DNA of 64,000 nucleotides from an uncultured Bacteroidales bacterium (lineage in GTDB: Bacteria > Bacteroidota > Bacteroidia > Bacteroidales > FEN-979), in assembly GCA_903877385.1 (NCBI GenBank), contig CAIRDP010000061.1:44566-108565 (forward strand), read 5' to 3'. The position numbers and the translations under genes are program-made. The notes under the pieces are model-generated. The model searched no databases and was not told the origin of the DNA. It was given only the letters and a program-made list of their open reading frames with translations. Positions 1 to 64,000 of the stretch are shown here, in pieces. The stretch's first letter is position 1. The number at the start of each line of letters is the position of its first letter.

Positions 1-239
1 TTATCCAGACCAATGCGGCCTACGGTAATGTGGGATATGGTTTCGTGGAACAGGCCTGGGAAGGCTTGAACTCGGGAAGCGACAGGGTGAAGGAATTTGA
101 GAATAACATACGAAACTCGCCTGAGTGGCTGGATAAAGTGAAGCAGAAGGCGAAAGATAATAAGGTTTCGCTCGATGAGCAGATCCACCGTGATGCGGTA
201 TATATGGTTGACCAGGAGGTCTTGAACAGCAAAAAATAA
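1..239 (+). CDS. 3' end of a CDS that starts upstream of the window (hypothetical protein)
   Basis: Frame 3 is open from nt 3 to the TAA at 237-239. The track ORF 30..239 is only the Met-initiated tail. Same strand as the MBOAT gene and 4 nt upstream of it. Confidence 0.4.
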   Translation, partial: IQTNAAYGNVGYGFVEQAWEGLNSGSDRVKEFENNIRNSPEWLDKVKQKAKDNKVSLDEQIHRDAVYMVDQEVLNSKK

Positions 240-243
240 TACT

Positions 244-1701
244 ATGTCATTCAGCAGCAGCCTATTCCTTGTTTATTTTCTACCGGTATTCCTTATACCC
301 CTGTTCCTCATCGACAGGAAGTACAAGAATTACTGGGTGCTTCTCGCCAGTGTCTTCTTTTATGCCTGGGGAGCTCCCACCTTCGTTTTTGTGTTGCTTG
401 CCTCGGTGCTTATCGATTTTTATTTATTACGGTGGATGAGTGGGAAAGAGTGTGAAACGCGCAAGATTCTTTTCTGGATTTCGTTGCTGCTGAACCTGGG
501 CTTGCTGCTTTATTTCAAGTACATGAATTTTTTCGTTGAGCAGCTGGATATCCTGTTCGGCCACTTTGGCGCCAATCCTTCGCCCTGGTTGAAAGTGGCC
601 CTGCCGCTGGGAATTTCGTTCATCACTTTCCAGAAACTGGCCTATACCTTTGATGTGTATAAAAGGCAGTTTGCTCCCTTCGAAAAGCTTGAACATTATG
701 CCATGTATATCCTGATGTTCCCCCAGCTTCTGTCGGGTCCCATTGTAAGGCCGAAACAGATCGCTGCACAGATCGCCGACCGCAGCCAGCAGGAAAGCAT
801 TGACGACAGGCTGACGGGCTTTTCGCGCTTTGCCATCGGCCTTGCTAAGAAAGTATTGATAGCCGATGTGCTGGGAGAACAGGTCAATGCCATATTTGCA
901 ATGAATTCGGCCCAGCTTTCCAGCGGAATGGCCTGGATTGGGGCCCTGGCTTACACTTTCCAGATCTATTTCGATTTCAGCGGGTATACCGATATGGCCA
1001 TTGGTATTGCAAGGATGATGGGATTCAGGTTGCCCGAGAATTTCAACAGCCCTTATGTTTCGGGCAGTATAACCGAATTCTGGAAACGCTGGCATATCAC
1101 CCTGGGCAGCTGGTTCCGCGATTACGTATTCCTTCCGTTGGCATATTCTATTTCGCGTAAGCTCCCGAAGGAGAAATACCTCGGGCTCCGGGCCGATAAA
1201 GTGATTTACCTCATCGCCACCTCGGTGACCTTCCTGCTTTGCGGCTTCTGGCACGGGGCTGCGTGGACCTTCATTCTATGGGGAATGTACCAGGGGCTAT
1301 TCCTGATCTTCGACCGGCTGTTTTTGCTGAAGTATTATAAGAAAGCAGGCCGCCACGTCAGCGTGACCATTACATTTTTTATCACCCTGTTCGGATGGGT
1401 GCTTTTTCGCAGCGAAAGCCTGGATTTTTTCAGGTTTTACATCCGCCGGATGTTTGCTTTCAGGGGAGGCAATAATGAGCTCTGGCTTAACCCGAAATTT
1501 TGGACGGTACTGATGATTGCCGCGGTGTTTTCGTTTATAGGGTTCAGCAAAAAGGCCGAAGCCTGGCAGGGAAAACTGTATGATATGCCGAAAGATGCAG
1601 TCATCATAGGTTTTTCAGTCCTGGGAATGGTCCTTTTCGTATTGTCACTTGCATCTATCACTTCAACGGGTTTCAGCCCGTTCATATATTTCAGGTTTTA
1701 A
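244..1701 (+). CDS. MBOAT-family membrane-bound O-acyltransferase (AlgI/DltB-like)
   Basis: 485 aa and polytopic. Carries MBOAT hallmarks FWKRWHITLGSWFRDYVFLPL and CGFWHGAAWTFILWG (conserved His). Confidence 0.9.
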   Translation: MSFSSSLFLVYFLPVFLIPLFLIDRKYKNYWVLLASVFFYAWGAPTFVFVLLASVLIDFYLLRWMSGKECETRKILFWISLLLNLGLLLYFKYMNFFVEQLDILFGHFGANPSPWLKVALPLGISFITFQKLAYTFDVYKRQFAPFEKLEHYAMYILMFPQLLSGPIVRPKQIAAQIADRSQQESIDDRLTGFSRFAIGLAKKVLIADVLGEQVNAIFAMNSAQLSSGMAWIGALAYTFQIYFDFSGYTDMAIGIARMMGFRLPENFNSPYVSGSITEFWKRWHITLGSWFRDYVFLPLAYSISRKLPKEKYLGLRADKVIYLIATSVTFLLCGFWHGAAWTFILWGMYQGLFLIFDRLFLLKYYKKAGRHVSVTITFFITLFGWVLFRSESLDFFRFYIRRMFAFRGGNNELWLNPKFWTVLMIAAVFSFIGFSKKAEAWQGKLYDMPKDAVIIGFSVLGMVLFVLSLASITSTGFSPFIYFRF

Positions 1702-1729
1702 AGGGAATCGTGATGAAGATGAAGATGTG

Positions 1730-3031
1730 ATGCAAACTAAAAAAATACTCCTTTTGTTGATCCTGCTGCTCTTTTGCCTTCCGTACCTTCAGTCGGAATT
1801 GCAATTTGCAAAAGAAAAGCCGCTTTCGGGATATTTCGGGCTGCTTGCCGAACCTTCACTGGATTCCTTTAACCTGGGTTCATGGAAAAAAGGGAATTTC
1901 CAGGCAGAAATTACCAATAGGGTAAATGACCACCTGGGTTTCCGTCCCTCCCTGTTAAGGATCAACAACCAGCTGGATTATTCTTTGTTTGGACTGACCC
2001 ATGCCGAAGGTTTTGTGAAAGGGGAAGGAAGGAATTTTTTCCAGGACGATTACATCTCTGAATTCGACGGCAGATTTTTTATCGGCAGGGGAGTGCTCCT
2101 GAAGAAACTATGGAAGCTGAAGGATGTACAGGACAGCCTGGAAGCCCATGGAATTCACATGCTTCTGGTTATAGAACCCTGCAAAGTGTCTTACTTTACC
2201 GAATCGGTTCCTTCCCATCTTTTGAAACAGCCCCTGAGGGAGTCAAATTATCATTTCATTTCATCCAGGCTTGATACTTACGGCATTCATAATCTGGACC
2301 TGAACTCCTGGTTCCGGCTGATGAAGGATACTTCGCGCTACCCTCTTTTTTCGCCTTACGGCATGCACTGGAGCGTATACGGTGAGCATCTGTCGCTGGA
2401 TACCGTTATGCGCTCAATTGAACGTGTTTCGGGAATAACTATGCCGCATATCAGGATTACGCGAATCCGCCTGAGCGATTCACTTTATCAAACCGATAAT
2501 GACATCGGTCGGCTGCTAAACCTGGTATGGGAACTGCGAAAGGTGAGCCTGCCTTATCCCGGGATCAGCATCGGCCGCAAAGGCGTTGACACTTCGTTGA
2601 AGACCCTTGTAATTGGCGACAGTTATTATGAAACCATATTGAGGGATGTTCGCGGGCCTTTGTTCCCGGGTTCTGAATTCTGGTATTACAACTCCATGCT
2701 CTATCCCTACATCTACGACGATAACAACACCAGGATGGTTGATAAGTCGGGGATACTCAACAAGTACGGGAAGTTTAAGGTGATCCTCCTGATGACTTCG
2801 GGGATCAACTTTCATTCCTTCCTGTGGAATTTCATGGATGAAGCGTATGCTGCGTTTCATCCCGGCTACAAGGAACCGCCGGTATATGAATGGGAAAATG
2901 CCATCCGCAACCTGAGGCCCTGGTTCGAGAAGGTAGCCGTCAAGGCCGAAAAACGCGGCAGGCCGCTTGAACTCCAGCTTCACGATGAAGCGGAGTGGAT
3001 GCTAAAGCAAAATGCTGCCCGGGCGAAATAG
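1730..3031 (+). CDS. Putative SGNH/AlgX-AlgJ-like O-acylation partner protein, signal-anchored
   Basis: Start moved to MQTKKILLLLILLLF (signal/anchor), just after the MBOAT stop. Has a GDS-like block (LVIGDSYYE) and an MHWS motif reminiscent of the DxHW motif of AlgJ/AlgX. Lies directly downstream of the MBOAT gene. Confidence 0.5.
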   Translation: MQTKKILLLLILLLFCLPYLQSELQFAKEKPLSGYFGLLAEPSLDSFNLGSWKKGNFQAEITNRVNDHLGFRPSLLRINNQLDYSLFGLTHAEGFVKGEGRNFFQDDYISEFDGRFFIGRGVLLKKLWKLKDVQDSLEAHGIHMLLVIEPCKVSYFTESVPSHLLKQPLRESNYHFISSRLDTYGIHNLDLNSWFRLMKDTSRYPLFSPYGMHWSVYGEHLSLDTVMRSIERVSGITMPHIRITRIRLSDSLYQTDNDIGRLLNLVWELRKVSLPYPGISIGRKGVDTSLKTLVIGDSYYETILRDVRGPLFPGSEFWYYNSMLYPYIYDDNNTRMVDKSGILNKYGKFKVILLMTSGINFHSFLWNFMDEAYAAFHPGYKEPPVYEWENAIRNLRPWFEKVAVKAEKRGRPLELQLHDEAEWMLKQNAARAK

Positions 3032-3122
3032 TAAGATTATCAGCGGAATGAGTTTTACCTAAAAGGTATCAGGCCCGGCGAAGCGAAACGCAGGCGTACT
3101 GTGAAGATGCGGGGATCCCCGT

Positions 3123-6100
3123 TTATTGAACCAGCAGCTTGACAACACTCTTTTTCGTGCCGTAAGCTGTTTTAAGGATATACATACCCTGTTTCAGAGA
3201 GCTGGTATTCAGGACCACCTTGTTTTGCTGGGCTTCGGTGGTTTCTGACAATACGCTAAGACCGCAGATATCGAAAATTTCAATCTTCACCTCCCCCCTT
3301 ACGGTCCCGGGCAAACAGATGGTAACGAAGTCTTTCGCGGGATTGGGATAGATAAGGCAGTTAACCGGGGTTTCATTCGATATGCTTGTCCCCAGGGGGA
3401 TGATAATGAAGTTTTTCCTGGTAAGGGATTCGGTTTTAATACCGTTTGAAACAGTCAGGCTTACGTCGAATGACCCGCCGTTAGGGTAACTCACCACAGG
3501 GTTCCTCGCAGAGGAAGAGGCAGGGCTTGCACCCTTGAATTCCCATTGCCAGGAAGTTATATCAGGATAGGAATCATCAACGAAAGTGAGGGTATCGTTT
3601 ATGTTCGGTCTTGTTTTAGTGGCATGGAACAAGGGGAAGGGCCCGCTCAGGTTGACGTTGAAAAAATCCAGGTAACGTTGCATCAGGACTTTCCGGGAAG
3701 AGGGAAAAACACTGTCGTTCAAACCTCCGAATTCAAAAAGCGAAGCAATGGTTTTATAGCCTCCTTTGTCATAAGTAACCTGGAGGCTATGGGGGCTGGA
3801 ATCATAGTTCTCGAAGGTGGTGGAGGCACTGTCCATAGGTTTCAGGTCATAAACCGATCCGTTGATGTCGTTCTCGTAACTGAAATACATGCCGCTGGCA
3901 AAAGTCCGGGCGCAGCCTTTAAACCTGGAGTAAAAGAAAGCCGGGATGCGGTCGGAGGTATATTGAAAATAAGGCAAAACCGCATGGGAAGCTTTTTGTG
4001 ACCAGGTTGAATATCCTTCCATATAAAGGTTCCCTCCCTTGTTCAGATAGTTGGAGAAGGTTACCGATTCAAGGGCTGTAAGGTAATGTTCATAGCTGTT
4101 GGTCCCGTTGAGAAGGAATACTGCCCTGTATCTTAAGGGATCGAAATTGCTGGAGGTAAACACGTCATTTGGAACATTAAGGCTGTCGAGAGCGGTGAGC
4201 ATGGGCTGAAGTGAAACGGACGACTGCGACAGCCTTGCTATTGCAACCGGCTGCCTTCCCAGCGGGATACTGAACTGAAATTCGTTTTCGCGGATGTTAT
4301 CGCCCGTGACTTTAAACGAAAGGATGCTGTTCTGGATTGAGACTGCATAGGATGAAGCCTTGACCAGGAAACGGTATGTTAAATTACCCGGGGGATTGAA
4401 TTGTTCAATTGTTACCGACGGATCTGAAAGTATTCTTATAAGCGTATCCTGGGGAAGCAGGTTAAGGCTGAGGTGAGTGGCGGCTGCATGGCCTGAATTC
4501 AGGAGGGTTATTTCGAGTTCGGCAACTTCCCCGGGGTCAAGGTGGTGGTTATCCCCGTCGATGATATCAGGTTGTAAAACGCTGATAGCCGGGGCAACAA
4601 CAGGTAAAATAATTGTTTCAACCCAATCCCTGCTGCCTGTTGCAGCCTGCAATGTGAATTTCTCGCTCGAAAGGTCCGTCAGAAGGCTGCCGGGCCTGAA
4701 AGTAAAGGCATGATTAAACTGAACCTGGTTCCCGGCAGTAAGCAGGCTTACATTGATTAAACTGTCCTGGAAGTGGATTGCAGTGTCGGTGCAGGCCAGC
4801 CTCAGGCTAAGGTTCTGCATATCCTGCTGTGTTTTATTTACCACGGTAAGGTTAAGCGAAACCGGGACATTGAAATTCAGATTGCCGTCCCATCCATCGG
4901 CAAAAGAGTATGTAAGCCCAAGTCCGCTTGATATCTGAAATACCTTGTTGTCATGCTGATGGCCTCCGTCCTCAACCCTTGCATTCACCGTATAGATGCT
5001 GGTTGTATCAGGGTTTTCGGCAGTAAGCAGTCCGCTTTCGCTGAGATGGAAGATATCATTATCCGAGGCCGGGATAAAGGTAAACGACTGGGATTGTAAG
5101 GAATTCCTGTCGCTGCTCTGTGCAATGTCAAACGACTGTCCGTCCCCGGCCGACCATCCCGTGTAAAGGAGAATGGAGACGAGAGGATTTGTAAAAAGCC
5201 CGTAACGCACTTCAAACCTTCCGTCGGGATAAAGTACCAGCTCCATGTTGTTATCGGCCGTGCCTGTGGTTTGGTTAACCCGCATAAACCAGCGGAACAC
5301 AACTTTTTGTGCTGAAAGGGAAAGGCACATACTGTCGACGGGGTTTGAGCCTGAAAAATATTTCCTTGAAAAAGCCGGGAATATACCCGCTATGGTTTTC
5401 AGCATAGTCAGATCATCGGTGGTATACTCATAAGGGATAAGCTTATTTTCAAAGGAGATGAGGCCAAGTGTATTTACCCAGGCCGTATCGTAGCGTTTCC
5501 CTGAAAAAGGAAAACTGAACGGAAGAGGAACCCCGATGTAGGGTGTGTAAATATTCGGCAGGCCGGGGAAGGAGCCGGGATACATGGTAAATACTGAATC
5601 GGTTTTAAGTTTGCTGAAGGTATGATCGAGAGACCAGTGGTAAGGCGCAATTCCGCCGCTGCATTGCAGTTGCTCCTGGTATGCCTGTCCGGGGCTGAAT
5701 AAGGGAATATCGGTAGTTGTGATCCTGACTTTATCGAATTGAGGACTTGCGGTAACAGAAGCATAGGTCCTTGAATTTTTAATACAGGGAATATCATGTA
5801 AAGGGCAGTTGTAAACGTTTGTCCCGTTAGTATAATTGATGAACGAAAGATGCAGAATCTCACCGCCGAAATTCATTGCCGAATCCTTGTTTTCAACCAC
5901 CAGGAAAAAGCGGGCAATTTTGCCGGGTTCTATATAACTTAAGAGGGGAGTAACATCCAGTCCGAATTCTATGGTGTCGGAACCGGGGATTGTATCCAAT
6001 CCCTGCATCGTATGGCAGTTTCCCTGGTAATTAAACATAGGGAAATCAATTTCATGTTCGGGAATTCCCAGGGAGGTGTCGGCACTGACTCCTGCCAGGA

Positions 6101-7172
6101 TGCGGAAATGATCACGGCAAAGTGATCTGAAAGAGGCTTTCATGGTCATCAGGGGCTGGTAATCGGCAAGCGGCTGGAGCACTACAACGTTTCCGTTCTC
6201 AATTCCGCCGGCTCCGTAAGGATATGCCATTGCGCTGTAGAGCACATAATAAAACCCCTGGTCACCCCAACCGTCGCCGTAGCTGTTTGCAATCCTGAAA
6301 CCTCCGATCTCCCAGTCACGGATATCCACCACTCCGTCGTTGTTAATATCGATGTTGTTCGTGTATTTCCCGTCGTTGTTTATATCGTAGCGGATGGAGT
6401 CATTATACCCCATCACGGTCCCTCCATGGGTTGCAAACCAGTCAAAATAGAGAGTGACTGGCTTATCCGCTTCGGGAGTTCCCTTTGGGAGTGTCCTGAA
6501 ATACCCGCCTCCGGGCGAATTGGCGGCAAAAAGGGCAACGCCTCCCACGGGAGAGCCTTCCAGATGATCATACAGGTAATGTTTCAAAGTGTTCTGCCCT
6601 TCTTCGGTTGTCATAGGAATGGTATAGATCCCTCCCAGGCGGTTATGCATACCGTTATAATATTTATCGTATCCCGAAGGCCATCCGAACTCTTTCATTG
6701 CATCATCCGAACCGTAGTCCATCTCGGTCATATGCCCCTGCTCACTTAGAATGTCCATGCTGTAATAATAGCTTACACCCTGGTAAGGGTCTGCATTATT
6801 GAAAAAATTAAAGGTGTAATGCGAAGGGTATAAGTTCTCGTTCAGCCGGCCGTTCAGGCCTCTCAGCCTGTTTATTTCATAACCGAAAGCATAGTAAACA
6901 CAATGATGCTGTTCGCAAGAAAAGAAGTGCCCCTGGTCATAGATTCCCGAGAAGCAGGCATTGGCAGAATTGTCAACAACCGGGGGCAGTAACGTATTCC
7001 TGCATTTTTCGGGCAGCCTGAGCACCGGGATTTCCCTCACCTTGTTCTCATTGAACGGGATGAACGACTTTGGGTTGGCGGGGATACCCTGGTATGTGTT
7101 GTCCTGAGCCCTGAGCCCTGGAATCACCGTCATCCAGAGCAGGAAAGAAAAGATTAAAGCCGATGTTTTCAT
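3123..7172 (-). CDS. Secreted papain-like (C1-type) cysteine peptidase with PKD domain and T9SS type A C-terminal sorting domain
   Basis: 1349 aa with a signal peptide. Papain-like triad context: DQGHFFSCEQ (Gln/Cys), ATHGGTVMGYND (His), ANSYGDGWGDQGFYYV (Asn-Ser-x-Gly..WG). PKD-like segment WQWEFKGA...FDVSLTVSNG. C-terminus LIYPNPAKDF...GMYILKT...VKLLVQ is typical of Por_Secre_tail. Confidence 0.8.
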   Translation of the reverse strand: MKTSALIFSFLLWMTVIPGLRAQDNTYQGIPANPKSFIPFNENKVREIPVLRLPEKCRNTLLPPVVDNSANACFSGIYDQGHFFSCEQHHCVYYAFGYEINRLRGLNGRLNENLYPSHYTFNFFNNADPYQGVSYYYSMDILSEQGHMTEMDYGSDDAMKEFGWPSGYDKYYNGMHNRLGGIYTIPMTTEEGQNTLKHYLYDHLEGSPVGGVALFAANSPGGGYFRTLPKGTPEADKPVTLYFDWFATHGGTVMGYNDSIRYDINNDGKYTNNIDINNDGVVDIRDWEIGGFRIANSYGDGWGDQGFYYVLYSAMAYPYGAGGIENGNVVVLQPLADYQPLMTMKASFRSLCRDHFRILAGVSADTSLGIPEHEIDFPMFNYQGNCHTMQGLDTIPGSDTIEFGLDVTPLLSYIEPGKIARFFLVVENKDSAMNFGGEILHLSFINYTNGTNVYNCPLHDIPCIKNSRTYASVTASPQFDKVRITTTDIPLFSPGQAYQEQLQCSGGIAPYHWSLDHTFSKLKTDSVFTMYPGSFPGLPNIYTPYIGVPLPFSFPFSGKRYDTAWVNTLGLISFENKLIPYEYTTDDLTMLKTIAGIFPAFSRKYFSGSNPVDSMCLSLSAQKVVFRWFMRVNQTTGTADNNMELVLYPDGRFEVRYGLFTNPLVSILLYTGWSAGDGQSFDIAQSSDRNSLQSQSFTFIPASDNDIFHLSESGLLTAENPDTTSIYTVNARVEDGGHQHDNKVFQISSGLGLTYSFADGWDGNLNFNVPVSLNLTVVNKTQQDMQNLSLRLACTDTAIHFQDSLINVSLLTAGNQVQFNHAFTFRPGSLLTDLSSEKFTLQAATGSRDWVETIILPVVAPAISVLQPDIIDGDNHHLDPGEVAELEITLLNSGHAAATHLSLNLLPQDTLIRILSDPSVTIEQFNPPGNLTYRFLVKASSYAVSIQNSILSFKVTGDNIRENEFQFSIPLGRQPVAIARLSQSSVSLQPMLTALDSLNVPNDVFTSSNFDPLRYRAVFLLNGTNSYEHYLTALESVTFSNYLNKGGNLYMEGYSTWSQKASHAVLPYFQYTSDRIPAFFYSRFKGCARTFASGMYFSYENDINGSVYDLKPMDSASTTFENYDSSPHSLQVTYDKGGYKTIASLFEFGGLNDSVFPSSRKVLMQRYLDFFNVNLSGPFPLFHATKTRPNINDTLTFVDDSYPDITSWQWEFKGASPASSSARNPVVSYPNGGSFDVSLTVSNGIKTESLTRKNFIIIPLGTSISNETPVNCLIYPNPAKDFVTICLPGTVRGEVKIEIFDICGLSVLSETTEAQQNKVVLNTSSLKQGMYILKTAYGTKKSVVKLLVQ

Positions 7173-9326
7173 CTATCTGATTAGTGTTACAGTTCCGGAT
7201 ATTTTACTGTTGTTTCCGGGTGAGTCTGACAATTCATAGGTTGCTATAAAGGAAAACACTCCCGAAGGGCAAGGTTTGCCTTTGGATGTGCCATCCCATC
7301 CTGTTTCCTGGTTGTCGGTAGTAAAGATCTGCTGTCCCCAGCGGTCAAAAATGCTCAGCGAAAATTTTGAAAGTGCAGGTCCCATGGGGTGGAAGTTATC
7401 ATTAAGGCCGTCACCGTTGGGAGTGAAAGCATTAGGGAAATAAACCATGGTGGAACAGTCGCGCACAAACGAGGTATCCTGCACTGCGCAGCTGTCCCTG
7501 CTTACCCTTACCCAGTAGATCCCGGGCAATGTCACGTTAAACAAAGAATCAGCTGATCCGTCCTGCCAGTGGTAGCTTGCTCCGGCAACCGTTGCGTGTA
7601 ACACGATGGTGGCCTGCGAACAAACAGCAGTATCGTGGACCAGGTTCAGATTGATGGGAGGTTTGAGTGTAATCCTCACCGTATCAGCTCCCGCACAATT
7701 ATTTGTATCAAGGGTATGCACCCAGTAAGTTCCCGCGTTTTTAACAAGGAGGGTTGATGTGGTATCGCCCGTACTCCAGAACAGGGATTTGAAATTTTTA
7801 CCCGGGTTCAACAAGTATTTTTGACCCTGGCAGATTGAAGTGTCGGGCTTGAGTTTTGTCGGGAAAAGCGGGTAAAGGCTGATGTTCACGGTATCGCTTC
7901 CCCTGCAGCCGAATTTGCTGATCCTGACCCAGTATTTTCCCGACTTTGTTACCTGTATCCTTCGGGTGGTATCGCCTGTTGACCATAAAATCGTGTCAGT
8001 GTTGGATCCTGCATCAAGGAAAGCTGTGGCCCCGGGGCAGATAAGGCGATCGGGGCCAAGATTGATGGGGGGTTTGTCCACTACAATGATGTGTTTGCAG
8101 ATATTTTGCTGGTTTATCATCCCTTCATTCACCGTAAGGCGCACGTTGTATGTGCCGGCCGAATCGTAGCTATAGGGAGGAGGATTAAATAAAGTCGACG
8201 AGGGAATGGATGAATTGGTGCAGGTGATGAAACTCAGGCGGGTGATTGTACTTGAGGTTTGGTTGCATACAAAGGTATACACCGTGTCTCTTAACCTTGT
8301 GATCTCCGAAAATTGCTGGGGCCTGTCGAGGTTGCCGGTATTTCCAATTTTCACGGTAGATGCCGGTCCTGCTATACCCTGTGGCATCAAAAGCCTGAAC
8401 AGCAGGTCTCCCGATTGCTGGTACCTGGTCATAAAGCCATTGGTTTGTTGGCAATCCCTTATGAGCATAATGCCCATGGCATCCGATTTGCATACCACCC
8501 CAAGGTTGGTCCATACCGGGGTGTTCAGCATCGAAGAGCCGAAACTGGCACGTGAAAGGGTGCTGTTCATCGAATTGACAACAAAACAATAGTAATCGGT
8601 ACCCTCCTGCACCACGCTGAGCGGGCCGGGATGGCTGAAACTGAATCCCTGGGAAATATCGGTGAACGTTGGCAGGTTCGCAAGACTGTTGCCGAATTCG
8701 ATCCTGAACATTTTATCACCCCAGGAACTGCTCGCAATCCCTATCCAGTGCTGGCTGTCCTGCTGAATGATGCTCAGACCGTGAAGACTGTACATGTCAG
8801 GTCCGGTGACCATAGTACTTATGTTTGGATAGGTTGCGAGAGAACTGCCGAAATCCAGTTTCATCAGCGTGGCATCATCCACAGCAAAGCCGTACCAGTG
8901 GCCGTTGTCATTTTTTACCTGTATGCCCTGTATGCTGTCGCTGAACTGGCTGTAAGTGATGTTCTTGGTCGAAATCGGGATTGGGTCGTTCCTGTATGTA
9001 TTCCCATGGTAAAAGCGGGTAATGGACCTGCTCCCCTGGTTGGTGACAAAACTGTAACAGTTCTGCCCGTCCTGGGCCAGGGTGATATAGGCCGACACTG
9101 AAAGATAACCGGAAGTATTATTCACTACCGAGCCTATAGGGTCAACGGCAGTGTTACCTGAACAAAAACTCCAGTAAAAAGTTGAACCTCCGGTAGTCAG
9201 GTTTGTAATATTCACGGGCCTTCCAACACAAACAGTATCAGGCAGAGTGAAGTCGGCAACGACCTGGGCGCTGAGATTATCACAGGCCAGGATGAGAAGT
9301 ATAACGATAAGGCTGTTAAATTTCAT
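7173..9326 (-). CDS. Secreted protein with PKD-like domains, three tandem Cys-containing repeats and T9SS type B (gliding-motility-associated) C-terminal domain
   Basis: 717 aa with a signal peptide. C-terminus VYFPNAFTPNGDGLNDNF...FDRWGQQIF...GWDG matches the type B CTD signature. Three ~60-aa repeats follow the pattern (..C.G....L.....LWSTGDTT......G.YWV.....C...DTV.I.L). Its stop abuts the start of the downstream peptidase gene. Confidence 0.85.
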   Translation of the reverse strand: MKFNSLIVILLILACDNLSAQVVADFTLPDTVCVGRPVNITNLTTGGSTFYWSFCSGNTAVDPIGSVVNNTSGYLSVSAYITLAQDGQNCYSFVTNQGSRSITRFYHGNTYRNDPIPISTKNITYSQFSDSIQGIQVKNDNGHWYGFAVDDATLMKLDFGSSLATYPNISTMVTGPDMYSLHGLSIIQQDSQHWIGIASSSWGDKMFRIEFGNSLANLPTFTDISQGFSFSHPGPLSVVQEGTDYYCFVVNSMNSTLSRASFGSSMLNTPVWTNLGVVCKSDAMGIMLIRDCQQTNGFMTRYQQSGDLLFRLLMPQGIAGPASTVKIGNTGNLDRPQQFSEITRLRDTVYTFVCNQTSSTITRLSFITCTNSSIPSSTLFNPPPYSYDSAGTYNVRLTVNEGMINQQNICKHIIVVDKPPINLGPDRLICPGATAFLDAGSNTDTILWSTGDTTRRIQVTKSGKYWVRISKFGCRGSDTVNISLYPLFPTKLKPDTSICQGQKYLLNPGKNFKSLFWSTGDTTSTLLVKNAGTYWVHTLDTNNCAGADTVRITLKPPINLNLVHDTAVCSQATIVLHATVAGASYHWQDGSADSLFNVTLPGIYWVRVSRDSCAVQDTSFVRDCSTMVYFPNAFTPNGDGLNDNFHPMGPALSKFSLSIFDRWGQQIFTTDNQETGWDGTSKGKPCPSGVFSFIATYELSDSPGNNSKISGTVTLIR

Positions 9327-9343
9327 GTTTATGATTTACTGCA

Positions 9344-10294
9344 TTACCAGTCCCCCATACCCGACAAGGGTTTTTGCGGAAGGTTGGCTACATCGAAGTG
9401 CAGGAAAGCGATAAGCGACTGGAATCCCAGTATTACCGGGAGGCCGGCGAGGATTACAGTACCTGCAGTTGCAGGATGGGAAGTGATGATACTTTCAGAC
9501 CATTTCCAGGCTCCGAAAAGGACGCCGAAAAGAATAAACACAAAGGCGAGTACCAGCTCCAGGGAACCTATATTGAAGTCGCGGAGATAATAATTGTAAA
9601 ATATCCTTTTGAGCATCCGGCTTAGATATTTAAACGGGAACTGGAATGCAACCCTGCGGATCTTCAGGTTGCTTTTTTCATCCCCGTACACAGCCTGCAT
9701 CGGCATCTCGGCTACAACGGCACGGATGGTGTTCAGGCGGAACAGCAAATCGCTCTCGAAAAAGAAACGTTTGTCAATCCTGTCGAGAGGCAGGCTGTCC
9801 AGAGCTTTACGGTGGATAGCCGTGAAGCCGTTGCTGGGATCCATGATGTTCCAGTAGCCGCTGGCCGCCTTACTCATGAACGAGACTCCCGAGTTTCCCA
9901 GCTTGCGCAAAAAAGGCATCTGCCTCAGGAATTCCAGGTCATAAAAACGGTTCCCCTTTACATAATCAGCCTGTGCAGTGCGGATCGGTTCTATGAGCTT
10001 AGGGATAAGTGCCGCATCCATCTGCCCGTCACCGTCGAGCTTCACAATAATATCGGCATGGTCGGCAAGAGCCTGCTTGTAGCCCGTGATTGTAGCCCCG
10101 CCCACGCCCTGGTTTTTCTGGTGACTGATCACTTTAACCCTGGCATCAGAGCAGTTCGATTTCACAAATTCCCCCGAATGCTCGGGGCATTGATCATCCA
10201 CCACGTAGATATGGTCAACTTCGGGGCCAATGCCCGAGATGACCTTCAAAATATGGTCCTTTACCTTATAACTGGGAATAACGACTGCTACCAT
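9344..10294 (-). CDS. Glycosyltransferase family 2 with C-terminal TM helices (polyprenyl-phosphate sugar transferase-like, ArnC/GtrB-like)
   Basis: N-terminus VAVVIPSYKVKDHI, then YVVDDQCPEHSG, NQGVGGA and the LDGDGQMD acidic motif. Two hydrophobic helices near the C-terminus. Confidence 0.8.
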   Translation of the reverse strand: MVAVVIPSYKVKDHILKVISGIGPEVDHIYVVDDQCPEHSGEFVKSNCSDARVKVISHQKNQGVGGATITGYKQALADHADIIVKLDGDGQMDAALIPKLIEPIRTAQADYVKGNRFYDLEFLRQMPFLRKLGNSGVSFMSKAASGYWNIMDPSNGFTAIHRKALDSLPLDRIDKRFFFESDLLFRLNTIRAVVAEMPMQAVYGDEKSNLKIRRVAFQFPFKYLSRMLKRIFYNYYLRDFNIGSLELVLAFVFILFGVLFGAWKWSESIITSHPATAGTVILAGLPVILGFQSLIAFLHFDVANLPQKPLSGMGDW

Positions 10295-10308
10295 GCTTTG
10301 TCCTTTCT

Positions 10309-12267
10309 TTACCTTGAATCCTTGCCCATTGCCAAAATATCTACTATAAGGTCATCAATGATAAGATCTGTTTTCCCCCTATGCCATACATAAACTTTAA
10401 TCACGTCTTCAGGTGACTGGATTGCGGGCAGGTCGGCATTAAGGAAAGCCTGGTTCCATTTCCCTTTGGAGAAATTTGAATTCTCCATGAAGAAGGCCTT
10501 GTAGGCATAAGCTCCTTTTTTATTCTCAAGCGAGATCACCAGGGAAGCAGGATTGTCGGCAAAAGTTGCTTCGGAATAAACCCTGACCCTTGCTTTAACC
10601 CTGATCTTTTCGTAGCTGCCCGGCAGGTCACTGCAGTGGAACAGGAATCCCGGGCTGTAATCTGTTCGCTTGTCCATAAGGAATGCCTGTTTCCCTGAAG
10701 CCGCATTAGTGTTGATGATACGGGAATCGACATCCGGCGAAGCCTTTTCAAAATCAAATACCTGGCGGATCACAGGGCTGTAATCCCTGTCTTCCTGGTC
10801 GATAAATGCCTGCGTAAGGAAATAATTGTCGAATTCATTGGCTACCGGGTTCTTCCTGAAAACATAAACCTCGTAAGGGATATCGCCAAAGGTAAGGACG
10901 TTTTTTTTAGGCCTGAACAGCTTGATCAGCCTCATATACGGGTCCTGCATCACGGTGTCGAGGGGTATCTGACATTCATGCGGGCCAAAATGAGAGTCCC
11001 AGATATAGATGGATCCCATGGGGATGTTTTTAACCGTTTCGGCTTTCCATAACTGTATGCTTTTGTCTGAACTGTAGGGATCGGTATCAAGGAAATAAGG
11101 GACGTTGAAATCGTTGTAACAAACCACAGGTACAGGCTTAAAGTTCGATTTAACCCATTCCGAGGCATTTTTTATCTGCTTTTCCTCCTCACCCAGGGGG
11201 AAGGGGAATTTATACAGCTTGAAGTTGAAATAGATAATGGAGGCCACGAGGAGTAAGGTAAATGCCGAACGCAGCCATTTACGGTTCCCGGCAAGCATGG
11301 TAAAAAGCGAAAAGCCGTACAAGGTGACCATGGAAACAACGGGAATGATGGCGGCCATTACCCTGATAAACCCAAGGGAGCCGGCCCAACCCTTGGAGTA
11401 CATATAAGAATGGAACAGGTAGTACCCGAGAACGGGCAGCAGGAACATCAGGAGGATCTCTGCAGACTGTATGCGTTTTTCACGGTTCCCGCCAAGCAGG
11501 CTCAGCAGCAGCATGATGATGCCCAGGCAAAGCAGGATTAGGTTGGGGGCTCCGAAAGTGATATCGGTTTGCCTGATAAAGGTCCAGAAATCTCCCGGGG
11601 TATGATAAACCGGGTGGATGAGGGGGTAAGGATTGTTGCGGATGACCCAGAGCAGGTCTTTGAACTGGTATGCCCCTATGACTGAAAAGAAAAGGAACCC
11701 GGCTCCCAGGAAAGGGATGGCTTTCCACTGCTTTCTCAAAACCAGGCCCAGGAACAGTATGGGTATAATGAAATACCCTTCGGAGCGTGCAAAGGGCAAA
11801 AATGAAATTACTATGGCTGCCGCAATATAACGCCTTGAAAAAAACAGGTAAAGCGATAAGATGAACACGAAACTGAACACGATCTCGGTCAGGGCGGTGA
11901 ACATCATCACCATATACAGGGGTGAGAAGCAAACTATGATGACGGCCATCCACGATGAGCTTACTTTCAGTTCCCTTGCGGTTTTCATCAGCAGCCAGGC
12001 GCTGAGGAAGCCGAGAATGACGTTGAATACTTTGATCCCCCTGAAGCCAAACTGGGCAAAAGGCGAAGCAAGGATAGTGTAAAGCGGCCTGCCCCAGGGA
12101 TTGAGGAAAAGTTTGGGATAGGTAAAAGAATACCTCGAAAGGAAATAATGGTTGATGTTGTCGGCGCCCCCGTAATACCCTTGTGAGAGAAACGACAGCA
12201 CTATCAATAAAATGAATACTGCTGCCAAAAGGAGATATTCCGGGTTTTTTGAAAAAACGGATTTCAT
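10309..12267 (-). CDS. Polytopic membrane protein, GT-C/ArnT-PMT-like glycosyltransferase candidate with C-terminal CBM-like beta-sandwich domain
   Basis: 652 aa. About 11 predicted TM helices in the first ~380 aa, followed by a soluble domain ending KGKWNQAF...IKVYVWHRGKTDLIIDDLIVD. Lies 14 nt upstream (on the - strand) of the GT2 gene. Confidence 0.6.
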   Translation of the reverse strand: MKSVFSKNPEYLLLAAVFILLIVLSFLSQGYYGGADNINHYFLSRYSFTYPKLFLNPWGRPLYTILASPFAQFGFRGIKVFNVILGFLSAWLLMKTARELKVSSSWMAVIIVCFSPLYMVMMFTALTEIVFSFVFILSLYLFFSRRYIAAAIVISFLPFARSEGYFIIPILFLGLVLRKQWKAIPFLGAGFLFFSVIGAYQFKDLLWVIRNNPYPLIHPVYHTPGDFWTFIRQTDITFGAPNLILLCLGIIMLLLSLLGGNREKRIQSAEILLMFLLPVLGYYLFHSYMYSKGWAGSLGFIRVMAAIIPVVSMVTLYGFSLFTMLAGNRKWLRSAFTLLLVASIIYFNFKLYKFPFPLGEEEKQIKNASEWVKSNFKPVPVVCYNDFNVPYFLDTDPYSSDKSIQLWKAETVKNIPMGSIYIWDSHFGPHECQIPLDTVMQDPYMRLIKLFRPKKNVLTFGDIPYEVYVFRKNPVANEFDNYFLTQAFIDQEDRDYSPVIRQVFDFEKASPDVDSRIINTNAASGKQAFLMDKRTDYSPGFLFHCSDLPGSYEKIRVKARVRVYSEATFADNPASLVISLENKKGAYAYKAFFMENSNFSKGKWNQAFLNADLPAIQSPEDVIKVYVWHRGKTDLIIDDLIVDILAMGKDSR

Positions 12268-12368
12268 GCAGTAGCGCTTATTTAAAATTTGAACATGTAA
12301 ATTTACTGAACATCTTCAAACTGATGAAGAAAAACTTTAAGTTTGTTGACTGAAAAGCCGCAGCAGTA

Positions 12369-14225
12369 ATGAAAAGGAATGGAAAACTTTATAGGAATAT
12401 CTTCATACTAATCCTGTTCCTGCTGGTAATTTTCGCTCTTGCTTCCAGGTACTTCCCGTTTTCGAAGATACTCAGGGTAAGGGGCGGCAGGGAAATTGCG
12501 CTGAATGAGGCTTTAAAAACGGGGTCTGAACCTCCCAACAGCATAGCGTTTAATTTTGAGATCGGCCCGGGCAAGGAAGTTCCCAACGGTATCGTCATGG
12601 GGAATGCCCATTCGGGGAAATATGCAGCCAAAGCCTATGGAAAGAATTCATTCACTCCTGCCCTGGAAAAACCGGCCGGCGAGCTGGGGATTGACAGGCT
12701 GAGGTATGTTTCGGTCTCGGCCTGGGTGTTTGTAAAACCCTCAGGGGAACCTGTGAATGCAGCCCTGGTTTTGGCGGCTTCAAACAATGTGGGGGTCAAC
12801 ATTTGCTGGAAAGGAATAGGGCTTAAAGATCCCGGGGTGCCCAGGGGACAGTGGTTCAAAATGAGCGGACAGTTCGACCTCGGCGAAGTAAAATTCACTG
12901 CCGACACCAGGCTGCAGATGTATTTCTGGAACAACAGCAGCAACGACATTCTTATCGACGATTATTACCTAGTTTACGGGGGGCCTGCTCCCCGCCATGG
13001 CGATACCACTTATGTCGACCTTACAAAAGGCCCTTTCCAGGCTAAATTCAATTACCCTCCTTTTCCTGTAAAGTGTATGCGGATGGCCGTAATCGGCGGC
13101 CCAAGGGGAGGCAGCCTCATTGCCGGAGGGGAAACACAGCAGGGGATGATCCTGCCTAAGGATCCCATGATCAGCGGGGTATTCCTGACGGGAAACGCAG
13201 GGAAGGACGTACTGTTCGTGATCCCCTCTTCAGGAAAGCCATCGGTTTACAGCTATTGCAACGAATCCAACTCATTTTCCAGGTCCGGTGTTGAACTGCC
13301 CCTGGCTTTGCCGGCCCCGGCTGCCGGGAAACAATACCTGCTCAGGGGAAAATTCATAAGCGGTGAAACTGAACAGCTGCTTTACATGAGCGAAAAATCA
13401 TGCAGCCTGTTTAAATTCAGCGGCAAGGGTGGAGCCTGCAGCGGGGGGAACAGCCTTGGGGCCGAAGTCTTATGGCAGTCGGAGAAATTCGAAAACCTGG
13501 TTTTTGATAGTGAAAAGCCATTGCTGGCTGCAGATTTTGACGGTGACGGGATCACTGAACTGTTATCGTTAAACGGGAACGGGGACTGGAAACTGTACCG
13601 GTTCCAGGCCGGGAAACCGGCAGCTCCCTGGGCCCTGGTCGCAGAATCCAAAGAAACTACCGAAGACTGGAAGCTTTTGGGCAACCAGGTAAATTTAACT
13701 GCCGGGCATTTTATACCGGGCAGGGCCCAGGCTGAAGTCCTCACTGTTCGTGGTAACAGCAGGGAACGTAAATGTTCATACACCCTCAGGATGTACAACC
13801 CGTCGCTGAAGCGATTCGTGGCCTGCTTCCCCGGGAAATACGGCCCGGGTGGAAAAATCACCGGCATTGACAGCCTTAAGCCTGCCGACCGGTTTTTCTG
13901 CGGGAATTTCGGCCCGAACGGAACACCCATGGTGATGAGGTATAACCGTGACTGGAGATACGACCTTAAGGAGATCAGCTTCAGCGATTCCACGTACCAG
14001 GTGCTCAATAACATCGATTTTGAAGGATACCCCGCCGACCATAATCCGAAGTATTATGAAGTCCTTAAACTGGTCCCCGGCCGGTATACAGGCAGCCAGT
14101 GTTCCTTTATCGTGATCGGGCGCAACTGCAGGAACAAGGAGCAGGGGGGGGAGGATTGCAGTGAGTACGAAGAACTTCCAGGTTTGCCCGGTTTTATTTC
14201 CCTTTATTCTTTTGTAGGCAGATGA
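12369..14225 (+). CDS. Membrane-anchored hypothetical protein with CBM-like domain and FG-GAP/VCBS-like repeat
   Basis: N-terminal TM (IFILILFLLVIFALA). CBM-like end motif RGQWFKMSG...LQMYFWNNSSNDILIDDYYLVYGG. FG-GAP-like segment AADFDGDGITELLSLNGNGDW. Confidence 0.55.
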   Translation: MKRNGKLYRNIFILILFLLVIFALASRYFPFSKILRVRGGREIALNEALKTGSEPPNSIAFNFEIGPGKEVPNGIVMGNAHSGKYAAKAYGKNSFTPALEKPAGELGIDRLRYVSVSAWVFVKPSGEPVNAALVLAASNNVGVNICWKGIGLKDPGVPRGQWFKMSGQFDLGEVKFTADTRLQMYFWNNSSNDILIDDYYLVYGGPAPRHGDTTYVDLTKGPFQAKFNYPPFPVKCMRMAVIGGPRGGSLIAGGETQQGMILPKDPMISGVFLTGNAGKDVLFVIPSSGKPSVYSYCNESNSFSRSGVELPLALPAPAAGKQYLLRGKFISGETEQLLYMSEKSCSLFKFSGKGGACSGGNSLGAEVLWQSEKFENLVFDSEKPLLAADFDGDGITELLSLNGNGDWKLYRFQAGKPAAPWALVAESKETTEDWKLLGNQVNLTAGHFIPGRAQAEVLTVRGNSRERKCSYTLRMYNPSLKRFVACFPGKYGPGGKITGIDSLKPADRFFCGNFGPNGTPMVMRYNRDWRYDLKEISFSDSTYQVLNNIDFEGYPADHNPKYYEVLKLVPGRYTGSQCSFIVIGRNCRNKEQGGEDCSEYEELPGLPGFISLYSFVGR

Positions 14226-16156
14226 TAAAAACACTCAACATATCCTATTTGCTTTTTTCAGGCTGTATGGCTTGCCTTGTCTTAACCTCAGCCTGTAAAC
14301 GCGGGGCTAAGACATCCGAAGTCAAAACAGAAAACTTTATTGTACGTGATTTCAACCCCTCGGTAAACTGGGACATGAAACAGGTACTGAACCTGGATTA
14401 TGAAGGGGCGATGCAGAACGGGTTTGTGATCCCCACCGTAAGGCAGACCAAAGACGGTTTTTTTGACCTGGAGTTCAGCATTAAAAACACTTCTGTTTCT
14501 CCTCAGAAGTTCGCATACAAGATCTATTACCAGAATGAATCGTACAAGTTCCCCGAAGCTGATCCTGCCGACAGTACCCGGCAAAGTGAAAATGCCGGGG
14601 AGAATTTTTACGGGAGCTGGGAGGATACCATCAGTGGGTTCAGGGAAACCGAAGCCATCGCCCCCGACAACAGCTTTCACAAGGTAACAAGCCAGGTGAG
14701 GATAGTGGGAAACCCGCGCACCGAGAAGAATTATTTTAACGGTCCATGGAACGACCGCTGGAAGAGGAACCCAAGGGTGGGAGAATACAGCTTCATGCTG
14801 GTTGTGACGACCCCTTCGACCCTAAGCCGGAACCTGGTCCCCGGTTTTGTGCAATATATAAACCGGAGAAACAATGGGGAATTTGTAAACCCGTATTTCT
14901 TTTTCCTGTATGGAGTGGGGAAACATCTTTCGAACACCCTGGTTAGCATTGCCTCCGGCCGGCTTAAGGTGATGGCAAGTCCTGATCCCGGCAGCGGCAT
15001 TTACATCCATCCTGTCCATTTCAAAAAGGAATTCGTTGATAAATATGCCACGGCTTGCTGCGGGCAGGATGATAAAATGTTTCAAAAAGCGGCATTCAGC
15101 CAGTTCATCCATTTCATCGATGCCACGACCAAGCTTAAAAACATCCCCGTGATTGAGGATGTGCTTGGCGATAATTATTCGAAGATGGACTACAACTGGA
15201 ACAGCAGGTTTTACAGTAAGGAAGAGCTCATAGCCGTTACCTCGCATACTGCCACGGAACCTTGCCAGACGGTGGTTTCGGATCCCGTGAACAGGAAGAT
15301 CACCATGTTCAACCCCAAAGCGGTATTCGGCAAATGGCAGAAAGAGAACGTAGGCGTTATCACGAGGCATCCTTTTACCTATGGCAAATGGACGGTGAAA
15401 GCAAAGCTTACCGAGCTTTTAAATAAGAACAATATGTGGAACGGCCTCACGAATGCGATCTGGCTGATCACCCAGGACCAGGCCGAATGGAACTTCCGCC
15501 GCGAATGCAAAAAAGGCGGGTATATGGCGAATTATTACGGGGGACAGCAGGATGTAAGGGTGAAGAATGTGGGGTATTCTGAAATCGATTTCGAGATCCT
15601 TAAAACGGTGCCTTACTGTCCTTCGTGGCTGCTGCCGCCTGCATACAATAACGGGCAGGACAGGCAATATGACGTCCCCGCATGGAATGTGCCTTTCCCT
15701 GAAGAGATCCTGGCCGATGATGATAAGATAACCGTAGCCTGCACGAACTGGGATATGGCTTGCTGGGATCCTGTGAAATTCAGGGATGGTTGCCAGACCA
15801 TAGATTACAAAGGGCAGACCTTCTGGGCGCACCGATGGGACAAGAACTACAGGGCCATCACCGAGAAAACGCCCGAGCCTGATGACGAACTCTTCGGTTC
15901 TCCCTATTATTATTTCCAGATCGACTGGAGGCCGACCGAGATCATCTGGAGGATAGGACCCTCGAAAGACAAGTTACGCGTTGTGGGTTATGTAAACAGC
16001 AGCATGACCTGCATCCCCAATAATTCCATGCTGCTGATAATCACCCAGGAATTTCACAACACCAGGTGGTGGGTAGGTTCCCAGTACCTGCAGGAGAATA
16101 TTCCTTTTCCCGGTAAGAATATTGTGGGGGAGATCTACGAGGTGACGATAGAATAA
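14222..16156 (+). CDS. Lipoprotein with C-terminal glycoside hydrolase family 16-like (beta-glucanase fold) domain
   Basis: Lipobox LTSAC. GH16-type motifs: FTYGKWTVKAKL, NAIWLI, catalytic-type E-I-D-F-E (GYSEIDFEILK), YYYFQIDWRPTEIIWRIGP. The ATGA start overlaps the stop of the upstream gene. Confidence 0.7.
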   Translation: MIKTLNISYLLFSGCMACLVLTSACKRGAKTSEVKTENFIVRDFNPSVNWDMKQVLNLDYEGAMQNGFVIPTVRQTKDGFFDLEFSIKNTSVSPQKFAYKIYYQNESYKFPEADPADSTRQSENAGENFYGSWEDTISGFRETEAIAPDNSFHKVTSQVRIVGNPRTEKNYFNGPWNDRWKRNPRVGEYSFMLVVTTPSTLSRNLVPGFVQYINRRNNGEFVNPYFFFLYGVGKHLSNTLVSIASGRLKVMASPDPGSGIYIHPVHFKKEFVDKYATACCGQDDKMFQKAAFSQFIHFIDATTKLKNIPVIEDVLGDNYSKMDYNWNSRFYSKEELIAVTSHTATEPCQTVVSDPVNRKITMFNPKAVFGKWQKENVGVITRHPFTYGKWTVKAKLTELLNKNNMWNGLTNAIWLITQDQAEWNFRRECKKGGYMANYYGGQQDVRVKNVGYSEIDFEILKTVPYCPSWLLPPAYNNGQDRQYDVPAWNVPFPEEILADDDKITVACTNWDMACWDPVKFRDGCQTIDYKGQTFWAHRWDKNYRAITEKTPEPDDELFGSPYYYFQIDWRPTEIIWRIGPSKDKLRVVGYVNSSMTCIPNNSMLLIITQEFHNTRWWVGSQYLQENIPFPGKNIVGEIYEVTIE

Positions 16157-16168
16157 TGATTCGGATCT

Positions 16169-18571
16169 ATGAAGAGGCTGCTTAACGATTACTTTAAGGT
16201 AAATATTGCGTTTCTCCCTGTGCTGTTGTTCATCAGGGCGTATGAATTATTTATTTTCTATTCCCAGCACTCGGTCCCAGCCGGTATCTGGAGGATTGAA
16301 CTGCAGGGATACCTGCTCGACAACCTGGTTTTCCTTTCCTTTTCACTTGTTGTTTTCGTGCTGTTTGCCCTGCTCTGGAAAATACAGAGGAAGCCTGCCT
16401 TGATACTGGGGTTTGTCATGTTTTTCCTGTACATGGCCCTTGCATATTCCCTTTCGGTTTATTTTACGATCACCACGGTCCCCCTCGACCAGGTGCTGTT
16501 TTTCTATACCCGGCATGAGATAATCCAGATTGTTCTGAGCACCCTGAGGTTTGAATTGACCGGCTTTCTCGTGCTTCTTGCCCTTATAGCAATCCCTTTC
16601 GGAATTTACTACCTGCTTAAAAATTTTCGGTTCAGTTGGGCTGTCATAATCCCGATCAGCGCTCTTTTCCTGGCCTCCCCTTTGATAGTTTATTTACTCA
16701 CGCCTTCCCAGGCCGGCTACAGGGATGATTTTTCGTATTATGTGATCTCGAATAAACCGGAATATGCACTGGTAAAACTGTGGAAGTATAAAACGGGGAT
16801 GAATACCGGGGGCAGGACTGCATCGGACCGAATACAGGATGTGAAATTGTTCCATTCCCTGGAGCCCGACTTTGCTTACCTCGATAACGATCATCCTTTG
16901 CTGCGTGTTGATAAAACCCCTGATGCCCTGGGACGGTATTTTGATTTCGGAAAGGAAAAGCCAAACATCGTATTCCTGATCATTGAATCGCTCTCCCCTT
17001 CATTCTGCAGCGAAAGACCTTTTTACGGAAGTTTTACGCCCTTCCTCGACTCTCTGAGGGGGAAAAGCCTGTACTGGCAGAATTGTTACTCCACTTCTGA
17101 ACGCACCTTTAATGTGTTGTCGGGGGTATTTGCTTCGGCCCCTTACAGTAATGGCATCTTCTTTGAAAACGGTGACAGGATGCCGAGGTATTTTTCGCTG
17201 ATCAGGTACCTGAAAGAAAGTGGGTATTACACAAGTTTCATGTATGGGGGCGATCCAACGTTCTCTTCCTATTCAAAATTCGTAAAGCACCAGGGGATAG
17301 ACTATTTACTGAATTTTTACGGGAATAAATACAATAAGAATGACCAGGCCAGGGACAACCTCTGGGTATGGGGATTCCCCGACGGGGATATGTTTCAGCG
17401 TTCCCTCGATGTGATTGATTCGATGAACCGTAAACCCCGCCTTGATATTTATCTTACCCTTTCAATGCATTTGCCTTTCTCGCCCCCTCAGCAGGAAGTT
17501 TACCTCAAACGGCTTCAGCAAAGGGTAAAAGAACTGGGCTTGAACAGCATACAGCAAGAGATGGTTATAAAGCAGAGAAAGATATTTTCAACTATTCTGT
17601 ATACCGACAATTGCCTCAGGCAGTTCTTTAAGCGTTACAGCAAAAGGCCGGATTTTAAAAACACGATTTTTATTATCACGGGTGACCATTCGATGCCCGA
17701 GATTTATGCCACCAACCGCAGCCCCATTGAAAAATATCATGTCCCCCTCATCATCTATTCGCCCATGCTGAACCAGGCTGCCCAGTTTCAGTCGGTATCC
17801 ACCCACCTCGACATTACTCCATCCCTGCTAGCCATGCTGAAAAACCGGTTTGGGATTCAATTGCGCCCGGTATGCCACTGGCTAGGCAAAGGGCTTGATG
17901 TTTCTTCATCCTACGGATCCCGCTCGTATATCTCATTTATTTTCAATAACCGTAGCCAGGGCGAATTTTTGCACGGGAATGATTTTATCTCAAACAGACG
18001 ACTTTTCAGGCTTCTTCCGGGCTCGAAGCTGCTTCCGGTGGAAAACGCAGCTGTAATGAACAGGCTGGAACAGGAGCAAAAGGCTTACCTCAGGGTGACC
18101 GACAGTATTATAAAACCTAATTCTGTTGTGCCTGATGAGCTGTATTTCAACGGCAACTACCAGGTAATACCCTATACTTCGGGCAAACCTTTTAAATATC
18201 ATAATTTCAGGGATAACGAATCGTTTATCAGCCTGATGCCCAGGCATGACATAAAACGGGAGCTTCTTTTCTTAAGGATCAGGCTTTCGCTGAAGATTAA
18301 ACCCGAAAACGGTGATACTTCAAGCATTCCGAAAGTAACGGTGGAGGTGGCGGATCCCAAAGTGCCTGATAATTTTCTCTATTACGCATACAAGCTCAAG
18401 CCATCAAGGAAGGGCGAAAAAGACACTTACGAGCTGGATGCATTTTCCGACCTGAGCTCCCTCCCGCAGCTCAGCAGGACAAAACTCAATATTTATTTCT
18501 GGAATTTAAAGAATCAATGGTTTATACTGGATGACCTGAAGATGAATTGCGAAGCATACACACTATACTAA
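16169..18571 (+). CDS. LTA-synthase/OpgB-like sulfatase-superfamily transferase (N-terminal TM domain + alkaline-phosphatase-like domain + C-terminal CBM-like domain)
   Basis: 800 aa. About 5 N-terminal TM helices. Motifs NIVFLIIESLSPSF and IFIITGDHSMPE. C-terminal tail LNIYFWNLKNQWFILDDLKMN. Confidence 0.75.
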   Translation: MKRLLNDYFKVNIAFLPVLLFIRAYELFIFYSQHSVPAGIWRIELQGYLLDNLVFLSFSLVVFVLFALLWKIQRKPALILGFVMFFLYMALAYSLSVYFTITTVPLDQVLFFYTRHEIIQIVLSTLRFELTGFLVLLALIAIPFGIYYLLKNFRFSWAVIIPISALFLASPLIVYLLTPSQAGYRDDFSYYVISNKPEYALVKLWKYKTGMNTGGRTASDRIQDVKLFHSLEPDFAYLDNDHPLLRVDKTPDALGRYFDFGKEKPNIVFLIIESLSPSFCSERPFYGSFTPFLDSLRGKSLYWQNCYSTSERTFNVLSGVFASAPYSNGIFFENGDRMPRYFSLIRYLKESGYYTSFMYGGDPTFSSYSKFVKHQGIDYLLNFYGNKYNKNDQARDNLWVWGFPDGDMFQRSLDVIDSMNRKPRLDIYLTLSMHLPFSPPQQEVYLKRLQQRVKELGLNSIQQEMVIKQRKIFSTILYTDNCLRQFFKRYSKRPDFKNTIFIITGDHSMPEIYATNRSPIEKYHVPLIIYSPMLNQAAQFQSVSTHLDITPSLLAMLKNRFGIQLRPVCHWLGKGLDVSSSYGSRSYISFIFNNRSQGEFLHGNDFISNRRLFRLLPGSKLLPVENAAVMNRLEQEQKAYLRVTDSIIKPNSVVPDELYFNGNYQVIPYTSGKPFKYHNFRDNESFISLMPRHDIKRELLFLRIRLSLKIKPENGDTSSIPKVTVEVADPKVPDNFLYYAYKLKPSRKGEKDTYELDAFSDLSSLPQLSRTKLNIYFWNLKNQWFILDDLKMNCEAYTLY

Positions 18572-18628
18572 AGAACAGGCAATTCCGCTGCTTCACCGGC
18601 AATTGTTTATGGCAGGAAAAAAAACATT

Positions 18629-19351
18629 ATGGATATAACGAAATTATCAATTATCATCCCTTCCTACAATGAAGGCCAAACTATACACCTGATACTCGAC
18701 AGGATAAAGAATGTAAAGCTGATCCACGATATTGCCAAAGAAGTAATTATTGTAAATGATTGCTCCACCGACGATACCGGGCAGCGTATCGAAGACTATA
18801 TTTCGGGGAACCCCGCACTTGAGATCCATTACTGCAAACATGAGGTGAACAAAGGAAAAGGAGCTGCGATTCGTACGGGTATCAGCAGGGCCACGGGTGA
18901 GTACCTGATCATACAGGATGCCGACCTGGAGTATGACCCTTCGGAGTACAACTACCTTTTAAAGCCGGTGGCTGATGGGTTTGCCGACGTGGTTTACGGC
19001 TCAAGGTTCATTGGAGGGAACCCTCACAGGGTTTTGTTTTTCTGGCATACCATGGGGAATAATTTTCTTACTTTCTTCTCCAATATGTGTACAAACCTGA
19101 ACCTTACCGACATGGAAGCCTGTTACAAATTATTCAATACTAAAATAATACAGACTGTTAAGTTGAAGGAAAACCGTTTTGGTTTTGAGCCTGAAGTAAC
19201 CGCCAAGATTTCACGGGTGCCGGGCATAAGGTTGTACGAGGTGGGTATCTCATATTACGGCAGGAGGTACGAAGAAGGTAAAAAGATAGGATGGAAAGAC
19301 GGGGTACGTGCTATATTTTGCATCCTGAAATATGGCTTATTAAGATTCTGA
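18629..19351 (+). CDS. Glycosyltransferase family 2 (soluble, DPM1-like)
   Basis: LSIIIPSYNEGQTI, IIVNDCSTDDT, NKGKGAA, IIQDADLEYDP (DxD-type motif). Confidence 0.85.
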   Translation: MDITKLSIIIPSYNEGQTIHLILDRIKNVKLIHDIAKEVIIVNDCSTDDTGQRIEDYISGNPALEIHYCKHEVNKGKGAAIRTGISRATGEYLIIQDADLEYDPSEYNYLLKPVADGFADVVYGSRFIGGNPHRVLFFWHTMGNNFLTFFSNMCTNLNLTDMEACYKLFNTKIIQTVKLKENRFGFEPEVTAKISRVPGIRLYEVGISYYGRRYEEGKKIGWKDGVRAIFCILKYGLLRF

Positions 19352-19505
19352 TCTCATTCAGGCTTGGTCCCGCTCTGCTTGCGGTGGGCTTATTTATTTT
19401 GTATTTTTATAAAAAAATTAATAGTATGAACCCCGGGGCAAGCCCCGGCTCCCGTTACTGCAACAATTTACAGGTAATTTGCCGGGAGAGGTAAAAGTGA
19501 AAACT

Positions 19506-20648
19506 ATGCAAAGGAAGATTTTAGTTTTGGGCGCTGGTATGGTCGGAGGCGCAATGGCTCTTGACCTTGCAAAGGATGAAAGGTTCGAGCTCACGGTTGT
19601 GGATTATAATGCCGAAGCCCTGGCTAAAGTCGCGGCGGGAGGCAAACTGAAAGTATTGCACCGTGACCTTAAGGACCCTGCCGCCGTAAGGGAACTGGCG
19701 GGGGATTACGATATGGTAGTCAACGCGGTTCCGGGGTTTATGGGGTTCCAGACTTTCAAGTCCGTGATCCAGGCAGGGAAGGATATTGTTGACATTTCTT
19801 TTTTTATTGAAGATCCCTTTACGGTGGATGAGATGGCCCGTGAGCAAAAGGTTACGGCGGTAATGGACTGCGGGGTGGCCCCAGGCATGTGCAATGTGCT
19901 CATAGGGGATGCACATCACCTGCTTGATACGACCGAGAGCGTGGTGTATTATGTAGGCGGACTGCCTGAGCTTCGCGAATGGCCGTATGAATACAAGGCA
20001 GTTTTTTCACCTGTGGATGTACTTGAGGAGTACACCCGCCCGGCAAGGTTTATAGTTGGAGGTACCACCGTAGTAAAACCCGCCCTGAGCGATCCCGAGC
20101 TGATGAACTTCCCGGGCATAGGAACCCTGGAAGCCTTCAATACCGACGGGCTGAGGTCGCTGGTTCAAACGATCAAAGCACCCAATATGCTAGAGAAAAC
20201 CCTCAGGTACCCAGGGCATATCGAAAAAATGCGTGTTTTACGCGAAACAGGTTTTTTCTCAAAGGATGAAGTGAGTGTTGGGGGTGTAAAGATCAGGCCC
20301 ATCGACCTTACTTCCAGCCTGCTGTTCCCCAGCTGGAAATTCACCGAAAACGATGTTGACATTACCGTGATGAAGGTCGTGGTTGAAGGGCTGAAAGACG
20401 GGAAACGCCTTCGTTTTACCTGGGACCTTTTCGACCGTAAGGATGAAAAAACAGGAATACATTCCATGGCCCGTTGTACAGGTTATACTGCCACTGTGGC
20501 CCTGCGCATGATCGCCGACGGGGTATTCACCCAAAAAGGCGTGATAGTGCCCGAGTATTTCGGAGCCCATCCGAAGTGCGTAGATTATTTACTCAAAGGA
20601 CTACGCGAGAGGGGAGTGGTGTATAAGGAGAAGGTTGAAGAAATTTAG
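19506..20648 (+). CDS. Saccharopine dehydrogenase-family NAD(P)-binding oxidoreductase
   Basis: Start chosen at MQRKILVLGAGMVGG (Rossmann GxGxxG). The length and C-terminal domain pattern are typical of the Sacchrp_dh family. Confidence 0.8.
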   Translation: MQRKILVLGAGMVGGAMALDLAKDERFELTVVDYNAEALAKVAAGGKLKVLHRDLKDPAAVRELAGDYDMVVNAVPGFMGFQTFKSVIQAGKDIVDISFFIEDPFTVDEMAREQKVTAVMDCGVAPGMCNVLIGDAHHLLDTTESVVYYVGGLPELREWPYEYKAVFSPVDVLEEYTRPARFIVGGTTVVKPALSDPELMNFPGIGTLEAFNTDGLRSLVQTIKAPNMLEKTLRYPGHIEKMRVLRETGFFSKDEVSVGGVKIRPIDLTSSLLFPSWKFTENDVDITVMKVVVEGLKDGKRLRFTWDLFDRKDEKTGIHSMARCTGYTATVALRMIADGVFTQKGVIVPEYFGAHPKCVDYLLKGLRERGVVYKEKVEEI

Positions 20649-20739
20649 GTAGCGAGAAGTGAGGTAGCGAGGTAGCAAAAAAGAAGTCGGCAGTCGGTGA
20701 ATTTATTTCGCTATTTCGCTTCTCGTTACCTCGCTTCTA
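20646..20739. repeat. Imperfect inverted-repeat element made of short tandem words (GTAGCGAG / AGTCGGY) bridging two convergent stop codons; likely bidirectional terminator
   Basis: TAG|GTAGCGAGAAGTGAGGTAGCGAGGTAGC ... AGTCGGCAGTCGGTG ... GCTATTTCGCTTCTCGTTACCTCGCTT|CTA. The arms begin exactly at the TAG stops of the flanking convergent genes and are partly complementary (AGCGAG / CTCGCT blocks). Confidence 0.6.
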
Positions 20740-23070
20740 GAACTCATCGGTATCTATCACTGCTTTTTTCTTCTTCTTTTTCACCTTCTTTTCGGGGGTG
20801 GGGGAGGCTACGGGGTTTTCCTCGTCGCCGCAGTCAAGGTCAACACTGAGAGGTTTTTTCGGGGGATCAAAATCCTTATCCCTTACGATATGCAGGCTTG
20901 GATCGGAATAAACCTGCTGCATGTATAAAGCCCATACGGGCAGTGCTGTATTGGCTCCCTGCCCAAGCGCGAGGGTACGGAAATGTGCCGAACGGTCTTC
21001 GCATCCGACCCAGACCCCGCTTACAAGATCAGGGGTGATGCCCATGAACCAGCCGTCGCTCTGGTTTTGAGTGGTTCCTGTTTTACCGGCTATGGGATTG
21101 TCGAAACCATATTTGTATTTCAGCCTGATCCCTGTGCCTATGTTCACTACACCTTCCATGAGCTTGATCATAAGCCAGGCGGTTTCCTCGCTGATAGCTT
21201 CCTGTTTTTTTGGTTTGAAGTCCTGGATGAGGTTCCCGTCCTTATCCTCTATCCGGGTAATGAAAATGGGTTCGGTAAACACCCCTTTATTTGCGAACAC
21301 GCTCATGGCGCCTACCATTTCGTAGAGGGAGATGTCGCAGGAACCCAGGGCGATGGAATATACCGCGGGGATGTCGCTGGTGACACCCATTTTATGAGCC
21401 ATGGCAACTACGGCAGGGGGGGAGTACTTGCGTATAAGCTGTCCCGAGATCCAGTTATTCGAATTGGCCAGGGCCCATTTCAGGGTAACCTGCTGCCCCC
21501 TTCGTTCTTCGCTGGTGTTTTCGGGTGCCCAAACCGTACCGTTGTCAAGTTCGATCACAGGCTGTACGTTGGGATATCTCGAACAGGGTGATTCGCCTTC
21601 CTGCATGGCCAGGGTATACAGGAAAGGTTTGAATGTTGAACCTACCTGGCGTTTGGCGAATTTCACATGGTCGTACTGGAAGTAACGGTAATCAATCCCT
21701 CCAACGTAAGCCTTCACATAACCTGTATGCGGGTCCATCGACATCAGCCCGGCCTGGAGGAAGAACTTATAATACCTTATGGAGTCAAAGGGCGTCATGA
21801 TAGTATCCCTTTCACCTTTCCATGAGAACACTTTCATCCGGGTTTTAACCTTGAACTCATTGATGATATCCGGTTCCTTGTACCCTGCAGCTTTCATTCT
21901 TGCATACCGGTCGCTCCGCCTCATGCCCGAGAGCAGGAGGTTATTGATCTCCTTGCGTTCATCGGTTTTTTCAAAGACAAAGGGAGCTGTGGGCACGCCT
22001 TTCCAGTGGGCATAGAATGCTGGCTGGAGTTCTTTGCCGAGGTAAGCGGCCACGGCTTTCTCGGCATATTCCTGCATCTTGTAATTGATGGTGGTGTGCA
22101 CCCTCAGGCCGTCGCGATACAGGCTGTATTCGCTTCCGTCTTCTTTTTTATGGTTGTTGCACCATTCGGTAAGGTATCCCCTGAGGTATTCCCTGAAGTA
22201 GGTTGCAAGGCCGGTGGTATGGTCCTGTATGCGGTAATTCTCCATGTTGAGGGGGACTGTACGAAGGGAATCAAATTCGGTTTTGCTGATATAGTCGTAC
22301 CTCTGCATCTGGTAGAGTACGGTATTCCTGCGTTCGATGGCCCTGGCCGGGTTCCTTACCGGGCTGAAATACGTAGGGGCTTTAAGTATGCCGATGAGCA
22401 GGGCGGCTTCCTCGGGGTTCAGCTGATCAGGCTCTTTGTTGAAATAGGTCTTGGCAGCGGATTTAATACCGAAACTCTGGGATCCGAAATCCACTGTGTT
22501 AAGATACATGGCAAGGATCTCCTCCTTGGAATAGTTGCGTTCAAGCTTGATGGCAGTGATCCATTCCTTGAATTTGATCATCACCGTTTCGCCGAACGTA
22601 CGGTTGGGTTTACGGGGGAAGAGGTTTTTTGCAAGCTGCTGTGTGATGGTGCTGCCGCCGCCTTTTGAAGTCCCGGTTGCCACGCCCCAGAAAACCCTGA
22701 AGATCGCCCTGAAGTCTATACCCGAATGTTCATAGAAACGTGCATCTTCGGTGGCTATCAGGGCATTGATCACATTGGGTGAAAGCTCCTGGAAATGGGT
22801 ATTGGTACGGTTTTCGAAATAATATTTCCCAAGCAGTTTGCCGTCTTCGCTGAGGATTTCGGTGGCCAGGCTGCTCTTCGGGTTTTCAAGTTCTTCGAAG
22901 GAGGGCATGGGGCCGAACAAACCAAGGGCAACCACCACGAAAAACATGGCAATAAGGATGATGCCCAGGATATAGGCAATCCAGAAGTACTTTATGTATT
23001 TCTTCGGATCCACCGGTTTAGGTTTGTTTTCTCCCTTGTTTAATAAGGGAATATGATCAATCCCGCTCAT
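20737..23070 (-). CDS. mrcA: Penicillin-binding protein 1A (bifunctional transglycosylase/transpeptidase)
   Basis: GT51 motifs EDARFYEHSGID and GGSTITQQLAKN. Transpeptidase motifs STFKP and KTGTT. Confidence 0.95.
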   Translation of the reverse strand: MSGIDHIPLLNKGENKPKPVDPKKYIKYFWIAYILGIILIAMFFVVVALGLFGPMPSFEELENPKSSLATEILSEDGKLLGKYYFENRTNTHFQELSPNVINALIATEDARFYEHSGIDFRAIFRVFWGVATGTSKGGGSTITQQLAKNLFPRKPNRTFGETVMIKFKEWITAIKLERNYSKEEILAMYLNTVDFGSQSFGIKSAAKTYFNKEPDQLNPEEAALLIGILKAPTYFSPVRNPARAIERRNTVLYQMQRYDYISKTEFDSLRTVPLNMENYRIQDHTTGLATYFREYLRGYLTEWCNNHKKEDGSEYSLYRDGLRVHTTINYKMQEYAEKAVAAYLGKELQPAFYAHWKGVPTAPFVFEKTDERKEINNLLLSGMRRSDRYARMKAAGYKEPDIINEFKVKTRMKVFSWKGERDTIMTPFDSIRYYKFFLQAGLMSMDPHTGYVKAYVGGIDYRYFQYDHVKFAKRQVGSTFKPFLYTLAMQEGESPCSRYPNVQPVIELDNGTVWAPENTSEERRGQQVTLKWALANSNNWISGQLIRKYSPPAVVAMAHKMGVTSDIPAVYSIALGSCDISLYEMVGAMSVFANKGVFTEPIFITRIEDKDGNLIQDFKPKKQEAISEETAWLMIKLMEGVVNIGTGIRLKYKYGFDNPIAGKTGTTQNQSDGWFMGITPDLVSGVWVGCEDRSAHFRTLALGQGANTALPVWALYMQQVYSDPSLHIVRDKDFDPPKKPLSVDLDCGDEENPVASPTPEKKVKKKKKKAVIDTDEF

Positions 23071-23534
23071 AATTCAATTTCAAGGCCAACATCCCTGATC
23101 CCGCTCAGTTCGGAGGTCCGCATCGCCTGTTCAAAGCTGAAGGTGTAATATCCTTTTTGCCTGAATTTTACAGCTTTCTGAAAAAGAAAGTGGTTATATT
23201 TGATGCTTCCTGATCCTGTGCCAAGCCAGCGGCCGTCGTAATCGGCAAGCTGGCATTCCACAGTATCCCTGGCAATGCGGCCATCGGGGAAACGGGTATC
23301 AAGGAACATGAATATATTGGCAAACGGGTAATTCACGTCATTCCGTATATCGATATAGAGTGAAAACCGTTTTGAAGTGTCGGGGATATTGACTGAAAAA
23401 ACAACTTTTTCCCTGGTATTCCATTTACCATCAGGGATCCTCTGCGTTTCGCGGTAGAAACGGTTGGGATTGCATGCAAGCAGGACAAGCAGGATCCCGG
23501 GGATTAAAGTTAATGCAAAAGGAGTACCGCGCAT
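23067..23534 (-). CDS. gldH: Gliding motility lipoprotein GldH
   Basis: 155 aa with lipobox LLAC. The size and pattern (KWNTREKVVFSV...YPFANIFMFLDT...PDG...DTVEC.LAD..G.W.G.G) match GldH. Sits in the conserved holB-PSP1-gldH-PBP1A context. Confidence 0.8.
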   Translation of the reverse strand: MRGTPFALTLIPGILLVLLACNPNRFYRETQRIPDGKWNTREKVVFSVNIPDTSKRFSLYIDIRNDVNYPFANIFMFLDTRFPDGRIARDTVECQLADYDGRWLGTGSGSIKYNHFLFQKAVKFRQKGYYTFSFEQAMRTSELSGIRDVGLEIEL

Positions 23535-23549
23535 AGACAGGGCAGATAT

Positions 23550-24845
23550 TTACAGGTGGTCGAAACGGGTCAGGTCATCCTGGCTGATCCCATTGTCGAA
23601 TTCACGCTTTTGTTCAGTAAGGTTTGCAAAATCTTCCAGGTTTTCGGGTATGCGGCCGCCTTTGTTCTCATCGATGATATGGAGTACGTTTTTAAGGGGT
23701 ATGGCGAGCAGGTTTTGCTGATCATTCACATAAGAGTACCACATGATCTGCCCGAAGATATCGGATTTCTGGTGGATGGCATCGCCTTTTGCCGTTTTAA
23801 GGCGGATCTCGGTGCCGGGGAAATCCTTGATGGCATCCATATATGTATCGTATTCGTAATTGAGGCAGCACTTGAGTTTACCACACTGCCCGGCAAGTTT
23901 CTGGGGATTAAGCGAAAGCTGCTGAACCCTGGCCGTATTGGTTGAAACGGAGCAGAATTCACTGAGCCAGGTAGAGCAGCAAAGTTCCCTTCCGCAGGTC
24001 CCGAGCCCGCCAAGCCGGCTGGCTTCCTGGCGGGCGCCGATCTGCCGCATTTCAATCCTTACATGGAATTCTTCGGCCAGTACTTTGATAAGTTCGCGGA
24101 AATCGACCCTGTCATCCGCAGTGTAATAAAAAATAGCTTTTGTGTTATCGCCCTGGATTTCCACGTCGTTGATCTTCATCAGGAGGCCCAGGTGGTCGGC
24201 AATCTCTCTTGACCGGAACATGGTAGGCGATTCGGTTTCAACGGCTGAGACCCATTTTTCGATGTCGGCAAGCCTTGCCCGGCGGTAGACTTTCCTGATA
24301 TCCTGGGAAGCGGGGTCTATGCCTTTCTTTTTCAGCTGGAAGCGCACGAGTTCACCCGAAATGGTAACGATGCCGATATCATGGCCGGGGGAAGCTTCAA
24401 CGGCTACGATGTCGCCTGTTTCAAGTTCCACATCGGGAGGTACACGGAAAAAATCCTTGCGGCTGTTCTTGAACCTCACTTCAACAACATCCAGTTTAAT
24501 GTATCCTGCGGGAAGCGGGATGGATTTGATCCAGTCGAAAGTATCGAACTTGCTGCAGCTGTGCTGGTACACCCCGTTGCTTTTCTGGTGGGGCTCGGGC
24601 GATCCGCAGCATCCGCGGCTGAGGAATGGATTTTTGGAAGAGTCATAGGCAGAGCCTCCGAACTCAAGTTCCGGTTCGGTACCTGGCACAATCTCAACCT
24701 GAGGCTGTTCCTCCTCGGCTGCTGTTTTGCGGCGGTATGCCTCGTAAATTGCTTCGTTCTCTGACGGCTGATCCTGTTCCGGCTCGGTGTTCTGTTCCTC
24801 TTCGGGGACCTGATCTTCGTTTTCTTCCATTCGTTTGAATTCCAT
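23550..24845 (-). CDS. PSP1 domain protein (RicT/YaaT-like) with acidic N-terminal extension
   Basis: The Cys-rich PSP1 C-terminal region is recognisable: GLGTCGRELCCSTWL ... CGKLKCCLNYEYDTY. Confidence 0.85.
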   Translation of the reverse strand: MEFKRMEENEDQVPEEEQNTEPEQDQPSENEAIYEAYRRKTAAEEEQPQVEIVPGTEPELEFGGSAYDSSKNPFLSRGCCGSPEPHQKSNGVYQHSCSKFDTFDWIKSIPLPAGYIKLDVVEVRFKNSRKDFFRVPPDVELETGDIVAVEASPGHDIGIVTISGELVRFQLKKKGIDPASQDIRKVYRRARLADIEKWVSAVETESPTMFRSREIADHLGLLMKINDVEIQGDNTKAIFYYTADDRVDFRELIKVLAEEFHVRIEMRQIGARQEASRLGGLGTCGRELCCSTWLSEFCSVSTNTARVQQLSLNPQKLAGQCGKLKCCLNYEYDTYMDAIKDFPGTEIRLKTAKGDAIHQKSDIFGQIMWYSYVNDQQNLLAIPLKNVLHIIDENKGGRIPENLEDFANLTEQKREFDNGISQDDLTRFDHL

Positions 24846-25996
24846 TACAAAGGTAAGAAATTCGGTTGAAAAAGGCGCACAATTTTAAGAGAGAGGTCGA
24901 GGAAGAGCGCCGGGGCATATGCATTACGTTCCACGGCATAAATGGAAGCGTTGAAAAGTTCGTAGAAACCGGCCAGGCCGGCAGAGTTGATAATGGGAGC
25001 AAACCTCTCAAGGAATTTAGCTTCTTCAGGGTCGCTGTTGACCCTGCCGGCCTGGCCGTAAGCCACTGCCGGACAAAGGGCCAGTATATGAAGGCCATAC
25101 TGAAGAAAGGCTTTTTGCCTCTCCCTACCCGATTTTGCAATATCCCCCGAAAAACTGATCAGCTCGGGGACTTTCTTTGTAAAGCAATTCCTCATCCAGT
25201 TTGCAAAATTATCGAGGTACTGTTCACGGGCATCATCATCGGTTTTTATAATACTCCTGTCAGGGGGTATCCTCACCATGAGACATCTCGACTTGATGGT
25301 GCTGATGATCTGGTCGGGGTCTTCGGAGATCAGCAGGAGCAGTGTCTTTTCAGGTGGTTCTTCAAGGATCTTGAGGATCTTGGGGGCCGCAGAGTGAAAC
25401 AGCTTTTCGACCATCCAGATGATCATGACCTTGTATTCCGACTCGTAACTTTTATAACTAAGGCTTGTAATGATCTCGTTGCAATCCTCGGCATTGATGA
25501 TCCCCTGCTTATTCTCAATACCGATGAAATCGTACCAGTCGCGCAGGTTCACCGGGAATGGCCTTTGCAGGAAGAACTTCCTCCATTCATCTGCAAACAG
25601 CTTGCTCTGTGGCTTTTTGGTAACTCTCTTCGTAGTCGCAACAGGATAGATGAAGTGAAGGTCGGGGTGTATGAGTTTCTGGTACTTTACGCAGGAAGGG
25701 CAAACGCCGCAAGAGTCGGCACTGGTGACTGGTAACTGGTGACTGGTGACTGGTGACTTGTGATGCGGGATGAAGGATTCAGGATCCGGCACATCTTGCA
25801 TCTTGTATCCCGCATCCTGTATCCCTGTTTTCCGGTTCTTACAGTTAATATACTGCGCATAGGCTATAGCCAGCGCAAGCTTCGCCGAGCTTTCGGGGCC
25901 ATAAAAAAGCTGTGCATGGCTTACCCTCTGGCTGGTAACCGTTTGAATAAGTTTTTCTTTTATCGCCTGCTGGCCGGGAATCTCGCTGAACCGCAT
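24845..25996 (-). CDS. holB: DNA polymerase III subunit delta' (clamp-loader AAA+ protein), carrying a 35-codon repeat insertion
   Basis: SHAQLFYGPESSAKLALAIAYAQYINC ... CGVCPSCVKYQKLIHPDLHFIYP (Zn module) and SRCLMVRIPP (sensor motif). The spacer between INC and CGVC is ~35 aa longer than is usual for the family. Confidence 0.85.
   Translation of the reverse strand: MRFSEIPGQQAIKEKLIQTVTSQRVSHAQLFYGPESSAKLALAIAYAQYINCKNRKTGIQDAGYKMQDVPDPESFIPHHKSPVTSHQLPVTSADSCGVCPSCVKYQKLIHPDLHFIYPVATTKRVTKKPQSKLFADEWRKFFLQRPFPVNLRDWYDFIGIENKQGIINAEDCNEIITSLSYKSYESEYKVMIIWMVEKLFHSAAPKILKILEEPPEKTLLLLISEDPDQIISTIKSRCLMVRIPPDRSIIKTDDDAREQYLDNFANWMRNCFTKKVPELISFSGDIAKSGRERQKAFLQYGLHILALCPAVAYGQAGRVNSDPEEAKFLERFAPIINSAGLAGFYELFNASIYAVERNAYAPALFLDLSLKIVRLFQPNFLPL
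25721..25825. repeat. 15 consecutive 7-nt units (105 nt) inside holB, including a 10-bp inverted repeat
   Basis: ACTGGTG ACTGGTA ACTGGTG ACTGGTG ACTGGTG ACTTGTG ATGCGGG ATGAAGG ATTCAGG ATCCGGC ACATCTT GCATCTT GTATCCC GCATCCT GTATCCC. GATGCGGGAT (25762-71) is complementary to ATCCCGCATC (25807-16). Confidence 0.85.
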
Positions 25997-26112
25997 GTAA
26001 TCCTGATGCTAAATGACTGCTAAAATAAGCAAAATCGCTGCAGGTTTATTCCTCCCCGGTAAATTCCCGCTGCCTTCCGCCTGGCCCGGGGACCGTCTCA
26101 GCCCGGGAGGAT

Positions 26113-26152
26113 CAACCAACCGACCAATCAATCATTCAATCAATCGATCAAT
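26113..26152. repeat. Degenerate tetranucleotide array (CAAY/CRAT x10) overlapping the TonB-dependent receptor stop codon
   Basis: CAAC CAAC CGAC CAAT CAAT CATT CAAT CAAT CGAT CAAT. On the - strand this reads (GATT/GATC)n, giving TGA in successive frames. Confidence 0.8.
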
Positions 26153-28484
26153 CCCTTTTATTATGATATATCCCGAACGGGATAACAAGGCCGAATGTGA
26201 TCCGCCTTCCCATATTATAAATTCCGATCTCCTTAAGCCTGCTCAGGTGGTCGTAATATTTCACATCGGCAACATTTTTACCGCTGATGTAAAAGGTCCA
26301 GACCTGGTTTTTAACCTTGAGTTTTGTTCCCAGGTTGAAATTCAAAAGCACATAACCCGGCGTCACAGTCTCAAATTCATCGATCCTGTCCTGGGTAAAA
26401 TGGGTTTCCATCTCAAGCTGTATGTAGGGTTGTTTTAATGCACTGGTCTTGCGGGTTTTAAAAGTCCACTTAACCTGGTCGGTGAGATGCAGGGCCGGTA
26501 TCAAAGGCAGGGGAATCCCCGTCGACAGGTTGCCTCCCCATACATAATCCAGGTTGTTGTCGAAATGCAGGGCCTCAATGGGATGAACATCCAGCTCTAC
26601 CTCGAAGCCTTTCAAAAGGGAATTTCCCTGCACATAACGGTAAACAGGATACCATACCCCGTTCACTTCCTTTTTCTCCCCGTTGAGGTTCCTGTAATAA
26701 ATGAAGTTGTCGATGATGTTGTAATAGCCGTTGAACGAGAGATCCAGGTATTTGGTGTCCCATGCGATCTCCCCGTCTATCTGCAAACTTGTTTCAGGGT
26801 TCAGGTCAGGGTTCCCGATCTCATACCTGAACGTGCCTTCATGAAGGCCATTTGCGCTGAGCTCTGAAATATTGGGAGCGCGAAATCCGCGCCCAACATT
26901 AAACTTGAAATTAACAGCTTTGTTCAGCCTGAAGGTCATCCCTGTGGATCCCGAGAAAGCCGAGAAATCACGGCTGAATGCCTTAAACAGGGTGTCGCCC
27001 GAAGCTGCCGGATGCCCCAGTGAATCCAGATTAAGGGGATAACCTGTCACATGGCGGTAGTCATACCTGAGTCCCAGGTTGAAAGTGAACTTCTCCCAGG
27101 TCTTTTTCATGTACACAAACCCGCCCCAGTCCTGAAGGTCGAAATCGGGAATGAGATAGCTCGTTCCATGGTTGCGGTTGATCTGCGTCATGCCTGATAT
27201 TCCCCCGACGAGCTCAAGCGATTCAAAAAGAAGACGGGTATAGCGCACATCGTAAGTCCAGGTATCGAGATGGAAGAACAAGCCCGGCTCATCAGGACTT
27301 TCACCGAATTCTTTGCGGTTGTTCCACTGGTAACCCAGGCTGATCCTGACCTGGTTGTCGTTGATGAGCAGGTTGGTCACCGATGATATTTTGTTGTGGT
27401 TCACTACCTGGAAGGGCACATCAATACTGCGGCCTTTCGCCTTGCTTTCAGAAACAACATTTCCCTGGTAATCAACAAATTGCATGGTTGCCGAATCACG
27501 CAGCCCGTCAATCATCCCGATCTTTGTATTGAAAGAGCTGAAATGCAGGTGGGAGTAACCCCATTTTTTTACGATGCCTGCCGTGATAGAATAGTTCTTT
27601 TCATTAAACCCCGAATTATACACCCATTCGGTGGGTGTGCGGTAGGAAGCGGCGGTTTTATAAGTCCCCCTTGCCCTCCATATCCATCCGTTCTGGTTCC
27701 CTTCGAGCATCACCGAATTGCTTAAGAGGCGGTCGTTGGTTGAAGCCTGGGAAACCCATTCCCCGTCGATTGATCCCGGTCTTGCAGGGGTCTGTTCAAG
27801 TATGTTGATCACACCACCCATGGCATCAGAGCCGTAAAACAGCGATGCCGGGCCTTTCAAAACCTCGATGCGGTCGGCCGAAAACTGGTCGATCTCTATG
27901 CCGTGTTCATCGCCCCACTGGTTCCCTTCCTGCCTCACGCCTTCGTTGAGTGTAACGATGCGGTTATACCCAAGCCCGCGGATCACGGGTTTCGAAATCT
28001 CTCCTCCCGTGGTAATCTCCGAAACTCCCGGTATCGTCGATATGGAGTTTATAAGGTTGGTGGATGGCATTGTGAGCAGTTTCTCCTTATTGATAGGGGT
28101 GATGGAAATGCTGCTGCGGTCGTTGTCGGATGAGAGAGCGTTTCCTGTTACAACCACCTCCCGGGCTTCGATAGCGGAAGGAGAGAGCTGGAAATCTCTC
28201 TCATGAATTTCACCTAGATCGATTTTGGATGATTCGGCTTTATAACCGATATAGCTTACCTGCACTACGATGGAAGAATTGGGCAGATTACGAAGTTTGT
28301 AGAGTCCGTCCTTGTCGCTTACGGTCCCGGTTTTAAGGTCAGGAAGAAATATTGTTGCCCCCGGCAGCAATTCCCCGGTTTCCTTATCCCTGACATGCCC
28401 GCTGAGCGACCTCTGTGCATTTGCCAGGGAAGAACTGAGAATAAGGAATAAAATAAAAAAATACCGGACTCGTCTTTTATTCAT
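26148..28484 (-). CDS. TonB-dependent outer-membrane receptor with N-terminal carboxypeptidase-regulatory-like domain
   Basis: Signal peptide. CarbopepD_reg-like segment (GHVRDKETGELLPGATIFLPDLKTGTVSDKDGLYKL). Plug segment (IEVLKGPASLFYGSDAMGGVINI). Long beta-barrel region ending ...RRITFGLVIPF plus an 8-aa tail. Confidence 0.9.
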   Translation of the reverse strand: MNKRRVRYFFILFLILSSSLANAQRSLSGHVRDKETGELLPGATIFLPDLKTGTVSDKDGLYKLRNLPNSSIVVQVSYIGYKAESSKIDLGEIHERDFQLSPSAIEAREVVVTGNALSSDNDRSSISITPINKEKLLTMPSTNLINSISTIPGVSEITTGGEISKPVIRGLGYNRIVTLNEGVRQEGNQWGDEHGIEIDQFSADRIEVLKGPASLFYGSDAMGGVINILEQTPARPGSIDGEWVSQASTNDRLLSNSVMLEGNQNGWIWRARGTYKTAASYRTPTEWVYNSGFNEKNYSITAGIVKKWGYSHLHFSSFNTKIGMIDGLRDSATMQFVDYQGNVVSESKAKGRSIDVPFQVVNHNKISSVTNLLINDNQVRISLGYQWNNRKEFGESPDEPGLFFHLDTWTYDVRYTRLLFESLELVGGISGMTQINRNHGTSYLIPDFDLQDWGGFVYMKKTWEKFTFNLGLRYDYRHVTGYPLNLDSLGHPAASGDTLFKAFSRDFSAFSGSTGMTFRLNKAVNFKFNVGRGFRAPNISELSANGLHEGTFRYEIGNPDLNPETSLQIDGEIAWDTKYLDLSFNGYYNIIDNFIYYRNLNGEKKEVNGVWYPVYRYVQGNSLLKGFEVELDVHPIEALHFDNNLDYVWGGNLSTGIPLPLIPALHLTDQVKWTFKTRKTSALKQPYIQLEMETHFTQDRIDEFETVTPGYVLLNFNLGTKLKVKNQVWTFYISGKNVADVKYYDHLSRLKEIGIYNMGRRITFGLVIPFGIYHNKRD

Positions 28485-28531
28485 AAGGAAGCTGCAAAGA
28501 TAAGCCCATTATTAACAGTAAAAGCCCCGGC

Positions 28532-28711
28532 TTATTGCATGAAGATCTCGGGGATCATCAGTGAACGGTCCTGCTCTACTTTTAAGGGATCGTTATCGGG
28601 GATGAGCAATAAGGATTTCACAGGGATATCCTTTTCGATTTTATCTTTCCTGCAAATGAACATTACCCTGGAATCGATTTCATAGGCACCGAAGTGTATA
28701 AAAGCAAACAT
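28532..28711 (-). CDS. Possible small protein (59 aa), below the ORF-track threshold
   Basis: ATG at 28711, TAA at 28534-28532. Translation: MFAFIHFGAYEIDSRVMFICRKDKIEKDIPVKSLLLIPDNDPLKVEQDRSLMIPEIFMQ. Fills the otherwise empty gap between the LruC-domain gene and the TBDR gene on the same strand. No recognisable family. Confidence 0.25.
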   Translation of the reverse strand: MFAFIHFGAYEIDSRVMFICRKDKIEKDIPVKSLLLIPDNDPLKVEQDRSLMIPEIFMQ

Positions 28712-28760
28712 GGGGGATCTTTTTACTTAATCCGCCATGTTTGAAAAAGTGATATGTTTT

Positions 28761-30191
28761 TTAATAAATCAGGGTATTGTTCCTGTATCCTGAACCTGTC
28801 GTTGAAAACCAGTCGGGGTATGCCGAACCGCTCGACTGCACCCAGTCGCCAAAGTGAAGGTATGCTCCTGAAATATCCTGGTTCTCGGCGGGATAAGAGA
28901 ATTTGCCAAAAATATCAAGTGCCCAGGGCAGGTTTGAGGCTGATTTGTAATATTTTCCGGCTCCTGTGCGCGTATCGTCATTACCGGTTCCGAAAAGGCT
29001 TTGATCGGCCATCTGGGTAGGTTTGTAGCCAGGCAGGTGAATCTCACGCCCCCTTTGCCCGTTGACAACCATGAACGGGTTCCATCCCGAGATATTCAGG
29101 GTGCTGATGTTAACAGCCCCACCTTGTCCGGGGTTGCCGTTGTTCATGAATTTTATGTAAAGGTTGAAGGTTACGGAACTTACCCCAGCTGCATTTTTGA
29201 TAGTATTCCATTGAGGCATATACCTGTGTGATTTGTCAAATAAAATGAAGGTTGCATCGGTATGATTCCCTGTTTCGGTACCGTTGGAATTCATAATATA
29301 AGCTGTTTGATTGCCTGTTCCGCTAACCGAGATCACCGAGGCTGGGTTTACGCCCGGAAACTGGAAACCGAACCCGTCGTCCATCAGGGCACCGTTTGCG
29401 CGGAGTACCAGGGTGGAATAAACTTCAACAACATTATGCTGTGCATTGGAAACCACTTTGAATTTGTAGCCCAGAACAAGGTCGTTCATATCATAGTCGC
29501 CATAATTAGGCCAGTTGTCTTCAAATGCGAGAGTTCCCGTATCTGATGCAGGGTAATAGTTGTTAAAGGCCCTGTATGGGTCATTGGGATACTCATCCTG
29601 GCTGTCGGGCACACCGTCTTTGTCGGCATCGGCAAATACAACTTTCAGGGGCTGGCAATCTTCAGAAGGATCTGACCAGTAAGTTCCGGGTATGCTGATG
29701 TCATCCACCATGATACGGTCATCGCCCCCACCTGCACCGCTCATTTTCCAGTTAACCTGGTAAATGCCATTGACGTTGACCGGAACAGAAACACTGATCA
29801 CCTTGCTCACATCGCTGGTTTTCAGGTAATTGTATGAATACAGAAGAATGGTGGTTGTATCGTTGTTGTTGCTAAGCCTTACGGTAATGCTTTTCCAGGT
29901 ACCTGAGAAAGCGGTAAGCTTATGTTTGAACGTGAAATTTCCCGAACCTGTGAATTTCACCCAGGGTGAAGCCATCCTGGATGCATTTGACTCGGAACCT
30001 GATAATGATGCGCTTCTGATGGACCAGCTGCCGCTTATCGGGGAGACGTTTATCATTGAGAGACCTTCCATTGACCAGCATGATTCAGTATATTGGTCTT
30101 TTTCTCCTTTTTCAAAATCATTGGTAACTGTTTGAGCGAACCCGGAAACAGATAAAACAATGAGAGATATTATTAGTGTAATTTTTTTCAT
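28761..30191 (-). CDS. LruC domain-containing secreted protein (DUF4842-like) with thrombospondin-type-3-like Ca-binding motif
   Basis: Signal peptide. DADKDGVPDSQDEYPNDP followed by TLAFEDNWPNYGDYDMNDLVLGYKF, the characteristic start of the LruC domain. Confidence 0.7.
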   Translation of the reverse strand: MKKITLIISLIVLSVSGFAQTVTNDFEKGEKDQYTESCWSMEGLSMINVSPISGSWSIRSASLSGSESNASRMASPWVKFTGSGNFTFKHKLTAFSGTWKSITVRLSNNNDTTTILLYSYNYLKTSDVSKVISVSVPVNVNGIYQVNWKMSGAGGGDDRIMVDDISIPGTYWSDPSEDCQPLKVVFADADKDGVPDSQDEYPNDPYRAFNNYYPASDTGTLAFEDNWPNYGDYDMNDLVLGYKFKVVSNAQHNVVEVYSTLVLRANGALMDDGFGFQFPGVNPASVISVSGTGNQTAYIMNSNGTETGNHTDATFILFDKSHRYMPQWNTIKNAAGVSSVTFNLYIKFMNNGNPGQGGAVNISTLNISGWNPFMVVNGQRGREIHLPGYKPTQMADQSLFGTGNDDTRTGAGKYYKSASNLPWALDIFGKFSYPAENQDISGAYLHFGDWVQSSGSAYPDWFSTTGSGYRNNTLIY

Positions 30192-30198
30192 ATTTGAA

Positions 30199-30609
30199 TT
30201 ATTGGGCAGTGATGTAATTAAAAGATAAGGTTGAAGAACTTAAGGCTGCAGGCACAATTTTCTTTCCGTAAACAAGTGTAATGCCTGTCTCGGTCGCGGG
30301 AACCACGAATTTAATCGTATAATCCAGGTTCATTTGAAGGTAGTCCTTATAAATAATGTCGCCTTTTGATGACTTTACGTAAAGTGTATTGCTGACATCC
30401 GGGCTGAGGTCTTTCATCCCTGTAATATTCAGGGTGATTTCCCTGGAAGTCTTCCAGTCGAAAGCCGGGCTTACTTTAAGTGACTGTGTATTTCCCGGCT
30501 GGTCGGGTTTAGTGAGTGCTTCTTTACGGCATGAGGAAGCTGATGCGATTATCATCAGCAGGATTGCTCCTCTGAGTATATTCTTTGTAAACAGGTTCAT
30601 GGATTTCAT
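30199..30609 (-). CDS. Hypothetical lipoprotein
   Basis: 136 aa with signal peptide and lipobox (ASASSC). Lies 7 nt upstream of the LruC-domain gene on the same strand. Confidence 0.5.
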   Translation of the reverse strand: MKSMNLFTKNILRGAILLMIIASASSCRKEALTKPDQPGNTQSLKVSPAFDWKTSREITLNITGMKDLSPDVSNTLYVKSSKGDIIYKDYLQMNLDYTIKFVVPATETGITLVYGKKIVPAALSSSTLSFNYITAQ

Positions 30610-30637
30610 ATTGCGTTGTTTTCTGAATTTTATGCGG

Positions 30638-30645
30638 CAAAAGTA
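30638..30645 (-). promoter_or_regulatory. Candidate Bacteroidota -7 promoter box (TAnnTTTG) for the lipoprotein/LruC operon
   Basis: The - strand reads TACTTTTG, 28 nt upstream of the ATG at 30609. Confidence 0.3.
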
Positions 30646-30813
30646 GAATTAGCCAAAACAGTGGACAAACGCAAATACGTATGTGTAGGACTTGGGTTGT
30701 TGAGTGCAGACTTATAAGCCCCAATTGTAAAATTAGACTAATTCTAAACAGTGGCTTTTTTCTTCAGTAAAAATTGGTGTCAGGGACCGCCTTTGAATGC
30801 CTGGTGTATTATA

Positions 30814-31557
30814 TTACCAGGATGTGTTTGCGCAGATGAACTCCAGGTTCATGCGGGCGATATTCGAGCGGGAGATGCTTTTGGGGCATTCGGCTTCACA
30901 GGCGTATGTATTGGTGCAGTTCCCGAAGCCGAGTTCATCCATCGTTTTCACCATTTTCATGACCCTCTCTTTAGCTTCGGGCCGGCCCTGGGGCAGAAGG
31001 GCAAATTGGGAGACCTTGGCTGAGACGAACAGCATGGCCGAGGCATTTTTGCAGGCCGCAACGCAGGCGCCGCAACCAATGCATGCAGCGGCATCCATTG
31101 AAAGTTCGGCAGCGGGTTTGGGGACTAAAATATGGTTGGCTTCCATGGCCCCTCCGGTATTCACCGATATATAACCCCCTTCCTGTATGATCCTGTCAAA
31201 GGCTGTACGGTCAACCATCAGGTCTTTGATGACAGGGAATGGTTTTGCGCGCCAGGGTTCTACCGTAATGGTATCCCCGTCTTTAAATTTTCTCATATGA
31301 AGCTGGCAGGCTGTAACTGCATCATCAGGGCCATGGGGGCGGCCGTTGATATAAAGGCTGCACATGCCGCATATACCTTCTCGGCAGTCGTGGTCGAATA
31401 CCACCGGTTCTTCATTTTTCCCGATAAGGTTTTCGTTGAGGATGTCGAGCATCTCAAGGAAAGAACAATTGGGGGAAATCTCATTGAGGGTATAGGTCAC
31501 GAATTTTCCCTTTGACTTGGCATCTTTCTGCCTCCAGATCTTTAACGTCAGATTCAT
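30814..31557 (-). CDS. sdhB: Succinate dehydrogenase/fumarate reductase iron-sulfur subunit
   Basis: Three Fe-S cysteine clusters: [32 protein letters not shown]. Confidence 0.95.
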
Positions 31558-31573
31558 GTTCGGATGATTAATT

Positions 31574-31636
31574 GGGTACTGGGTACTGGGTACTGGGTAC
31601 TGGGCTCTTTTATGTTGTACCCGGTACCCAGTGCCT
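31574..31636. repeat. Heptamer tandem array (GGGTACT x4) pairing with a downstream complementary arm: strong hairpin in the sdhA-sdhB spacer
   Basis: GGGTACTGGGTACTGGGTACTGGGTACTGGGC-tcttttatgtt-GTACCCGGTACCCAGTGCC. The 16-nt ACTGGGTACTGGGTAC versus the RC of the right arm, ACTGGGTACCGGGTAC, gives 15/16. Confidence 0.85.
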
Positions 31637-31641
31637 GGGAC

Positions 31642-33579
31642 CTATTTGTAATTTCTAACCTTAACTTCGGTTTCTTCATAAACCAGCTGTTCCTTATGCA
31701 GTTTGAACTCGCCTTCTTTTACGTATTCCCATGCTGCAACATATTTGTAGTTCTCGTCGTCGCGCAGGCATTCGCCTTCGGGGGTCTGGTATTCCTCCCT
31801 GAAATGGCCGCCGCAGCTTTCGTTGCGTTCAAGGGCATCGAGTGCAAGCAATTCTCCCATCTCCAGGAAGTCGGCAACGCGGTTTGCTTTTTCAAGTTCC
31901 ACGTTCAGTTCGTCGGGTTTTCCCGGGATCTTCACATCGCTCCAGAATTTCTTCCTGAGCTCGCGTATAAGGGCAATTCCTTTGGTGAGGCCTTCTTTGG
32001 TCCGTCCCATCCCGACATGTTCCCACATGATCTTGCCCAGTTCCTTGTGGAAGTGGTCAACACTTTGGGTCCCCTGTATGGACATCAGTTTTTCGATGCG
32101 GTCCTGCACCCTCTTTTCAGCTTCTGTAAATTCCTTCGTATCGGTAGGGATCCTTGGAGTTTTGATTTCGGCTGATAAGTAGTTCTGTACCGTGTATGGA
32201 AGAACGAAATAGCCGTCGGCCAGTCCCTGCATGAGAGCTGATGCCCCCAGGCGGTTTGCGCCATGATCACTGAAGTTGGCTTCGCCGGCAACAAACAATC
32301 CGGTTACCGTCGACATCAGTTCATAATCAACCCATAATCCGCCCATGGCATAATGAACGGCAGGGTAGATCATCATAGGGTTTTCATAGGGATTTTCATC
32401 CACAATTTTTTCATACATCTGGAAGAGGTTGCCGTAACGTTCTTCGATCACATGTTTGCCGAGACGCTTGATGGAATCCTTGAAATCAAGATAAACGGCA
32501 AGTCCCGTGGGGCCCACTCCATAGCCTGCATCGCAGCGTTCCTTGGCGGCGCGGGAAGCCACATCCCTGGGAACCAGGTTGCCGAAGGCCGGGTACCTTC
32601 TTTCGAGGTAATAATCCCGGTCTTCCTCGGGTATGTCGTTACCCTTGAGTTGTCCCTGCCTGTTCTTCTCGGCATCTTCCTTTTTCTTAGGCACCCAGAT
32701 CCTTCCGTCGTTCCTGAGGCTTTCGCTCATCAGGGTGAGTTTCGACTGGTAGTCCCCGTGAACGGGAATGCAGGTGGGGTGGATCTGCGTAAAGCAGGGA
32801 TTTGCAAAGTAAGCGCCCTGTTTCATAGCCTGCCAGAGTGCGCTGGTGTTTGAACCCATGGCATTGGTCGAGAGGTAAAATACGTTTCCGTAACCGCCTG
32901 TGGCGAGGATCACCGCATGGCCGAAATAACGTTCGAGTTTGCCTGTGATGAGGTCACGGGCGATGATACCCCGGGCTTTGCCATCCACCATCACCAGGTC
33001 CATCATCTCATGACGGTTGTACATCTTTACCATGCCCAGCTTGATCTGGCGGCTAAGGGCAGAATATGCTCCAAGCAGAAGCTGCTGGCCCGTTTGCCCG
33101 CGGGCAAAAAAGGTCCTTGAAACCTGGGCCCCGCCAAAGGAACGGTTTTCAAGCGATCCGCCGTATTCCCTTGCAAAAGGAACACCCTGTGCAACACATT
33201 GGTCTATGATCGCATTGCTCACCTCGGCAAGCCGGTATACATTGGCTTCACGGGCGCGGTAATCCCCCCCCTTCAGGGTATCATAAAACAAACGGTATAT
33301 GCTGTCGCCGTCGTTGGGGTAATTCTTTGCAGCGTTGATGCCTCCCTGGGCGGCAATACTGTGCGCACGACGGGGACTGTCCTGGTAACAGAAAATCTTC
33401 ACATTAAAACCCAGTTCGCCGAAGGAAGCTGCGGCTGATGCGCCTGCAAGCCCTGTTCCCACTACGATGAAGTCGAGTTTGCGCTTGTTCGATGGATTGA
33501 CCAGGTTCTGGTGGGCCTTGTAATTGCTCCACTTCTGGGCTACCGGCCCTTTCGGGATTTTTGAATTCAACTCAGCCAT
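31642..33579 (-). CDS. sdhA: Succinate dehydrogenase/fumarate reductase flavoprotein subunit
   Basis: Start moved to MAELNSKIP, 6 nt after the sdhC stop. FAD-binding motif [15 protein letters not shown], plus [14 protein letters not shown] and the catalytic region. Confidence 0.95.
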
Positions 33580-33584
33580 AAAGC

Positions 33585-34250
33585 CTAACGGATAAGTAAA
33601 AAGTAAATGGGTATGATAATAAAGCCTAAGGGTACGACGATGGAATATGCCACGCCGAAACGTTCGATGCATTTTGTATATTTTGTGAAATTCAGGCCAA
33701 GGCTCTGGAAAGCAGCCTGGAATGCATGGTTCAGGTGAAAGCCCAGGACGATGAAGAGCAGGATGTACAGAAGGGAATATGCCGGCTGGCTGAAAAGATC
33801 GATGGCCCTCTGGTAAAAATTAGGCTCACCGCTTTCAAACCTTGGCCCCTCAACCCACCCCAGCTTGATCGCATAAAAGTTCATCAGGTGGATCACAAGG
33901 AAAATGAAGATGATGCCGCCGGTCCAGATCATGTACTTTGAAAGGAAAGGAGTCGTGGTTTTGTTGTTCACGGCATACCTCACCGGGCGCGACATCCAGT
34001 TCTGCACCTGGAGGATGATGCCGAGGGCCATATGAAGAATGAAACCGGCAAAAAGCACGACCTCGAAGGTTTTCACAACATAGTTCGTGCCCATGAAATA
34101 GGCCGCGTCGTTAAACCACCTGGGGTCGCTGCGTAAAAGGCAAAGATTAATACTCAGATGCACCACCAGGAAGATCAGAAGGAAAATTCCAAGCAATGCC
34201 ATCCAGATCTTTTTTGTGATGGATGAGAATCGTAAAGATGAAGCGCTCAT
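33585..34250 (-). CDS. sdhC: Succinate dehydrogenase cytochrome b subunit (Bacteroidetes/Bacillus type, 5-TM)
   Basis: 221 aa and polytopic. First gene of the sdhCAB order, with His-containing helices. Confidence 0.85.
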
Positions 34251-34408
34251 AACCCGGACTTAAATTTGTTTATCAAATAGAATAAGTAAAAGGAATTTAC
34301 CGTTAATTTGTCGATAGAATTAACGAGGAAAGAACAAAAATAGAGGATAATTTTTTTAAAAAAGAATAAAGGCCCAGTTTTTTTAATAATTCAAAACCAG
34401 TCTAAATT

Positions 34409-35794
34409 ATGTTTCCCCCAGAAATTTACTCAGAAAGAAGAAAAAAGCTCCGTTCGGAACTTTCAAGCGGAATAGTATTGTTCTTAGGCAATACCGATGT
34501 GGCATTTAACTATCCGGCAAATACATACACCTTCAGGCAGGACAGCAACTTCTCCTATTTTTTCGGATTGGATCATCCCGACCTTGCCGGCCTTATCGAC
34601 CTTGACGGAGGTAAGGACATCATCTTCGGAAATGATGTTGATATAAGCGATATCATCTGGATGGGCCAGCAGCCTTCAATTGCCGAACAGGCTGCCAAAG
34701 CCGGGGTCACGGTGACCTTCCCCCTGATCGAACTTGCTGAATATATCGGTATGGGTGTAACCAAAGGGCGCAGGATACATTTTGTACCGACTTACCGAGC
34801 CGAGACCCGGGTCCAGCTTGCAGGCCTGCTTGCCAATGACCATCTTAAAATTCACGACCAGGCTTCACCCGAACTGATCAGGGCTATTGTAAAGCTAAGA
34901 ATGGTCAAGGATGATCTCGAGGTGAAGGAAATCGAAAAGATGATCGATGTGGCGTACATCATGCATACCACGGCCATGAAAATGGCCATGCCTGGTGTTG
35001 TTGAACAGAAAATAGCCGGAACCATCGAAGGCATTGCCCTTGCCAACGCGGGCCCCGTGTCTTTCCCTGTAATCCTTACCGTTAACGGACAAACGCTTCA
35101 CAACCATCACCATGGCAATGTGCTTAGCGAAGGCCGCATGATGGTGATCGATGCAGGATGCGAGAATGATCTTCATTATGCTTCTGACATCACGCGTACG
35201 GTGCCGGTGGGCGGGAAGTTCTCGCAAAGGCAGAGGGAGATCTACGAGATAGTTTTAAAAGCCAATATGGAAGCGACCAAAGCCGTTAAACCGGGGGTTC
35301 CGTTTAAAGATATTCATATACTGGCCGCAACGGAGATCGCCAAAGGACTCACTGCCCTCGGCATTATGAAGGGAGATCCCAAAGAAGCCGTCGCCAATGG
35401 CGCACATACACTTTTCTTCCCTCACGGCTTGGGCCATCCCCTCGGCCTTGATGTTCACGACCTGGAAGGCATGGGCGAAACCTTTGTCGGGTATGACGAT
35501 GAGATCAAACGCAGCAAGGAATTCGGCCTGGCTTTTCTCCGTTTCGGCCGTAAGCTGCAACCCGGTTTTGTGATGACCATTGAACCCGGTATTTATTTCA
35601 TCCCCGAGCTGATAGAGATCTGGAAAAACGAAAACAAGAACCCCGGATTCATCAATTACGATAAAGTAATGACTTACCTGGATTTTGGCGGCATACGCAT
35701 TGAAGATGACGTTCTTGTGACTGCGGATGGCGTCAGGGTGCTGGGCAGGCCGATACCGAAGACAGTGAAAGAGATTGAGGAACTTATGAAATAG
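34409..35794 (+). CDS. pepP: Xaa-Pro aminopeptidase (M24B)
   Basis: M24 metal-ligand context: VIDAGCENDLHYASDITRT, HGLGHPLGLDVHD, EPGIY, GGIRIEDD. Confidence 0.9.
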   Translation: MFPPEIYSERRKKLRSELSSGIVLFLGNTDVAFNYPANTYTFRQDSNFSYFFGLDHPDLAGLIDLDGGKDIIFGNDVDISDIIWMGQQPSIAEQAAKAGVTVTFPLIELAEYIGMGVTKGRRIHFVPTYRAETRVQLAGLLANDHLKIHDQASPELIRAIVKLRMVKDDLEVKEIEKMIDVAYIMHTTAMKMAMPGVVEQKIAGTIEGIALANAGPVSFPVILTVNGQTLHNHHHGNVLSEGRMMVIDAGCENDLHYASDITRTVPVGGKFSQRQREIYEIVLKANMEATKAVKPGVPFKDIHILAATEIAKGLTALGIMKGDPKEAVANGAHTLFFPHGLGHPLGLDVHDLEGMGETFVGYDDEIKRSKEFGLAFLRFGRKLQPGFVMTIEPGIYFIPELIEIWKNENKNPGFINYDKVMTYLDFGGIRIEDDVLVTADGVRVLGRPIPKTVKEIEELMK

Positions 35795-35822
35795 CGAAAA
35801 TTTCGCCATTTCACTCCTTACA

Positions 35823-36497
35823 ATGACGCGCACCTACAAATACTACGACCTCATCATGGCGGCCTTTGTCACCGTGCTGCTGTGCTCCAATCTGATAGGG
35901 GCCGAGAAGATCATTACGGTGGGGCCGATTACCTGCGGGGCAGGGATCTTGTTTTTCCCCATCTCTTATTTTTTCAATGACATTCTTACGGAAGTTTACG
36001 GCTATGCCAAGTCCCGTAAGGTAGTCTGGGCCGGGTTCACAGCCCTGATCTTTGCTTCGGTGATGGCTTCAGTAGTTGTAAATCTTCCGCCTGCCACAGG
36101 CTGGGTACACCAGCATTCGTTCGAGATAGTGTTCGGCCAGACCCCGAGAGTGGTGGTTGCTTCCATCACCGCCTTTTTCTGCGGAGAGTTTACGAATTCA
36201 TATGTACTGGCAAAGATGAAGGTTTGGACAAACGGGAAGCATCTCTGGACCCGCACCATAGGTTCGACCGTTGCCGGTGAAGCAGTGGATTCGCTCATCT
36301 TCTATCCCATGGCATTCCTGGGTTTCTGGCCCATGAACCTCCTTATCATTGTACTCCTGACAAACTATGCACTGAAAGTACTTTGGGAAGTATTTTCAAC
36401 CCCTGTCACTTATAAGATTGTAGCCTTCCTGAAGCAAAAGGAAAATGAAGACTACTACGACAGGGATACCAATTTCACACCGTTTTCGATTAAATAG
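35823..36497 (+). CDS. yhhQ: Queuosine-precursor transporter (YhhQ/DUF165 family)
   Basis: 224 aa with 6 TM helices. Motifs TEVYGYAKSRKVVW and DSLIFYPMAF. Confidence 0.8.
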   Translation: MTRTYKYYDLIMAAFVTVLLCSNLIGAEKIITVGPITCGAGILFFPISYFFNDILTEVYGYAKSRKVVWAGFTALIFASVMASVVVNLPPATGWVHQHSFEIVFGQTPRVVVASITAFFCGEFTNSYVLAKMKVWTNGKHLWTRTIGSTVAGEAVDSLIFYPMAFLGFWPMNLLIIVLLTNYALKVLWEVFSTPVTYKIVAFLKQKENEDYYDRDTNFTPFSIK

Positions 36498-36512
36498 GGG
36501 TTGGGGAAGATT

Positions 36513-36543
36513 TGAATGTCCAATATTCGACATTCATTTTATT
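36513..36543 (+). terminator. Rho-independent terminator after yhhQ
   Basis: TGAATGTC-caatattc-GACATTCA followed by TTTTATT, 15 nt after the stop codon. Confidence 0.7.
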
Positions 36544-36551
36544 GAGCGCCT

Positions 36552-37142
36552 CTAATCCCTGGCATAAAAATGCATCTCGACAATGTACTTCCATACCTTT
36601 TCGGGAAGGAAATACCTCATATCGTGGCCTTCGGCAATGCCTTTGCGGATAAAGGAAGATGAAACCGTGATGAGGGGTGCATCCACCCGGGTAAGTGAGG
36701 GGTGGTTGTCGAACAGGCTGGGGATGGTGTTCTGACGGGGATAAATATACAGATTATACTGTGAAAGCAGGGCTTCCCAGTTTTTCCATTTATGTAGTGT
36801 AGGCAGATTATCGGATCCCAGGATAGGGATAAAGGTTTTCCCGGGATATTTTTCGGCAAGGTACGTCAGGGTATCAATGGTGTAGGATGGCGTCGGAAGC
36901 TTGAATTCAATATTGGATGATTTGAAACGGCGGTCATCCTCGATGGCCAGGTTCACCATCGACAGGCGGTGATGGTCGGGGAGAAGGCTTGATTTTTCTT
37001 TCAGCGGATTATGGGGTGAAACCACAAACCATACCTGGTCCAGGCCTGCAAACTCAACCATGTAGGATGCGATCATCAGGTGGCCGTTATGGATTGGGTT
37101 GAACGACCCGAAGAAAAGCCCGGTTTTACCTTCTTTGCTCAT
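36552..37142 (-). CDS. nadD: Nicotinate-nucleotide adenylyltransferase
   Basis: GLFFGSFNPIHNGHL (HxGH motif), SSSFIR (ISSTxxR-like motif). Confidence 0.9.
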   Translation of the reverse strand: MSKEGKTGLFFGSFNPIHNGHLMIASYMVEFAGLDQVWFVVSPHNPLKEKSSLLPDHHRLSMVNLAIEDDRRFKSSNIEFKLPTPSYTIDTLTYLAEKYPGKTFIPILGSDNLPTLHKWKNWEALLSQYNLYIYPRQNTIPSLFDNHPSLTRVDAPLITVSSSFIRKGIAEGHDMRYFLPEKVWKYIVEMHFYARD

Positions 37143-37708
37143 TTCTGATCCATGAATTGAATGACGGCATCAACGGAATCGGAACAGGCCTGTTCAAGGG
37201 ATTCATTGATGATCGCGAGATCGAAATTATTGGCGAAACCCAGTTCGAATTCGGCCCTGTCGAGTCGCTTCCTCAGGGTTTCCTCGGTTTCGGTGCCCCG
37301 CTTCCTCAGCCTGCTTTCAAGAGCTTCAATGGATGGGGGCCTTATATAAATTGCAAGGGCATTTGAACCGAAATACGTTTTGAGGCTGATGCCTCCTTTA
37401 ACATCCACATCAAAAATGGGAATCCTGCCTTCGTTCCATATCCGTTCAAGTTCCGACTTCAGGGTGCCATAAAAATTCCCGGGATACACTTCCTCCCACT
37501 CCACGAATTCCCCTCTCTGTATCCTGGTCCTGAACTCATCCGCAGTCAGAAAATAATAGTCTTTACCATGAACTTCATTTTCGCGTCTTGAACGGCTGCA
37601 GGCCGAAACGGAGAAGGAAAGCCGCGGTAATTCCGAAAGAAGTTGCTTTACAATGCTTGTCTTGCCGGCTCCCGACGGAGCACAAACGATGATGGCTTTT
37701 CCGTTCAT
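37139..37708 (-). CDS. gmk: Guanylate kinase
   Basis: P-loop APSGAGKTS. Motifs SRSRRENEVHGKDYYF and EWEEVYPGNFYGT. Confidence 0.95.
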   Translation of the reverse strand: MNGKAIIVCAPSGAGKTSIVKQLLSELPRLSFSVSACSRSRRENEVHGKDYYFLTADEFRTRIQRGEFVEWEEVYPGNFYGTLKSELERIWNEGRIPIFDVDVKGGISLKTYFGSNALAIYIRPPSIEALESRLRKRGTETEETLRKRLDRAEFELGFANNFDLAIINESLEQACSDSVDAVIQFMDQK

Positions 37709-38589
37709 AAGATGTTCATGAGCTGTTCCTTGATCTTCTCCAGTTCATCTTTCATCTGTACAACTATCTTCTGGATGTCGGCCTGGTTGGCTTTTGATCC
37801 CAGGGTGTTGATCTCCCTGCCGATTTCCTGGGTGATGAAGCCCAGCTTTTTGCCCTGTGAAGTGCCTTCATCCATGGTATCGAGAAAATAATCGCAATGC
37901 TTTTTAAGCCTGATCTTTTCTTCGGTAATATCGAGACGTTCAAGGTAATAGATCATCTCCTGTTCGAAGCGGTTCTGATCGGGGGCCGAACCGTTGAAAT
38001 CGGATTTGTAATTTGAAAAATCCCTGATCATCTTATCCCTGATGTTATTGATCCTTTGCAGTTCAAAAGGATCGACTTCAAGAAGGTACCCAAGGATCAG
38101 GGCTATCCTTTTCTTCAGGTCATCGCCCAGGATACTGCCTTCGCCTGAGCGGAATTCCTCAACCTGGACGAGCGCATGTTCTATCCCTGCCCTCAGCAGG
38201 ACCCAGTCTTTTTCGTTCGGTTCGTCCTTGGCCGATTGTATAACATCGGGCATTTTAAGGATCAGGGGCAAAAGTCCTTCGGGACAATCCTCCTTAAGTT
38301 CCAGTTGCAGGGCCTTGAGTTCGGCATTGTATTTTTTGGCCAGCTCCAGGTTTATAGAAACGCCCGAAGATTCGCCGGTGAACTCGGTGCTGATAAAAAC
38401 ATCCACCTTGCCGCGCTCCAGCTTTTGCGAGATCAGGTTCCTCACTTCAACTTCCTTGTCGCGGAACATCGACGGCAGTTTCAGCGCCAGGTCAAGTTGT
38501 TTGCTGTTCAGGCTTTTCACCTCGATGCTCAGCTTGCGGTCCCCGATTTCAGCAACGGCTTTTCCATAGCCCGTCATCGATTTGATCAT
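37705..38589 (-). CDS. yicC: YicC-family stress-induced protein
   Basis: N-terminal SMTGYG and the C-terminal DUF1732-like motif QEIGREINTLGSKAN. Confidence 0.9.
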   Translation of the reverse strand: MIKSMTGYGKAVAEIGDRKLSIEVKSLNSKQLDLALKLPSMFRDKEVEVRNLISQKLERGKVDVFISTEFTGESSGVSINLELAKKYNAELKALQLELKEDCPEGLLPLILKMPDVIQSAKDEPNEKDWVLLRAGIEHALVQVEEFRSGEGSILGDDLKKRIALILGYLLEVDPFELQRINNIRDKMIRDFSNYKSDFNGSAPDQNRFEQEMIYYLERLDITEEKIRLKKHCDYFLDTMDEGTSQGKKLGFITQEIGREINTLGSKANQADIQKIVVQMKDELEKIKEQLMNIL

Positions 38590-38640
38590 GGTTTAGGTAT
38601 TAAATTTGATGTAAAGATAGTAAAAGAGAAGAGAATGGAT

Positions 38641-38704
38641 GATGGCGCTTCGCGCCGATGGCACTTCGTGCTGATGGCGCTTCGCGCTGATGCGGGATGA
38701 GAAT
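38641..38704. repeat. 16-bp tandem repeat x3 (+1 degenerate unit), each unit a mini-hairpin, in the yicC / PLD divergent intergenic region
   Basis: GATGGCGCTTCGCGCC GATGGCACTTCGTGCT GATGGCGCTTCGCGCT GATGCGGGATGAGAAT. GGCGC-TTC-GCGCC is self-complementary. Confidence 0.85.
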
Positions 38705-38750
38705 ATGATTTTTCGTGATATGGTGAAGTGATTTTCAGTATTTTTGTGTT

Positions 38751-39815
38751 ATGCAGTTCCGGATCATCGATGATACCTTCCAGCTCTACAACCTGATGCT
38801 GAGCGACATAGCCCAGGCGAAGGATTATATACTGCTTGAAACCTACAAGTTCGCCAACGACCATATGGGTGAACGCTTCCGGGATGCCCTTACCAAAAAA
38901 GCAAAAGCAGGAGTCAAAGTGAGGATCCTCATTGATTCCTGGGGCAAAGGCCCGATCAGCGAGAATTTTTTCACCGAGCTTATAAAACACGGGGGGGAGC
39001 TGAAATTTTTCGAGAAGATCAAGATCAACTCCGACCTGTTTACCCGGGGCCATCGTCGCGACCACAGGAAACTTCTCGTGATAGACGATAATGTTGCCTA
39101 CCTGGGTTCGGCGAATATCACGGGGTACAATCTTAACTGGAGGGAGCTTGCCCTGAGGACCGAAGGGGATCTGGCCCTGGCGCTGAAAACGGTTTTTACC
39201 GAAACGTATGAGGCATTCAACCCCTATATCATTTCCAATAAACTCACTTTCACCCGAACTATTTACCAGGGTGATTTCGAGATCATCAGGGATGTGCCTT
39301 CGCTTCCCCTGCAGAGGATCCGCAAGAAATACGCGCATATGATCAAACAGGCGAAGAAATCCGTAGTCATAGAAACACCTTATTTCCTGCCCGGCTATAA
39401 CCTCAGAAAGGCCCTGATGGATGCCGCCAAACGAAAGGTGGATGTAAAGATCATCATGCCCAAGAACTCCGATGTAAGGATGATCGATATATTACGGAAT
39501 AAATACCTGGGGCTTCTCGACAGGAACAATGTGAAGATATTCTTTTACGGGCCTTATAACCTTCACGCAAAAATGATGCTTGTCGACGACTCCGTTTTTT
39601 CTATCTCATCGGCAAACTTTGATTACCGCAGCTTCCGCTTCCAATACGAGGTGGCGCTGATAGGATACGACCAGAGCATTATCGAACAGCTGCAAAAGCA
39701 TGTGGAAGAGACTTTGAAATCCTCCGAAACGTTTATTTATGATCTCTGGGCCAGGCGCTCCTGGGTGGAGAAGTTTTTCGAGTGGTTGTTAACTCCTTTC
39801 AGGCACCTCCTTTAG
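38751..39815 (+). CDS. Phospholipase D-family protein (cardiolipin synthase ClsB-like, no TM)
   Basis: Two HKD motifs: HRKLLVIDDNVAYLGSANI and LHAKMMLVDDSVFSISSANFD. Confidence 0.8.
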   Translation: MQFRIIDDTFQLYNLMLSDIAQAKDYILLETYKFANDHMGERFRDALTKKAKAGVKVRILIDSWGKGPISENFFTELIKHGGELKFFEKIKINSDLFTRGHRRDHRKLLVIDDNVAYLGSANITGYNLNWRELALRTEGDLALALKTVFTETYEAFNPYIISNKLTFTRTIYQGDFEIIRDVPSLPLQRIRKKYAHMIKQAKKSVVIETPYFLPGYNLRKALMDAAKRKVDVKIIMPKNSDVRMIDILRNKYLGLLDRNNVKIFFYGPYNLHAKMMLVDDSVFSISSANFDYRSFRFQYEVALIGYDQSIIEQLQKHVEETLKSSETFIYDLWARRSWVEKFFEWLLTPFRHLL

Positions 39816-40823
39816 AGTTTCCTTTTTCGAGCCGCTGTTCACCAGGGCAACACCGCTGAATATCAGGAGTGCGGCAAGGATCTTGGTCCATGTGATCGTG
39901 CCGCTGCCCACAGTTACCGAGGCTGCCGCTGCAATGAATGGCTGCAGGTAGGTGTAATAGCTTACCACGCTGGGCATGACCCGCTCAAGGGCGTAATTTA
40001 CAAGGAAGTAAGCTATGAAAGTGTTCATTACAATAACGTAAAGCACTAAAAGCCAGGTATTTGTTGAGATGGCTGAAAAATGGATTTCCAGGGCTGGTTT
40101 GATGGAAAAGGGGATGATAAAGATAAACCCGAACAGAGAAACCCATTTTAATATGGTGGCTGTATGGTATTTCCCGGTTAAGGGTTTTATGAGGACGAGG
40201 TAGATGGCGTAGCAAACCATGTTCATAATGATCATGATATTGCCCAGGGCATGGTTCCCGCTGAAACTCAGCCCGCTGCTGTAAAAAATCAGCAGCAGGG
40301 CGCCTGAGCTGCCCAATGCAATTCCCCCTGTTTTTCTCAGGGTGACTTTTTCGCCTATGAGGAAGCTCGAAAAGATCAGTACCAGGATGGGATTGATCAC
40401 ATGCAGGATGGAAGCATCCACGGGGGAAGTATAGGCCAATCCGGCATAAAACAGGGTCTGGTTCAGGCCGAAGCCAAGAACGCCCAGCAAGGCCAGGAGG
40501 ATCAGGTCTTTGCGTGCCACCTTCTCATGAACGAAAAATTTCTGGAAGATATAAAAACAGCTGACACCTCCTGCAAGCCTTAGGAAAATCAGCTGCAGTG
40601 GAGTAAAGATCCCTGTAAGCAGGTATTTCGAGATGGCATAATTGAGTCCCCATATAAAGGCAGTAGCCAGTAAGGCAAGGTGCGCACGCTGGTTTTGTGA
40701 GGGCGGTTTCATAGGGGGGTCAAAGGTACGAAATCCGTAATTCGTGGCCCGCGACCAGTTTGGCGGAACATGAAAAAGGCCATCCCGGTAAGGGACAGCC
40801 TTTTGATCCAACCAATTATCCAA
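39789..40823 (-). CDS. DMT-superfamily (EamA-type) transporter
   Basis: 10 predicted TM helices in two EamA-like halves. An alternative start at M38 (40712) would remove a non-hydrophobic 37-aa leader. The 3' end overlaps the PLD gene by 27 nt (convergent). Confidence 0.75.
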   Translation of the reverse strand: MDNWLDQKAVPYRDGLFHVPPNWSRATNYGFRTFDPPMKPPSQNQRAHLALLATAFIWGLNYAISKYLLTGIFTPLQLIFLRLAGGVSCFYIFQKFFVHEKVARKDLILLALLGVLGFGLNQTLFYAGLAYTSPVDASILHVINPILVLIFSSFLIGEKVTLRKTGGIALGSSGALLLIFYSSGLSFSGNHALGNIMIIMNMVCYAIYLVLIKPLTGKYHTATILKWVSLFGFIFIIPFSIKPALEIHFSAISTNTWLLVLYVIVMNTFIAYFLVNYALERVMPSVVSYYTYLQPFIAAAASVTVGSGTITWTKILAALLIFSGVALVNSGSKKETLKEVPERS

Positions 40824-40827
40824 GCTT

Positions 40828-41253
40828 TTATGAGATCTTGATTTCTTTTTTGATTTCCAGCTTTGCTTCTTCGCGTTTTGGCATGGTAACTTTAAGTATG
40901 CCTTCCTGGTAATCGGCTTTTATGGTTTCAAGATTGATCGTCTTGGGCAGTGTGAAGGAACGGCTGAAAGAGCCATAGTAAAATTCCTTGCGGGTATAGT
41001 TTTTTCCTTCTTCCTGTTTTTCATCTTCAATATCAGCCGAAATTGTAAGTACGCTGTTTTCAAGATGGATCTTGAAGTCGTCTTTTTTTAATCCGGGAGC
41101 TGCAATCTCCAGCAGGAACGAATCGGCCTGTTCAACAATGTTGGCAGCCGGGTCGGTGATACGTTTTCCGAAAAAATCACCCAGTTCGTTTTCAAAAAAG
41201 TTACTCATCATGTCGCCTAAGGGGTTTCTCTGATGCCATCTGATAAGTGTCAT
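40828..41253 (-). CDS. Hsp20/alpha-crystallin small heat-shock protein
   Basis: 141 aa with an alpha-crystallin domain (F.LE.AAPGLKKDDFKI....VLTISA......G.F.RSF.LP...........GIL.V..PK). Confidence 0.95.
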   Translation of the reverse strand: MTLIRWHQRNPLGDMMSNFFENELGDFFGKRITDPAANIVEQADSFLLEIAAPGLKKDDFKIHLENSVLTISADIEDEKQEEGKNYTRKEFYYGSFSRSFTLPKTINLETIKADYQEGILKVTMPKREEAKLEIKKEIKIS

Positions 41254-41257
41254 AATT

Positions 41258-41265
41258 ACCTCCTT
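41258..41265 (-). promoter_or_regulatory. Strong Shine-Dalgarno sequence (AAGGAGGT) 4 nt upstream of the hsp20 ATG
   Basis: The - strand reads AAGGAGGTAATTATG. None of the other start regions I checked in the window has a comparable SD. Confidence 0.6.
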
Positions 41266-41408
41266 GTTTTTATGTTAATTTTTTGTGTTTGCTGATGAGA
41301 TTATCTCAAATTTTATACCATGGGAAAATTATGCACAAACACCGACAGAATGGCGCAAAGTGAAGAAGTCCTGGTGACGTTTTGGCAGGCGTTGATAAGA
41401 AACGGGCA

Positions 41409-42914
41409 TTACCCGCAATGCAGGAAAGCATTTACCAGCTTAAGGATTTCCTTCTCGTTATCCTTGATGGATTCGCGCAGGAACTCGTCGTTATAACCTT
41501 TCAGCTTTTTGATAATGCCGTCGATGACCAGTGACGGAAATACCCCGTCCTTTTCGTAAATAGCCCTTTGCTTTTGAAGAAAGCCTGCGCTTTTCCAGCA
41601 TGAATCGGGAAGGTGTTGAAGGTCTTTCAACCTTTGCTTGAATTTCTCATCAAAGATATTGATATCGACATACGTTTTCCCTGCATATTCCAGGGCATCC
41701 TTCATCTGCAGACCGTGCCTTGCCGCAACGGTGAGCCCGGCAAACAGGAGGTAGATATCCGCAGACCCATCAGGACAACGGAATTCAACAGTCTGCCTGC
41801 TCCCGAAACCTTTCTGGGTGTCTTTTTCGAAGGGGTTGGCATCGGTGATCATATCGTGTTTGCTGCCCCAGCCCAGGGGAACGCGCACCAGGACCGAGCG
41901 GTTGCGGTCGCCCCAGCAGATATTGGTGGGAGCTTCCTGATGGGGAACCAGCCTGAAGTACGAGGTGGGGATGGTATTCCCGAATGCAGTGAGAGACTGT
42001 GAGAGGTCGAGGTAGCCCGCGATGGCCCTGCGTGCGGTGTCGGAAAGTTTACCGTTATCGAGCATCTGGCTTTTATCGTTCTTCATCAGCCTGGTATGCA
42101 CATGCAGTCCGCTCCCGGCTTTTCCCGAAGTGATCTTGGGTGCGAAAGTCACCGTCACACCGTATTTGTAAGCAAGGCAGCGCAGTATCCATTTTGCGAT
42201 CAGGATCTGTTCAGCTGCATCCTCCAGCTTGACCGGGATGAATTCGATCTCGTTCTGTTCGAAGCTGAGTCCGGTTTCGGTGAAGTTGCCTACTTCGGAA
42301 TGCCCGTATTTGATGTACCCCCCGCAGCTTGCAATGGCTTTCATGGCCTCGAGCCTGAGGTTTTCCCATTTGCAGAAGGGAGCCGATTCGTGGTAGCCTT
42401 TCTGGTCGGCTGCTTCAAACAGGTTGTTTTTTTCGGAGATGATATAATATTCCAGTTCACCCATCACCTCGAACGAAAGTCCCGATTCTTTTTTCAGGGC
42501 CTCATGTGACTTGCGGAGGATATACTCAGGCGAATTGGCAAAGGGCAGCCCGTCCTTGTCGTAATAGGAACATAGGATATCAATGGCCGGGAACTGGGAA
42601 AAAGGATTTACGAAAGCTGTCCTGTAACGGGGGATAACGTAAAGGTCCGATGCCCCGGCTTCCACGTAATTCGGGAAAAGGCTGGAACCGTCAACCCTCT
42701 CCCCGGCGCTGAGGATGCTGTCGAGGTGTTTGCGGCTTTTGATCATGAAATTCAGGGTCTTCAACCGTCCGTCGGCGCCGGCATAGCGAAAATTCATCAT
42801 GCCGATGCCGTTGGATTCAATATACCTGATGATATCGCTTTTTGTAAATTCTTCGGATGGCTTGTCGAGAAATCTGATGAGCGGGTTCGGGTTGAGGACT
42901 ACTGCTTCATTCAT
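41409..42914 (-). CDS. glnA: Glutamine synthetase family protein (~500 aa form)
   Basis: Start moved to MNEAVVLNP; the longer ORF would overlap the divergent terC start. Catalytic-domain motifs: FEVMGELEYYI, KAGSGLHVHTRL, NRSVLVRVP. Confidence 0.8.
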   Translation of the reverse strand: MNEAVVLNPNPLIRFLDKPSEEFTKSDIIRYIESNGIGMMNFRYAGADGRLKTLNFMIKSRKHLDSILSAGERVDGSSLFPNYVEAGASDLYVIPRYRTAFVNPFSQFPAIDILCSYYDKDGLPFANSPEYILRKSHEALKKESGLSFEVMGELEYYIISEKNNLFEAADQKGYHESAPFCKWENLRLEAMKAIASCGGYIKYGHSEVGNFTETGLSFEQNEIEFIPVKLEDAAEQILIAKWILRCLAYKYGVTVTFAPKITSGKAGSGLHVHTRLMKNDKSQMLDNGKLSDTARRAIAGYLDLSQSLTAFGNTIPTSYFRLVPHQEAPTNICWGDRNRSVLVRVPLGWGSKHDMITDANPFEKDTQKGFGSRQTVEFRCPDGSADIYLLFAGLTVAARHGLQMKDALEYAGKTYVDINIFDEKFKQRLKDLQHLPDSCWKSAGFLQKQRAIYEKDGVFPSLVIDGIIKKLKGYNDEFLRESIKDNEKEILKLVNAFLHCG

Positions 42915-43002
42915 GTTAACAGTTTTAGAAAAGTATTCAAAGGCTTGCAAAAGTAAGAATTTTCCGTAAATTTGATACACCATCAACGTATTCCGAACCT
43001 CT

Positions 43003-44064
43003 ATGTTATTTAATCTTAACGAACTTATCTTCTTCTCGTCATTTCTTGTGTTCATCGTGGTGTTGCTGCTGATCGATCTCGGGGTTTTTCAGAAGAACTC
43101 CCATGTGCTGACCTTCAGGGAGTCGCTTAACTGGACCCTGGTTTGGGTGATAATATCCCTTTTGTTTTATATCCTGATTCGCTTTCACGGGAACTGGATC
43201 CACGGACTGGATTCCTTATCGGCCATCCAGGACCGCATCACCAGGTTTCACCATCCCATTACCATAAAAGGCCTCAGCCTGGAGGATGCCATCAGCCGTT
43301 ATAATAAAAACCTTTCACTGGAATATCTTACGGGTTACCTGATTGAATATTCCCTGTCGGTGGATAACGTTTTCGTGATCATCCTGATATTCATTTCCTT
43401 TAAGATCAGGCCGAAGTATTACAAGCGGGTATTGTTCTGGGGCATACTCGGCGCCATCGTCATGAGGTTCCTTTTCATTTTTATTTCAGCCGTCCTTATC
43501 CAGAGATTCGCATGGTTCCTGTATATTTTTGGCGTCATGCTGGTCATTATAGGGATTAAAATGGGATGGGAGTTTTTATCCGACAAAAAAGAAGAGAAAA
43601 TCGATACGGAACACCACCCTGTGGTCGGCTTCATGTCGAAGTATTTCAGGGTGACAAAAGAAGATCATGAAGAGAAATTCTGGGTGAGCAGGAGCGGCAA
43701 AATCTATTTCACTCCCCTGTTCATCGTATTGCTGATCATTGAGTTCTCGGATGTGCTTTTTGCCGTTGATTCAGTTCCTGCCGTTTTCTCGGTCACCCTT
43801 GATCCTTACATCGTTTTTTTCTCGAATATTTTCGCTATCCTTGGATTACGTTCCCTGTTTTTCCTGGTCATGGATGTGATGAACCGCTTCCATTACCTTA
43901 AACTCGGGCTTGCCTTCCTCTTAAGTTTCGTGGGAGTGAAAATGCTGCTTTCGTATTTCTATAAACTCAGCACGAATCATTCCCTTCTGATTATAGCTTC
44001 CATACTTGCCATAAGCGTAATTGCCTCCTTGATACGTTCGGTCGTCATAAAAAAATCAACATGA
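43003..44064 (+). CDS. TerC-family integral membrane protein
   Basis: 353 aa and polytopic. TerC motifs EYSLSVDNVFVI and EFSDVLFAVDSVPAVF. Confidence 0.9.
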   Translation: MLFNLNELIFFSSFLVFIVVLLLIDLGVFQKNSHVLTFRESLNWTLVWVIISLLFYILIRFHGNWIHGLDSLSAIQDRITRFHHPITIKGLSLEDAISRYNKNLSLEYLTGYLIEYSLSVDNVFVIILIFISFKIRPKYYKRVLFWGILGAIVMRFLFIFISAVLIQRFAWFLYIFGVMLVIIGIKMGWEFLSDKKEEKIDTEHHPVVGFMSKYFRVTKEDHEEKFWVSRSGKIYFTPLFIVLLIIEFSDVLFAVDSVPAVFSVTLDPYIVFFSNIFAILGLRSLFFLVMDVMNRFHYLKLGLAFLLSFVGVKMLLSYFYKLSTNHSLLIIASILAISVIASLIRSVVIKKST

Positions 44065-47000
44065 ATACAAGCCCCTCCGGTAAAATGAAAAAACTGATTT
44101 TTTCACCCAAAAAGAGCCTGGGCGCCCGGCTGCTGATGTGGTTTTTTTCGGTCTCGGTTTTACCGCTACTTATCATCATTGCCATAGGGTTGCCATTTAC
44201 CAACAGGACCTCGCGGCAGGTGGCGATAAACACCCTGACCTTTTCGTACAACCAGAAGTATGAACAGCTGAGTAGCTATTACCGGGAACTGGTGCAGCAT
44301 ACTATTGTGCAGTCACGGCTTGATTTCACCCTGCCTTTGATAAAGCAGATTACCGGTGAATGCTTAAAATCGGGCAAACCCATCCAGGCTTTCATCCGTA
44401 CCGAAGAGTACAGGAATATTATCAATCCGGTTGAAGCGGTATTCACTAAAATATCAAAGGAGGGAGAAATTTCTGATGTTTTATTATTGAATGCTGATGG
44501 CCTTATCGTTTTTTCGATGAATAAGGGGAGCGAGCTTGGGCGGAATATCAGCGAGGATGGCCTGAAGACTTCGGTATTTGGCCAGGCCTTTCAGAAAGTT
44601 AAAAATGAAAAGGATGTCAGGCTTTCCGAGATCGGCTCTTACGAAACGAATAAACGGCCCTGTTTTTTCCTGATAAACCCCCTCAGTGAATCCGGTTCGG
44701 TTCAGGGATACATGGCTTTCAGGATTTCCACTGAAGCCATCGAAAGCATCCTTGCTTCCGAAAACAAGTTGGGAACTTCGGCTGTGGCATACATTCTCAA
44801 CCAGGATATGAAGATCCTTGCTACCAGTGATCCTGATGACCCGAAGTATTCCGTCTTCAAACAAATTTCCAACAAGGAAGCCGAAAAGCAGTTTGCACAT
44901 ACGGGATCGGGCAAAGCCGGCAGTAATACCAGCGGGTACACGGTTGAATCATACCAGGATGCATACGGGAATGATGTTTTCGGCAGCTGCATACCCTTAT
45001 CGGGACTGGCGAAATACGGGCAGAACTACGTGTTTGTGCAGGAGATCGGTACAAATGAGGCCAAGGGGGCCAATGTGCAGATCATTATCGTAATGATGAG
45101 CCTTGTCATAATTATACTTGTCCTGGTGGTCATCTCGGTACTTTATCTTGCGAGGCGTATAGTAAAACCCATCAACCAGCTGTCGGTATGGGCGGGTTCA
45201 ATTGCCGAAGGGGACCTTGCTTATATGGATATTCAAACAACTGAAGATGAAATAGGACAGGTAAATTCAAGTTTCCGCAGGGTTGTTGAATCTTACCGCG
45301 AGATCGCCGATGTGGCAGGTTCGATGGCGGTGGGGGATTTTGAACACAAGGTTGTGGAAAAGGGTCCTAAAGACCGCCTGGGCAAGTCGGTGAACGAGAT
45401 GCTCGAAAGTTTCAAGTCGGTGATCGAGCAGGCCACCCGTATTTCAAACGGAGATTATTCAAGCGAGATCCAGCCAAGGGGCGAGAAGGACAGCCTGGGA
45501 AAAGCCCTGCAGGTGATGACCAGGACCCTGCGTGAGAATTCCGAGGCAATGAGCTCCCAGGACTGGCTAAAATCGGGCATGGCGGAACTCAGCATGAAGT
45601 TAAGCGGGGATAAACCCAGCCAGGAACTGACCCGAGAACTTATCACCTTCCTGGTGAAATATCTTGATGCCCAGCTTGGATTGTTTTACCTGGCCGATGA
45701 TAAGGAAGACCTCACTCTTACGGCCACTTACGCTTTCAACGACCGTAAAGGGAATTTCAGCAGCCTGAAATCCGGCGAAGGGCTGGTTGGACAGGCAGCG
45801 CTTGAAAAAGAGATCATTGTTTTCAGGGATGTACAGGAAAATGCACCTGCCCTGAATTACGGGGTGGATGAAAAGATCCCGTCGCACTTTATCATAGCCC
45901 CCCTGGTTCATGACAGGCAGCTTGCAGGTGTGATCCAGATAGGGAAGCTTGAAGCTTTCACACCCCTCCAGCGTAAATTCATTGAACAGGTGCTCGATCC
46001 TTCGTCCATCTCCCTCATTACTTCCACTTCAAGGGCCAAGGTTAAACAGCTTCTTGAGCAGACCCAGCAGCAGGCCGAGAGGCTGCAGGTTCAGCAGGAA
46101 GAACTCAGGCAGACCAACGAGGAACTCGAAGAACAAACGAAGGCGCTCAGGAGTTCCGAAGAAGCTTTGCAGGCCCAGCAGGAGGAGTTGCGTGTTATCA
46201 ATGAAGAACTCCAGGAAAGGACCAAGGCGCTGGAAGACCAGAGAGACGACATCCGCACAAAAAACACTGAACTCACCAGGGCAAGGAACCAAATCGAAGA
46301 GAAGGCAAAGGACCTTGAGGTTGCGAGCAAATACAAATCGGAGTTCCTGGCCAATATGTCGCACGAACTGCGTACCCCTCTGAACAGCATCATAGTGCTT
46401 TCCCAGCTGTTATCGGAGAACAAGAAGCAGAACCTTACCGAAAAGCAGATCGAGTATGCCAGCACTATCAACAGTTCGGGAAGCGATCTTTTGGACCTGA
46501 TCAACGAGATCCTCGACCTGAGCAAGATCGAAGCCGGGCGCATTGAGCTTCATCCCGAAACCGTTGACCTGAAAGAGATACTGAACCAGATGGAACTTTT
46601 CTTCAAACCAATGGTTGAGAAGAAAGGCCTGAATTTCAGTTTGAATATTGATGAGCAGGTACCTGAAAAAGTATTTCTGGATAACCAGAGACTTCAGCAG
46701 ATACTGAAGAACCTGCTTTCAAACGCGCTTAAATTCACCGAAAAAGGTGCCGTAAGGCTGGATGTAAGGAGGCCTTTGGATCTGCCGCAAACGGGCCTGG
46801 CGGGGCTTAATCCTGAAACTTCCCTGGCATTTACCGTGAGTGATACAGGGATAGGAATACCCAGGGACAAGCTTAAGATCATCTTTGAAGCCTTCCAGCA
46901 GGCCGATGGTACGACCAGCCGGAGGTTCGGGGGTACGGGGCTGGGGCTTACAATCTCACGTTCCTTTGCCCAGGTGATGGGAGGGGATATACAGTTGCTG

Positions 47001-48362
47001 AGCGAAGAAGGAAAAGGTTCGATGTTTACACTTCTTCTTCCCGAAAAATACGAGGAAACTGTTAAAAAGCCCGAAGCTGTTAAACCCCCAAAGAAGGATG
47101 TTGTTGCCGCTGAACCCAAACCTGTCGTGGCCAGGGCCATGGCGAATGAAAATCCTGCCCATGACCACAGAGAGATCATACAGAAGGGCGATAAGGTGCT
47201 GCTGATCATTGAAGATGATCCTTCCTTTGCCAGGATACTGTTCGACCTTGCCGAGGAGAAAGGGTATAAATGCCTGAGTGCAAGGGACGGGGAAAGCGGG
47301 TTATACCTGGCCGACCTGCATGTCCCCAGCGCTATCATACTCGACATTGGCCTGCCGGGCATAGACGGCTGGGAAGTTATGGAAAGATTGCACCAGGATG
47401 CTAAAACAAGGCATATCCCGGTACACTTTATCTCGGCCATGGACAAGTCGAGGGAAGCAATGCAACTGGGAGCCATAGGCTATTTGACAAAACCGGTCAG
47501 TATTGAGAAGCTCAGGGATGCCTTTGGGCGTATCGAGGATGTCATCTCCAAACCTATGAAAAAACTCCTGGTTGTTGATGACGATGCTGTAACCCGAAAA
47601 AGCATTGTAGGCCTTATCGGCAACGGGGATGTTACTACAAGCCCGGTGAGCAGCGGGGCTGAGGCTTATACCCTTCTTGAGAAGGAAAATTTCGATTGCA
47701 TGATCCTTGACCTTGGGCTTGAAGATATGAGCGGGTTTGATCTCATCGAAAAGATCCGGTCCAATAACAGGCTTGCCGGCCTGCCAATCATTATTTATAC
47801 GGGCAAGGACCTCAGCAGGGAAGAAGAAGACAGGCTGCAGAAGTATGCCGACAGCATCATCATCAAGGGGATACGTTCTCCTGAACGCCTGCTGGCCGAG
47901 ACCTCGCTTTTCCTTCACAGGGTGGAAGCCAATCTGCCTAAGGAAAAGCAGGAAATGATCAGGATGCTGTACAACCAGGAGGATGTTTTTCATGACCGCA
48001 CTATCCTCGTTGTAGACGATGATTCACGCAATGTTTTCGCGATCACTTCGGTGCTTGAGGAACGCGGGCTGAATGTCATTTCGGCGGGGAACGGGCGGGA
48101 AGGCATCGACAGGCTCAAGGCACACCCCGAAATAAGCCTGGTGCTGATGGATGTGATGATGCCCGAAATGGACGGGTATGAAGCTATCGGGATCATCAGG
48201 AAAATACCCAGATACGAACATCTGCCCATCATAGCGCTCACTGCAAAGGCGATGAAGGAGGACAGGGACAATTGCATTGAGGCAGGAGCCAATGATTACC
48301 TTGCCAAACCGGTCGACAGTCAAAAGCTGTTATCTTTGTTAAGGGTTTGGCTGTATAAATAG
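44061..48362 (+). CDS. Hybrid sensor histidine kinase: 2 TM + extracytoplasmic sensor domain, HAMP-like x3, GAF, long coiled coil, HisKA/HATPase_c, three receiver domains
   Basis: TM1 about residues 24-46, TM2 IIIVMMSLVIIILVLVVISVLYL. GD[LFY] HAMP-like segments. GAF segment (GEGLVGQAALEKEIIVF). H-box SEFLANMSHELRTPLN. G-boxes DTGIGI and GGTGLGLTIS. REC signatures (LIIEDD..ILDIGLPGIDG; LVVDDD..ILDLGLEDMSG; LVVDDD..LMDVMMPEMDG..TAKA). The ATGA start overlaps the terC stop. Confidence 0.9.
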   Translation: MNTSPSGKMKKLIFSPKKSLGARLLMWFFSVSVLPLLIIIAIGLPFTNRTSRQVAINTLTFSYNQKYEQLSSYYRELVQHTIVQSRLDFTLPLIKQITGECLKSGKPIQAFIRTEEYRNIINPVEAVFTKISKEGEISDVLLLNADGLIVFSMNKGSELGRNISEDGLKTSVFGQAFQKVKNEKDVRLSEIGSYETNKRPCFFLINPLSESGSVQGYMAFRISTEAIESILASENKLGTSAVAYILNQDMKILATSDPDDPKYSVFKQISNKEAEKQFAHTGSGKAGSNTSGYTVESYQDAYGNDVFGSCIPLSGLAKYGQNYVFVQEIGTNEAKGANVQIIIVMMSLVIIILVLVVISVLYLARRIVKPINQLSVWAGSIAEGDLAYMDIQTTEDEIGQVNSSFRRVVESYREIADVAGSMAVGDFEHKVVEKGPKDRLGKSVNEMLESFKSVIEQATRISNGDYSSEIQPRGEKDSLGKALQVMTRTLRENSEAMSSQDWLKSGMAELSMKLSGDKPSQELTRELITFLVKYLDAQLGLFYLADDKEDLTLTATYAFNDRKGNFSSLKSGEGLVGQAALEKEIIVFRDVQENAPALNYGVDEKIPSHFIIAPLVHDRQLAGVIQIGKLEAFTPLQRKFIEQVLDPSSISLITSTSRAKVKQLLEQTQQQAERLQVQQEELRQTNEELEEQTKALRSSEEALQAQQEELRVINEELQERTKALEDQRDDIRTKNTELTRARNQIEEKAKDLEVASKYKSEFLANMSHELRTPLNSIIVLSQLLSENKKQNLTEKQIEYASTINSSGSDLLDLINEILDLSKIEAGRIELHPETVDLKEILNQMELFFKPMVEKKGLNFSLNIDEQVPEKVFLDNQRLQQILKNLLSNALKFTEKGAVRLDVRRPLDLPQTGLAGLNPETSLAFTVSDTGIGIPRDKLKIIFEAFQQADGTTSRRFGGTGLGLTISRSFAQVMGGDIQLLSEEGKGSMFTLLLPEKYEETVKKPEAVKPPKKDVVAAEPKPVVARAMANENPAHDHREIIQKGDKVLLIIEDDPSFARILFDLAEEKGYKCLSARDGESGLYLADLHVPSAIILDIGLPGIDGWEVMERLHQDAKTRHIPVHFISAMDKSREAMQLGAIGYLTKPVSIEKLRDAFGRIEDVISKPMKKLLVVDDDAVTRKSIVGLIGNGDVTTSPVSSGAEAYTLLEKENFDCMILDLGLEDMSGFDLIEKIRSNNRLAGLPIIIYTGKDLSREEEDRLQKYADSIIIKGIRSPERLLAETSLFLHRVEANLPKEKQEMIRMLYNQEDVFHDRTILVVDDDSRNVFAITSVLEERGLNVISAGNGREGIDRLKAHPEISLVLMDVMMPEMDGYEAIGIIRKIPRYEHLPIIALTAKAMKEDRDNCIEAGANDYLAKPVDSQKLLSLLRVWLYK

Positions 48363-48365
48363 AAT

Positions 48366-49211
48366 ATGAAGAAGTCGCAGGAAGAGTTGCTCGAAAACCA
48401 GGATATCGAGATCAGGTTACTGATCCAGGCGATCTATGACAAGTACGGCTACGACTTCCGCAATTATTCCCAGGCCCATATCAAGCGAAGGATACTCAAC
48501 CGCTTCATGCTGTCGGGGATGAGCTCGGTCTCCCAAATGATTCATGAATGTTTGGTCAATCATAAATTCGTGGATCAGATACTGATGGACCTTTCGATCA
48601 ATGTGACCGAGATGTTCAGGGATCCTGCATTTTATAAGGCCATCCGTGAACATGTTGTACCCGTGCTGAAGACCTATCCCTTTATCAAGATCTGGCATGC
48701 GGGCTGTTCAAGCGGGGAGGAAGTGTATTCCATGGCCATACTGCTGAAGGAAGAAGGCTTGTACGCGAGGACCCAGATCTATGCAACCGATTTTAACCCG
48801 GTGATCATCAAACAGGCTAAGGAAGGGATTTACCCTATAAGCCGGATGAAGGAATTTACTGTGAATTACCAGAGGGCAGGGGGCAAAGCTTCGTTCTCGG
48901 ATTATTATACGGCGAATTACGAATCGGCCAAATTGCTTGATTCGTTTAAGAAGAACATTGTTTTTGCCACACACAACCTGGTCACTGATTCGGTGTTTGC
49001 CGAAGTGCATATGGTCGTTTGCCGTAATGTGCTGATTTATTTTGACCGTGCTCTTCAGGATAAGGTATTAGGCCTCTTCTCCGATTCCCTCACAGGCGGC
49101 GGCGTTCTCTGTTTGGGATCAAAAGAAAACCTGCAGTTTTCGGGATATTACAATAACTTTGACGGACTGGTGTCGGGTGAGAGGATTTATATTAAAAGGT
49201 ACCATGTATGA
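48366..49211 (+). CDS. cheR: CheR-type protein-glutamate O-methyltransferase
   Basis: MFRDPAFY, IWHAGCSSGEEVYSMAILL (SAM-binding motif), CRNVLIYF. Confidence 0.9.
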   Translation: MKKSQEELLENQDIEIRLLIQAIYDKYGYDFRNYSQAHIKRRILNRFMLSGMSSVSQMIHECLVNHKFVDQILMDLSINVTEMFRDPAFYKAIREHVVPVLKTYPFIKIWHAGCSSGEEVYSMAILLKEEGLYARTQIYATDFNPVIIKQAKEGIYPISRMKEFTVNYQRAGGKASFSDYYTANYESAKLLDSFKKNIVFATHNLVTDSVFAEVHMVVCRNVLIYFDRALQDKVLGLFSDSLTGGGVLCLGSKENLQFSGYYNNFDGLVSGERIYIKRYHV

Positions 49212-49777
49212 CCCCTGCAAAGAAATATAAAGCTGTTGTTTTAGGTTCATCTGCAGGCGGGCTTAATGCCCTTAAAACCCTTTTAAGGAACCTTAACAGG
49301 GACTTCAGGTTACCGGTAATTATTGTACAACATATAAGTCCTGATTCGGAGAATTACCTCATTCATATCCTGAACGACCTGAAACGCCTGAAGGTGAAAG
49401 AAGCAGATGAAAAGGAGCACCCCCAGCCGGGGCATGCTTATGTGGCCCCTCCCAATTATCATCTGCTTTTGGAACCTGACCAAACCTTCACCCTTACCGT
49501 GGATGAACGGGTGAATTATGCAAGGCCTTCCATTGATGTGTTATTCGAGACTGCCGCTGAGGCCTACCGCGAACATCTCATCGGCATCATTCTTACCGGG
49601 GCCAATAATGACGGCAGCCGGGGCCTTAAAAGGATAAAGGAGCTGGGTGGGATGGCCATAGTTCAGGACCCTGAAACCGCCGAAGTGGATTCCATGCCTA
49701 AAGCTGCTATCCAGGCCTGTGCTGTTGATCATATCCTTTCGCTGGAAGAAATTTCGGCATTGTTGAATACCCTTTAA
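49208..49777 (+). CDS. cheB: CheB-type protein-glutamate methylesterase, catalytic domain only (no receiver domain)
   Basis: 189 aa. VVLGSSAGGLNAL (nucleophile Ser), VQHISPD (His), LTGANNDGSRGL (Asp). The ATGA start overlaps the cheR stop. Confidence 0.85.
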   Translation: MTPAKKYKAVVLGSSAGGLNALKTLLRNLNRDFRLPVIIVQHISPDSENYLIHILNDLKRLKVKEADEKEHPQPGHAYVAPPNYHLLLEPDQTFTLTVDERVNYARPSIDVLFETAAEAYREHLIGIILTGANNDGSRGLKRIKELGGMAIVQDPETAEVDSMPKAAIQACAVDHILSLEEISALLNTL

Positions 49778-49801
49778 TTTGAATTTCAGAAACGATTACC
49801 T

Positions 49802-51394
49802 ATGAATCTCAAACCAAAAATTCTTATTGTCGATGACAATGTGAGCAATATCCTGGTGATCGAAGAGATCCTTTCAGACCTGGATGTGGAACTCGTGAGA
49901 GCCAGGTCGGGGCTGGAGGCTATTGAAAAAACAAAGCAGCATGAATTCGCGCTCATTCTTATGGATGTGCAGATGCCGGGAATGGACGGTTTTGAAGCCG
50001 TGGAGATCATCCGCCAGGATATTAAAAATTTCTTATTGCCTATAATTTACATCACGGCCATCTACAATGAAAATTATTACAGGACCAAGGGGATCAAGAC
50101 CGGAGCCGTGGATTTTATCGCCAAACCCATTATCCCCGACCTGTTTATCGGGAAAGTCACGTTGTTTGTAAACCTTTACAAACAGAGGATTTCGCTCGAG
50201 CAGGAGGTCGAGAAAAGAAAAGAAGCCGAGGAGGAAATGAAACTGGCCAGGGACCAGGCGAGGGAAGCAGCCCATGCGAAACAGCTTTTTCTTTCGACCA
50301 TGAGCCACGAAATACGGACTCCCCTCAATGCCATTGTTAATACGGCTAAACTGCTTAAAGAAGAAAACCCGAGGGCCGACCAGATCGAAGACCTTGAGAT
50401 CCTGGAGTTTTCGGCCGAAAACCTTCTGCACCTCATCAATGACATCCTTGATTTTTCGAAGATCGATGCAGGCAAGATAGAGTTTGAAGCCATTGAATTT
50501 GAGATCAGGAAACTCATGAACGGCATCCATCAGAGTTTTGAGTACCAGGCAACGATGAAGAACATTGCCTTGGAGTTTATTGTAGGCCAGGACGTTCCCG
50601 ATGTGATTATCGGCGATTCCGCTCGTTTGTCGCAGATAATGATAAACCTTATCGGGAATGCCATCAAGTTTACCGACAAAGGGAAGGTTATTGTTGAAAC
50701 TGTTCTCCTGGCTTCAAAAGGCAAGGAACTTGAACTTGTGATGAGGGTTTCCGATACGGGGATCGGTATTCCGGAGGATAAAATTCAATTCGTATTCGAG
50801 AGCTTTACGCAGGCATCCTCATCCACTACCCGCAAATACGGAGGCACGGGACTTGGGCTTGCCATCACCCGCAAACTGGTTTCGATGCAGGGAGGCTCAA
50901 TCGATGTGAAGAGCAAGGTGGGGGCGGGAAGTGTTTTTTCGGTGACTTTGCCCTTTATCCGCAGTGAAAAAGACCACCTGGAAGAGGATATGCTCATGAG
51001 AGCGAGTTTTCAGAGCCTTGCCGGTTTAAGGGTTCTGGTGGTTGAGGACAATCTCGTAAACCAGAAGATTGTATCAAAGTTTCTTATGAAATGGGATGTG
51101 AATGTGGATGTCGCTGAGAACGGGCTCATAGCCGTTGAGAAGGCAAGTCATAATATCTACGACCTGGTTCTTATGGACCTGCACATGCCCGAGATGAACG
51201 GTTACGATGCCACTCTTGCAATCAGGAAGATGGAAGGAAACCCCAACAAGGATATGCCTATCATTGCTTTGACCGCATCGGCTTTCATTGAGGACCGCGA
51301 GAAAATTTATACTTACGGCATGAGCGGATACATCATAAAACCTTTCAATCCTTCGGAATTATACTGGAAGATAGCGCCGTTTATAAAAAAATAG
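49802..51394 (+). CDS. Hybrid histidine kinase REC-coiled coil-HisKA-HATPase_c-REC
   Basis: N-terminal REC ([20 protein letters not shown]), H-box [31 protein letters not shown]-terminal REC ([23 protein letters not shown]). Confidence 0.9.
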
Positions 51395-51489
51395 CGAAGT
51401 AGCGAAGTAGCGAAATTTATTCGCACTAATCTTCTATTTCTTTTGCATGTTCATTTCGGCTTCATCAACCGCTATTCGCTACTTCGCTG
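51392..51489. repeat. Octamer tandem (TAGCGAAG x3) with complementary distal arm bridging two convergent stop codons; likely bidirectional terminator, related to the element at 20646-20739
   Basis: TAGCGAAGTAGCGAAGTAGCGAAAT ...(52 nt)... CCGCTATTCGCTACTTCGCTG. The RC of the right arm shares AGCGAAGTAGCGAA (14/14) with the left arm. The first TAG is the HK stop, and the meaB stop (CTA at 51479-81) lies inside the right arm. Confidence 0.75.
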
Positions 51490-52573
51490 TTTCATTATTT
51501 ATTTTTAGAAGCATTGCCGCAGCAGTGTAAGGGCTTAAATTTCCCGAAAGCACCTCTTTCTCAAAATTCGCCATAGCCTGCATGATATCTTTTCGGCCAT
51601 AGAAATTCTGTTTAAGTGCCTGGTCGATGGTTTCAGTAAGGACCTGCCTGAACTGCTGTTTCCTTTGATGATCGAAAAATCCGTTCGTTTTGGTAGTTTC
51701 GGTGAAATCCCCGATCAGATCCCAAACCGCTTCAATGCCTGTCCTGCTGCGGGCCGAACAGATATCGACCACCGGGTTCCAGCCGCATTCGGCGGGGGGA
51801 TAAAGATGCAGGGCGTTCTTGTATTCTACCCTTGCAGCCTTGGCTTTATTGATATTATCCCCGTCGGCCTTGTTGATGATAATGGCATCAGCCATTTCCA
51901 TGATACCGCGCTTCATGCCCTGCAGCTCATCGCCTGCACCGGCAAGCATAAGCAAGAGAAAGAAATCAACCATGGACCTCACAGTAGTTTCCGACTGCCC
52001 GACCCCGACTGTCTCAACAAGAATCACATCGAAGCCTGCAGCTTCACAAAGGATGATGGTTTCCCTGGTCTTGCGTGCAACACCGCCCAGGGAGCCGGCC
52101 GAGGGAGAAGGCCTGATATAGGCTTTAGGTTCCACAGCCAGCTCTTCCATTCTCGTTTTATCTCCGAGAATGCTTCCTTTTGAACGGGTGCTGCTCGGAT
52201 CGATGGCAAGGACAGCAACCTGGTGCCCCTTCGGGATCAGGTACATCCCAAGGGCTTCGATGAATGTGCTTTTTCCAACCCCTGGAACCCCTGTGATGCC
52301 GATACGGATTGATTTCCCCGAGAAAGGCAGGCAGGTATTGATAATTTCCTGTGCTTTTTGCTGATGGGCATGCAGCGAACTTTCGATCAGGGTGATCGCT
52401 TTGCTCAGGATCGTACGGTTTCCCGACCTGATGCCCGCAACAAACTCCCCGGCACTCAGGGGATGCGGACGTTTCGCTTTCAGCTTTATCACGGCATCTG
52501 CGTTGATCTGATCAGGTTGTTCGATCCCGTCCATTACATTCAGAGCCGATTTAAATTCCTGCTTTTTGCTCAT
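51479..52573 (-). CDS. meaB: Methylmalonyl-CoA mutase-associated G-protein chaperone (MeaB/ArgK)
   Basis: P-loop GITGVPGVGKST. VLAIDPSS, ETVGVGQSE, INKADGD (NKxD). Confidence 0.9.
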   Translation of the reverse strand: MSKKQEFKSALNVMDGIEQPDQINADAVIKLKAKRPHPLSAGEFVAGIRSGNRTILSKAITLIESSLHAHQQKAQEIINTCLPFSGKSIRIGITGVPGVGKSTFIEALGMYLIPKGHQVAVLAIDPSSTRSKGSILGDKTRMEELAVEPKAYIRPSPSAGSLGGVARKTRETIILCEAAGFDVILVETVGVGQSETTVRSMVDFFLLLMLAGAGDELQGMKRGIMEMADAIIINKADGDNINKAKAARVEYKNALHLYPPAECGWNPVVDICSARSRTGIEAVWDLIGDFTETTKTNGFFDHQRKQQFRQVLTETIDQALKQNFYGRKDIMQAMANFEKEVLSGNLSPYTAAAMLLKINNETAK

Positions 52574-52859
52574 TGGTTTTCCTTCACTTATTCTTCTAGG
52601 TATTTTTATTCGCTCTAGGTAAAGTCCCTGCCTCTCAGCGGCGGAACCCTAGTCCAGGGCTCTGCCCTGGAGTTAATATTTCCTGTGGTCCTGTCCTGAA
52701 ACAGCATTACAATCCATAAAATCCGGAACGGCATAAGTGTATGCCTGATCATGCCATCCCCAACGAAGCAGGATCTTGCCATCAGGTGATCAAAAATACA
52801 GAAAAACCCCTGATCTCAAATATTTAGCCGAATCCTTTTATCATTCCATTGAAAATTTC

Positions 52860-52867
52860 TATCTTTG
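52860..52867 (+). promoter_or_regulatory. Bacteroidota -7 promoter box (TAnnTTTG) for tRNA-Lys
   Basis: TATCTTTG ends 11 nt before the first nucleotide of the tRNA. Confidence 0.55.
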
Positions 52868-52878
52868 CACCCCCAAAC

Positions 52879-52951
52879 CTCTCCGTAGCTCAGCTGGTAG
52901 AGCAATTGACTCTTAATCAATGGGTCACAGGTTCGAATCCTGTCGGGGAGA
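52879..52951 (+). tRNA. tRNA-Lys (anticodon CTT)
   Basis: 73 nt folded by hand as a cloverleaf. Acceptor CTCTCCG/CGGGGAG (one G-U pair), D arm GCTC-AGCTGGTA-GAGC, anticodon arm ATTGA-CTCTTAA-TCAAT, T arm ACAGG-TTCGAAT-CCTGT, discriminator A. No encoded CCA. Confidence 0.9.
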
Positions 52952-52960
52952 CAGAAAATC

Positions 52961-52994
52961 AACCACTTACAAAGACAAAGTAAGTGGTTTTTTT
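52961..52994 (+). terminator. Rho-independent terminator after tRNA-Lys
   Basis: AACCACTTAC-aaagacaaa-GTAAGTGGTT (10-bp perfect stem) running into a T7 tract. Confidence 0.8.
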
Positions 52995-53196
52995 AATTAG
53001 TACACACAAAAGTACACACCAATCAAGATTTGCTTTAGGGCGATCCTTACTTTATGTTTCTCATCTTTATTCATTTTCAGGTTTTGCACAAGGTTCGTAA
53101 TAATGGGATCTGAATTATTGAATTGCTCTTTTCCCAAGAGGGAAAATTTCCCTGCAGGTTTTGTTACCCGCTAACATTCAGTTCATTTATTTTCAT

Positions 53197-53215
53197 TGTT
53201 CATTTTCAATGAACA
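53197..53215. promoter_or_regulatory. 19-bp palindromic operator candidate, distal copy
   Basis: TGTTCATT-TTC-AATGAACA. It is the exact reverse complement of the copy at 53327-53345. Confidence 0.6.
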
Positions 53216-53316
53216 TAATGTATTGATGAACAAAATATTAAATAACGATCACATATTTAATGAACTGGGGCTATGAAATTTTTTTCAAGATTTATTTGTT
53301 TTTATAAAATGTTCAC

Positions 53317-53324
53317 TATATTTG
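53317..53324 (+). promoter_or_regulatory. Candidate -7 promoter box (TAnnTTTG) of the AbiE-like cassette
   Basis: TATATTTG, 2 nt upstream of the proximal palindrome and 45 nt upstream of the ATG at 53370. Confidence 0.5.
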
Positions 53325-53326
53325 CT

Positions 53327-53345
53327 TGTTCATTGAAAATGAACA
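53327..53345. promoter_or_regulatory. 19-bp palindromic operator candidate, proximal copy (overlaps the predicted transcription start)
   Basis: TGTTCATT-GAA-AATGAACA. At least five extra GTTCA/TGAAC half-sites lie within 53180-53365. Confidence 0.6.
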
Positions 53346-53369
53346 AAGGAATTAAGTGAACGAATAGCC

Positions 53370-54365
53370 ATGAGAAACGATAAAGAAATACTTACCGAAG
53401 CTGTGAACAGCCTGTATAAGTACACTAAAATAGAGGCAACTATTGAAGATGGAAGATTACGATACGATGCCTATCTGAATATTGCCGGAGCACGGTTTGT
53501 GGTTGAGGTCAAATCTGAAATCACTAAGGGAAATAAGGGTATCGTTCTCGCGGACCTGAAAAATATCTCCCTAAAAAATAACCTTCCTATCCTATTGGTT
53601 ACAAAATACATTCCCAGAGATATTGCGAAGGAATATGTGGAGGAAGGAATAAATTGCCTTGATGTTGCGGGTAATTGCAACATAAGACAGAACAAGCTTT
53701 TGCTACTAATTGAGGGGAAAAAGATTGAACGAATGGCCAGAGTAAACCAACCCCGTGCTTTTCAGGAAGCGGGTATCAAGCTACTCTTCCAATTTCTGAT
53801 TGATCCTGAAAAAACTCAACTTCCTTACCGCGACTTGGCAGGACTTGCCAATATTTCTTTAGGATCTGTCGGGATGATCATGCAGGAATTGATGGATCTC
53901 AACTTTATTCTTAAAACGAAGCAGACCAAAAAGTTGAAAAATACCAAAGACTTACTCAATCGCTGGATAACGGCTTACCACGATGTATTGAGGCCACGTT
54001 TACTAAAAAAGCAGATGCGATTTATTAACCAGGATTATTATAATCGTTGGAAAGATATAGTTCTTGACAAAATCAACGGCACTGTCTATTGGGGTGGCGA
54101 GCCTGCTGCGAACTTGCTCACTGGCTACTTGCACCCGGGTACTTTTACCATATATACTGATCAGAACTGGCAAAGTTTCAAAGAGATTGAGCTTGTTCCC
54201 GATGAAACCGGTAAGGTTGAAGTGCTTGAAATGTTCTGGAAGAAGCAATCTTATAACGGGGTGCCTCCTGTCCTGGTATATGCGGACTTGATGAGCAGCG
54301 GAAGGGACCGGAATACTGAAACCGCAAAATTAATCTTAGATAATGAGCTACAATATATCAAGTGA
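53370..54365 (+). CDS. AbiEi-like wHTH protein (putative type IV antitoxin/regulator) with N-terminal PD-(D/E)xK-like domain
   Basis: 331 aa. N-terminal D33...E46-V-K48 (RYDAYLNIAGARFVVEVKSE), then ILLVTKYIPRDIAKEYVEEGINCLDVAGN, resembling the Mrr-cat/restriction-endonuclease fold. Central wHTH-like segment (LPYRDLAGLANISLGSVGMIMQELMDLNFI). C-terminal tail (VLVYADLMSSGRDRNTETAKLI) resembles AbiEi C-termini. Overlaps the downstream NTase gene by 23 nt. Confidence 0.55.
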   Translation: MRNDKEILTEAVNSLYKYTKIEATIEDGRLRYDAYLNIAGARFVVEVKSEITKGNKGIVLADLKNISLKNNLPILLVTKYIPRDIAKEYVEEGINCLDVAGNCNIRQNKLLLLIEGKKIERMARVNQPRAFQEAGIKLLFQFLIDPEKTQLPYRDLAGLANISLGSVGMIMQELMDLNFILKTKQTKKLKNTKDLLNRWITAYHDVLRPRLLKKQMRFINQDYYNRWKDIVLDKINGTVYWGGEPAANLLTGYLHPGTFTIYTDQNWQSFKEIELVPDETGKVEVLEMFWKKQSYNGVPPVLVYADLMSSGRDRNTETAKLILDNELQYIK

Positions 54366-55191
54366 TCGATTGAGCAATCCATTGTTGAAAGAATTGCTGC
54401 AGGCTCTTACTGTCTTTTTTGAATCGGTGGGTTCCGAATTTTACGTCATTGGTGCCACTGCCCGAGACATCATTCTGTCAGGTATTCATGCCCAGCATTC
54501 CGGGAGGAAAACTGTTGATCTTGATATAGCAATTGCAATCCCTGATTGGAATAGGTATCAAGAAATTTCCGACCGTCTATGCCATGAAGAGGGTTTTACT
54601 AAATCAACGGAGCAAAAACAACGGTTTTTGTATAAAGCAGTCTACATGCTCGATATCGTTCCATTCGGAGATGTCGCTAAAGAAGATAAGTACATTTACT
54701 GGCCACCTGAAGAATCCTTTGCTATGCCGGTTCATGGCTTTGTTGAAGTGTCAAAAGATGCTCTTGAGGTCACGGTGGATAATGAATTGACGATCCGGGT
54801 TGCTTCTTTACCGGGAATTTTCATTCTAAAATTGATTGCTTGGTACGACAGGCACCTTGAACACGACAGGGATGCAGAGGACATGGCTTTTATAATCTCC
54901 AATTACTTGTCACTAAACGACGAAAGGTCGGCCCGAGATCATTATGATATTTATGATCGAACTCCTTTCTCTAATTTCATTGCTGGAGCTACACTGATAG
55001 CTCGGGATATAATCACTGTGATCAAGGACGATTTATCAGTCCGGGAAAGGTTAGTAACCATTCTTCGGGAAGAAATTAATAAAACACTTGACAGCCCTCT
55101 GATCAATCAAATGCTTGAAACCCACCAACCGCTTAAATACGAGGAAGTATACGATGCATTGTTTTCAATGACCAACGAATTAACTAAATAG
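54343..55191 (+). CDS. Pol-beta-fold nucleotidyltransferase, AbiEii/DUF1814-like (putative toxin/effector)
   Basis: 282 aa. NTase signature G37-A...D59-L-D61 (VIGATARD...RKTVDLDIAI). Third acidic residue D104 (YMLDIVPFG). KLIAWYDR....DAEDMAFI resembles AbiEii motif III. Confidence 0.6.
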   Translation: MSYNISSDRLSNPLLKELLQALTVFFESVGSEFYVIGATARDIILSGIHAQHSGRKTVDLDIAIAIPDWNRYQEISDRLCHEEGFTKSTEQKQRFLYKAVYMLDIVPFGDVAKEDKYIYWPPEESFAMPVHGFVEVSKDALEVTVDNELTIRVASLPGIFILKLIAWYDRHLEHDRDAEDMAFIISNYLSLNDERSARDHYDIYDRTPFSNFIAGATLIARDIITVIKDDLSVRERLVTILREEINKTLDSPLINQMLETHQPLKYEEVYDALFSMTNELTK

Positions 55192-55452
55192 AATATGGCA
55201 GAAACTGAAGAAACCAACGAAGAAATTGTAGTTGAAGATAACCAGGTGATCTGTGTGGACGGGCCGGCGCTATTGAATGATGGTCGCCGATCTTAGGGTT
55301 TATATTCTCAGTTAGAGAATTGCCCCTGAAATTCTTTAAGACGGTCAATTAAAGATTCTTGAACAGCAATTTTCTTCTGCCAAAATGATGGTAACTGCGG
55401 TGGGAACCATAGTGGATATGATCATTCCCGTTTAAGTTTCACCCGCGGTCGC

Positions 55453-56319
55453 TCATTGCTTCACCAGCTCTACCCGGCGGTTCAGGGCGCGGCCTTCTTC
55501 TGTATCGTTTGTAGCCATGGGGGCAGTAGGTCCATCGCCCCAGGCTTTCAGGCGGGAAGCTGCCAGCCCGTAATTTTTAACCAATGCATTCACGATGGCC
55601 ATGGCCCGGTCCTGGGAAAGTTTCATGTTTGCATCAAATATCCCTGTGTTATCGGTATGGCCTACTACGTAAAGCCTTAGAGACGGCTCAATTTTCAGCA
55701 ATTTCGCAATTTCGTCCAGAGCCGGTTTTGATTCGGCTTTGACATCCGCCTTCCCGGTATCGAAATAAATGCCATAAAGGGCGGCTTTACCGGTTTCCCT
55801 TATGCTTTTATCCATGGTGCTTGCATCAGCAACGACATCCTGCTTCATAACCTGCTTCTCAACCAGGTGAATGGAATAGGAACCGTTGCCGTTGGCCGAA
55901 ATATAGGCCCAGGTCTCCATGCCGTTCTTTGCAACCTTCACCACCACGTCTTCGCCCGGGTCATGCCATTCGTACACAAGCTGACCGCCGACCGATTTGG
56001 CTGCATTGATGTAATTGCGGCCGATCTGCAGCGGGCTGGGGGCCTGGACATTATCATTGAGGTCATAAATTATGAACAGGTGATGCCCTTCCACAACCTG
56101 GGTTTTATTGCTGCTGATTTTGAATTCATACTGATCAAACTGCAGGTCATCATACCGGTATATATGATAACCGTTCATGCGGGTGAACAATGCCGGATCT
56201 TTGCTGCCTTCTGCGTCATTCTGTGAGAAGGAGGAAATGGCCGGCAGGATAAAAATCCAACACAGAATAAAGACCAAAGAAAGCCGCTTTAAGTTTTTTC
56301 TCTTTTTCTTCATGATCAT
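55453..56319 (-). CDS. OmpA-family protein (C-terminal peptidoglycan-binding OmpA domain)
   Basis: Signal peptide. C-terminus LYVVGHTDNTG....N..LSQDRA.A....L....G.......A.G.G...P.A.N.TEEGRA.NRRVELV. Confidence 0.9.
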   Translation of the reverse strand: MIMKKKRKNLKRLSLVFILCWIFILPAISSFSQNDAEGSKDPALFTRMNGYHIYRYDDLQFDQYEFKISSNKTQVVEGHHLFIIYDLNDNVQAPSPLQIGRNYINAAKSVGGQLVYEWHDPGEDVVVKVAKNGMETWAYISANGNGSYSIHLVEKQVMKQDVVADASTMDKSIRETGKAALYGIYFDTGKADVKAESKPALDEIAKLLKIEPSLRLYVVGHTDNTGIFDANMKLSQDRAMAIVNALVKNYGLAASRLKAWGDGPTAPMATNDTEEGRALNRRVELVKQ

Positions 56320-56358
56320 ACGTTTTAATAAAAAAAAGGACTCTGTTCAATAAGAGAT

Positions 56359-57177
56359 CTATTTCCCAAACAATCTCATAAGGAATGCCTTCATATCATT
56401 CCATGATGCCTTATCAGCTTCAGCATTATATTCAATAGGCAGGTTGAACTCCTTCCCCAGCCTGCTTGCATCAGGATTTGTAAAGGCATGGGTTGCATTG
56501 GGGTAGGTTTTAAAAGTATAATCAGCGTGGATTGAATCCATCTGGTGTTTGAAGGTATCCACATCATGCTGGGTAACCGATTTGTCGCTGCCCCCATGGC
56601 AAATGAGTATTTTTGCTTTTAATGACTGCCTGTTTACAGGCAACCCGCCAAGGCCGCCATGGAAACTCACGATCCCTTTAAAATCTGCTCCCAGTTTGGC
56701 ATAATTAAGGACCATGGATCCTCCAAAACAATAACCTATGGCGGCAATATTCCCTGTATCTGCCCGGGAATATTCCCTGATCTTTTTGACAGCAGCATCA
56801 AGCCTGGTTTTTGCCAGGCCCGGATCATTGTAATACGGTGCTGTAAGTTCCCTGGCTTCCTGTGGATTGGAGGCAGTCTTGCCGCTTCCGAACATATCCA
56901 CTGCCATGGCCAGATAGCCAAGTGAGGCAAGCTGCCTCGTCCTCATTTTGGCATAATCATTCAGACCCCACCACTCATGGACCACAAAAACGACCGGCAG
57001 TTTTCCTTTAATAGCCTCATCATAGGCGATAAAACCAATGAGATTGACTCCGTTGGCTGTATAATTTACAGTTTCTTCTTTGATTTTTGATGTCATGGTT
57101 TTAGAATATGTGATCAGGATGATTGCGAAAATAAAAGTGCCGAGAAGGATTGAGATTTTAAGAAATTTTGATTTCAT
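56359..57177 (-). CDS. Dienelactone hydrolase-family alpha/beta hydrolase, secreted
   Basis: Signal peptide. HEWWGLNDY, nucleophile elbow IGYCFGG, and the HAF His region. Confidence 0.85.
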   Translation of the reverse strand: MKSKFLKISILLGTFIFAIILITYSKTMTSKIKEETVNYTANGVNLIGFIAYDEAIKGKLPVVFVVHEWWGLNDYAKMRTRQLASLGYLAMAVDMFGSGKTASNPQEARELTAPYYNDPGLAKTRLDAAVKKIREYSRADTGNIAAIGYCFGGSMVLNYAKLGADFKGIVSFHGGLGGLPVNRQSLKAKILICHGGSDKSVTQHDVDTFKHQMDSIHADYTFKTYPNATHAFTNPDASRLGKEFNLPIEYNAEADKASWNDMKAFLMRLFGK

Positions 57178-57618
57178 TTTTCAGAAAATTACATCTTTTG
57201 CAAAGTTACATAAATGTGAGCTTGACTAATGAACTTTGCTGATCCAACAAGATGCAAGGCGGGGCCTATGCTCCCCAGTTCAGTTCGTTGACTGCGGATT
57301 TGCTCAGTTGATCCGTTTTGTGCACTATCCCTGAATACGATGTGTTTCCTGGTTATCTCTCTCAGTTTCCTTTAACGAATGGAGGTTCTTTAATAATTCT
57401 GATATTATTTAATCCTGGGAAAGTGAAAGGCTTTTTAAAAATACTTTGGTAACCTATAAGGATTTCATAAATTTGATGTTATTATAGTTTGATAAAGAAA
57501 GAACAAACGGAAGAAGGAAGTATAGAATTTAAAAAAATCGCGTTTAGCTGAATTCCTTGTTGAAACCGATCAAAATTCATTATTTCCACAGTACAATAAA
57601 ATCGGACAAAGAGTTTGT

Positions 57619-58020
57619 ATGAAGAACCCGACAATAATAAGTCTCCCAAAATTTGAAAATCCACGGGGAAACCTCACTTTCATAGAGGAGGATACACATT
57701 TGCCATTTAAGATAAAGCGAGTATACTGGATTTACGATGTTCCCGGCGGTCAAAGCCGCGGCGGACATGCTTTTAAAGAACAGCAGGAACTTATTGTGGC
57801 TCTTTCCGGCAGTTTTGATATAGTAGTGGACAATGGAATTCAAAAACAAGTCTTTTCACTCAACCGTTCTTATTTTGGGCTTTATATTCCTAACGGATTA
57901 TGGCGCGAAATGAACAACTTCTCAACTAATGCCCTGGCTTTGGTAATAAGCTCAACTGAATTTTCAAAAGATGATTATATCAGGGAATACTCAAACTACA
58001 TTGAATACATACAACGATGA
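57619..58020 (+). CDS. FdtA/QdtA/WxcM-C-like cupin (dTDP-4-keto-6-deoxyhexose 3,4-ketoisomerase family), variant HAF motif
   Basis: 133 aa. PKFENPRGNLTFIEE..LPFKIKRVYWIYDVPGGQSRGGHAFKEQQELIVALSGSF. Confidence 0.75.
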   Translation: MKNPTIISLPKFENPRGNLTFIEEDTHLPFKIKRVYWIYDVPGGQSRGGHAFKEQQELIVALSGSFDIVVDNGIQKQVFSLNRSYFGLYIPNGLWREMNNFSTNALALVISSTEFSKDDYIREYSNYIEYIQR

Positions 58021-58433
58021 AAGGCAATTCAGTTTTTGACTGTTCCGTAATAGAATTACCCCGGATCATATACCGTGCCGGCAATATTACACCGGTAAGC
58101 AATAACGAAAGTATTCCCTTTGAAGTTAAACGGGTATTTTATATTTATGATATTCCAGGGGGAGAAGACCGGGGAGCTCATGCCCATAAACAGTGTTATC
58201 AGTTTTTAGTTGCAGCCAGCGGGGGTTTTGAAATAGAAATCGATGATGGGATAATAAAACGTACAGTTACTTTAAACCGGCCATATTTTGGGCTTCTTAT
58301 TCCTCCGGGAATTTGGGCAGCCCAGAAAAACTTTTCTTCCGGTTCCGTCTGTCTTGTTTTAACATCCCAGAAATACGATGAAGATGATTACATAAGAAAT
58401 TACGATGATTACTTATTATACCGAAAAAAATGA
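58017..58433 (+). CDS. FdtA/QdtA-like 3,4-ketoisomerase, canonical HAH motif
   Basis: 138 aa. IPFEVKRVFYIYDIPGGEDRGAHAHKQCYQFLVAASGGF. ATGA overlap with the upstream paralogue. Confidence 0.8.
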   Translation: MKGNSVFDCSVIELPRIIYRAGNITPVSNNESIPFEVKRVFYIYDIPGGEDRGAHAHKQCYQFLVAASGGFEIEIDDGIIKRTVTLNRPYFGLLIPPGIWAAQKNFSSGSVCLVLTSQKYDEDDYIRNYDDYLLYRKK

Positions 58434-58984
58434 TTCATCCGACCTCTGAAGTACAAACAACAAATATTGGGGAAAATACCACTGTCTGGCAATTTTGTGT
58501 AATCCTGAAGAATGCCAGAATCGGCAGCAACTGCAATATTAATTTTAGTGTGTTTATAGAAAATGATGTTGTCATAGGCAATAATGTTACCGTGAAATCC
58601 GGAGTACAGCTCTGGGACGGCATCCGGGTCGAGAATGATGTATTTATTGGCCCCAATGCCACATTTGTAAATAATCCATATGTCCGTTCGAAGCATTATC
58701 CCGGGAAACACATAGGCGCAACAATTAGAAAAGGGGCTTCCATTGGTGCCAATTCTACCATTATGGGGGATATCACAATAGGTGAATATGCATTTATCGG
58801 GGCAGGGAGCGTAGTAACTAAAAATGTACCGCCTTACCAGGTTTGGTATGGAAATCCAGCCGCCCATAAAGGATATGTAACACCGGGAGGTGAAGTACTT
58901 GGGCTTGATTTATTGTCTAAGGTTACGAACAAAAAATATGATTACATAGATCAACAATTAATTGAGAATGATCAAATTTCTTGA
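58430..58984 (+). CDS. Left-handed beta-helix (hexapeptide) N-acetyltransferase, FdtC/QdtC/WxcM-N-like
   Basis: 184 aa with repeated [LIV]-G-x4 hexapeptides (IGENTTV, IGSNCNI, IGNNVTV, IGPNATF, IGANSTI, IGAGSVV). ATGA overlap with the upstream gene. Confidence 0.8.
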
Positions 58985-60089
58985 CATAAAAGCGATTAAT
59001 GACAGTTTCGAACCTGATTTGTCAAGTTCCATCCGGCGTGTTCTAGGTTCCGGATGGTATTTGCTCGGGAACGAAGTGAACACGTTTGAACAGGAGTATG
59101 CAGGTTTTATCGGTACGAAACATTGCATTGGTGTGGCTAATGGATTGGATGCTTTGCGGTTGATCTTTAAGGCATATATCGAAATGGGGGAAATGCATGA
59201 AGGTGATGAAATTATCGTACCTGCCAATACTTATATTGCTTCCATTCTCGCCATATCGGATAACCGTTTGCAGCCCGTTTTGGTTGAACCTGATATTACG
59301 ACATACAACATTGATCCCTTTCAGATTGAAGAAAAGATAACCGAACGTACCCGTGGAATAATGATTGTTCATTTGTACGGTCAAAATGCGATGCATCCCG
59401 AAATCCAGCGTTTAATTTCTAAATACAATCTGAAATTAATTGAAGATAATGCTCAGGCCTCCGGTGCATCATTCGGAGATAAACGCACAGGGGCTTTAGG
59501 CCATGCCTCGGGAAACAGTTTTTATCCCAGCAAAAACCTGGGCGCATTGGGTGATGCAGGAGCCGTTACTACTGACGATGACGAGTTGGCTGCCGTAATA
59601 CGGGCTATGGCTAATTATGGTTCATCAAAGAAGTATATTAATGATTATAAAGGACTTAACTCACGCCTTGACGAAATTCAGGCAGCTGTACTAAGCTCCA
59701 AACTGCCTCGCCTCGATAAAGACAACCAAGGTCGCAGGGAAATTGCAAAATACTATATCGATAACATTACTCATCCCGGTATTATTTTACCTTCGCTAAA
59801 AACTGATAGCTTAGCTTTCAAAACAAAAGAACATGTGTGGCACCTGTTTGTCATCCGTCATGCAAACAGGAATGAACTGCAAAAATATTTAAGTGAAAAC
59901 GGGATACAAACAATGATACATTATCCCATCCCACCTCACAAACAAAAAGCTTACAAGGAGTGGAATAATCATCATTATCCTGTTTGTGAACAGATCCACA
60001 ACGAGGTGTTAAGCCTCCCCATTAGTCCGGTCCTGGGAGATGAAGAGGTAATGAGTATAACAAGAACATTAAATAATTTTGAACATTGA
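58962..60089 (+). CDS. DegT/DnrJ/EryC1-family PLP-dependent sugar aminotransferase (FdtB/QdtB-like)
   Basis: [27 protein letters not shown], and the [17 protein letters not shown] block containing the PLP lysine. An alternative start lies at 58968. Confidence 0.9.
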
Positions 60090-60148
60090 TTTAGTTTTCA
60101 CCCTTAAACCTGATATCGGCACAAAAATTCTTTAATTAATATGTAATC

Positions 60149-61600
60149 ATGAATATTATAAGAAAACATCCTTACGAATTTCTGTTTTTCCTGTCTTTAA
60201 TCTTATTCGTTCTGATTAAATTAAATGATCTGTTATTACCTTTCTACTGGGACGAACTGGGTGCTTATGCCCCTGGGGCTTTCAGCATGGTAGATACACA
60301 TCATATCGGACTTCTGCCTTCCTGCCTTTCACCAAATTTATCGTGGGGACATCCCTTGCTTTTCACCTTCTGCAATGCAGTTGTGTTTAATATCTTCGGC
60401 GAAAACCATATCGTCGGACATTCTTTTGCCATGATGATCACGCTTATCACTTTAATCGTCTTTTTCCTCTTCGCCCAGCAGATGTTTGACGAAAAGACCG
60501 CTTTCTTTTCATCCATTCTCCTGATGGCCCATCCAAACTTTTATACATGCTCAGTAATGACCCTGCCCGAGATGATGCTTACTCTTTTCACTATCATATC
60601 GGTATGGGGAATAGTGAGTAAACGATGGTGGTTATTTGCGATCGCAGCTTCCCTGGCTGCTCTGACCAAGGAATCGGCCATCGTGATACCAATGCTTGCA
60701 ATACTGGTTATTTTTTTTGATGCCATAAAGCAGCGCGATTATTTATCCGCTTCAAGGTTAAAAATGTTTCTGCTTGGAATTGTTCCCCTTCTGGTTTTCG
60801 GATTGTTCATGGTCATCCAGAAGATTCAGAATGGATGGTTCCTTTACCCTGTCCAACTCAGGCACTTGACCTTTAGCTGGGAAATCATCTACCCCGTGGG
60901 GAAACGAATCTTAAGAGAGATGTTCTTCGAATTTGGTAAATGGCTCACCGGCGGTATTTTTCTTGCAGGATTACTTCTCTGCTTTTTCAGGAAACCTTTA
61001 CGCATTCAGTTGAATGATAGAATCCTGTGGATCTTTGCAGGCCTCTGTTTGCTCATTTTCCTGTTTTCGACTGTCAATATATATATGACCAGGTATATTC
61101 TGTATTCAAGCCCTTTTATTATCCTCGGGGGTGTGCACACCTTTTTCACTGTAATGGACCGGATTGTCCCAAGATTCAAATTTGTGGGCGTGGTTCTGCT
61201 TGCAGGTCTTTCGGCATACACTACCTGGGACGGACATAAAAAAATGGATGAGTTCCCATACGGAGACATGTCGTACAAGTTTTCCCTCAATGTCGTGCGG
61301 GATGCCGTTGCCTGGACCGAACTGCAGCCCTGGAAGAACGACACTATTGAAGTGAATTTTCCACTTACAGGGGCCTTATGGGACAAGCGTAACGGATATC
61401 TGAGGGGTGAGATACTCCCTGTTTCGGTTAATTTCTGGAAGAAAACGAGATACGGGTTGTTTTACTATTCTTATGGACCGGAGAACATCCCGAATGTCAA
61501 GAATTACAAATTTACTATTCTTAAACACTGGTGGGATCATTATGCAAATGTGGCTTGTGTTGAATACCAACATGATTCAACGGAATCGGCGAATCACTAG
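60149..61600 (+). CDS. Polytopic membrane protein, GT-C (ArnT/PMT_2-like) glycosyltransferase candidate
   Basis: 483 aa with about 11 TM helices. First periplasmic loop has an acidic pair (FYWDELGAY), as in GT-C enzymes. Short C-terminal soluble domain. Adjacent to an ArnC-like GT2 gene. Confidence 0.55.
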   Translation: MNIIRKHPYEFLFFLSLILFVLIKLNDLLLPFYWDELGAYAPGAFSMVDTHHIGLLPSCLSPNLSWGHPLLFTFCNAVVFNIFGENHIVGHSFAMMITLITLIVFFLFAQQMFDEKTAFFSSILLMAHPNFYTCSVMTLPEMMLTLFTIISVWGIVSKRWWLFAIAASLAALTKESAIVIPMLAILVIFFDAIKQRDYLSASRLKMFLLGIVPLLVFGLFMVIQKIQNGWFLYPVQLRHLTFSWEIIYPVGKRILREMFFEFGKWLTGGIFLAGLLLCFFRKPLRIQLNDRILWIFAGLCLLIFLFSTVNIYMTRYILYSSPFIILGGVHTFFTVMDRIVPRFKFVGVVLLAGLSAYTTWDGHKKMDEFPYGDMSYKFSLNVVRDAVAWTELQPWKNDTIEVNFPLTGALWDKRNGYLRGEILPVSVNFWKKTRYGLFYYSYGPENIPNVKNYKFTILKHWWDHYANVACVEYQHDSTESANH

Positions 61601-61657
61601 ATTCAGGCAGGTGTACCGGGATTCCGTATTTTATTATTTAATCTTTAAACCATAATA

Positions 61658-62596
61658 ATGATGTTAAGTGTTATTTTGCTTTCCTATTTTAGCGGCCATA
61701 GAATTCCCAGGGTTTATCAGTCTCTTTCAAGGCTTTTAAGCCAGGAAGGGATATCGTTTGAATTCATTATTATTGATGATGGATCAAATGATGATTCTTA
61801 TTTGATTGCTTCTGAGTTGGAGAGTAATAACACAAATGTTTTCGCCTATCAACTTAGCAAGAACTATACCTCACATTACGCCATCTTCGCAGGCCTGAGT
61901 GTATGCAGCGGGGATTGTGCAATTACCATTCCCGATGATGAGCAGCAACCCTACGATACCATAGTTGGTATGTATAGGTTATGGGAAAAAGGGGAGAAAG
62001 TTATTATTCCTTACAGGGCAAAAAGGAACGATGGTCTGATCAATAATTTTTTATCTAACTTATATTACACGATAATAAATAAATTCTCCGCAATAAGGTT
62101 CCCGAAAGGCGGTGCAGATACTTGTCTTATCGACAGGGAATTGATCGACCTTCTCAATACCAGGATTCATCCCATAAATACTTCCAGCATCATTGAAGTG
62201 CTTAGGTTGGGTTTTTCACCATATTATTTTCCATATACCAGGTTAAAAGGTGACAATTTGAAATCAAGATGGACATTGAGCAAGAAGATAAGATTGTTCA
62301 AGGATACCTTTTTTTCAAGCTCAACATGGCCCATTAAGTTAATTACATACATGGGCATTTTATTTTCCATGTTTGCCATGATGGTAATTCTTTTCTACGT
62401 ATATATCAAACTGTTTGGTAATCCGGAATTCTGGGGTAAATTGATTCCGGGTTGGACTTCAATGGTTGTCATTTTTTCTTTTTTCTCGGGCCTGATTCTT
62501 TTTTCACTGGGTATAATTGCCGAATATACATGGCGCATTTATGAGGAAGTGAAAAACAGACCAGGTTATATTATCAGGAAAAAAAAGAAGTCCTGA
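61658..62596 (+). CDS. Glycosyltransferase family 2 with two C-terminal TM helices (ArnC/GtrB-like polyprenyl-phosphate glycosyltransferase)
   Basis: LSVILLSYF, FIIIDDGSNDDS, and the TIPDDEQQP acidic motif. C-terminal TM pair, then RPGYIIRKKKK. Confidence 0.75.
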   Translation: MMLSVILLSYFSGHRIPRVYQSLSRLLSQEGISFEFIIIDDGSNDDSYLIASELESNNTNVFAYQLSKNYTSHYAIFAGLSVCSGDCAITIPDDEQQPYDTIVGMYRLWEKGEKVIIPYRAKRNDGLINNFLSNLYYTIINKFSAIRFPKGGADTCLIDRELIDLLNTRIHPINTSSIIEVLRLGFSPYYFPYTRLKGDNLKSRWTLSKKIRLFKDTFFSSSTWPIKLITYMGILFSMFAMMVILFYVYIKLFGNPEFWGKLIPGWTSMVVIFSFFSGLILFSLGIIAEYTWRIYEEVKNRPGYIIRKKKKS

Positions 62597-62723
62597 ATCA
62601 GCTCTATGCTGAAGGAAATAGAGCTGATTGATCATTTAGGGCGCATTTCCCATTTCAGGTAAAACCTTTAACAAAACGCATTTTGAAAATTATAAATCAG
62701 TAAATACCATTAAAACCGACATT

Positions 62724-63245
62724 ATGAAAACAAGACTCAGGAAAATCTATCTGCTCGCAGCCATTTCGGCCATGATTTTAGCAGGATGCAATAAAGAAGG
62801 GCCCCAGGGACCGGCCGGGAATAACGGGCTTAACGCCACGGTCTATTATTCCGAATGGTTTACTCCCGCTGCCTGGTCGGGTAATTCGGGCGACTGGTAT
62901 TTCGCGGCCAATGCTCCCGACCTGACCCAGGATATTGTCGAGGGAGGAGTTGTGCTGGCCTATGCCTGGCTGGCCGGTGATTTATATGGAAGTACTTCAG
63001 AACGTCCCTTGCCTGCCTATGCGGTAGGCGCTAACTGGAGCTTCCTCATCCACCAGTATGGAAGTATTGAATTCACCACCGATATGTTAGCGCAGCCGGC
63101 CACCATCGGCAATAAGTTCAGGTTTATAGCCATCCCCGGAACCATCCCGGCATCAAAATCAGGAACAATCGGAAACAGGAGTGTTCAGGAACTGAGGAAC
63201 ATGCCGTACAAGGAGGTCTGCAAATTGTACCACATTCCCGAATAG
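62724..63245 (+). CDS. Hypothetical lipoprotein
   Basis: Signal peptide plus lipobox LAGC. A short collagen-like GPQGPAGNNG follows the Cys. Confidence 0.5.
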   Translation: MKTRLRKIYLLAAISAMILAGCNKEGPQGPAGNNGLNATVYYSEWFTPAAWSGNSGDWYFAANAPDLTQDIVEGGVVLAYAWLAGDLYGSTSERPLPAYAVGANWSFLIHQYGSIEFTTDMLAQPATIGNKFRFIAIPGTIPASKSGTIGNRSVQELRNMPYKEVCKLYHIPE

Positions 63246-63269
63246 GGCTGATGGTTTGAAGTAAATGAA

Positions 63270-63302
63270 TTTCAATTGAGCATTTAGGTCGCTCAATTGA
63301 AA
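63270..63302 (+). terminator. Strong hairpin downstream of the lipoprotein gene (terminator candidate, no T-tract)
   Basis: TTTCAATTGAGC-atttaggtc-GCTCAATTGAAA (12-bp perfect stem), 25 nt after the stop. Confidence 0.5.
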
Positions 63303-63559
63303 CGTATTGTTGGCTCAGGCTTAAACAGAGTGCTATAATATAGCATGCAACGGCCCCAGCTTCGGTAGCAAGCCGCATGGATTCAGCGGGCGAAAGCAAA
63401 TTATTTTTTTCTTTTTACAAGGGCATATGGTGTAAAGTCATCTGCGAATTTGTATTCTGATATGGAATCTCAACGTTCTTTGCACTAATTAATTAGAATC
63501 ATACCATGACAGAACGTAAAACAGAATGCCATCTGCCGGCAAAATATAAATTATAAAAG

Positions 63560-64000
63560 ATGAAAATATCAGCTATCATAGGATGCATTTTATTTGCATT
63601 GGTTTCTTTGGAGGCCCAAACACAACAGTATATCCATATCAACGGCAAATATATTCTGGGCCCCTGCGGGGATACTTTGCTGTTAAGAGGATTAAATTAT
63701 GCACCCTATAACTGGGGCTATGATATTAATTCCCTTGAAACCGCTGAGGTGGCGAAGACAAGGGCAAATGCAGTGAGGATGGATTGGTATGCAAATAACC
63801 CGGATCCGAATACCGATGCGGTGTATAAAAATTATGTTGCCCTCGACAGCGCAATCAGCAAATGCATTCACAATAAAATGATTGCGGTGGTTGAAATTCA
63901 CGATTATACCTGTTCAAACGATACTGCTGCCTTGCTTGGCCTGAATACCTGGTGGAGCCAGAACAATGTCTTTACTAATATACTTCAGAAGTATAAAGAG
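63560..64000 (+). CDS. Glycoside hydrolase family 5-like (beta-mannanase/cellulase type), 5' part; continues beyond the window
   Basis: Hand translation is open to the window end: MKISAIIGCILFALVSLEAQ (signal) ...LLLRGLNYAPYNWGYD...ANAVRM...KMIAVVEIHDYTCSND. The hhVVEhHD.TG-type strand is typical of GH5. Missing from the ORF track because it has no stop. Confidence 0.65.
   Translation, partial: MKISAIIGCILFALVSLEAQTQQYIHINGKYILGPCGDTLLLRGLNYAPYNWGYDINSLETAEVAKTRANAVRMDWYANNPDPNTDAVYKNYVALDSAISKCIHNKMIAVVEIHDYTCSNDTAALLGLNTWWSQNNVFTNILQKYKE

Follow-up and report, generated by a model that had tools for sequence, protein, structure and literature searches.

A widespread sensor-kinase cassette with CheR and CheB in an uncultured Bacteroidales bacterium, and a glutamate-pair array as its candidate methylation target

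Within the 64-kb window (the whole stretch of DNA analysed), an uncultured freshwater Bacteroidales bacterium carries a five-gene operon in which a CheR-CheB pair lies between two hybrid histidine kinases, HK1 and HK2. The four genes HK1-cheR-cheB-HK2 are not a new system but the Bacteroidales copy of a widespread, self-contained sensor-kinase cassette, which received its first name, cfcABCD, in Pseudomonas putida. What is new is the exceptional conservation and the heptad register of an array of glutamate pairs on the signalling helix of HK1, which gives concrete candidate sites for methylation. The best explanation of the whole, to which we give slightly better than even chances, is a cassette of the cfc type in which CheR and CheB would modify this helix, with the leading gene, terC, as a passenger.

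All five open reading frames lie on the plus strand, placed and packed exactly as the preliminary description reported: terC (43003-44064, 353 aa), HK1 (44061-48362, 1433 aa), cheR (48366-49211, 281 aa), cheB (49208-49777, 189 aa) and HK2 (49802-51394, 530 aa). In the junction sequences, 4-nt ATGA overlaps join terC to HK1 (44061-44064) and cheR to cheB (49208-49211), while gaps of 3 and 24 nt separate HK1 from cheR and cheB from HK2. The genes are read as one operon because no plus-strand terminator with a good T tail was found inside it and a conserved promoter box precedes terC. This box, TAAATTTG (42967..42974, plus strand), precedes the terC ATG by about 35 nt, is of the Bacteroidota -7 type, for which TAnnTTTG is the consensus, and is the probable operon promoter. 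All 36 distinct TerC-clade loci have a match in the 60 nt that precede terC, and in close relatives the box sits in a conserved block, gCAAAAGTAAGAATTTT..TAAnTTTGA. The upstream gene glnA has a mirror box of its own on the minus strand (42948-42955); the true start of glnA is at about 42914, and it therefore does not overlap terC.

By its Pfam and NCBIfam domains, HK1 (44061..48362) is a CfcA-type membrane hybrid sensor histidine kinase. Its extracytoplasmic sensor (44199..45074, residues ~47-338), bracketed by hydrophobic segments at residues 24-46 and 339-364, is dCache-like, the dCache_1 match (28.7 bits, E 1.2e-6) being below the Pfam cut-off; the precomputed annotation of orthologues gives weak dCache_1 matches as well. 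Of the three HAMP domains claimed earlier for the array that follows (45147..45575, residues 363-505), one is significant in Pfam (residues 363-410) and two are sub-threshold HAMP-like units of 17.6 and 15.2 bits. Then come a GAF domain (45618..45998, residues 520-646; GAF_2 E 5.1e-14), the signalling helix, which leads from the end of the GAF into the phospho-His helix (45999..46421, residues 647-787), a transmitter (46335..47045; HisKA 759-826 and HATPase_c 874-995 in Pfam) with its phospho-histidine at H768 (nt 46362-46364), and three receiver domains (47193..48341; Response_reg in three stretches, E 7.5e-69) with acceptor aspartates D1095, D1217 and D1364. HK2 (49802..51394), in a CfcD-like position, is a REC-HisKA-HATPase-REC protein in Pfam, with phospho-histidine H169 and acceptor aspartates D55 and D459. 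The earlier count of two transmitters and five receivers is confirmed, and all five acceptors are kept.

The methyltransferase (48366..49211) combines CheR_N and CheR domains (Pfam), as in CheR-type protein-glutamate O-methyltransferases. Aligned to 5FTW and 1AF7, it keeps the GxSTGEE-type SAM motif, the arginine of FR(D/E) and the tyrosine of CRNVxIYF. CheB (49208..49777; CheB_methylest E 5.5e-63) is a methylesterase/deamidase for which Pfam and NCBIfam return the methylesterase domain and no REC domain. When CheB is aligned to 1CHD and 3SFT, its residues S15, H42 and D135 fall in the catalytic region; they are invariant in 22 homologues, kinase-less loci included. The gene structure, domains and catalytic residues of the operon are thus clear, and both enzymes look active, since the CheB triad is invariant and both proteins align to solved structures.

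The association of this pair with hybrid kinases rather than with a chemotaxis cluster, proposed from the window, is conserved across phyla in the loci compared. Of the 80 species-representative loci retrieved with CheB, 41 have an HK1-like kinase adjoining cheR-cheB; these 41 come from Bacteroidales, Flavobacterium, Chitinophagales, Clostridia, Halanaerobiales and Victivallales. When loci were retrieved with the coiled-coil motif instead, 45 of the 80 had cheR-cheB directly 3' of the kinase. Annotated plasmid cassettes are present in Rhizorhabdus, Sphingobium, Neorhizobium and Rhizobium BG4, and those of Ensifer and Rhizobium WYJ-E13 were recognized by ORF and BLAST labelling only; in Novosphingobium a CheR match was found and a CheB match was not. 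HK1 is 43-45% identical to the alphaproteobacterial plasmid kinases over GAF, coiled coil and kinase. Of the proposed five-gene synteny, it is the HK1-cheR-cheB-HK2 part that is conserved across phyla, whereas terC belongs to it in one Bacteroidales clade only.

What do CheR and CheB modify? They might be an ordinary adaptation module for an MCP, CheA and CheW encoded elsewhere, with an incidental position between two kinases. We consider this quite improbable, although only 64 kb of the genome were examined, kinase-less terC-cheR-cheB operons exist, and the literature describes REC-less CheB proteins in genuine chemotaxis, for example in the F3-class systems of Campylobacterota. A Pfam scan of most large ORFs of the window found no MCP, CheA, CheW, CheY, HPt, HTH or GGDEF domain, in line with the earlier view of the module, nor do nine related loci of 20 kb show an MCP, CheA or CheW in their precomputed Pfam annotation. 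The linkage to HK1-type kinases recurs on conjugative plasmids and in five phyla or more, and the P. putida counterparts, CfcB and CfcC, have no chemotaxis role. Moreover, the host has the gliding and T9SS genes ascribed to it, with GldH at 23067-23534 (minus strand) and T9SS C-terminal-domain proteins, both encoded in the window.

A target within the cassette itself is suggested by the glutamate-pair array LQVQQEELRQTNEELEEQTKALRSSEEALQAQQEELRVINEELQERTKAL (46083..46232, HK1 residues 675-724). The candidate CheR/CheB sites are the pairs E680/E681, E687/E688, E708/E709 and E715/E716, flanked by Q677/Q678 and Q705/Q706. The glutamate pairs repeat with every heptad (QQEEL..NEEL) and keep register with the phospho-histidine. 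AlphaFold2 in single-sequence mode predicts a single unbroken helix over residues 647-787 (model residues 14-154), with a mean pLDDT above 89 over 664-753, and a Leu/Ile heptad periodicity extends from 682 to 752. No segment of HK1 is better conserved than this coiled coil: its median identity among distant homologues is 65.7%, whereas the catalytic core reaches 56.5%, HAMP-GAF 37.5% and the sensor 22.8%. The array is near-invariant across phyla; in the 15-sequence alignment A2, positions Q11, Q12, E13, E14, L15, N19, E20 and E21 and N47, E48, E49 and L50 are invariant. All xEE[LMFI] motifs share a single heptad register in 128 of 130 proteins, and the distance from the last motif to the phospho-histidine is 5 mod 7 in 129 of 130. 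At least four in-register pairs occur in 126 of 127 HK1-like proteins; the other kinases of the same loci have two at most (140 of 140).

A similar array accompanies CheR where the enzymes are fused to a kinase. In Bacteroidota CheB-CheR fusion kinases, three to seven heptads of xEE[LIF] stand shortly after the CheR domain in 120 of 120 proteins, and 118 have at least five. Among 150 diverse representatives, each of the 97 proteins that contain CheR (80 of them CheB as well) has the array after its CheR domain; these proteins are all homologous and so do not amount to 97 independent events. Of the 53 without CheR, just 7 have the array, and six of those look like truncated fusions. With this analogue, the conservation and the register make the suggestion of a kinase coiled coil as methyl-acceptor a credible one, and the array is likely to be the target of CheR and CheB. 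A literature search found no report of methylation on any kinase of HK1's family.

Alternatively, CheR and CheB may modify another protein or another part of the kinase, the array serving a structural or docking purpose. Among homologous HAMP-GAF kinases, that of Streptomyces rimosus keeps part of the motif, RQQEELQRSNEELEEK, and that of Streptantibioticus has a partly degenerate one, with no cheR/cheB in either ~15-kb locus; in the Azospirillum homologue the motif is degenerate. Because such homologues retain part of it, the motif could be a structural feature of the family's signalling helix. The array also fails to match the classical MCP methylation consensus, the C-terminal pentapeptide is absent, and 25 TerC-clade loci retain cheR-cheB where no HK1-like kinase adjoins the pair. 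We nevertheless hold another target to be rather unlikely. Against it stand the rank of the array as the best-conserved part of HK1, its absence from the 140 other kinases of the same loci and the similar array after every CheR domain of the sampled fusions, and conserved EE pairs were found neither in the HK2 linker nor in the cytoplasmic loops of TerC. As for the kinase-less loci, contig JAEAME010000009.1 carries both a kinase-less terC-cheR-cheB (L006) and, about 105 kb away, a motif-bearing kinase (L147), which makes action in trans on a distant kinase plausible.

The kinase-less loci raise a further question, that of TerC (43003..44064), a TerC/Alx-family membrane protein (TIGR03718, 340.8 bits against an NCBIfam cut-off of 246.4; PF03741, Pfam E 4e-49). 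TerC could be the functional partner, tying CheR and CheB to metal or envelope homeostasis with the kinases as accessories. The genes share a promoter, and at least 33 species-level loci retain terC-cheR-cheB, including some that lack both kinases; the spacing between the genes ranges from -29 to +77 nt, and 4-nt overlaps are frequent. However, terC adjoins the cassette in a single Bacteroidales clade, constantly at glnA(-) | terC ... | meaB(-), and in no cassette copy outside it. The adjacency arose once, and its confinement to one clade and a single place in the chromosome suggests inheritance rather than function. Since the TerC loops offer no conserved glutamate pairs and no metal riboswitch was found upstream of terC, we judge a TerC partnership very improbable. 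The gene is best described as a lineage-specific neighbour of the cassette.

In its N-terminal receiver, HK2 shares 48-52% identity with the receivers of REC-GGDEF regulators encoded after cheB in other lineages, but 25-42% with the other receivers of the operon. This N-terminal domain is the probable phospho-acceptor from HK1. In Clostridia-type and some metagenome copies, cheB is followed by REC-GGDEF (Pfam E 8e-52) or REC-PAS-GGDEF-EAL; the label "output-less" therefore fits this operon and not the cassette at large.

In the preferred reading, an extracytoplasmic cue would be sensed by the dCache-like domain of HK1 and passed through the HAMP units and the GAF domain into the long signalling helix, which continues without a break into the helix of His768. 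The phosphoryl group would reach the N-terminal receiver of HK2, the presumed counterpart of the GGDEF-fused receiver of other phyla, either directly or via the HK1 receivers and some HPt protein, and HK2 would relay the signal to a further output. The dedicated CheR and REC-less CheB would serve the paired glutamates of HK1 rather than chemoreceptors, adding and removing methyl groups (and deamidating glutamines) on the exposed face of the helix. Such changes in charge and packing could reset kinase output, providing adaptation or memory. Co-transcription of terC in first place would reflect only the position of the cassette downstream of it in this lineage, and terC would not be a component of the module.

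The closest known systems are the orthologous P. putida cfcABCDE and P. alkylphenolica bmsA clusters, and calling such neighbourhoods functionally uncharacterised was an overstatement, except as regards the role of CheR and CheB in them. Both have the order hybrid kinase-cheR-cheB-REC-headed hybrid kinase (cfcA-cheR-cheB-cfcD in P. putida), a first kinase with TM-periplasmic sensor-TM-GAF-kinase-three receivers (CfcA: TM-CHASE-TM-GAF-kinase-3xREC) and a CheR/CheB pair not used for chemotaxis. Salts prompt CfcA to activate the orphan REC-GGDEF-EAL regulator CfcR, in a system that involves c-di-GMP. An unpublished remark quoted in that literature has other cfc mutants retain the CfcR-dependent colony phenotype, which would make CheR and CheB modulators at most. 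The likeness of HK1 to CfcA is one of gene order and described architecture; the sensor is dCache-like here and CHASE3 in CfcA, and the present operon has a gliding Bacteroidales host, no GGDEF regulator in view and terC at its front.

The uncharacterised CheB-CheR fusion kinases ("two-component system CheB/CheR fusion protein") likewise unite CheB, CheR and a histidine kinase with no chemoreceptor, and share the NEEL-type heptad array of paired glutamates. There, enzymes and array form one polypeptide, followed by PAS domains, with repeats of the type NEELQS/NEELETSKEEL; in the present operon each enzyme has its own gene, and the array (QQEELRxxNEELEEQ) lies between GAF and phospho-His helix. 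In MCPs, the methylation sites are Glu/Gln pairs set at heptad intervals along an exposed face of a long coiled coil through which a histidine kinase is controlled; HK1 shows the same layout, and the catalytic residues of CheR and CheB are conserved here. The helix of HK1 is, however, parallel, where MCPs form an antiparallel four-helix hairpin, and HK1 lacks the [ASTG][ASTG]xx[EQ][EQ]xx[ASTG][ASTG] consensus, the pentapeptide and the MCP signalling domain; CheA and CheW are missing, and CheB has no receiver.

S-helices of sensor kinases and cyclases are continuous coiled coils between sensor domain and catalytic module, with an E-R-T signature, and HK1 resembles them in its register conserved modulo 7 and its QERT at 719-722; for ordinary S-helices we know of no report of repeated invariant glutamate pairs or of CheR/CheB linkage. 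Finally, the Wsp system of Pseudomonas (MCP-CheW-CheR-CheA/Y-CheB-REC-GGDEF) also employs CheR and CheB outside motility control, with c-di-GMP synthesis as output, as in many relatives of the cassette. At the core of Wsp are a true MCP, CheW proteins and a CheA-type kinase, whereas the cassette has none of these and relies on a classical HisKA kinase.

The operon is an unexceptional copy of an already described and very common cassette, in which a hybrid kinase, CheR, CheB and a REC-headed protein follow one another on the same strand, and this assignment can be made with high confidence. The preliminary description had considered such neighbourhoods functionally uncharacterised; the order is, however, known as cfcABCDE in Pseudomonas putida, and a Sci Rep paper places a bmsA orthologue, CheR, CheB and a hybrid kinase in identical order in another Pseudomonas. 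The five-gene plus-strand block lies where it had been placed from the sequence, as confirmed by ORF calling, the gene junctions and Pfam/NCBIfam matches. It opens with terC (43003-44064; TIGR03718), followed by the gene for HK1, a hybrid sensor kinase of 1433 aa (44061-48362; HAMP-GAF-HisKA-HATPase plus three receivers), cheR (48366-49211; CheR_N and CheR domains), cheB (49208-49777; 189 aa) and the gene for HK2 (49802-51394; 530 aa, REC-HisKA-HATPase-REC). The terC/HK1 and cheR/cheB junctions are ATGA overlaps, cheR starts 3 nt past the HK1 stop and the HK2 gene 24 nt past cheB; a terminator scan gave no convincing plus-strand terminator with a good T tail inside the operon. The flanking genes are glnA, divergent with its true start near 42914, and meaB, convergent. 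In HK1, two hydrophobic N-terminal segments flank a domain of ~290 aa with a dCache_1 match below threshold; of three HAMP units, one is significant and the other two fall below threshold. The acceptor Asp is kept in all five receivers and the H-box in both kinases.

The 88-nt glnA-terC spacer (42915-43002) holds two back-to-back -7 promoter boxes of the Bacteroidota type: TAAATTTG on the plus strand (42967-42974), ~35 nt ahead of terC and leaving a terC leader of ~28 nt after the box, and TACTTTTG on the minus strand (42948-42955). A TAnnTTTG box is found 5' of terC, within a conserved block, in 36 of 36 distinct upstream sequences from related loci. The sigma-70 promoter scan, with 17 matches against 11 expected, is uninformative for Bacteroidota. 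Another TAnnTTTG match, TATCTTTG (48331-48338), lies inside the 3' end of the HK1 gene, 28 nt ahead of cheR; it could be an internal promoter, but the number of matches is no higher than chance would give, about two per 8.5 kb.

Elsewhere in the window, GldH and T9SS-sorted proteins are found among the large ORFs (Pfam). An ORF pair on the minus strand (3123-9326), suspected from its size to be a second kinase pair, was rejected, as it encodes T9SS-sorted PKD proteins. Three large ORFs of 652, 618 and 644 aa (10309-12267, minus; 12369-14225, plus; 14222-16156, plus) are surrounded by genes for glycosyltransferases, sulfatases and T9SS cargo; none of the three ORFs matches Pfam significantly, that of 618 aa giving only a weak FG-GAP match. 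Genes past meaB differ among relatives. After a tRNA-Lys(CTT) gene (52879-52952) comes an AbiEi/AbiEii type IV toxin-antitoxin pair (53370-54365, 54343-55191), and GC drops from ~0.47-0.50 to 0.41-0.45 across the final 12 kb; the stretch from 52879 to 64000 may be a tRNA-flanked island.

A CheB-alignment scan with one genome per species yielded 80 loci, and an HK1-like kinase adjoins cheR-cheB in 41 of them. Many Bacteroidales have the order kinase-kinase-cheR-cheB, Flavobacterium and Chitinophagales have cheR-cheB-kinase-kinase, and Clostridia and Halanaerobiales have kinase-cheR-cheB-regulator. The CheB proteins of highest identity (85-93%) belong to uncultured freshwater Bacteroidales/Bacteroidota MAGs, with remoter matches in Prolixibacteraceae and Draconibacterium. 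Plasmid annotations of Rhizorhabdus wittichii (Swit_5353-5356), Sphingobium, Neorhizobium and Rhizobium BG4 show the operon's gene order as well; ORF calling with BLAST labelling recovered it on Ensifer and Rhizobium WYJ-E13 plasmids and gave a CheR match and no CheB match at a Novosphingobium locus. The best plasmid-borne kinases, the nearest proxy for the Pseudomonas kin, which were compared by description only, share 43-45% identity with HK1 over GAF, coiled coil and kinase (E 1e-88 to 1e-100); the cassette kinase of Rhizorhabdus gives 44% and 1e-88.

TerC scores 340.8 bits against TIGR03718 (curated cut-off 246.4; residues 8-345) and is an ordinary Alx-type member. Its gene lies directly upstream in 33 of the 80 species loci, and in close relatives, with a gap after terC of -29 to +77 nt. 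All terC-linked loci share one backbone, glnA(-) - terC ... cheR cheB ... - meaB(-), whose content between terC and meaB varies from terC-HK1-cheR-cheB-HK2 to terC-cheR-cheB-HK2 or terC-cheR-cheB alone, the last as on the MAG chromosome OY759717.1. Among the loci and plasmids compared, terC was never next to the cassette outside this Bacteroidales clade. The shared backbone and this restriction indicate that the adjacency arose once and was then inherited with its surroundings. The coupling to TerC had been taken as a hint of the physiological input or output, a suggestion that loses its footing with a single-origin adjacency absent from cassettes outside the clade: the adjacency argues for co-transcription and is no independent evidence for shared function, TerC being a passenger specific to this lineage. 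The yybP-ykoY (Mn) riboswitch is frequent upstream in the TerC/Alx family; it is absent 5' of terC here, Rfam at gathering thresholds giving only a tRNA in the window. TerC as a methylation substrate was rejected because the EE pairs in its loops (KKEEK, DHEEK) lack conservation across 39 orthologues.

The active sites of CheR and CheB, as judged from alignments, are intact. The Ser/His/Asp of CheB are invariant across homologues and align with 1CHD and 3SFT; in CheR, the SAM motif and the counterparts of the Arg and Tyr align with 1AF7 and 5FTW. CheB consists of the methylesterase domain alone, with no N-terminal receiver; a receiver for phospho-feedback is typical of CheB, not universal. REC-less forms of CheB are found in F3 chemotaxis systems as well. 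That the module has no MCP, CheA, CheW or stand-alone CheY was correctly seen from the sequence: none of these, nor HPt, HTH or GGDEF, was detected by Pfam in the other large window ORFs scanned, and no MCP signalling domain, CheW or CheA is found in the 64-kb window or, by precomputed Pfam annotation, in nine related loci. A regex scan of the five proteins found neither the full MCP methylation consensus nor the C-terminal xWxxF pentapeptide in any of them.

What, then, would CheR and CheB modify? The candidate is a glutamate array in HK1 (residues 675-724), in the signalling helix ahead of the phospho-histidine H768. Between GAF and H-box, HK1 has eleven heptads with Leu/Ile at one core position, and within them a 28-residue module, QxQQEELRxxNEELxExTKAL, appears twice. 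In alignment, the array is nearly invariant among HK1-like kinases of six lineages, and the coiled coil is the most conserved segment of HK1: between distant homologues its median identity is 65.7%, whereas the catalytic core reaches 56.5%, HAMP-GAF 37.5% and the sensor 22.8%. Of 130 proteins, 128 have all their xEE[LMFI] motifs in a single heptad register. In 129 of the 130, the final motif lies 26, 33, 47, 54, 61 or 75 residues from the phospho-histidine, a distance of 5 mod 7, and lineages short of a heptad lack exactly seven residues. Single-sequence AlphaFold2 gives an unbroken helix (647-787; mean pLDDT above 89 across 664-753) in a monomer model with low pTM. HK1 thus has the properties of an S-helix linker, an unbroken coiled coil from sensor to phospho-histidine helix with conserved register. 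Candidate sites are E680/681, E687/688, E708/709 and E715/716, with the flanking Gln pairs Q677/678 and Q705/706, on a helix running directly into the phospho-histidine.

The array also distinguishes these kinases from their neighbours. Of 127 HK1-like proteins, a set partly selected via the motif, 126 have four or more in-register [EQ]E[LIFMV] motifs inside a 70-residue stretch, and the CheB-selected subset shows the same picture; all 140 other kinases of the same loci have at most two. As a query by itself, the 102-aa coiled coil matched only short fragments in a large protein database and gave no architectures. The HK2 linker was rejected as a substrate, its EAEEE stretch not being conserved in 29 orthologues. 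An extra 22-residue repeat (ANEELAYQNDEKEKRAxEL) lies upstream of the array in Flavobacterium HK1-like kinases (locus L064, 10576-14115; also L071 and L072), and in one unrelated representative, P0297.

CheB-CheR fusion kinases are, in sequence terms, a second protein context where CheR/CheB accompany a heptad array of paired glutamates. A Flavobacterium CheB-CheR-PAS-kinase fusion carries YEELQAANEEIVSSNEEFQTLNEELETSKEEIEATNEEL ~190 residues past the CheR domain, and 3-7 such heptads occur in all 120 fusion relatives from a large protein database (at least five in 118). In a diverse set of 150 representatives with mutual identity of at most 50%, the array is present in every one of the 97 that contain CheR (80 of them also CheB), with at least five heptads in 92. 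Among the 53 without CheR, 46 have at most two heptads, and six of the seven exceptions resemble N-terminally truncated fusions. Since the fusions are mutually homologous, they amount to one further lineage of evidence rather than 97. The window CheR and CheB share 31-36% and 35-40% identity with the fusion-kinase domains, the subfamilies not being separated against chemotaxis CheR structures. The loci of Flavobacterium glaciei, F. yafengii and Flavobacterium sp. ZS1P14 (L064, L071, L072) have two CheR/CheB sets, a stand-alone cheR-cheB with an HK1-like kinase and, ~6 kb downstream, a CheB-CheR-PAS-kinase-REC fusion (L064, 16865-20543).

Evidently, CheR and CheB can also stay away from the kinase. 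On contig JAEAME010000009.1, a terC-cheR-cheB operon has no kinases beside it (L006, 171-192 kb), while a REC-kinase and an HK1-like kinase with the glutamate array lie ~105 kb away (L147, 297-318 kb). Retention of the enzymes at a distance agrees with their acting in trans, and the CheB catalytic triad is kept in such kinase-less operons too. The unlinked kinase type of ~1180 aa, seen in about 20 metagenome loci, forms one derived clade within the cheRB-linked kinases in an approximate NJ tree.

Alternatively, part of the motif may be a feature of this family's signalling helix, methylation or not, as suggested by homologues that retain it with no local cheR/cheB. In the loci examined, each without cheR/cheB, a Streptomyces rimosus homologue keeps QQEELQRSNEELEE and a Streptantibioticus homologue a partly degenerate form; an Azospirillum homologue has a degenerate motif (NERL, QQEKL, NEAL). 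Alphaproteobacterial cassettes have the first module alone intact. To our knowledge, CheR/CheB action has been demonstrated only on chemoreceptors, and the literature searched contained no report of CheR-dependent kinase methylation. The case for the array as the specific methyl-acceptor is evenly poised; the combined reading, cassette membership with the array as methyl-acceptor, is on balance slightly favoured.

In the proposed mechanism, HK1 would pick up an extracytoplasmic cue and the signal would travel along the signalling helix to His768. CheR and CheB would reversibly neutralise the exposed Glu pairs and thereby reset kinase activity; as CheB has no receiver, any feedback would need conformation-dependent access to the sites, as also proposed for chemoreceptors. 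The phosphoryl group would reach the N-terminal receiver of HK2, directly or via the HK1 receivers and a putative HPt protein, and HK2 would pass the signal on to a putative output. The preliminary description called the module output-less, which holds for this operon and lineage, where no output domain is found and the window ORFs scanned contain no GGDEF or EAL, but fails for the cassette family. In the Clostridia and Halanaerobiales type, the regulator after cheB is REC-GGDEF (Pfam E 8e-52 for the Clostridium beijerinckii protein), and a REC-PAS-GGDEF-EAL regulator takes this place at one metagenome locus. The N-terminal receiver of HK2 shares 48-52% identity with the receivers of GGDEF regulators versus 25-42% with the operon's other four, indicating that the gene after cheB retains its receiver type and swaps the effector. 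By domain prediction, the effector behind that receiver is GGDEF in some lineages and a kinase-receiver module here.

More than 7,900 CheB homologues were found in one search, and many of the REC-less CheB sampled adjoin or sit within histidine kinases, with no assigned target. A possible reading, somewhat less likely than not, is that CheR/CheB have a further class of substrate besides chemoreceptors, namely heptad arrays of x-E-E-hydrophobic with one pair per coiled-coil turn, which would serve in cis in the fusions and in trans in CfcA-type kinases. Ordinary two-component kinases, those of non-flagellated Bacteroidota among them, would then commonly have methylation-based adaptation added on, and terC-cheR-cheB operons would service kinases encoded elsewhere. 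The locus itself is ordinary; its value is the comparative result, which gives specific, testable candidate sites common to CfcA-type and CheB-CheR fusion kinases. Whether two-component kinases adapt by methylation is a long-standing question that now becomes directly testable.

Compared with classical MCPs, the array does not fit the methylation consensus and the pentapeptide is absent. The cassette agrees with the CfcA/BmsA type in its same-strand order of kinase, cheR, cheB and REC-headed protein, and HK1 agrees with CfcA in its succession of TM, periplasmic sensor, TM, (HAMP), GAF, HisKA, HATPase and three receivers. In P. putida, the cfcA product is a membrane-bound hybrid kinase that combines periplasmic CHASE, GAF, transmitter and three receivers, and the receiver borne by cfcD resembles the one in CfcR, an orphan REC-GGDEF-EAL regulator that CfcA activates in response to salts. 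The sensors differ, HK1 having the sub-threshold dCache_1 and CfcA a CHASE3 domain. The other cfc genes have been reported dispensable for the CfcR-dependent phenotype, which fits a modulator but also fits no role. With a c-di-GMP read-out already in place for CfcA/CfcR, P. putida is the easiest host in which to test the candidate sites.
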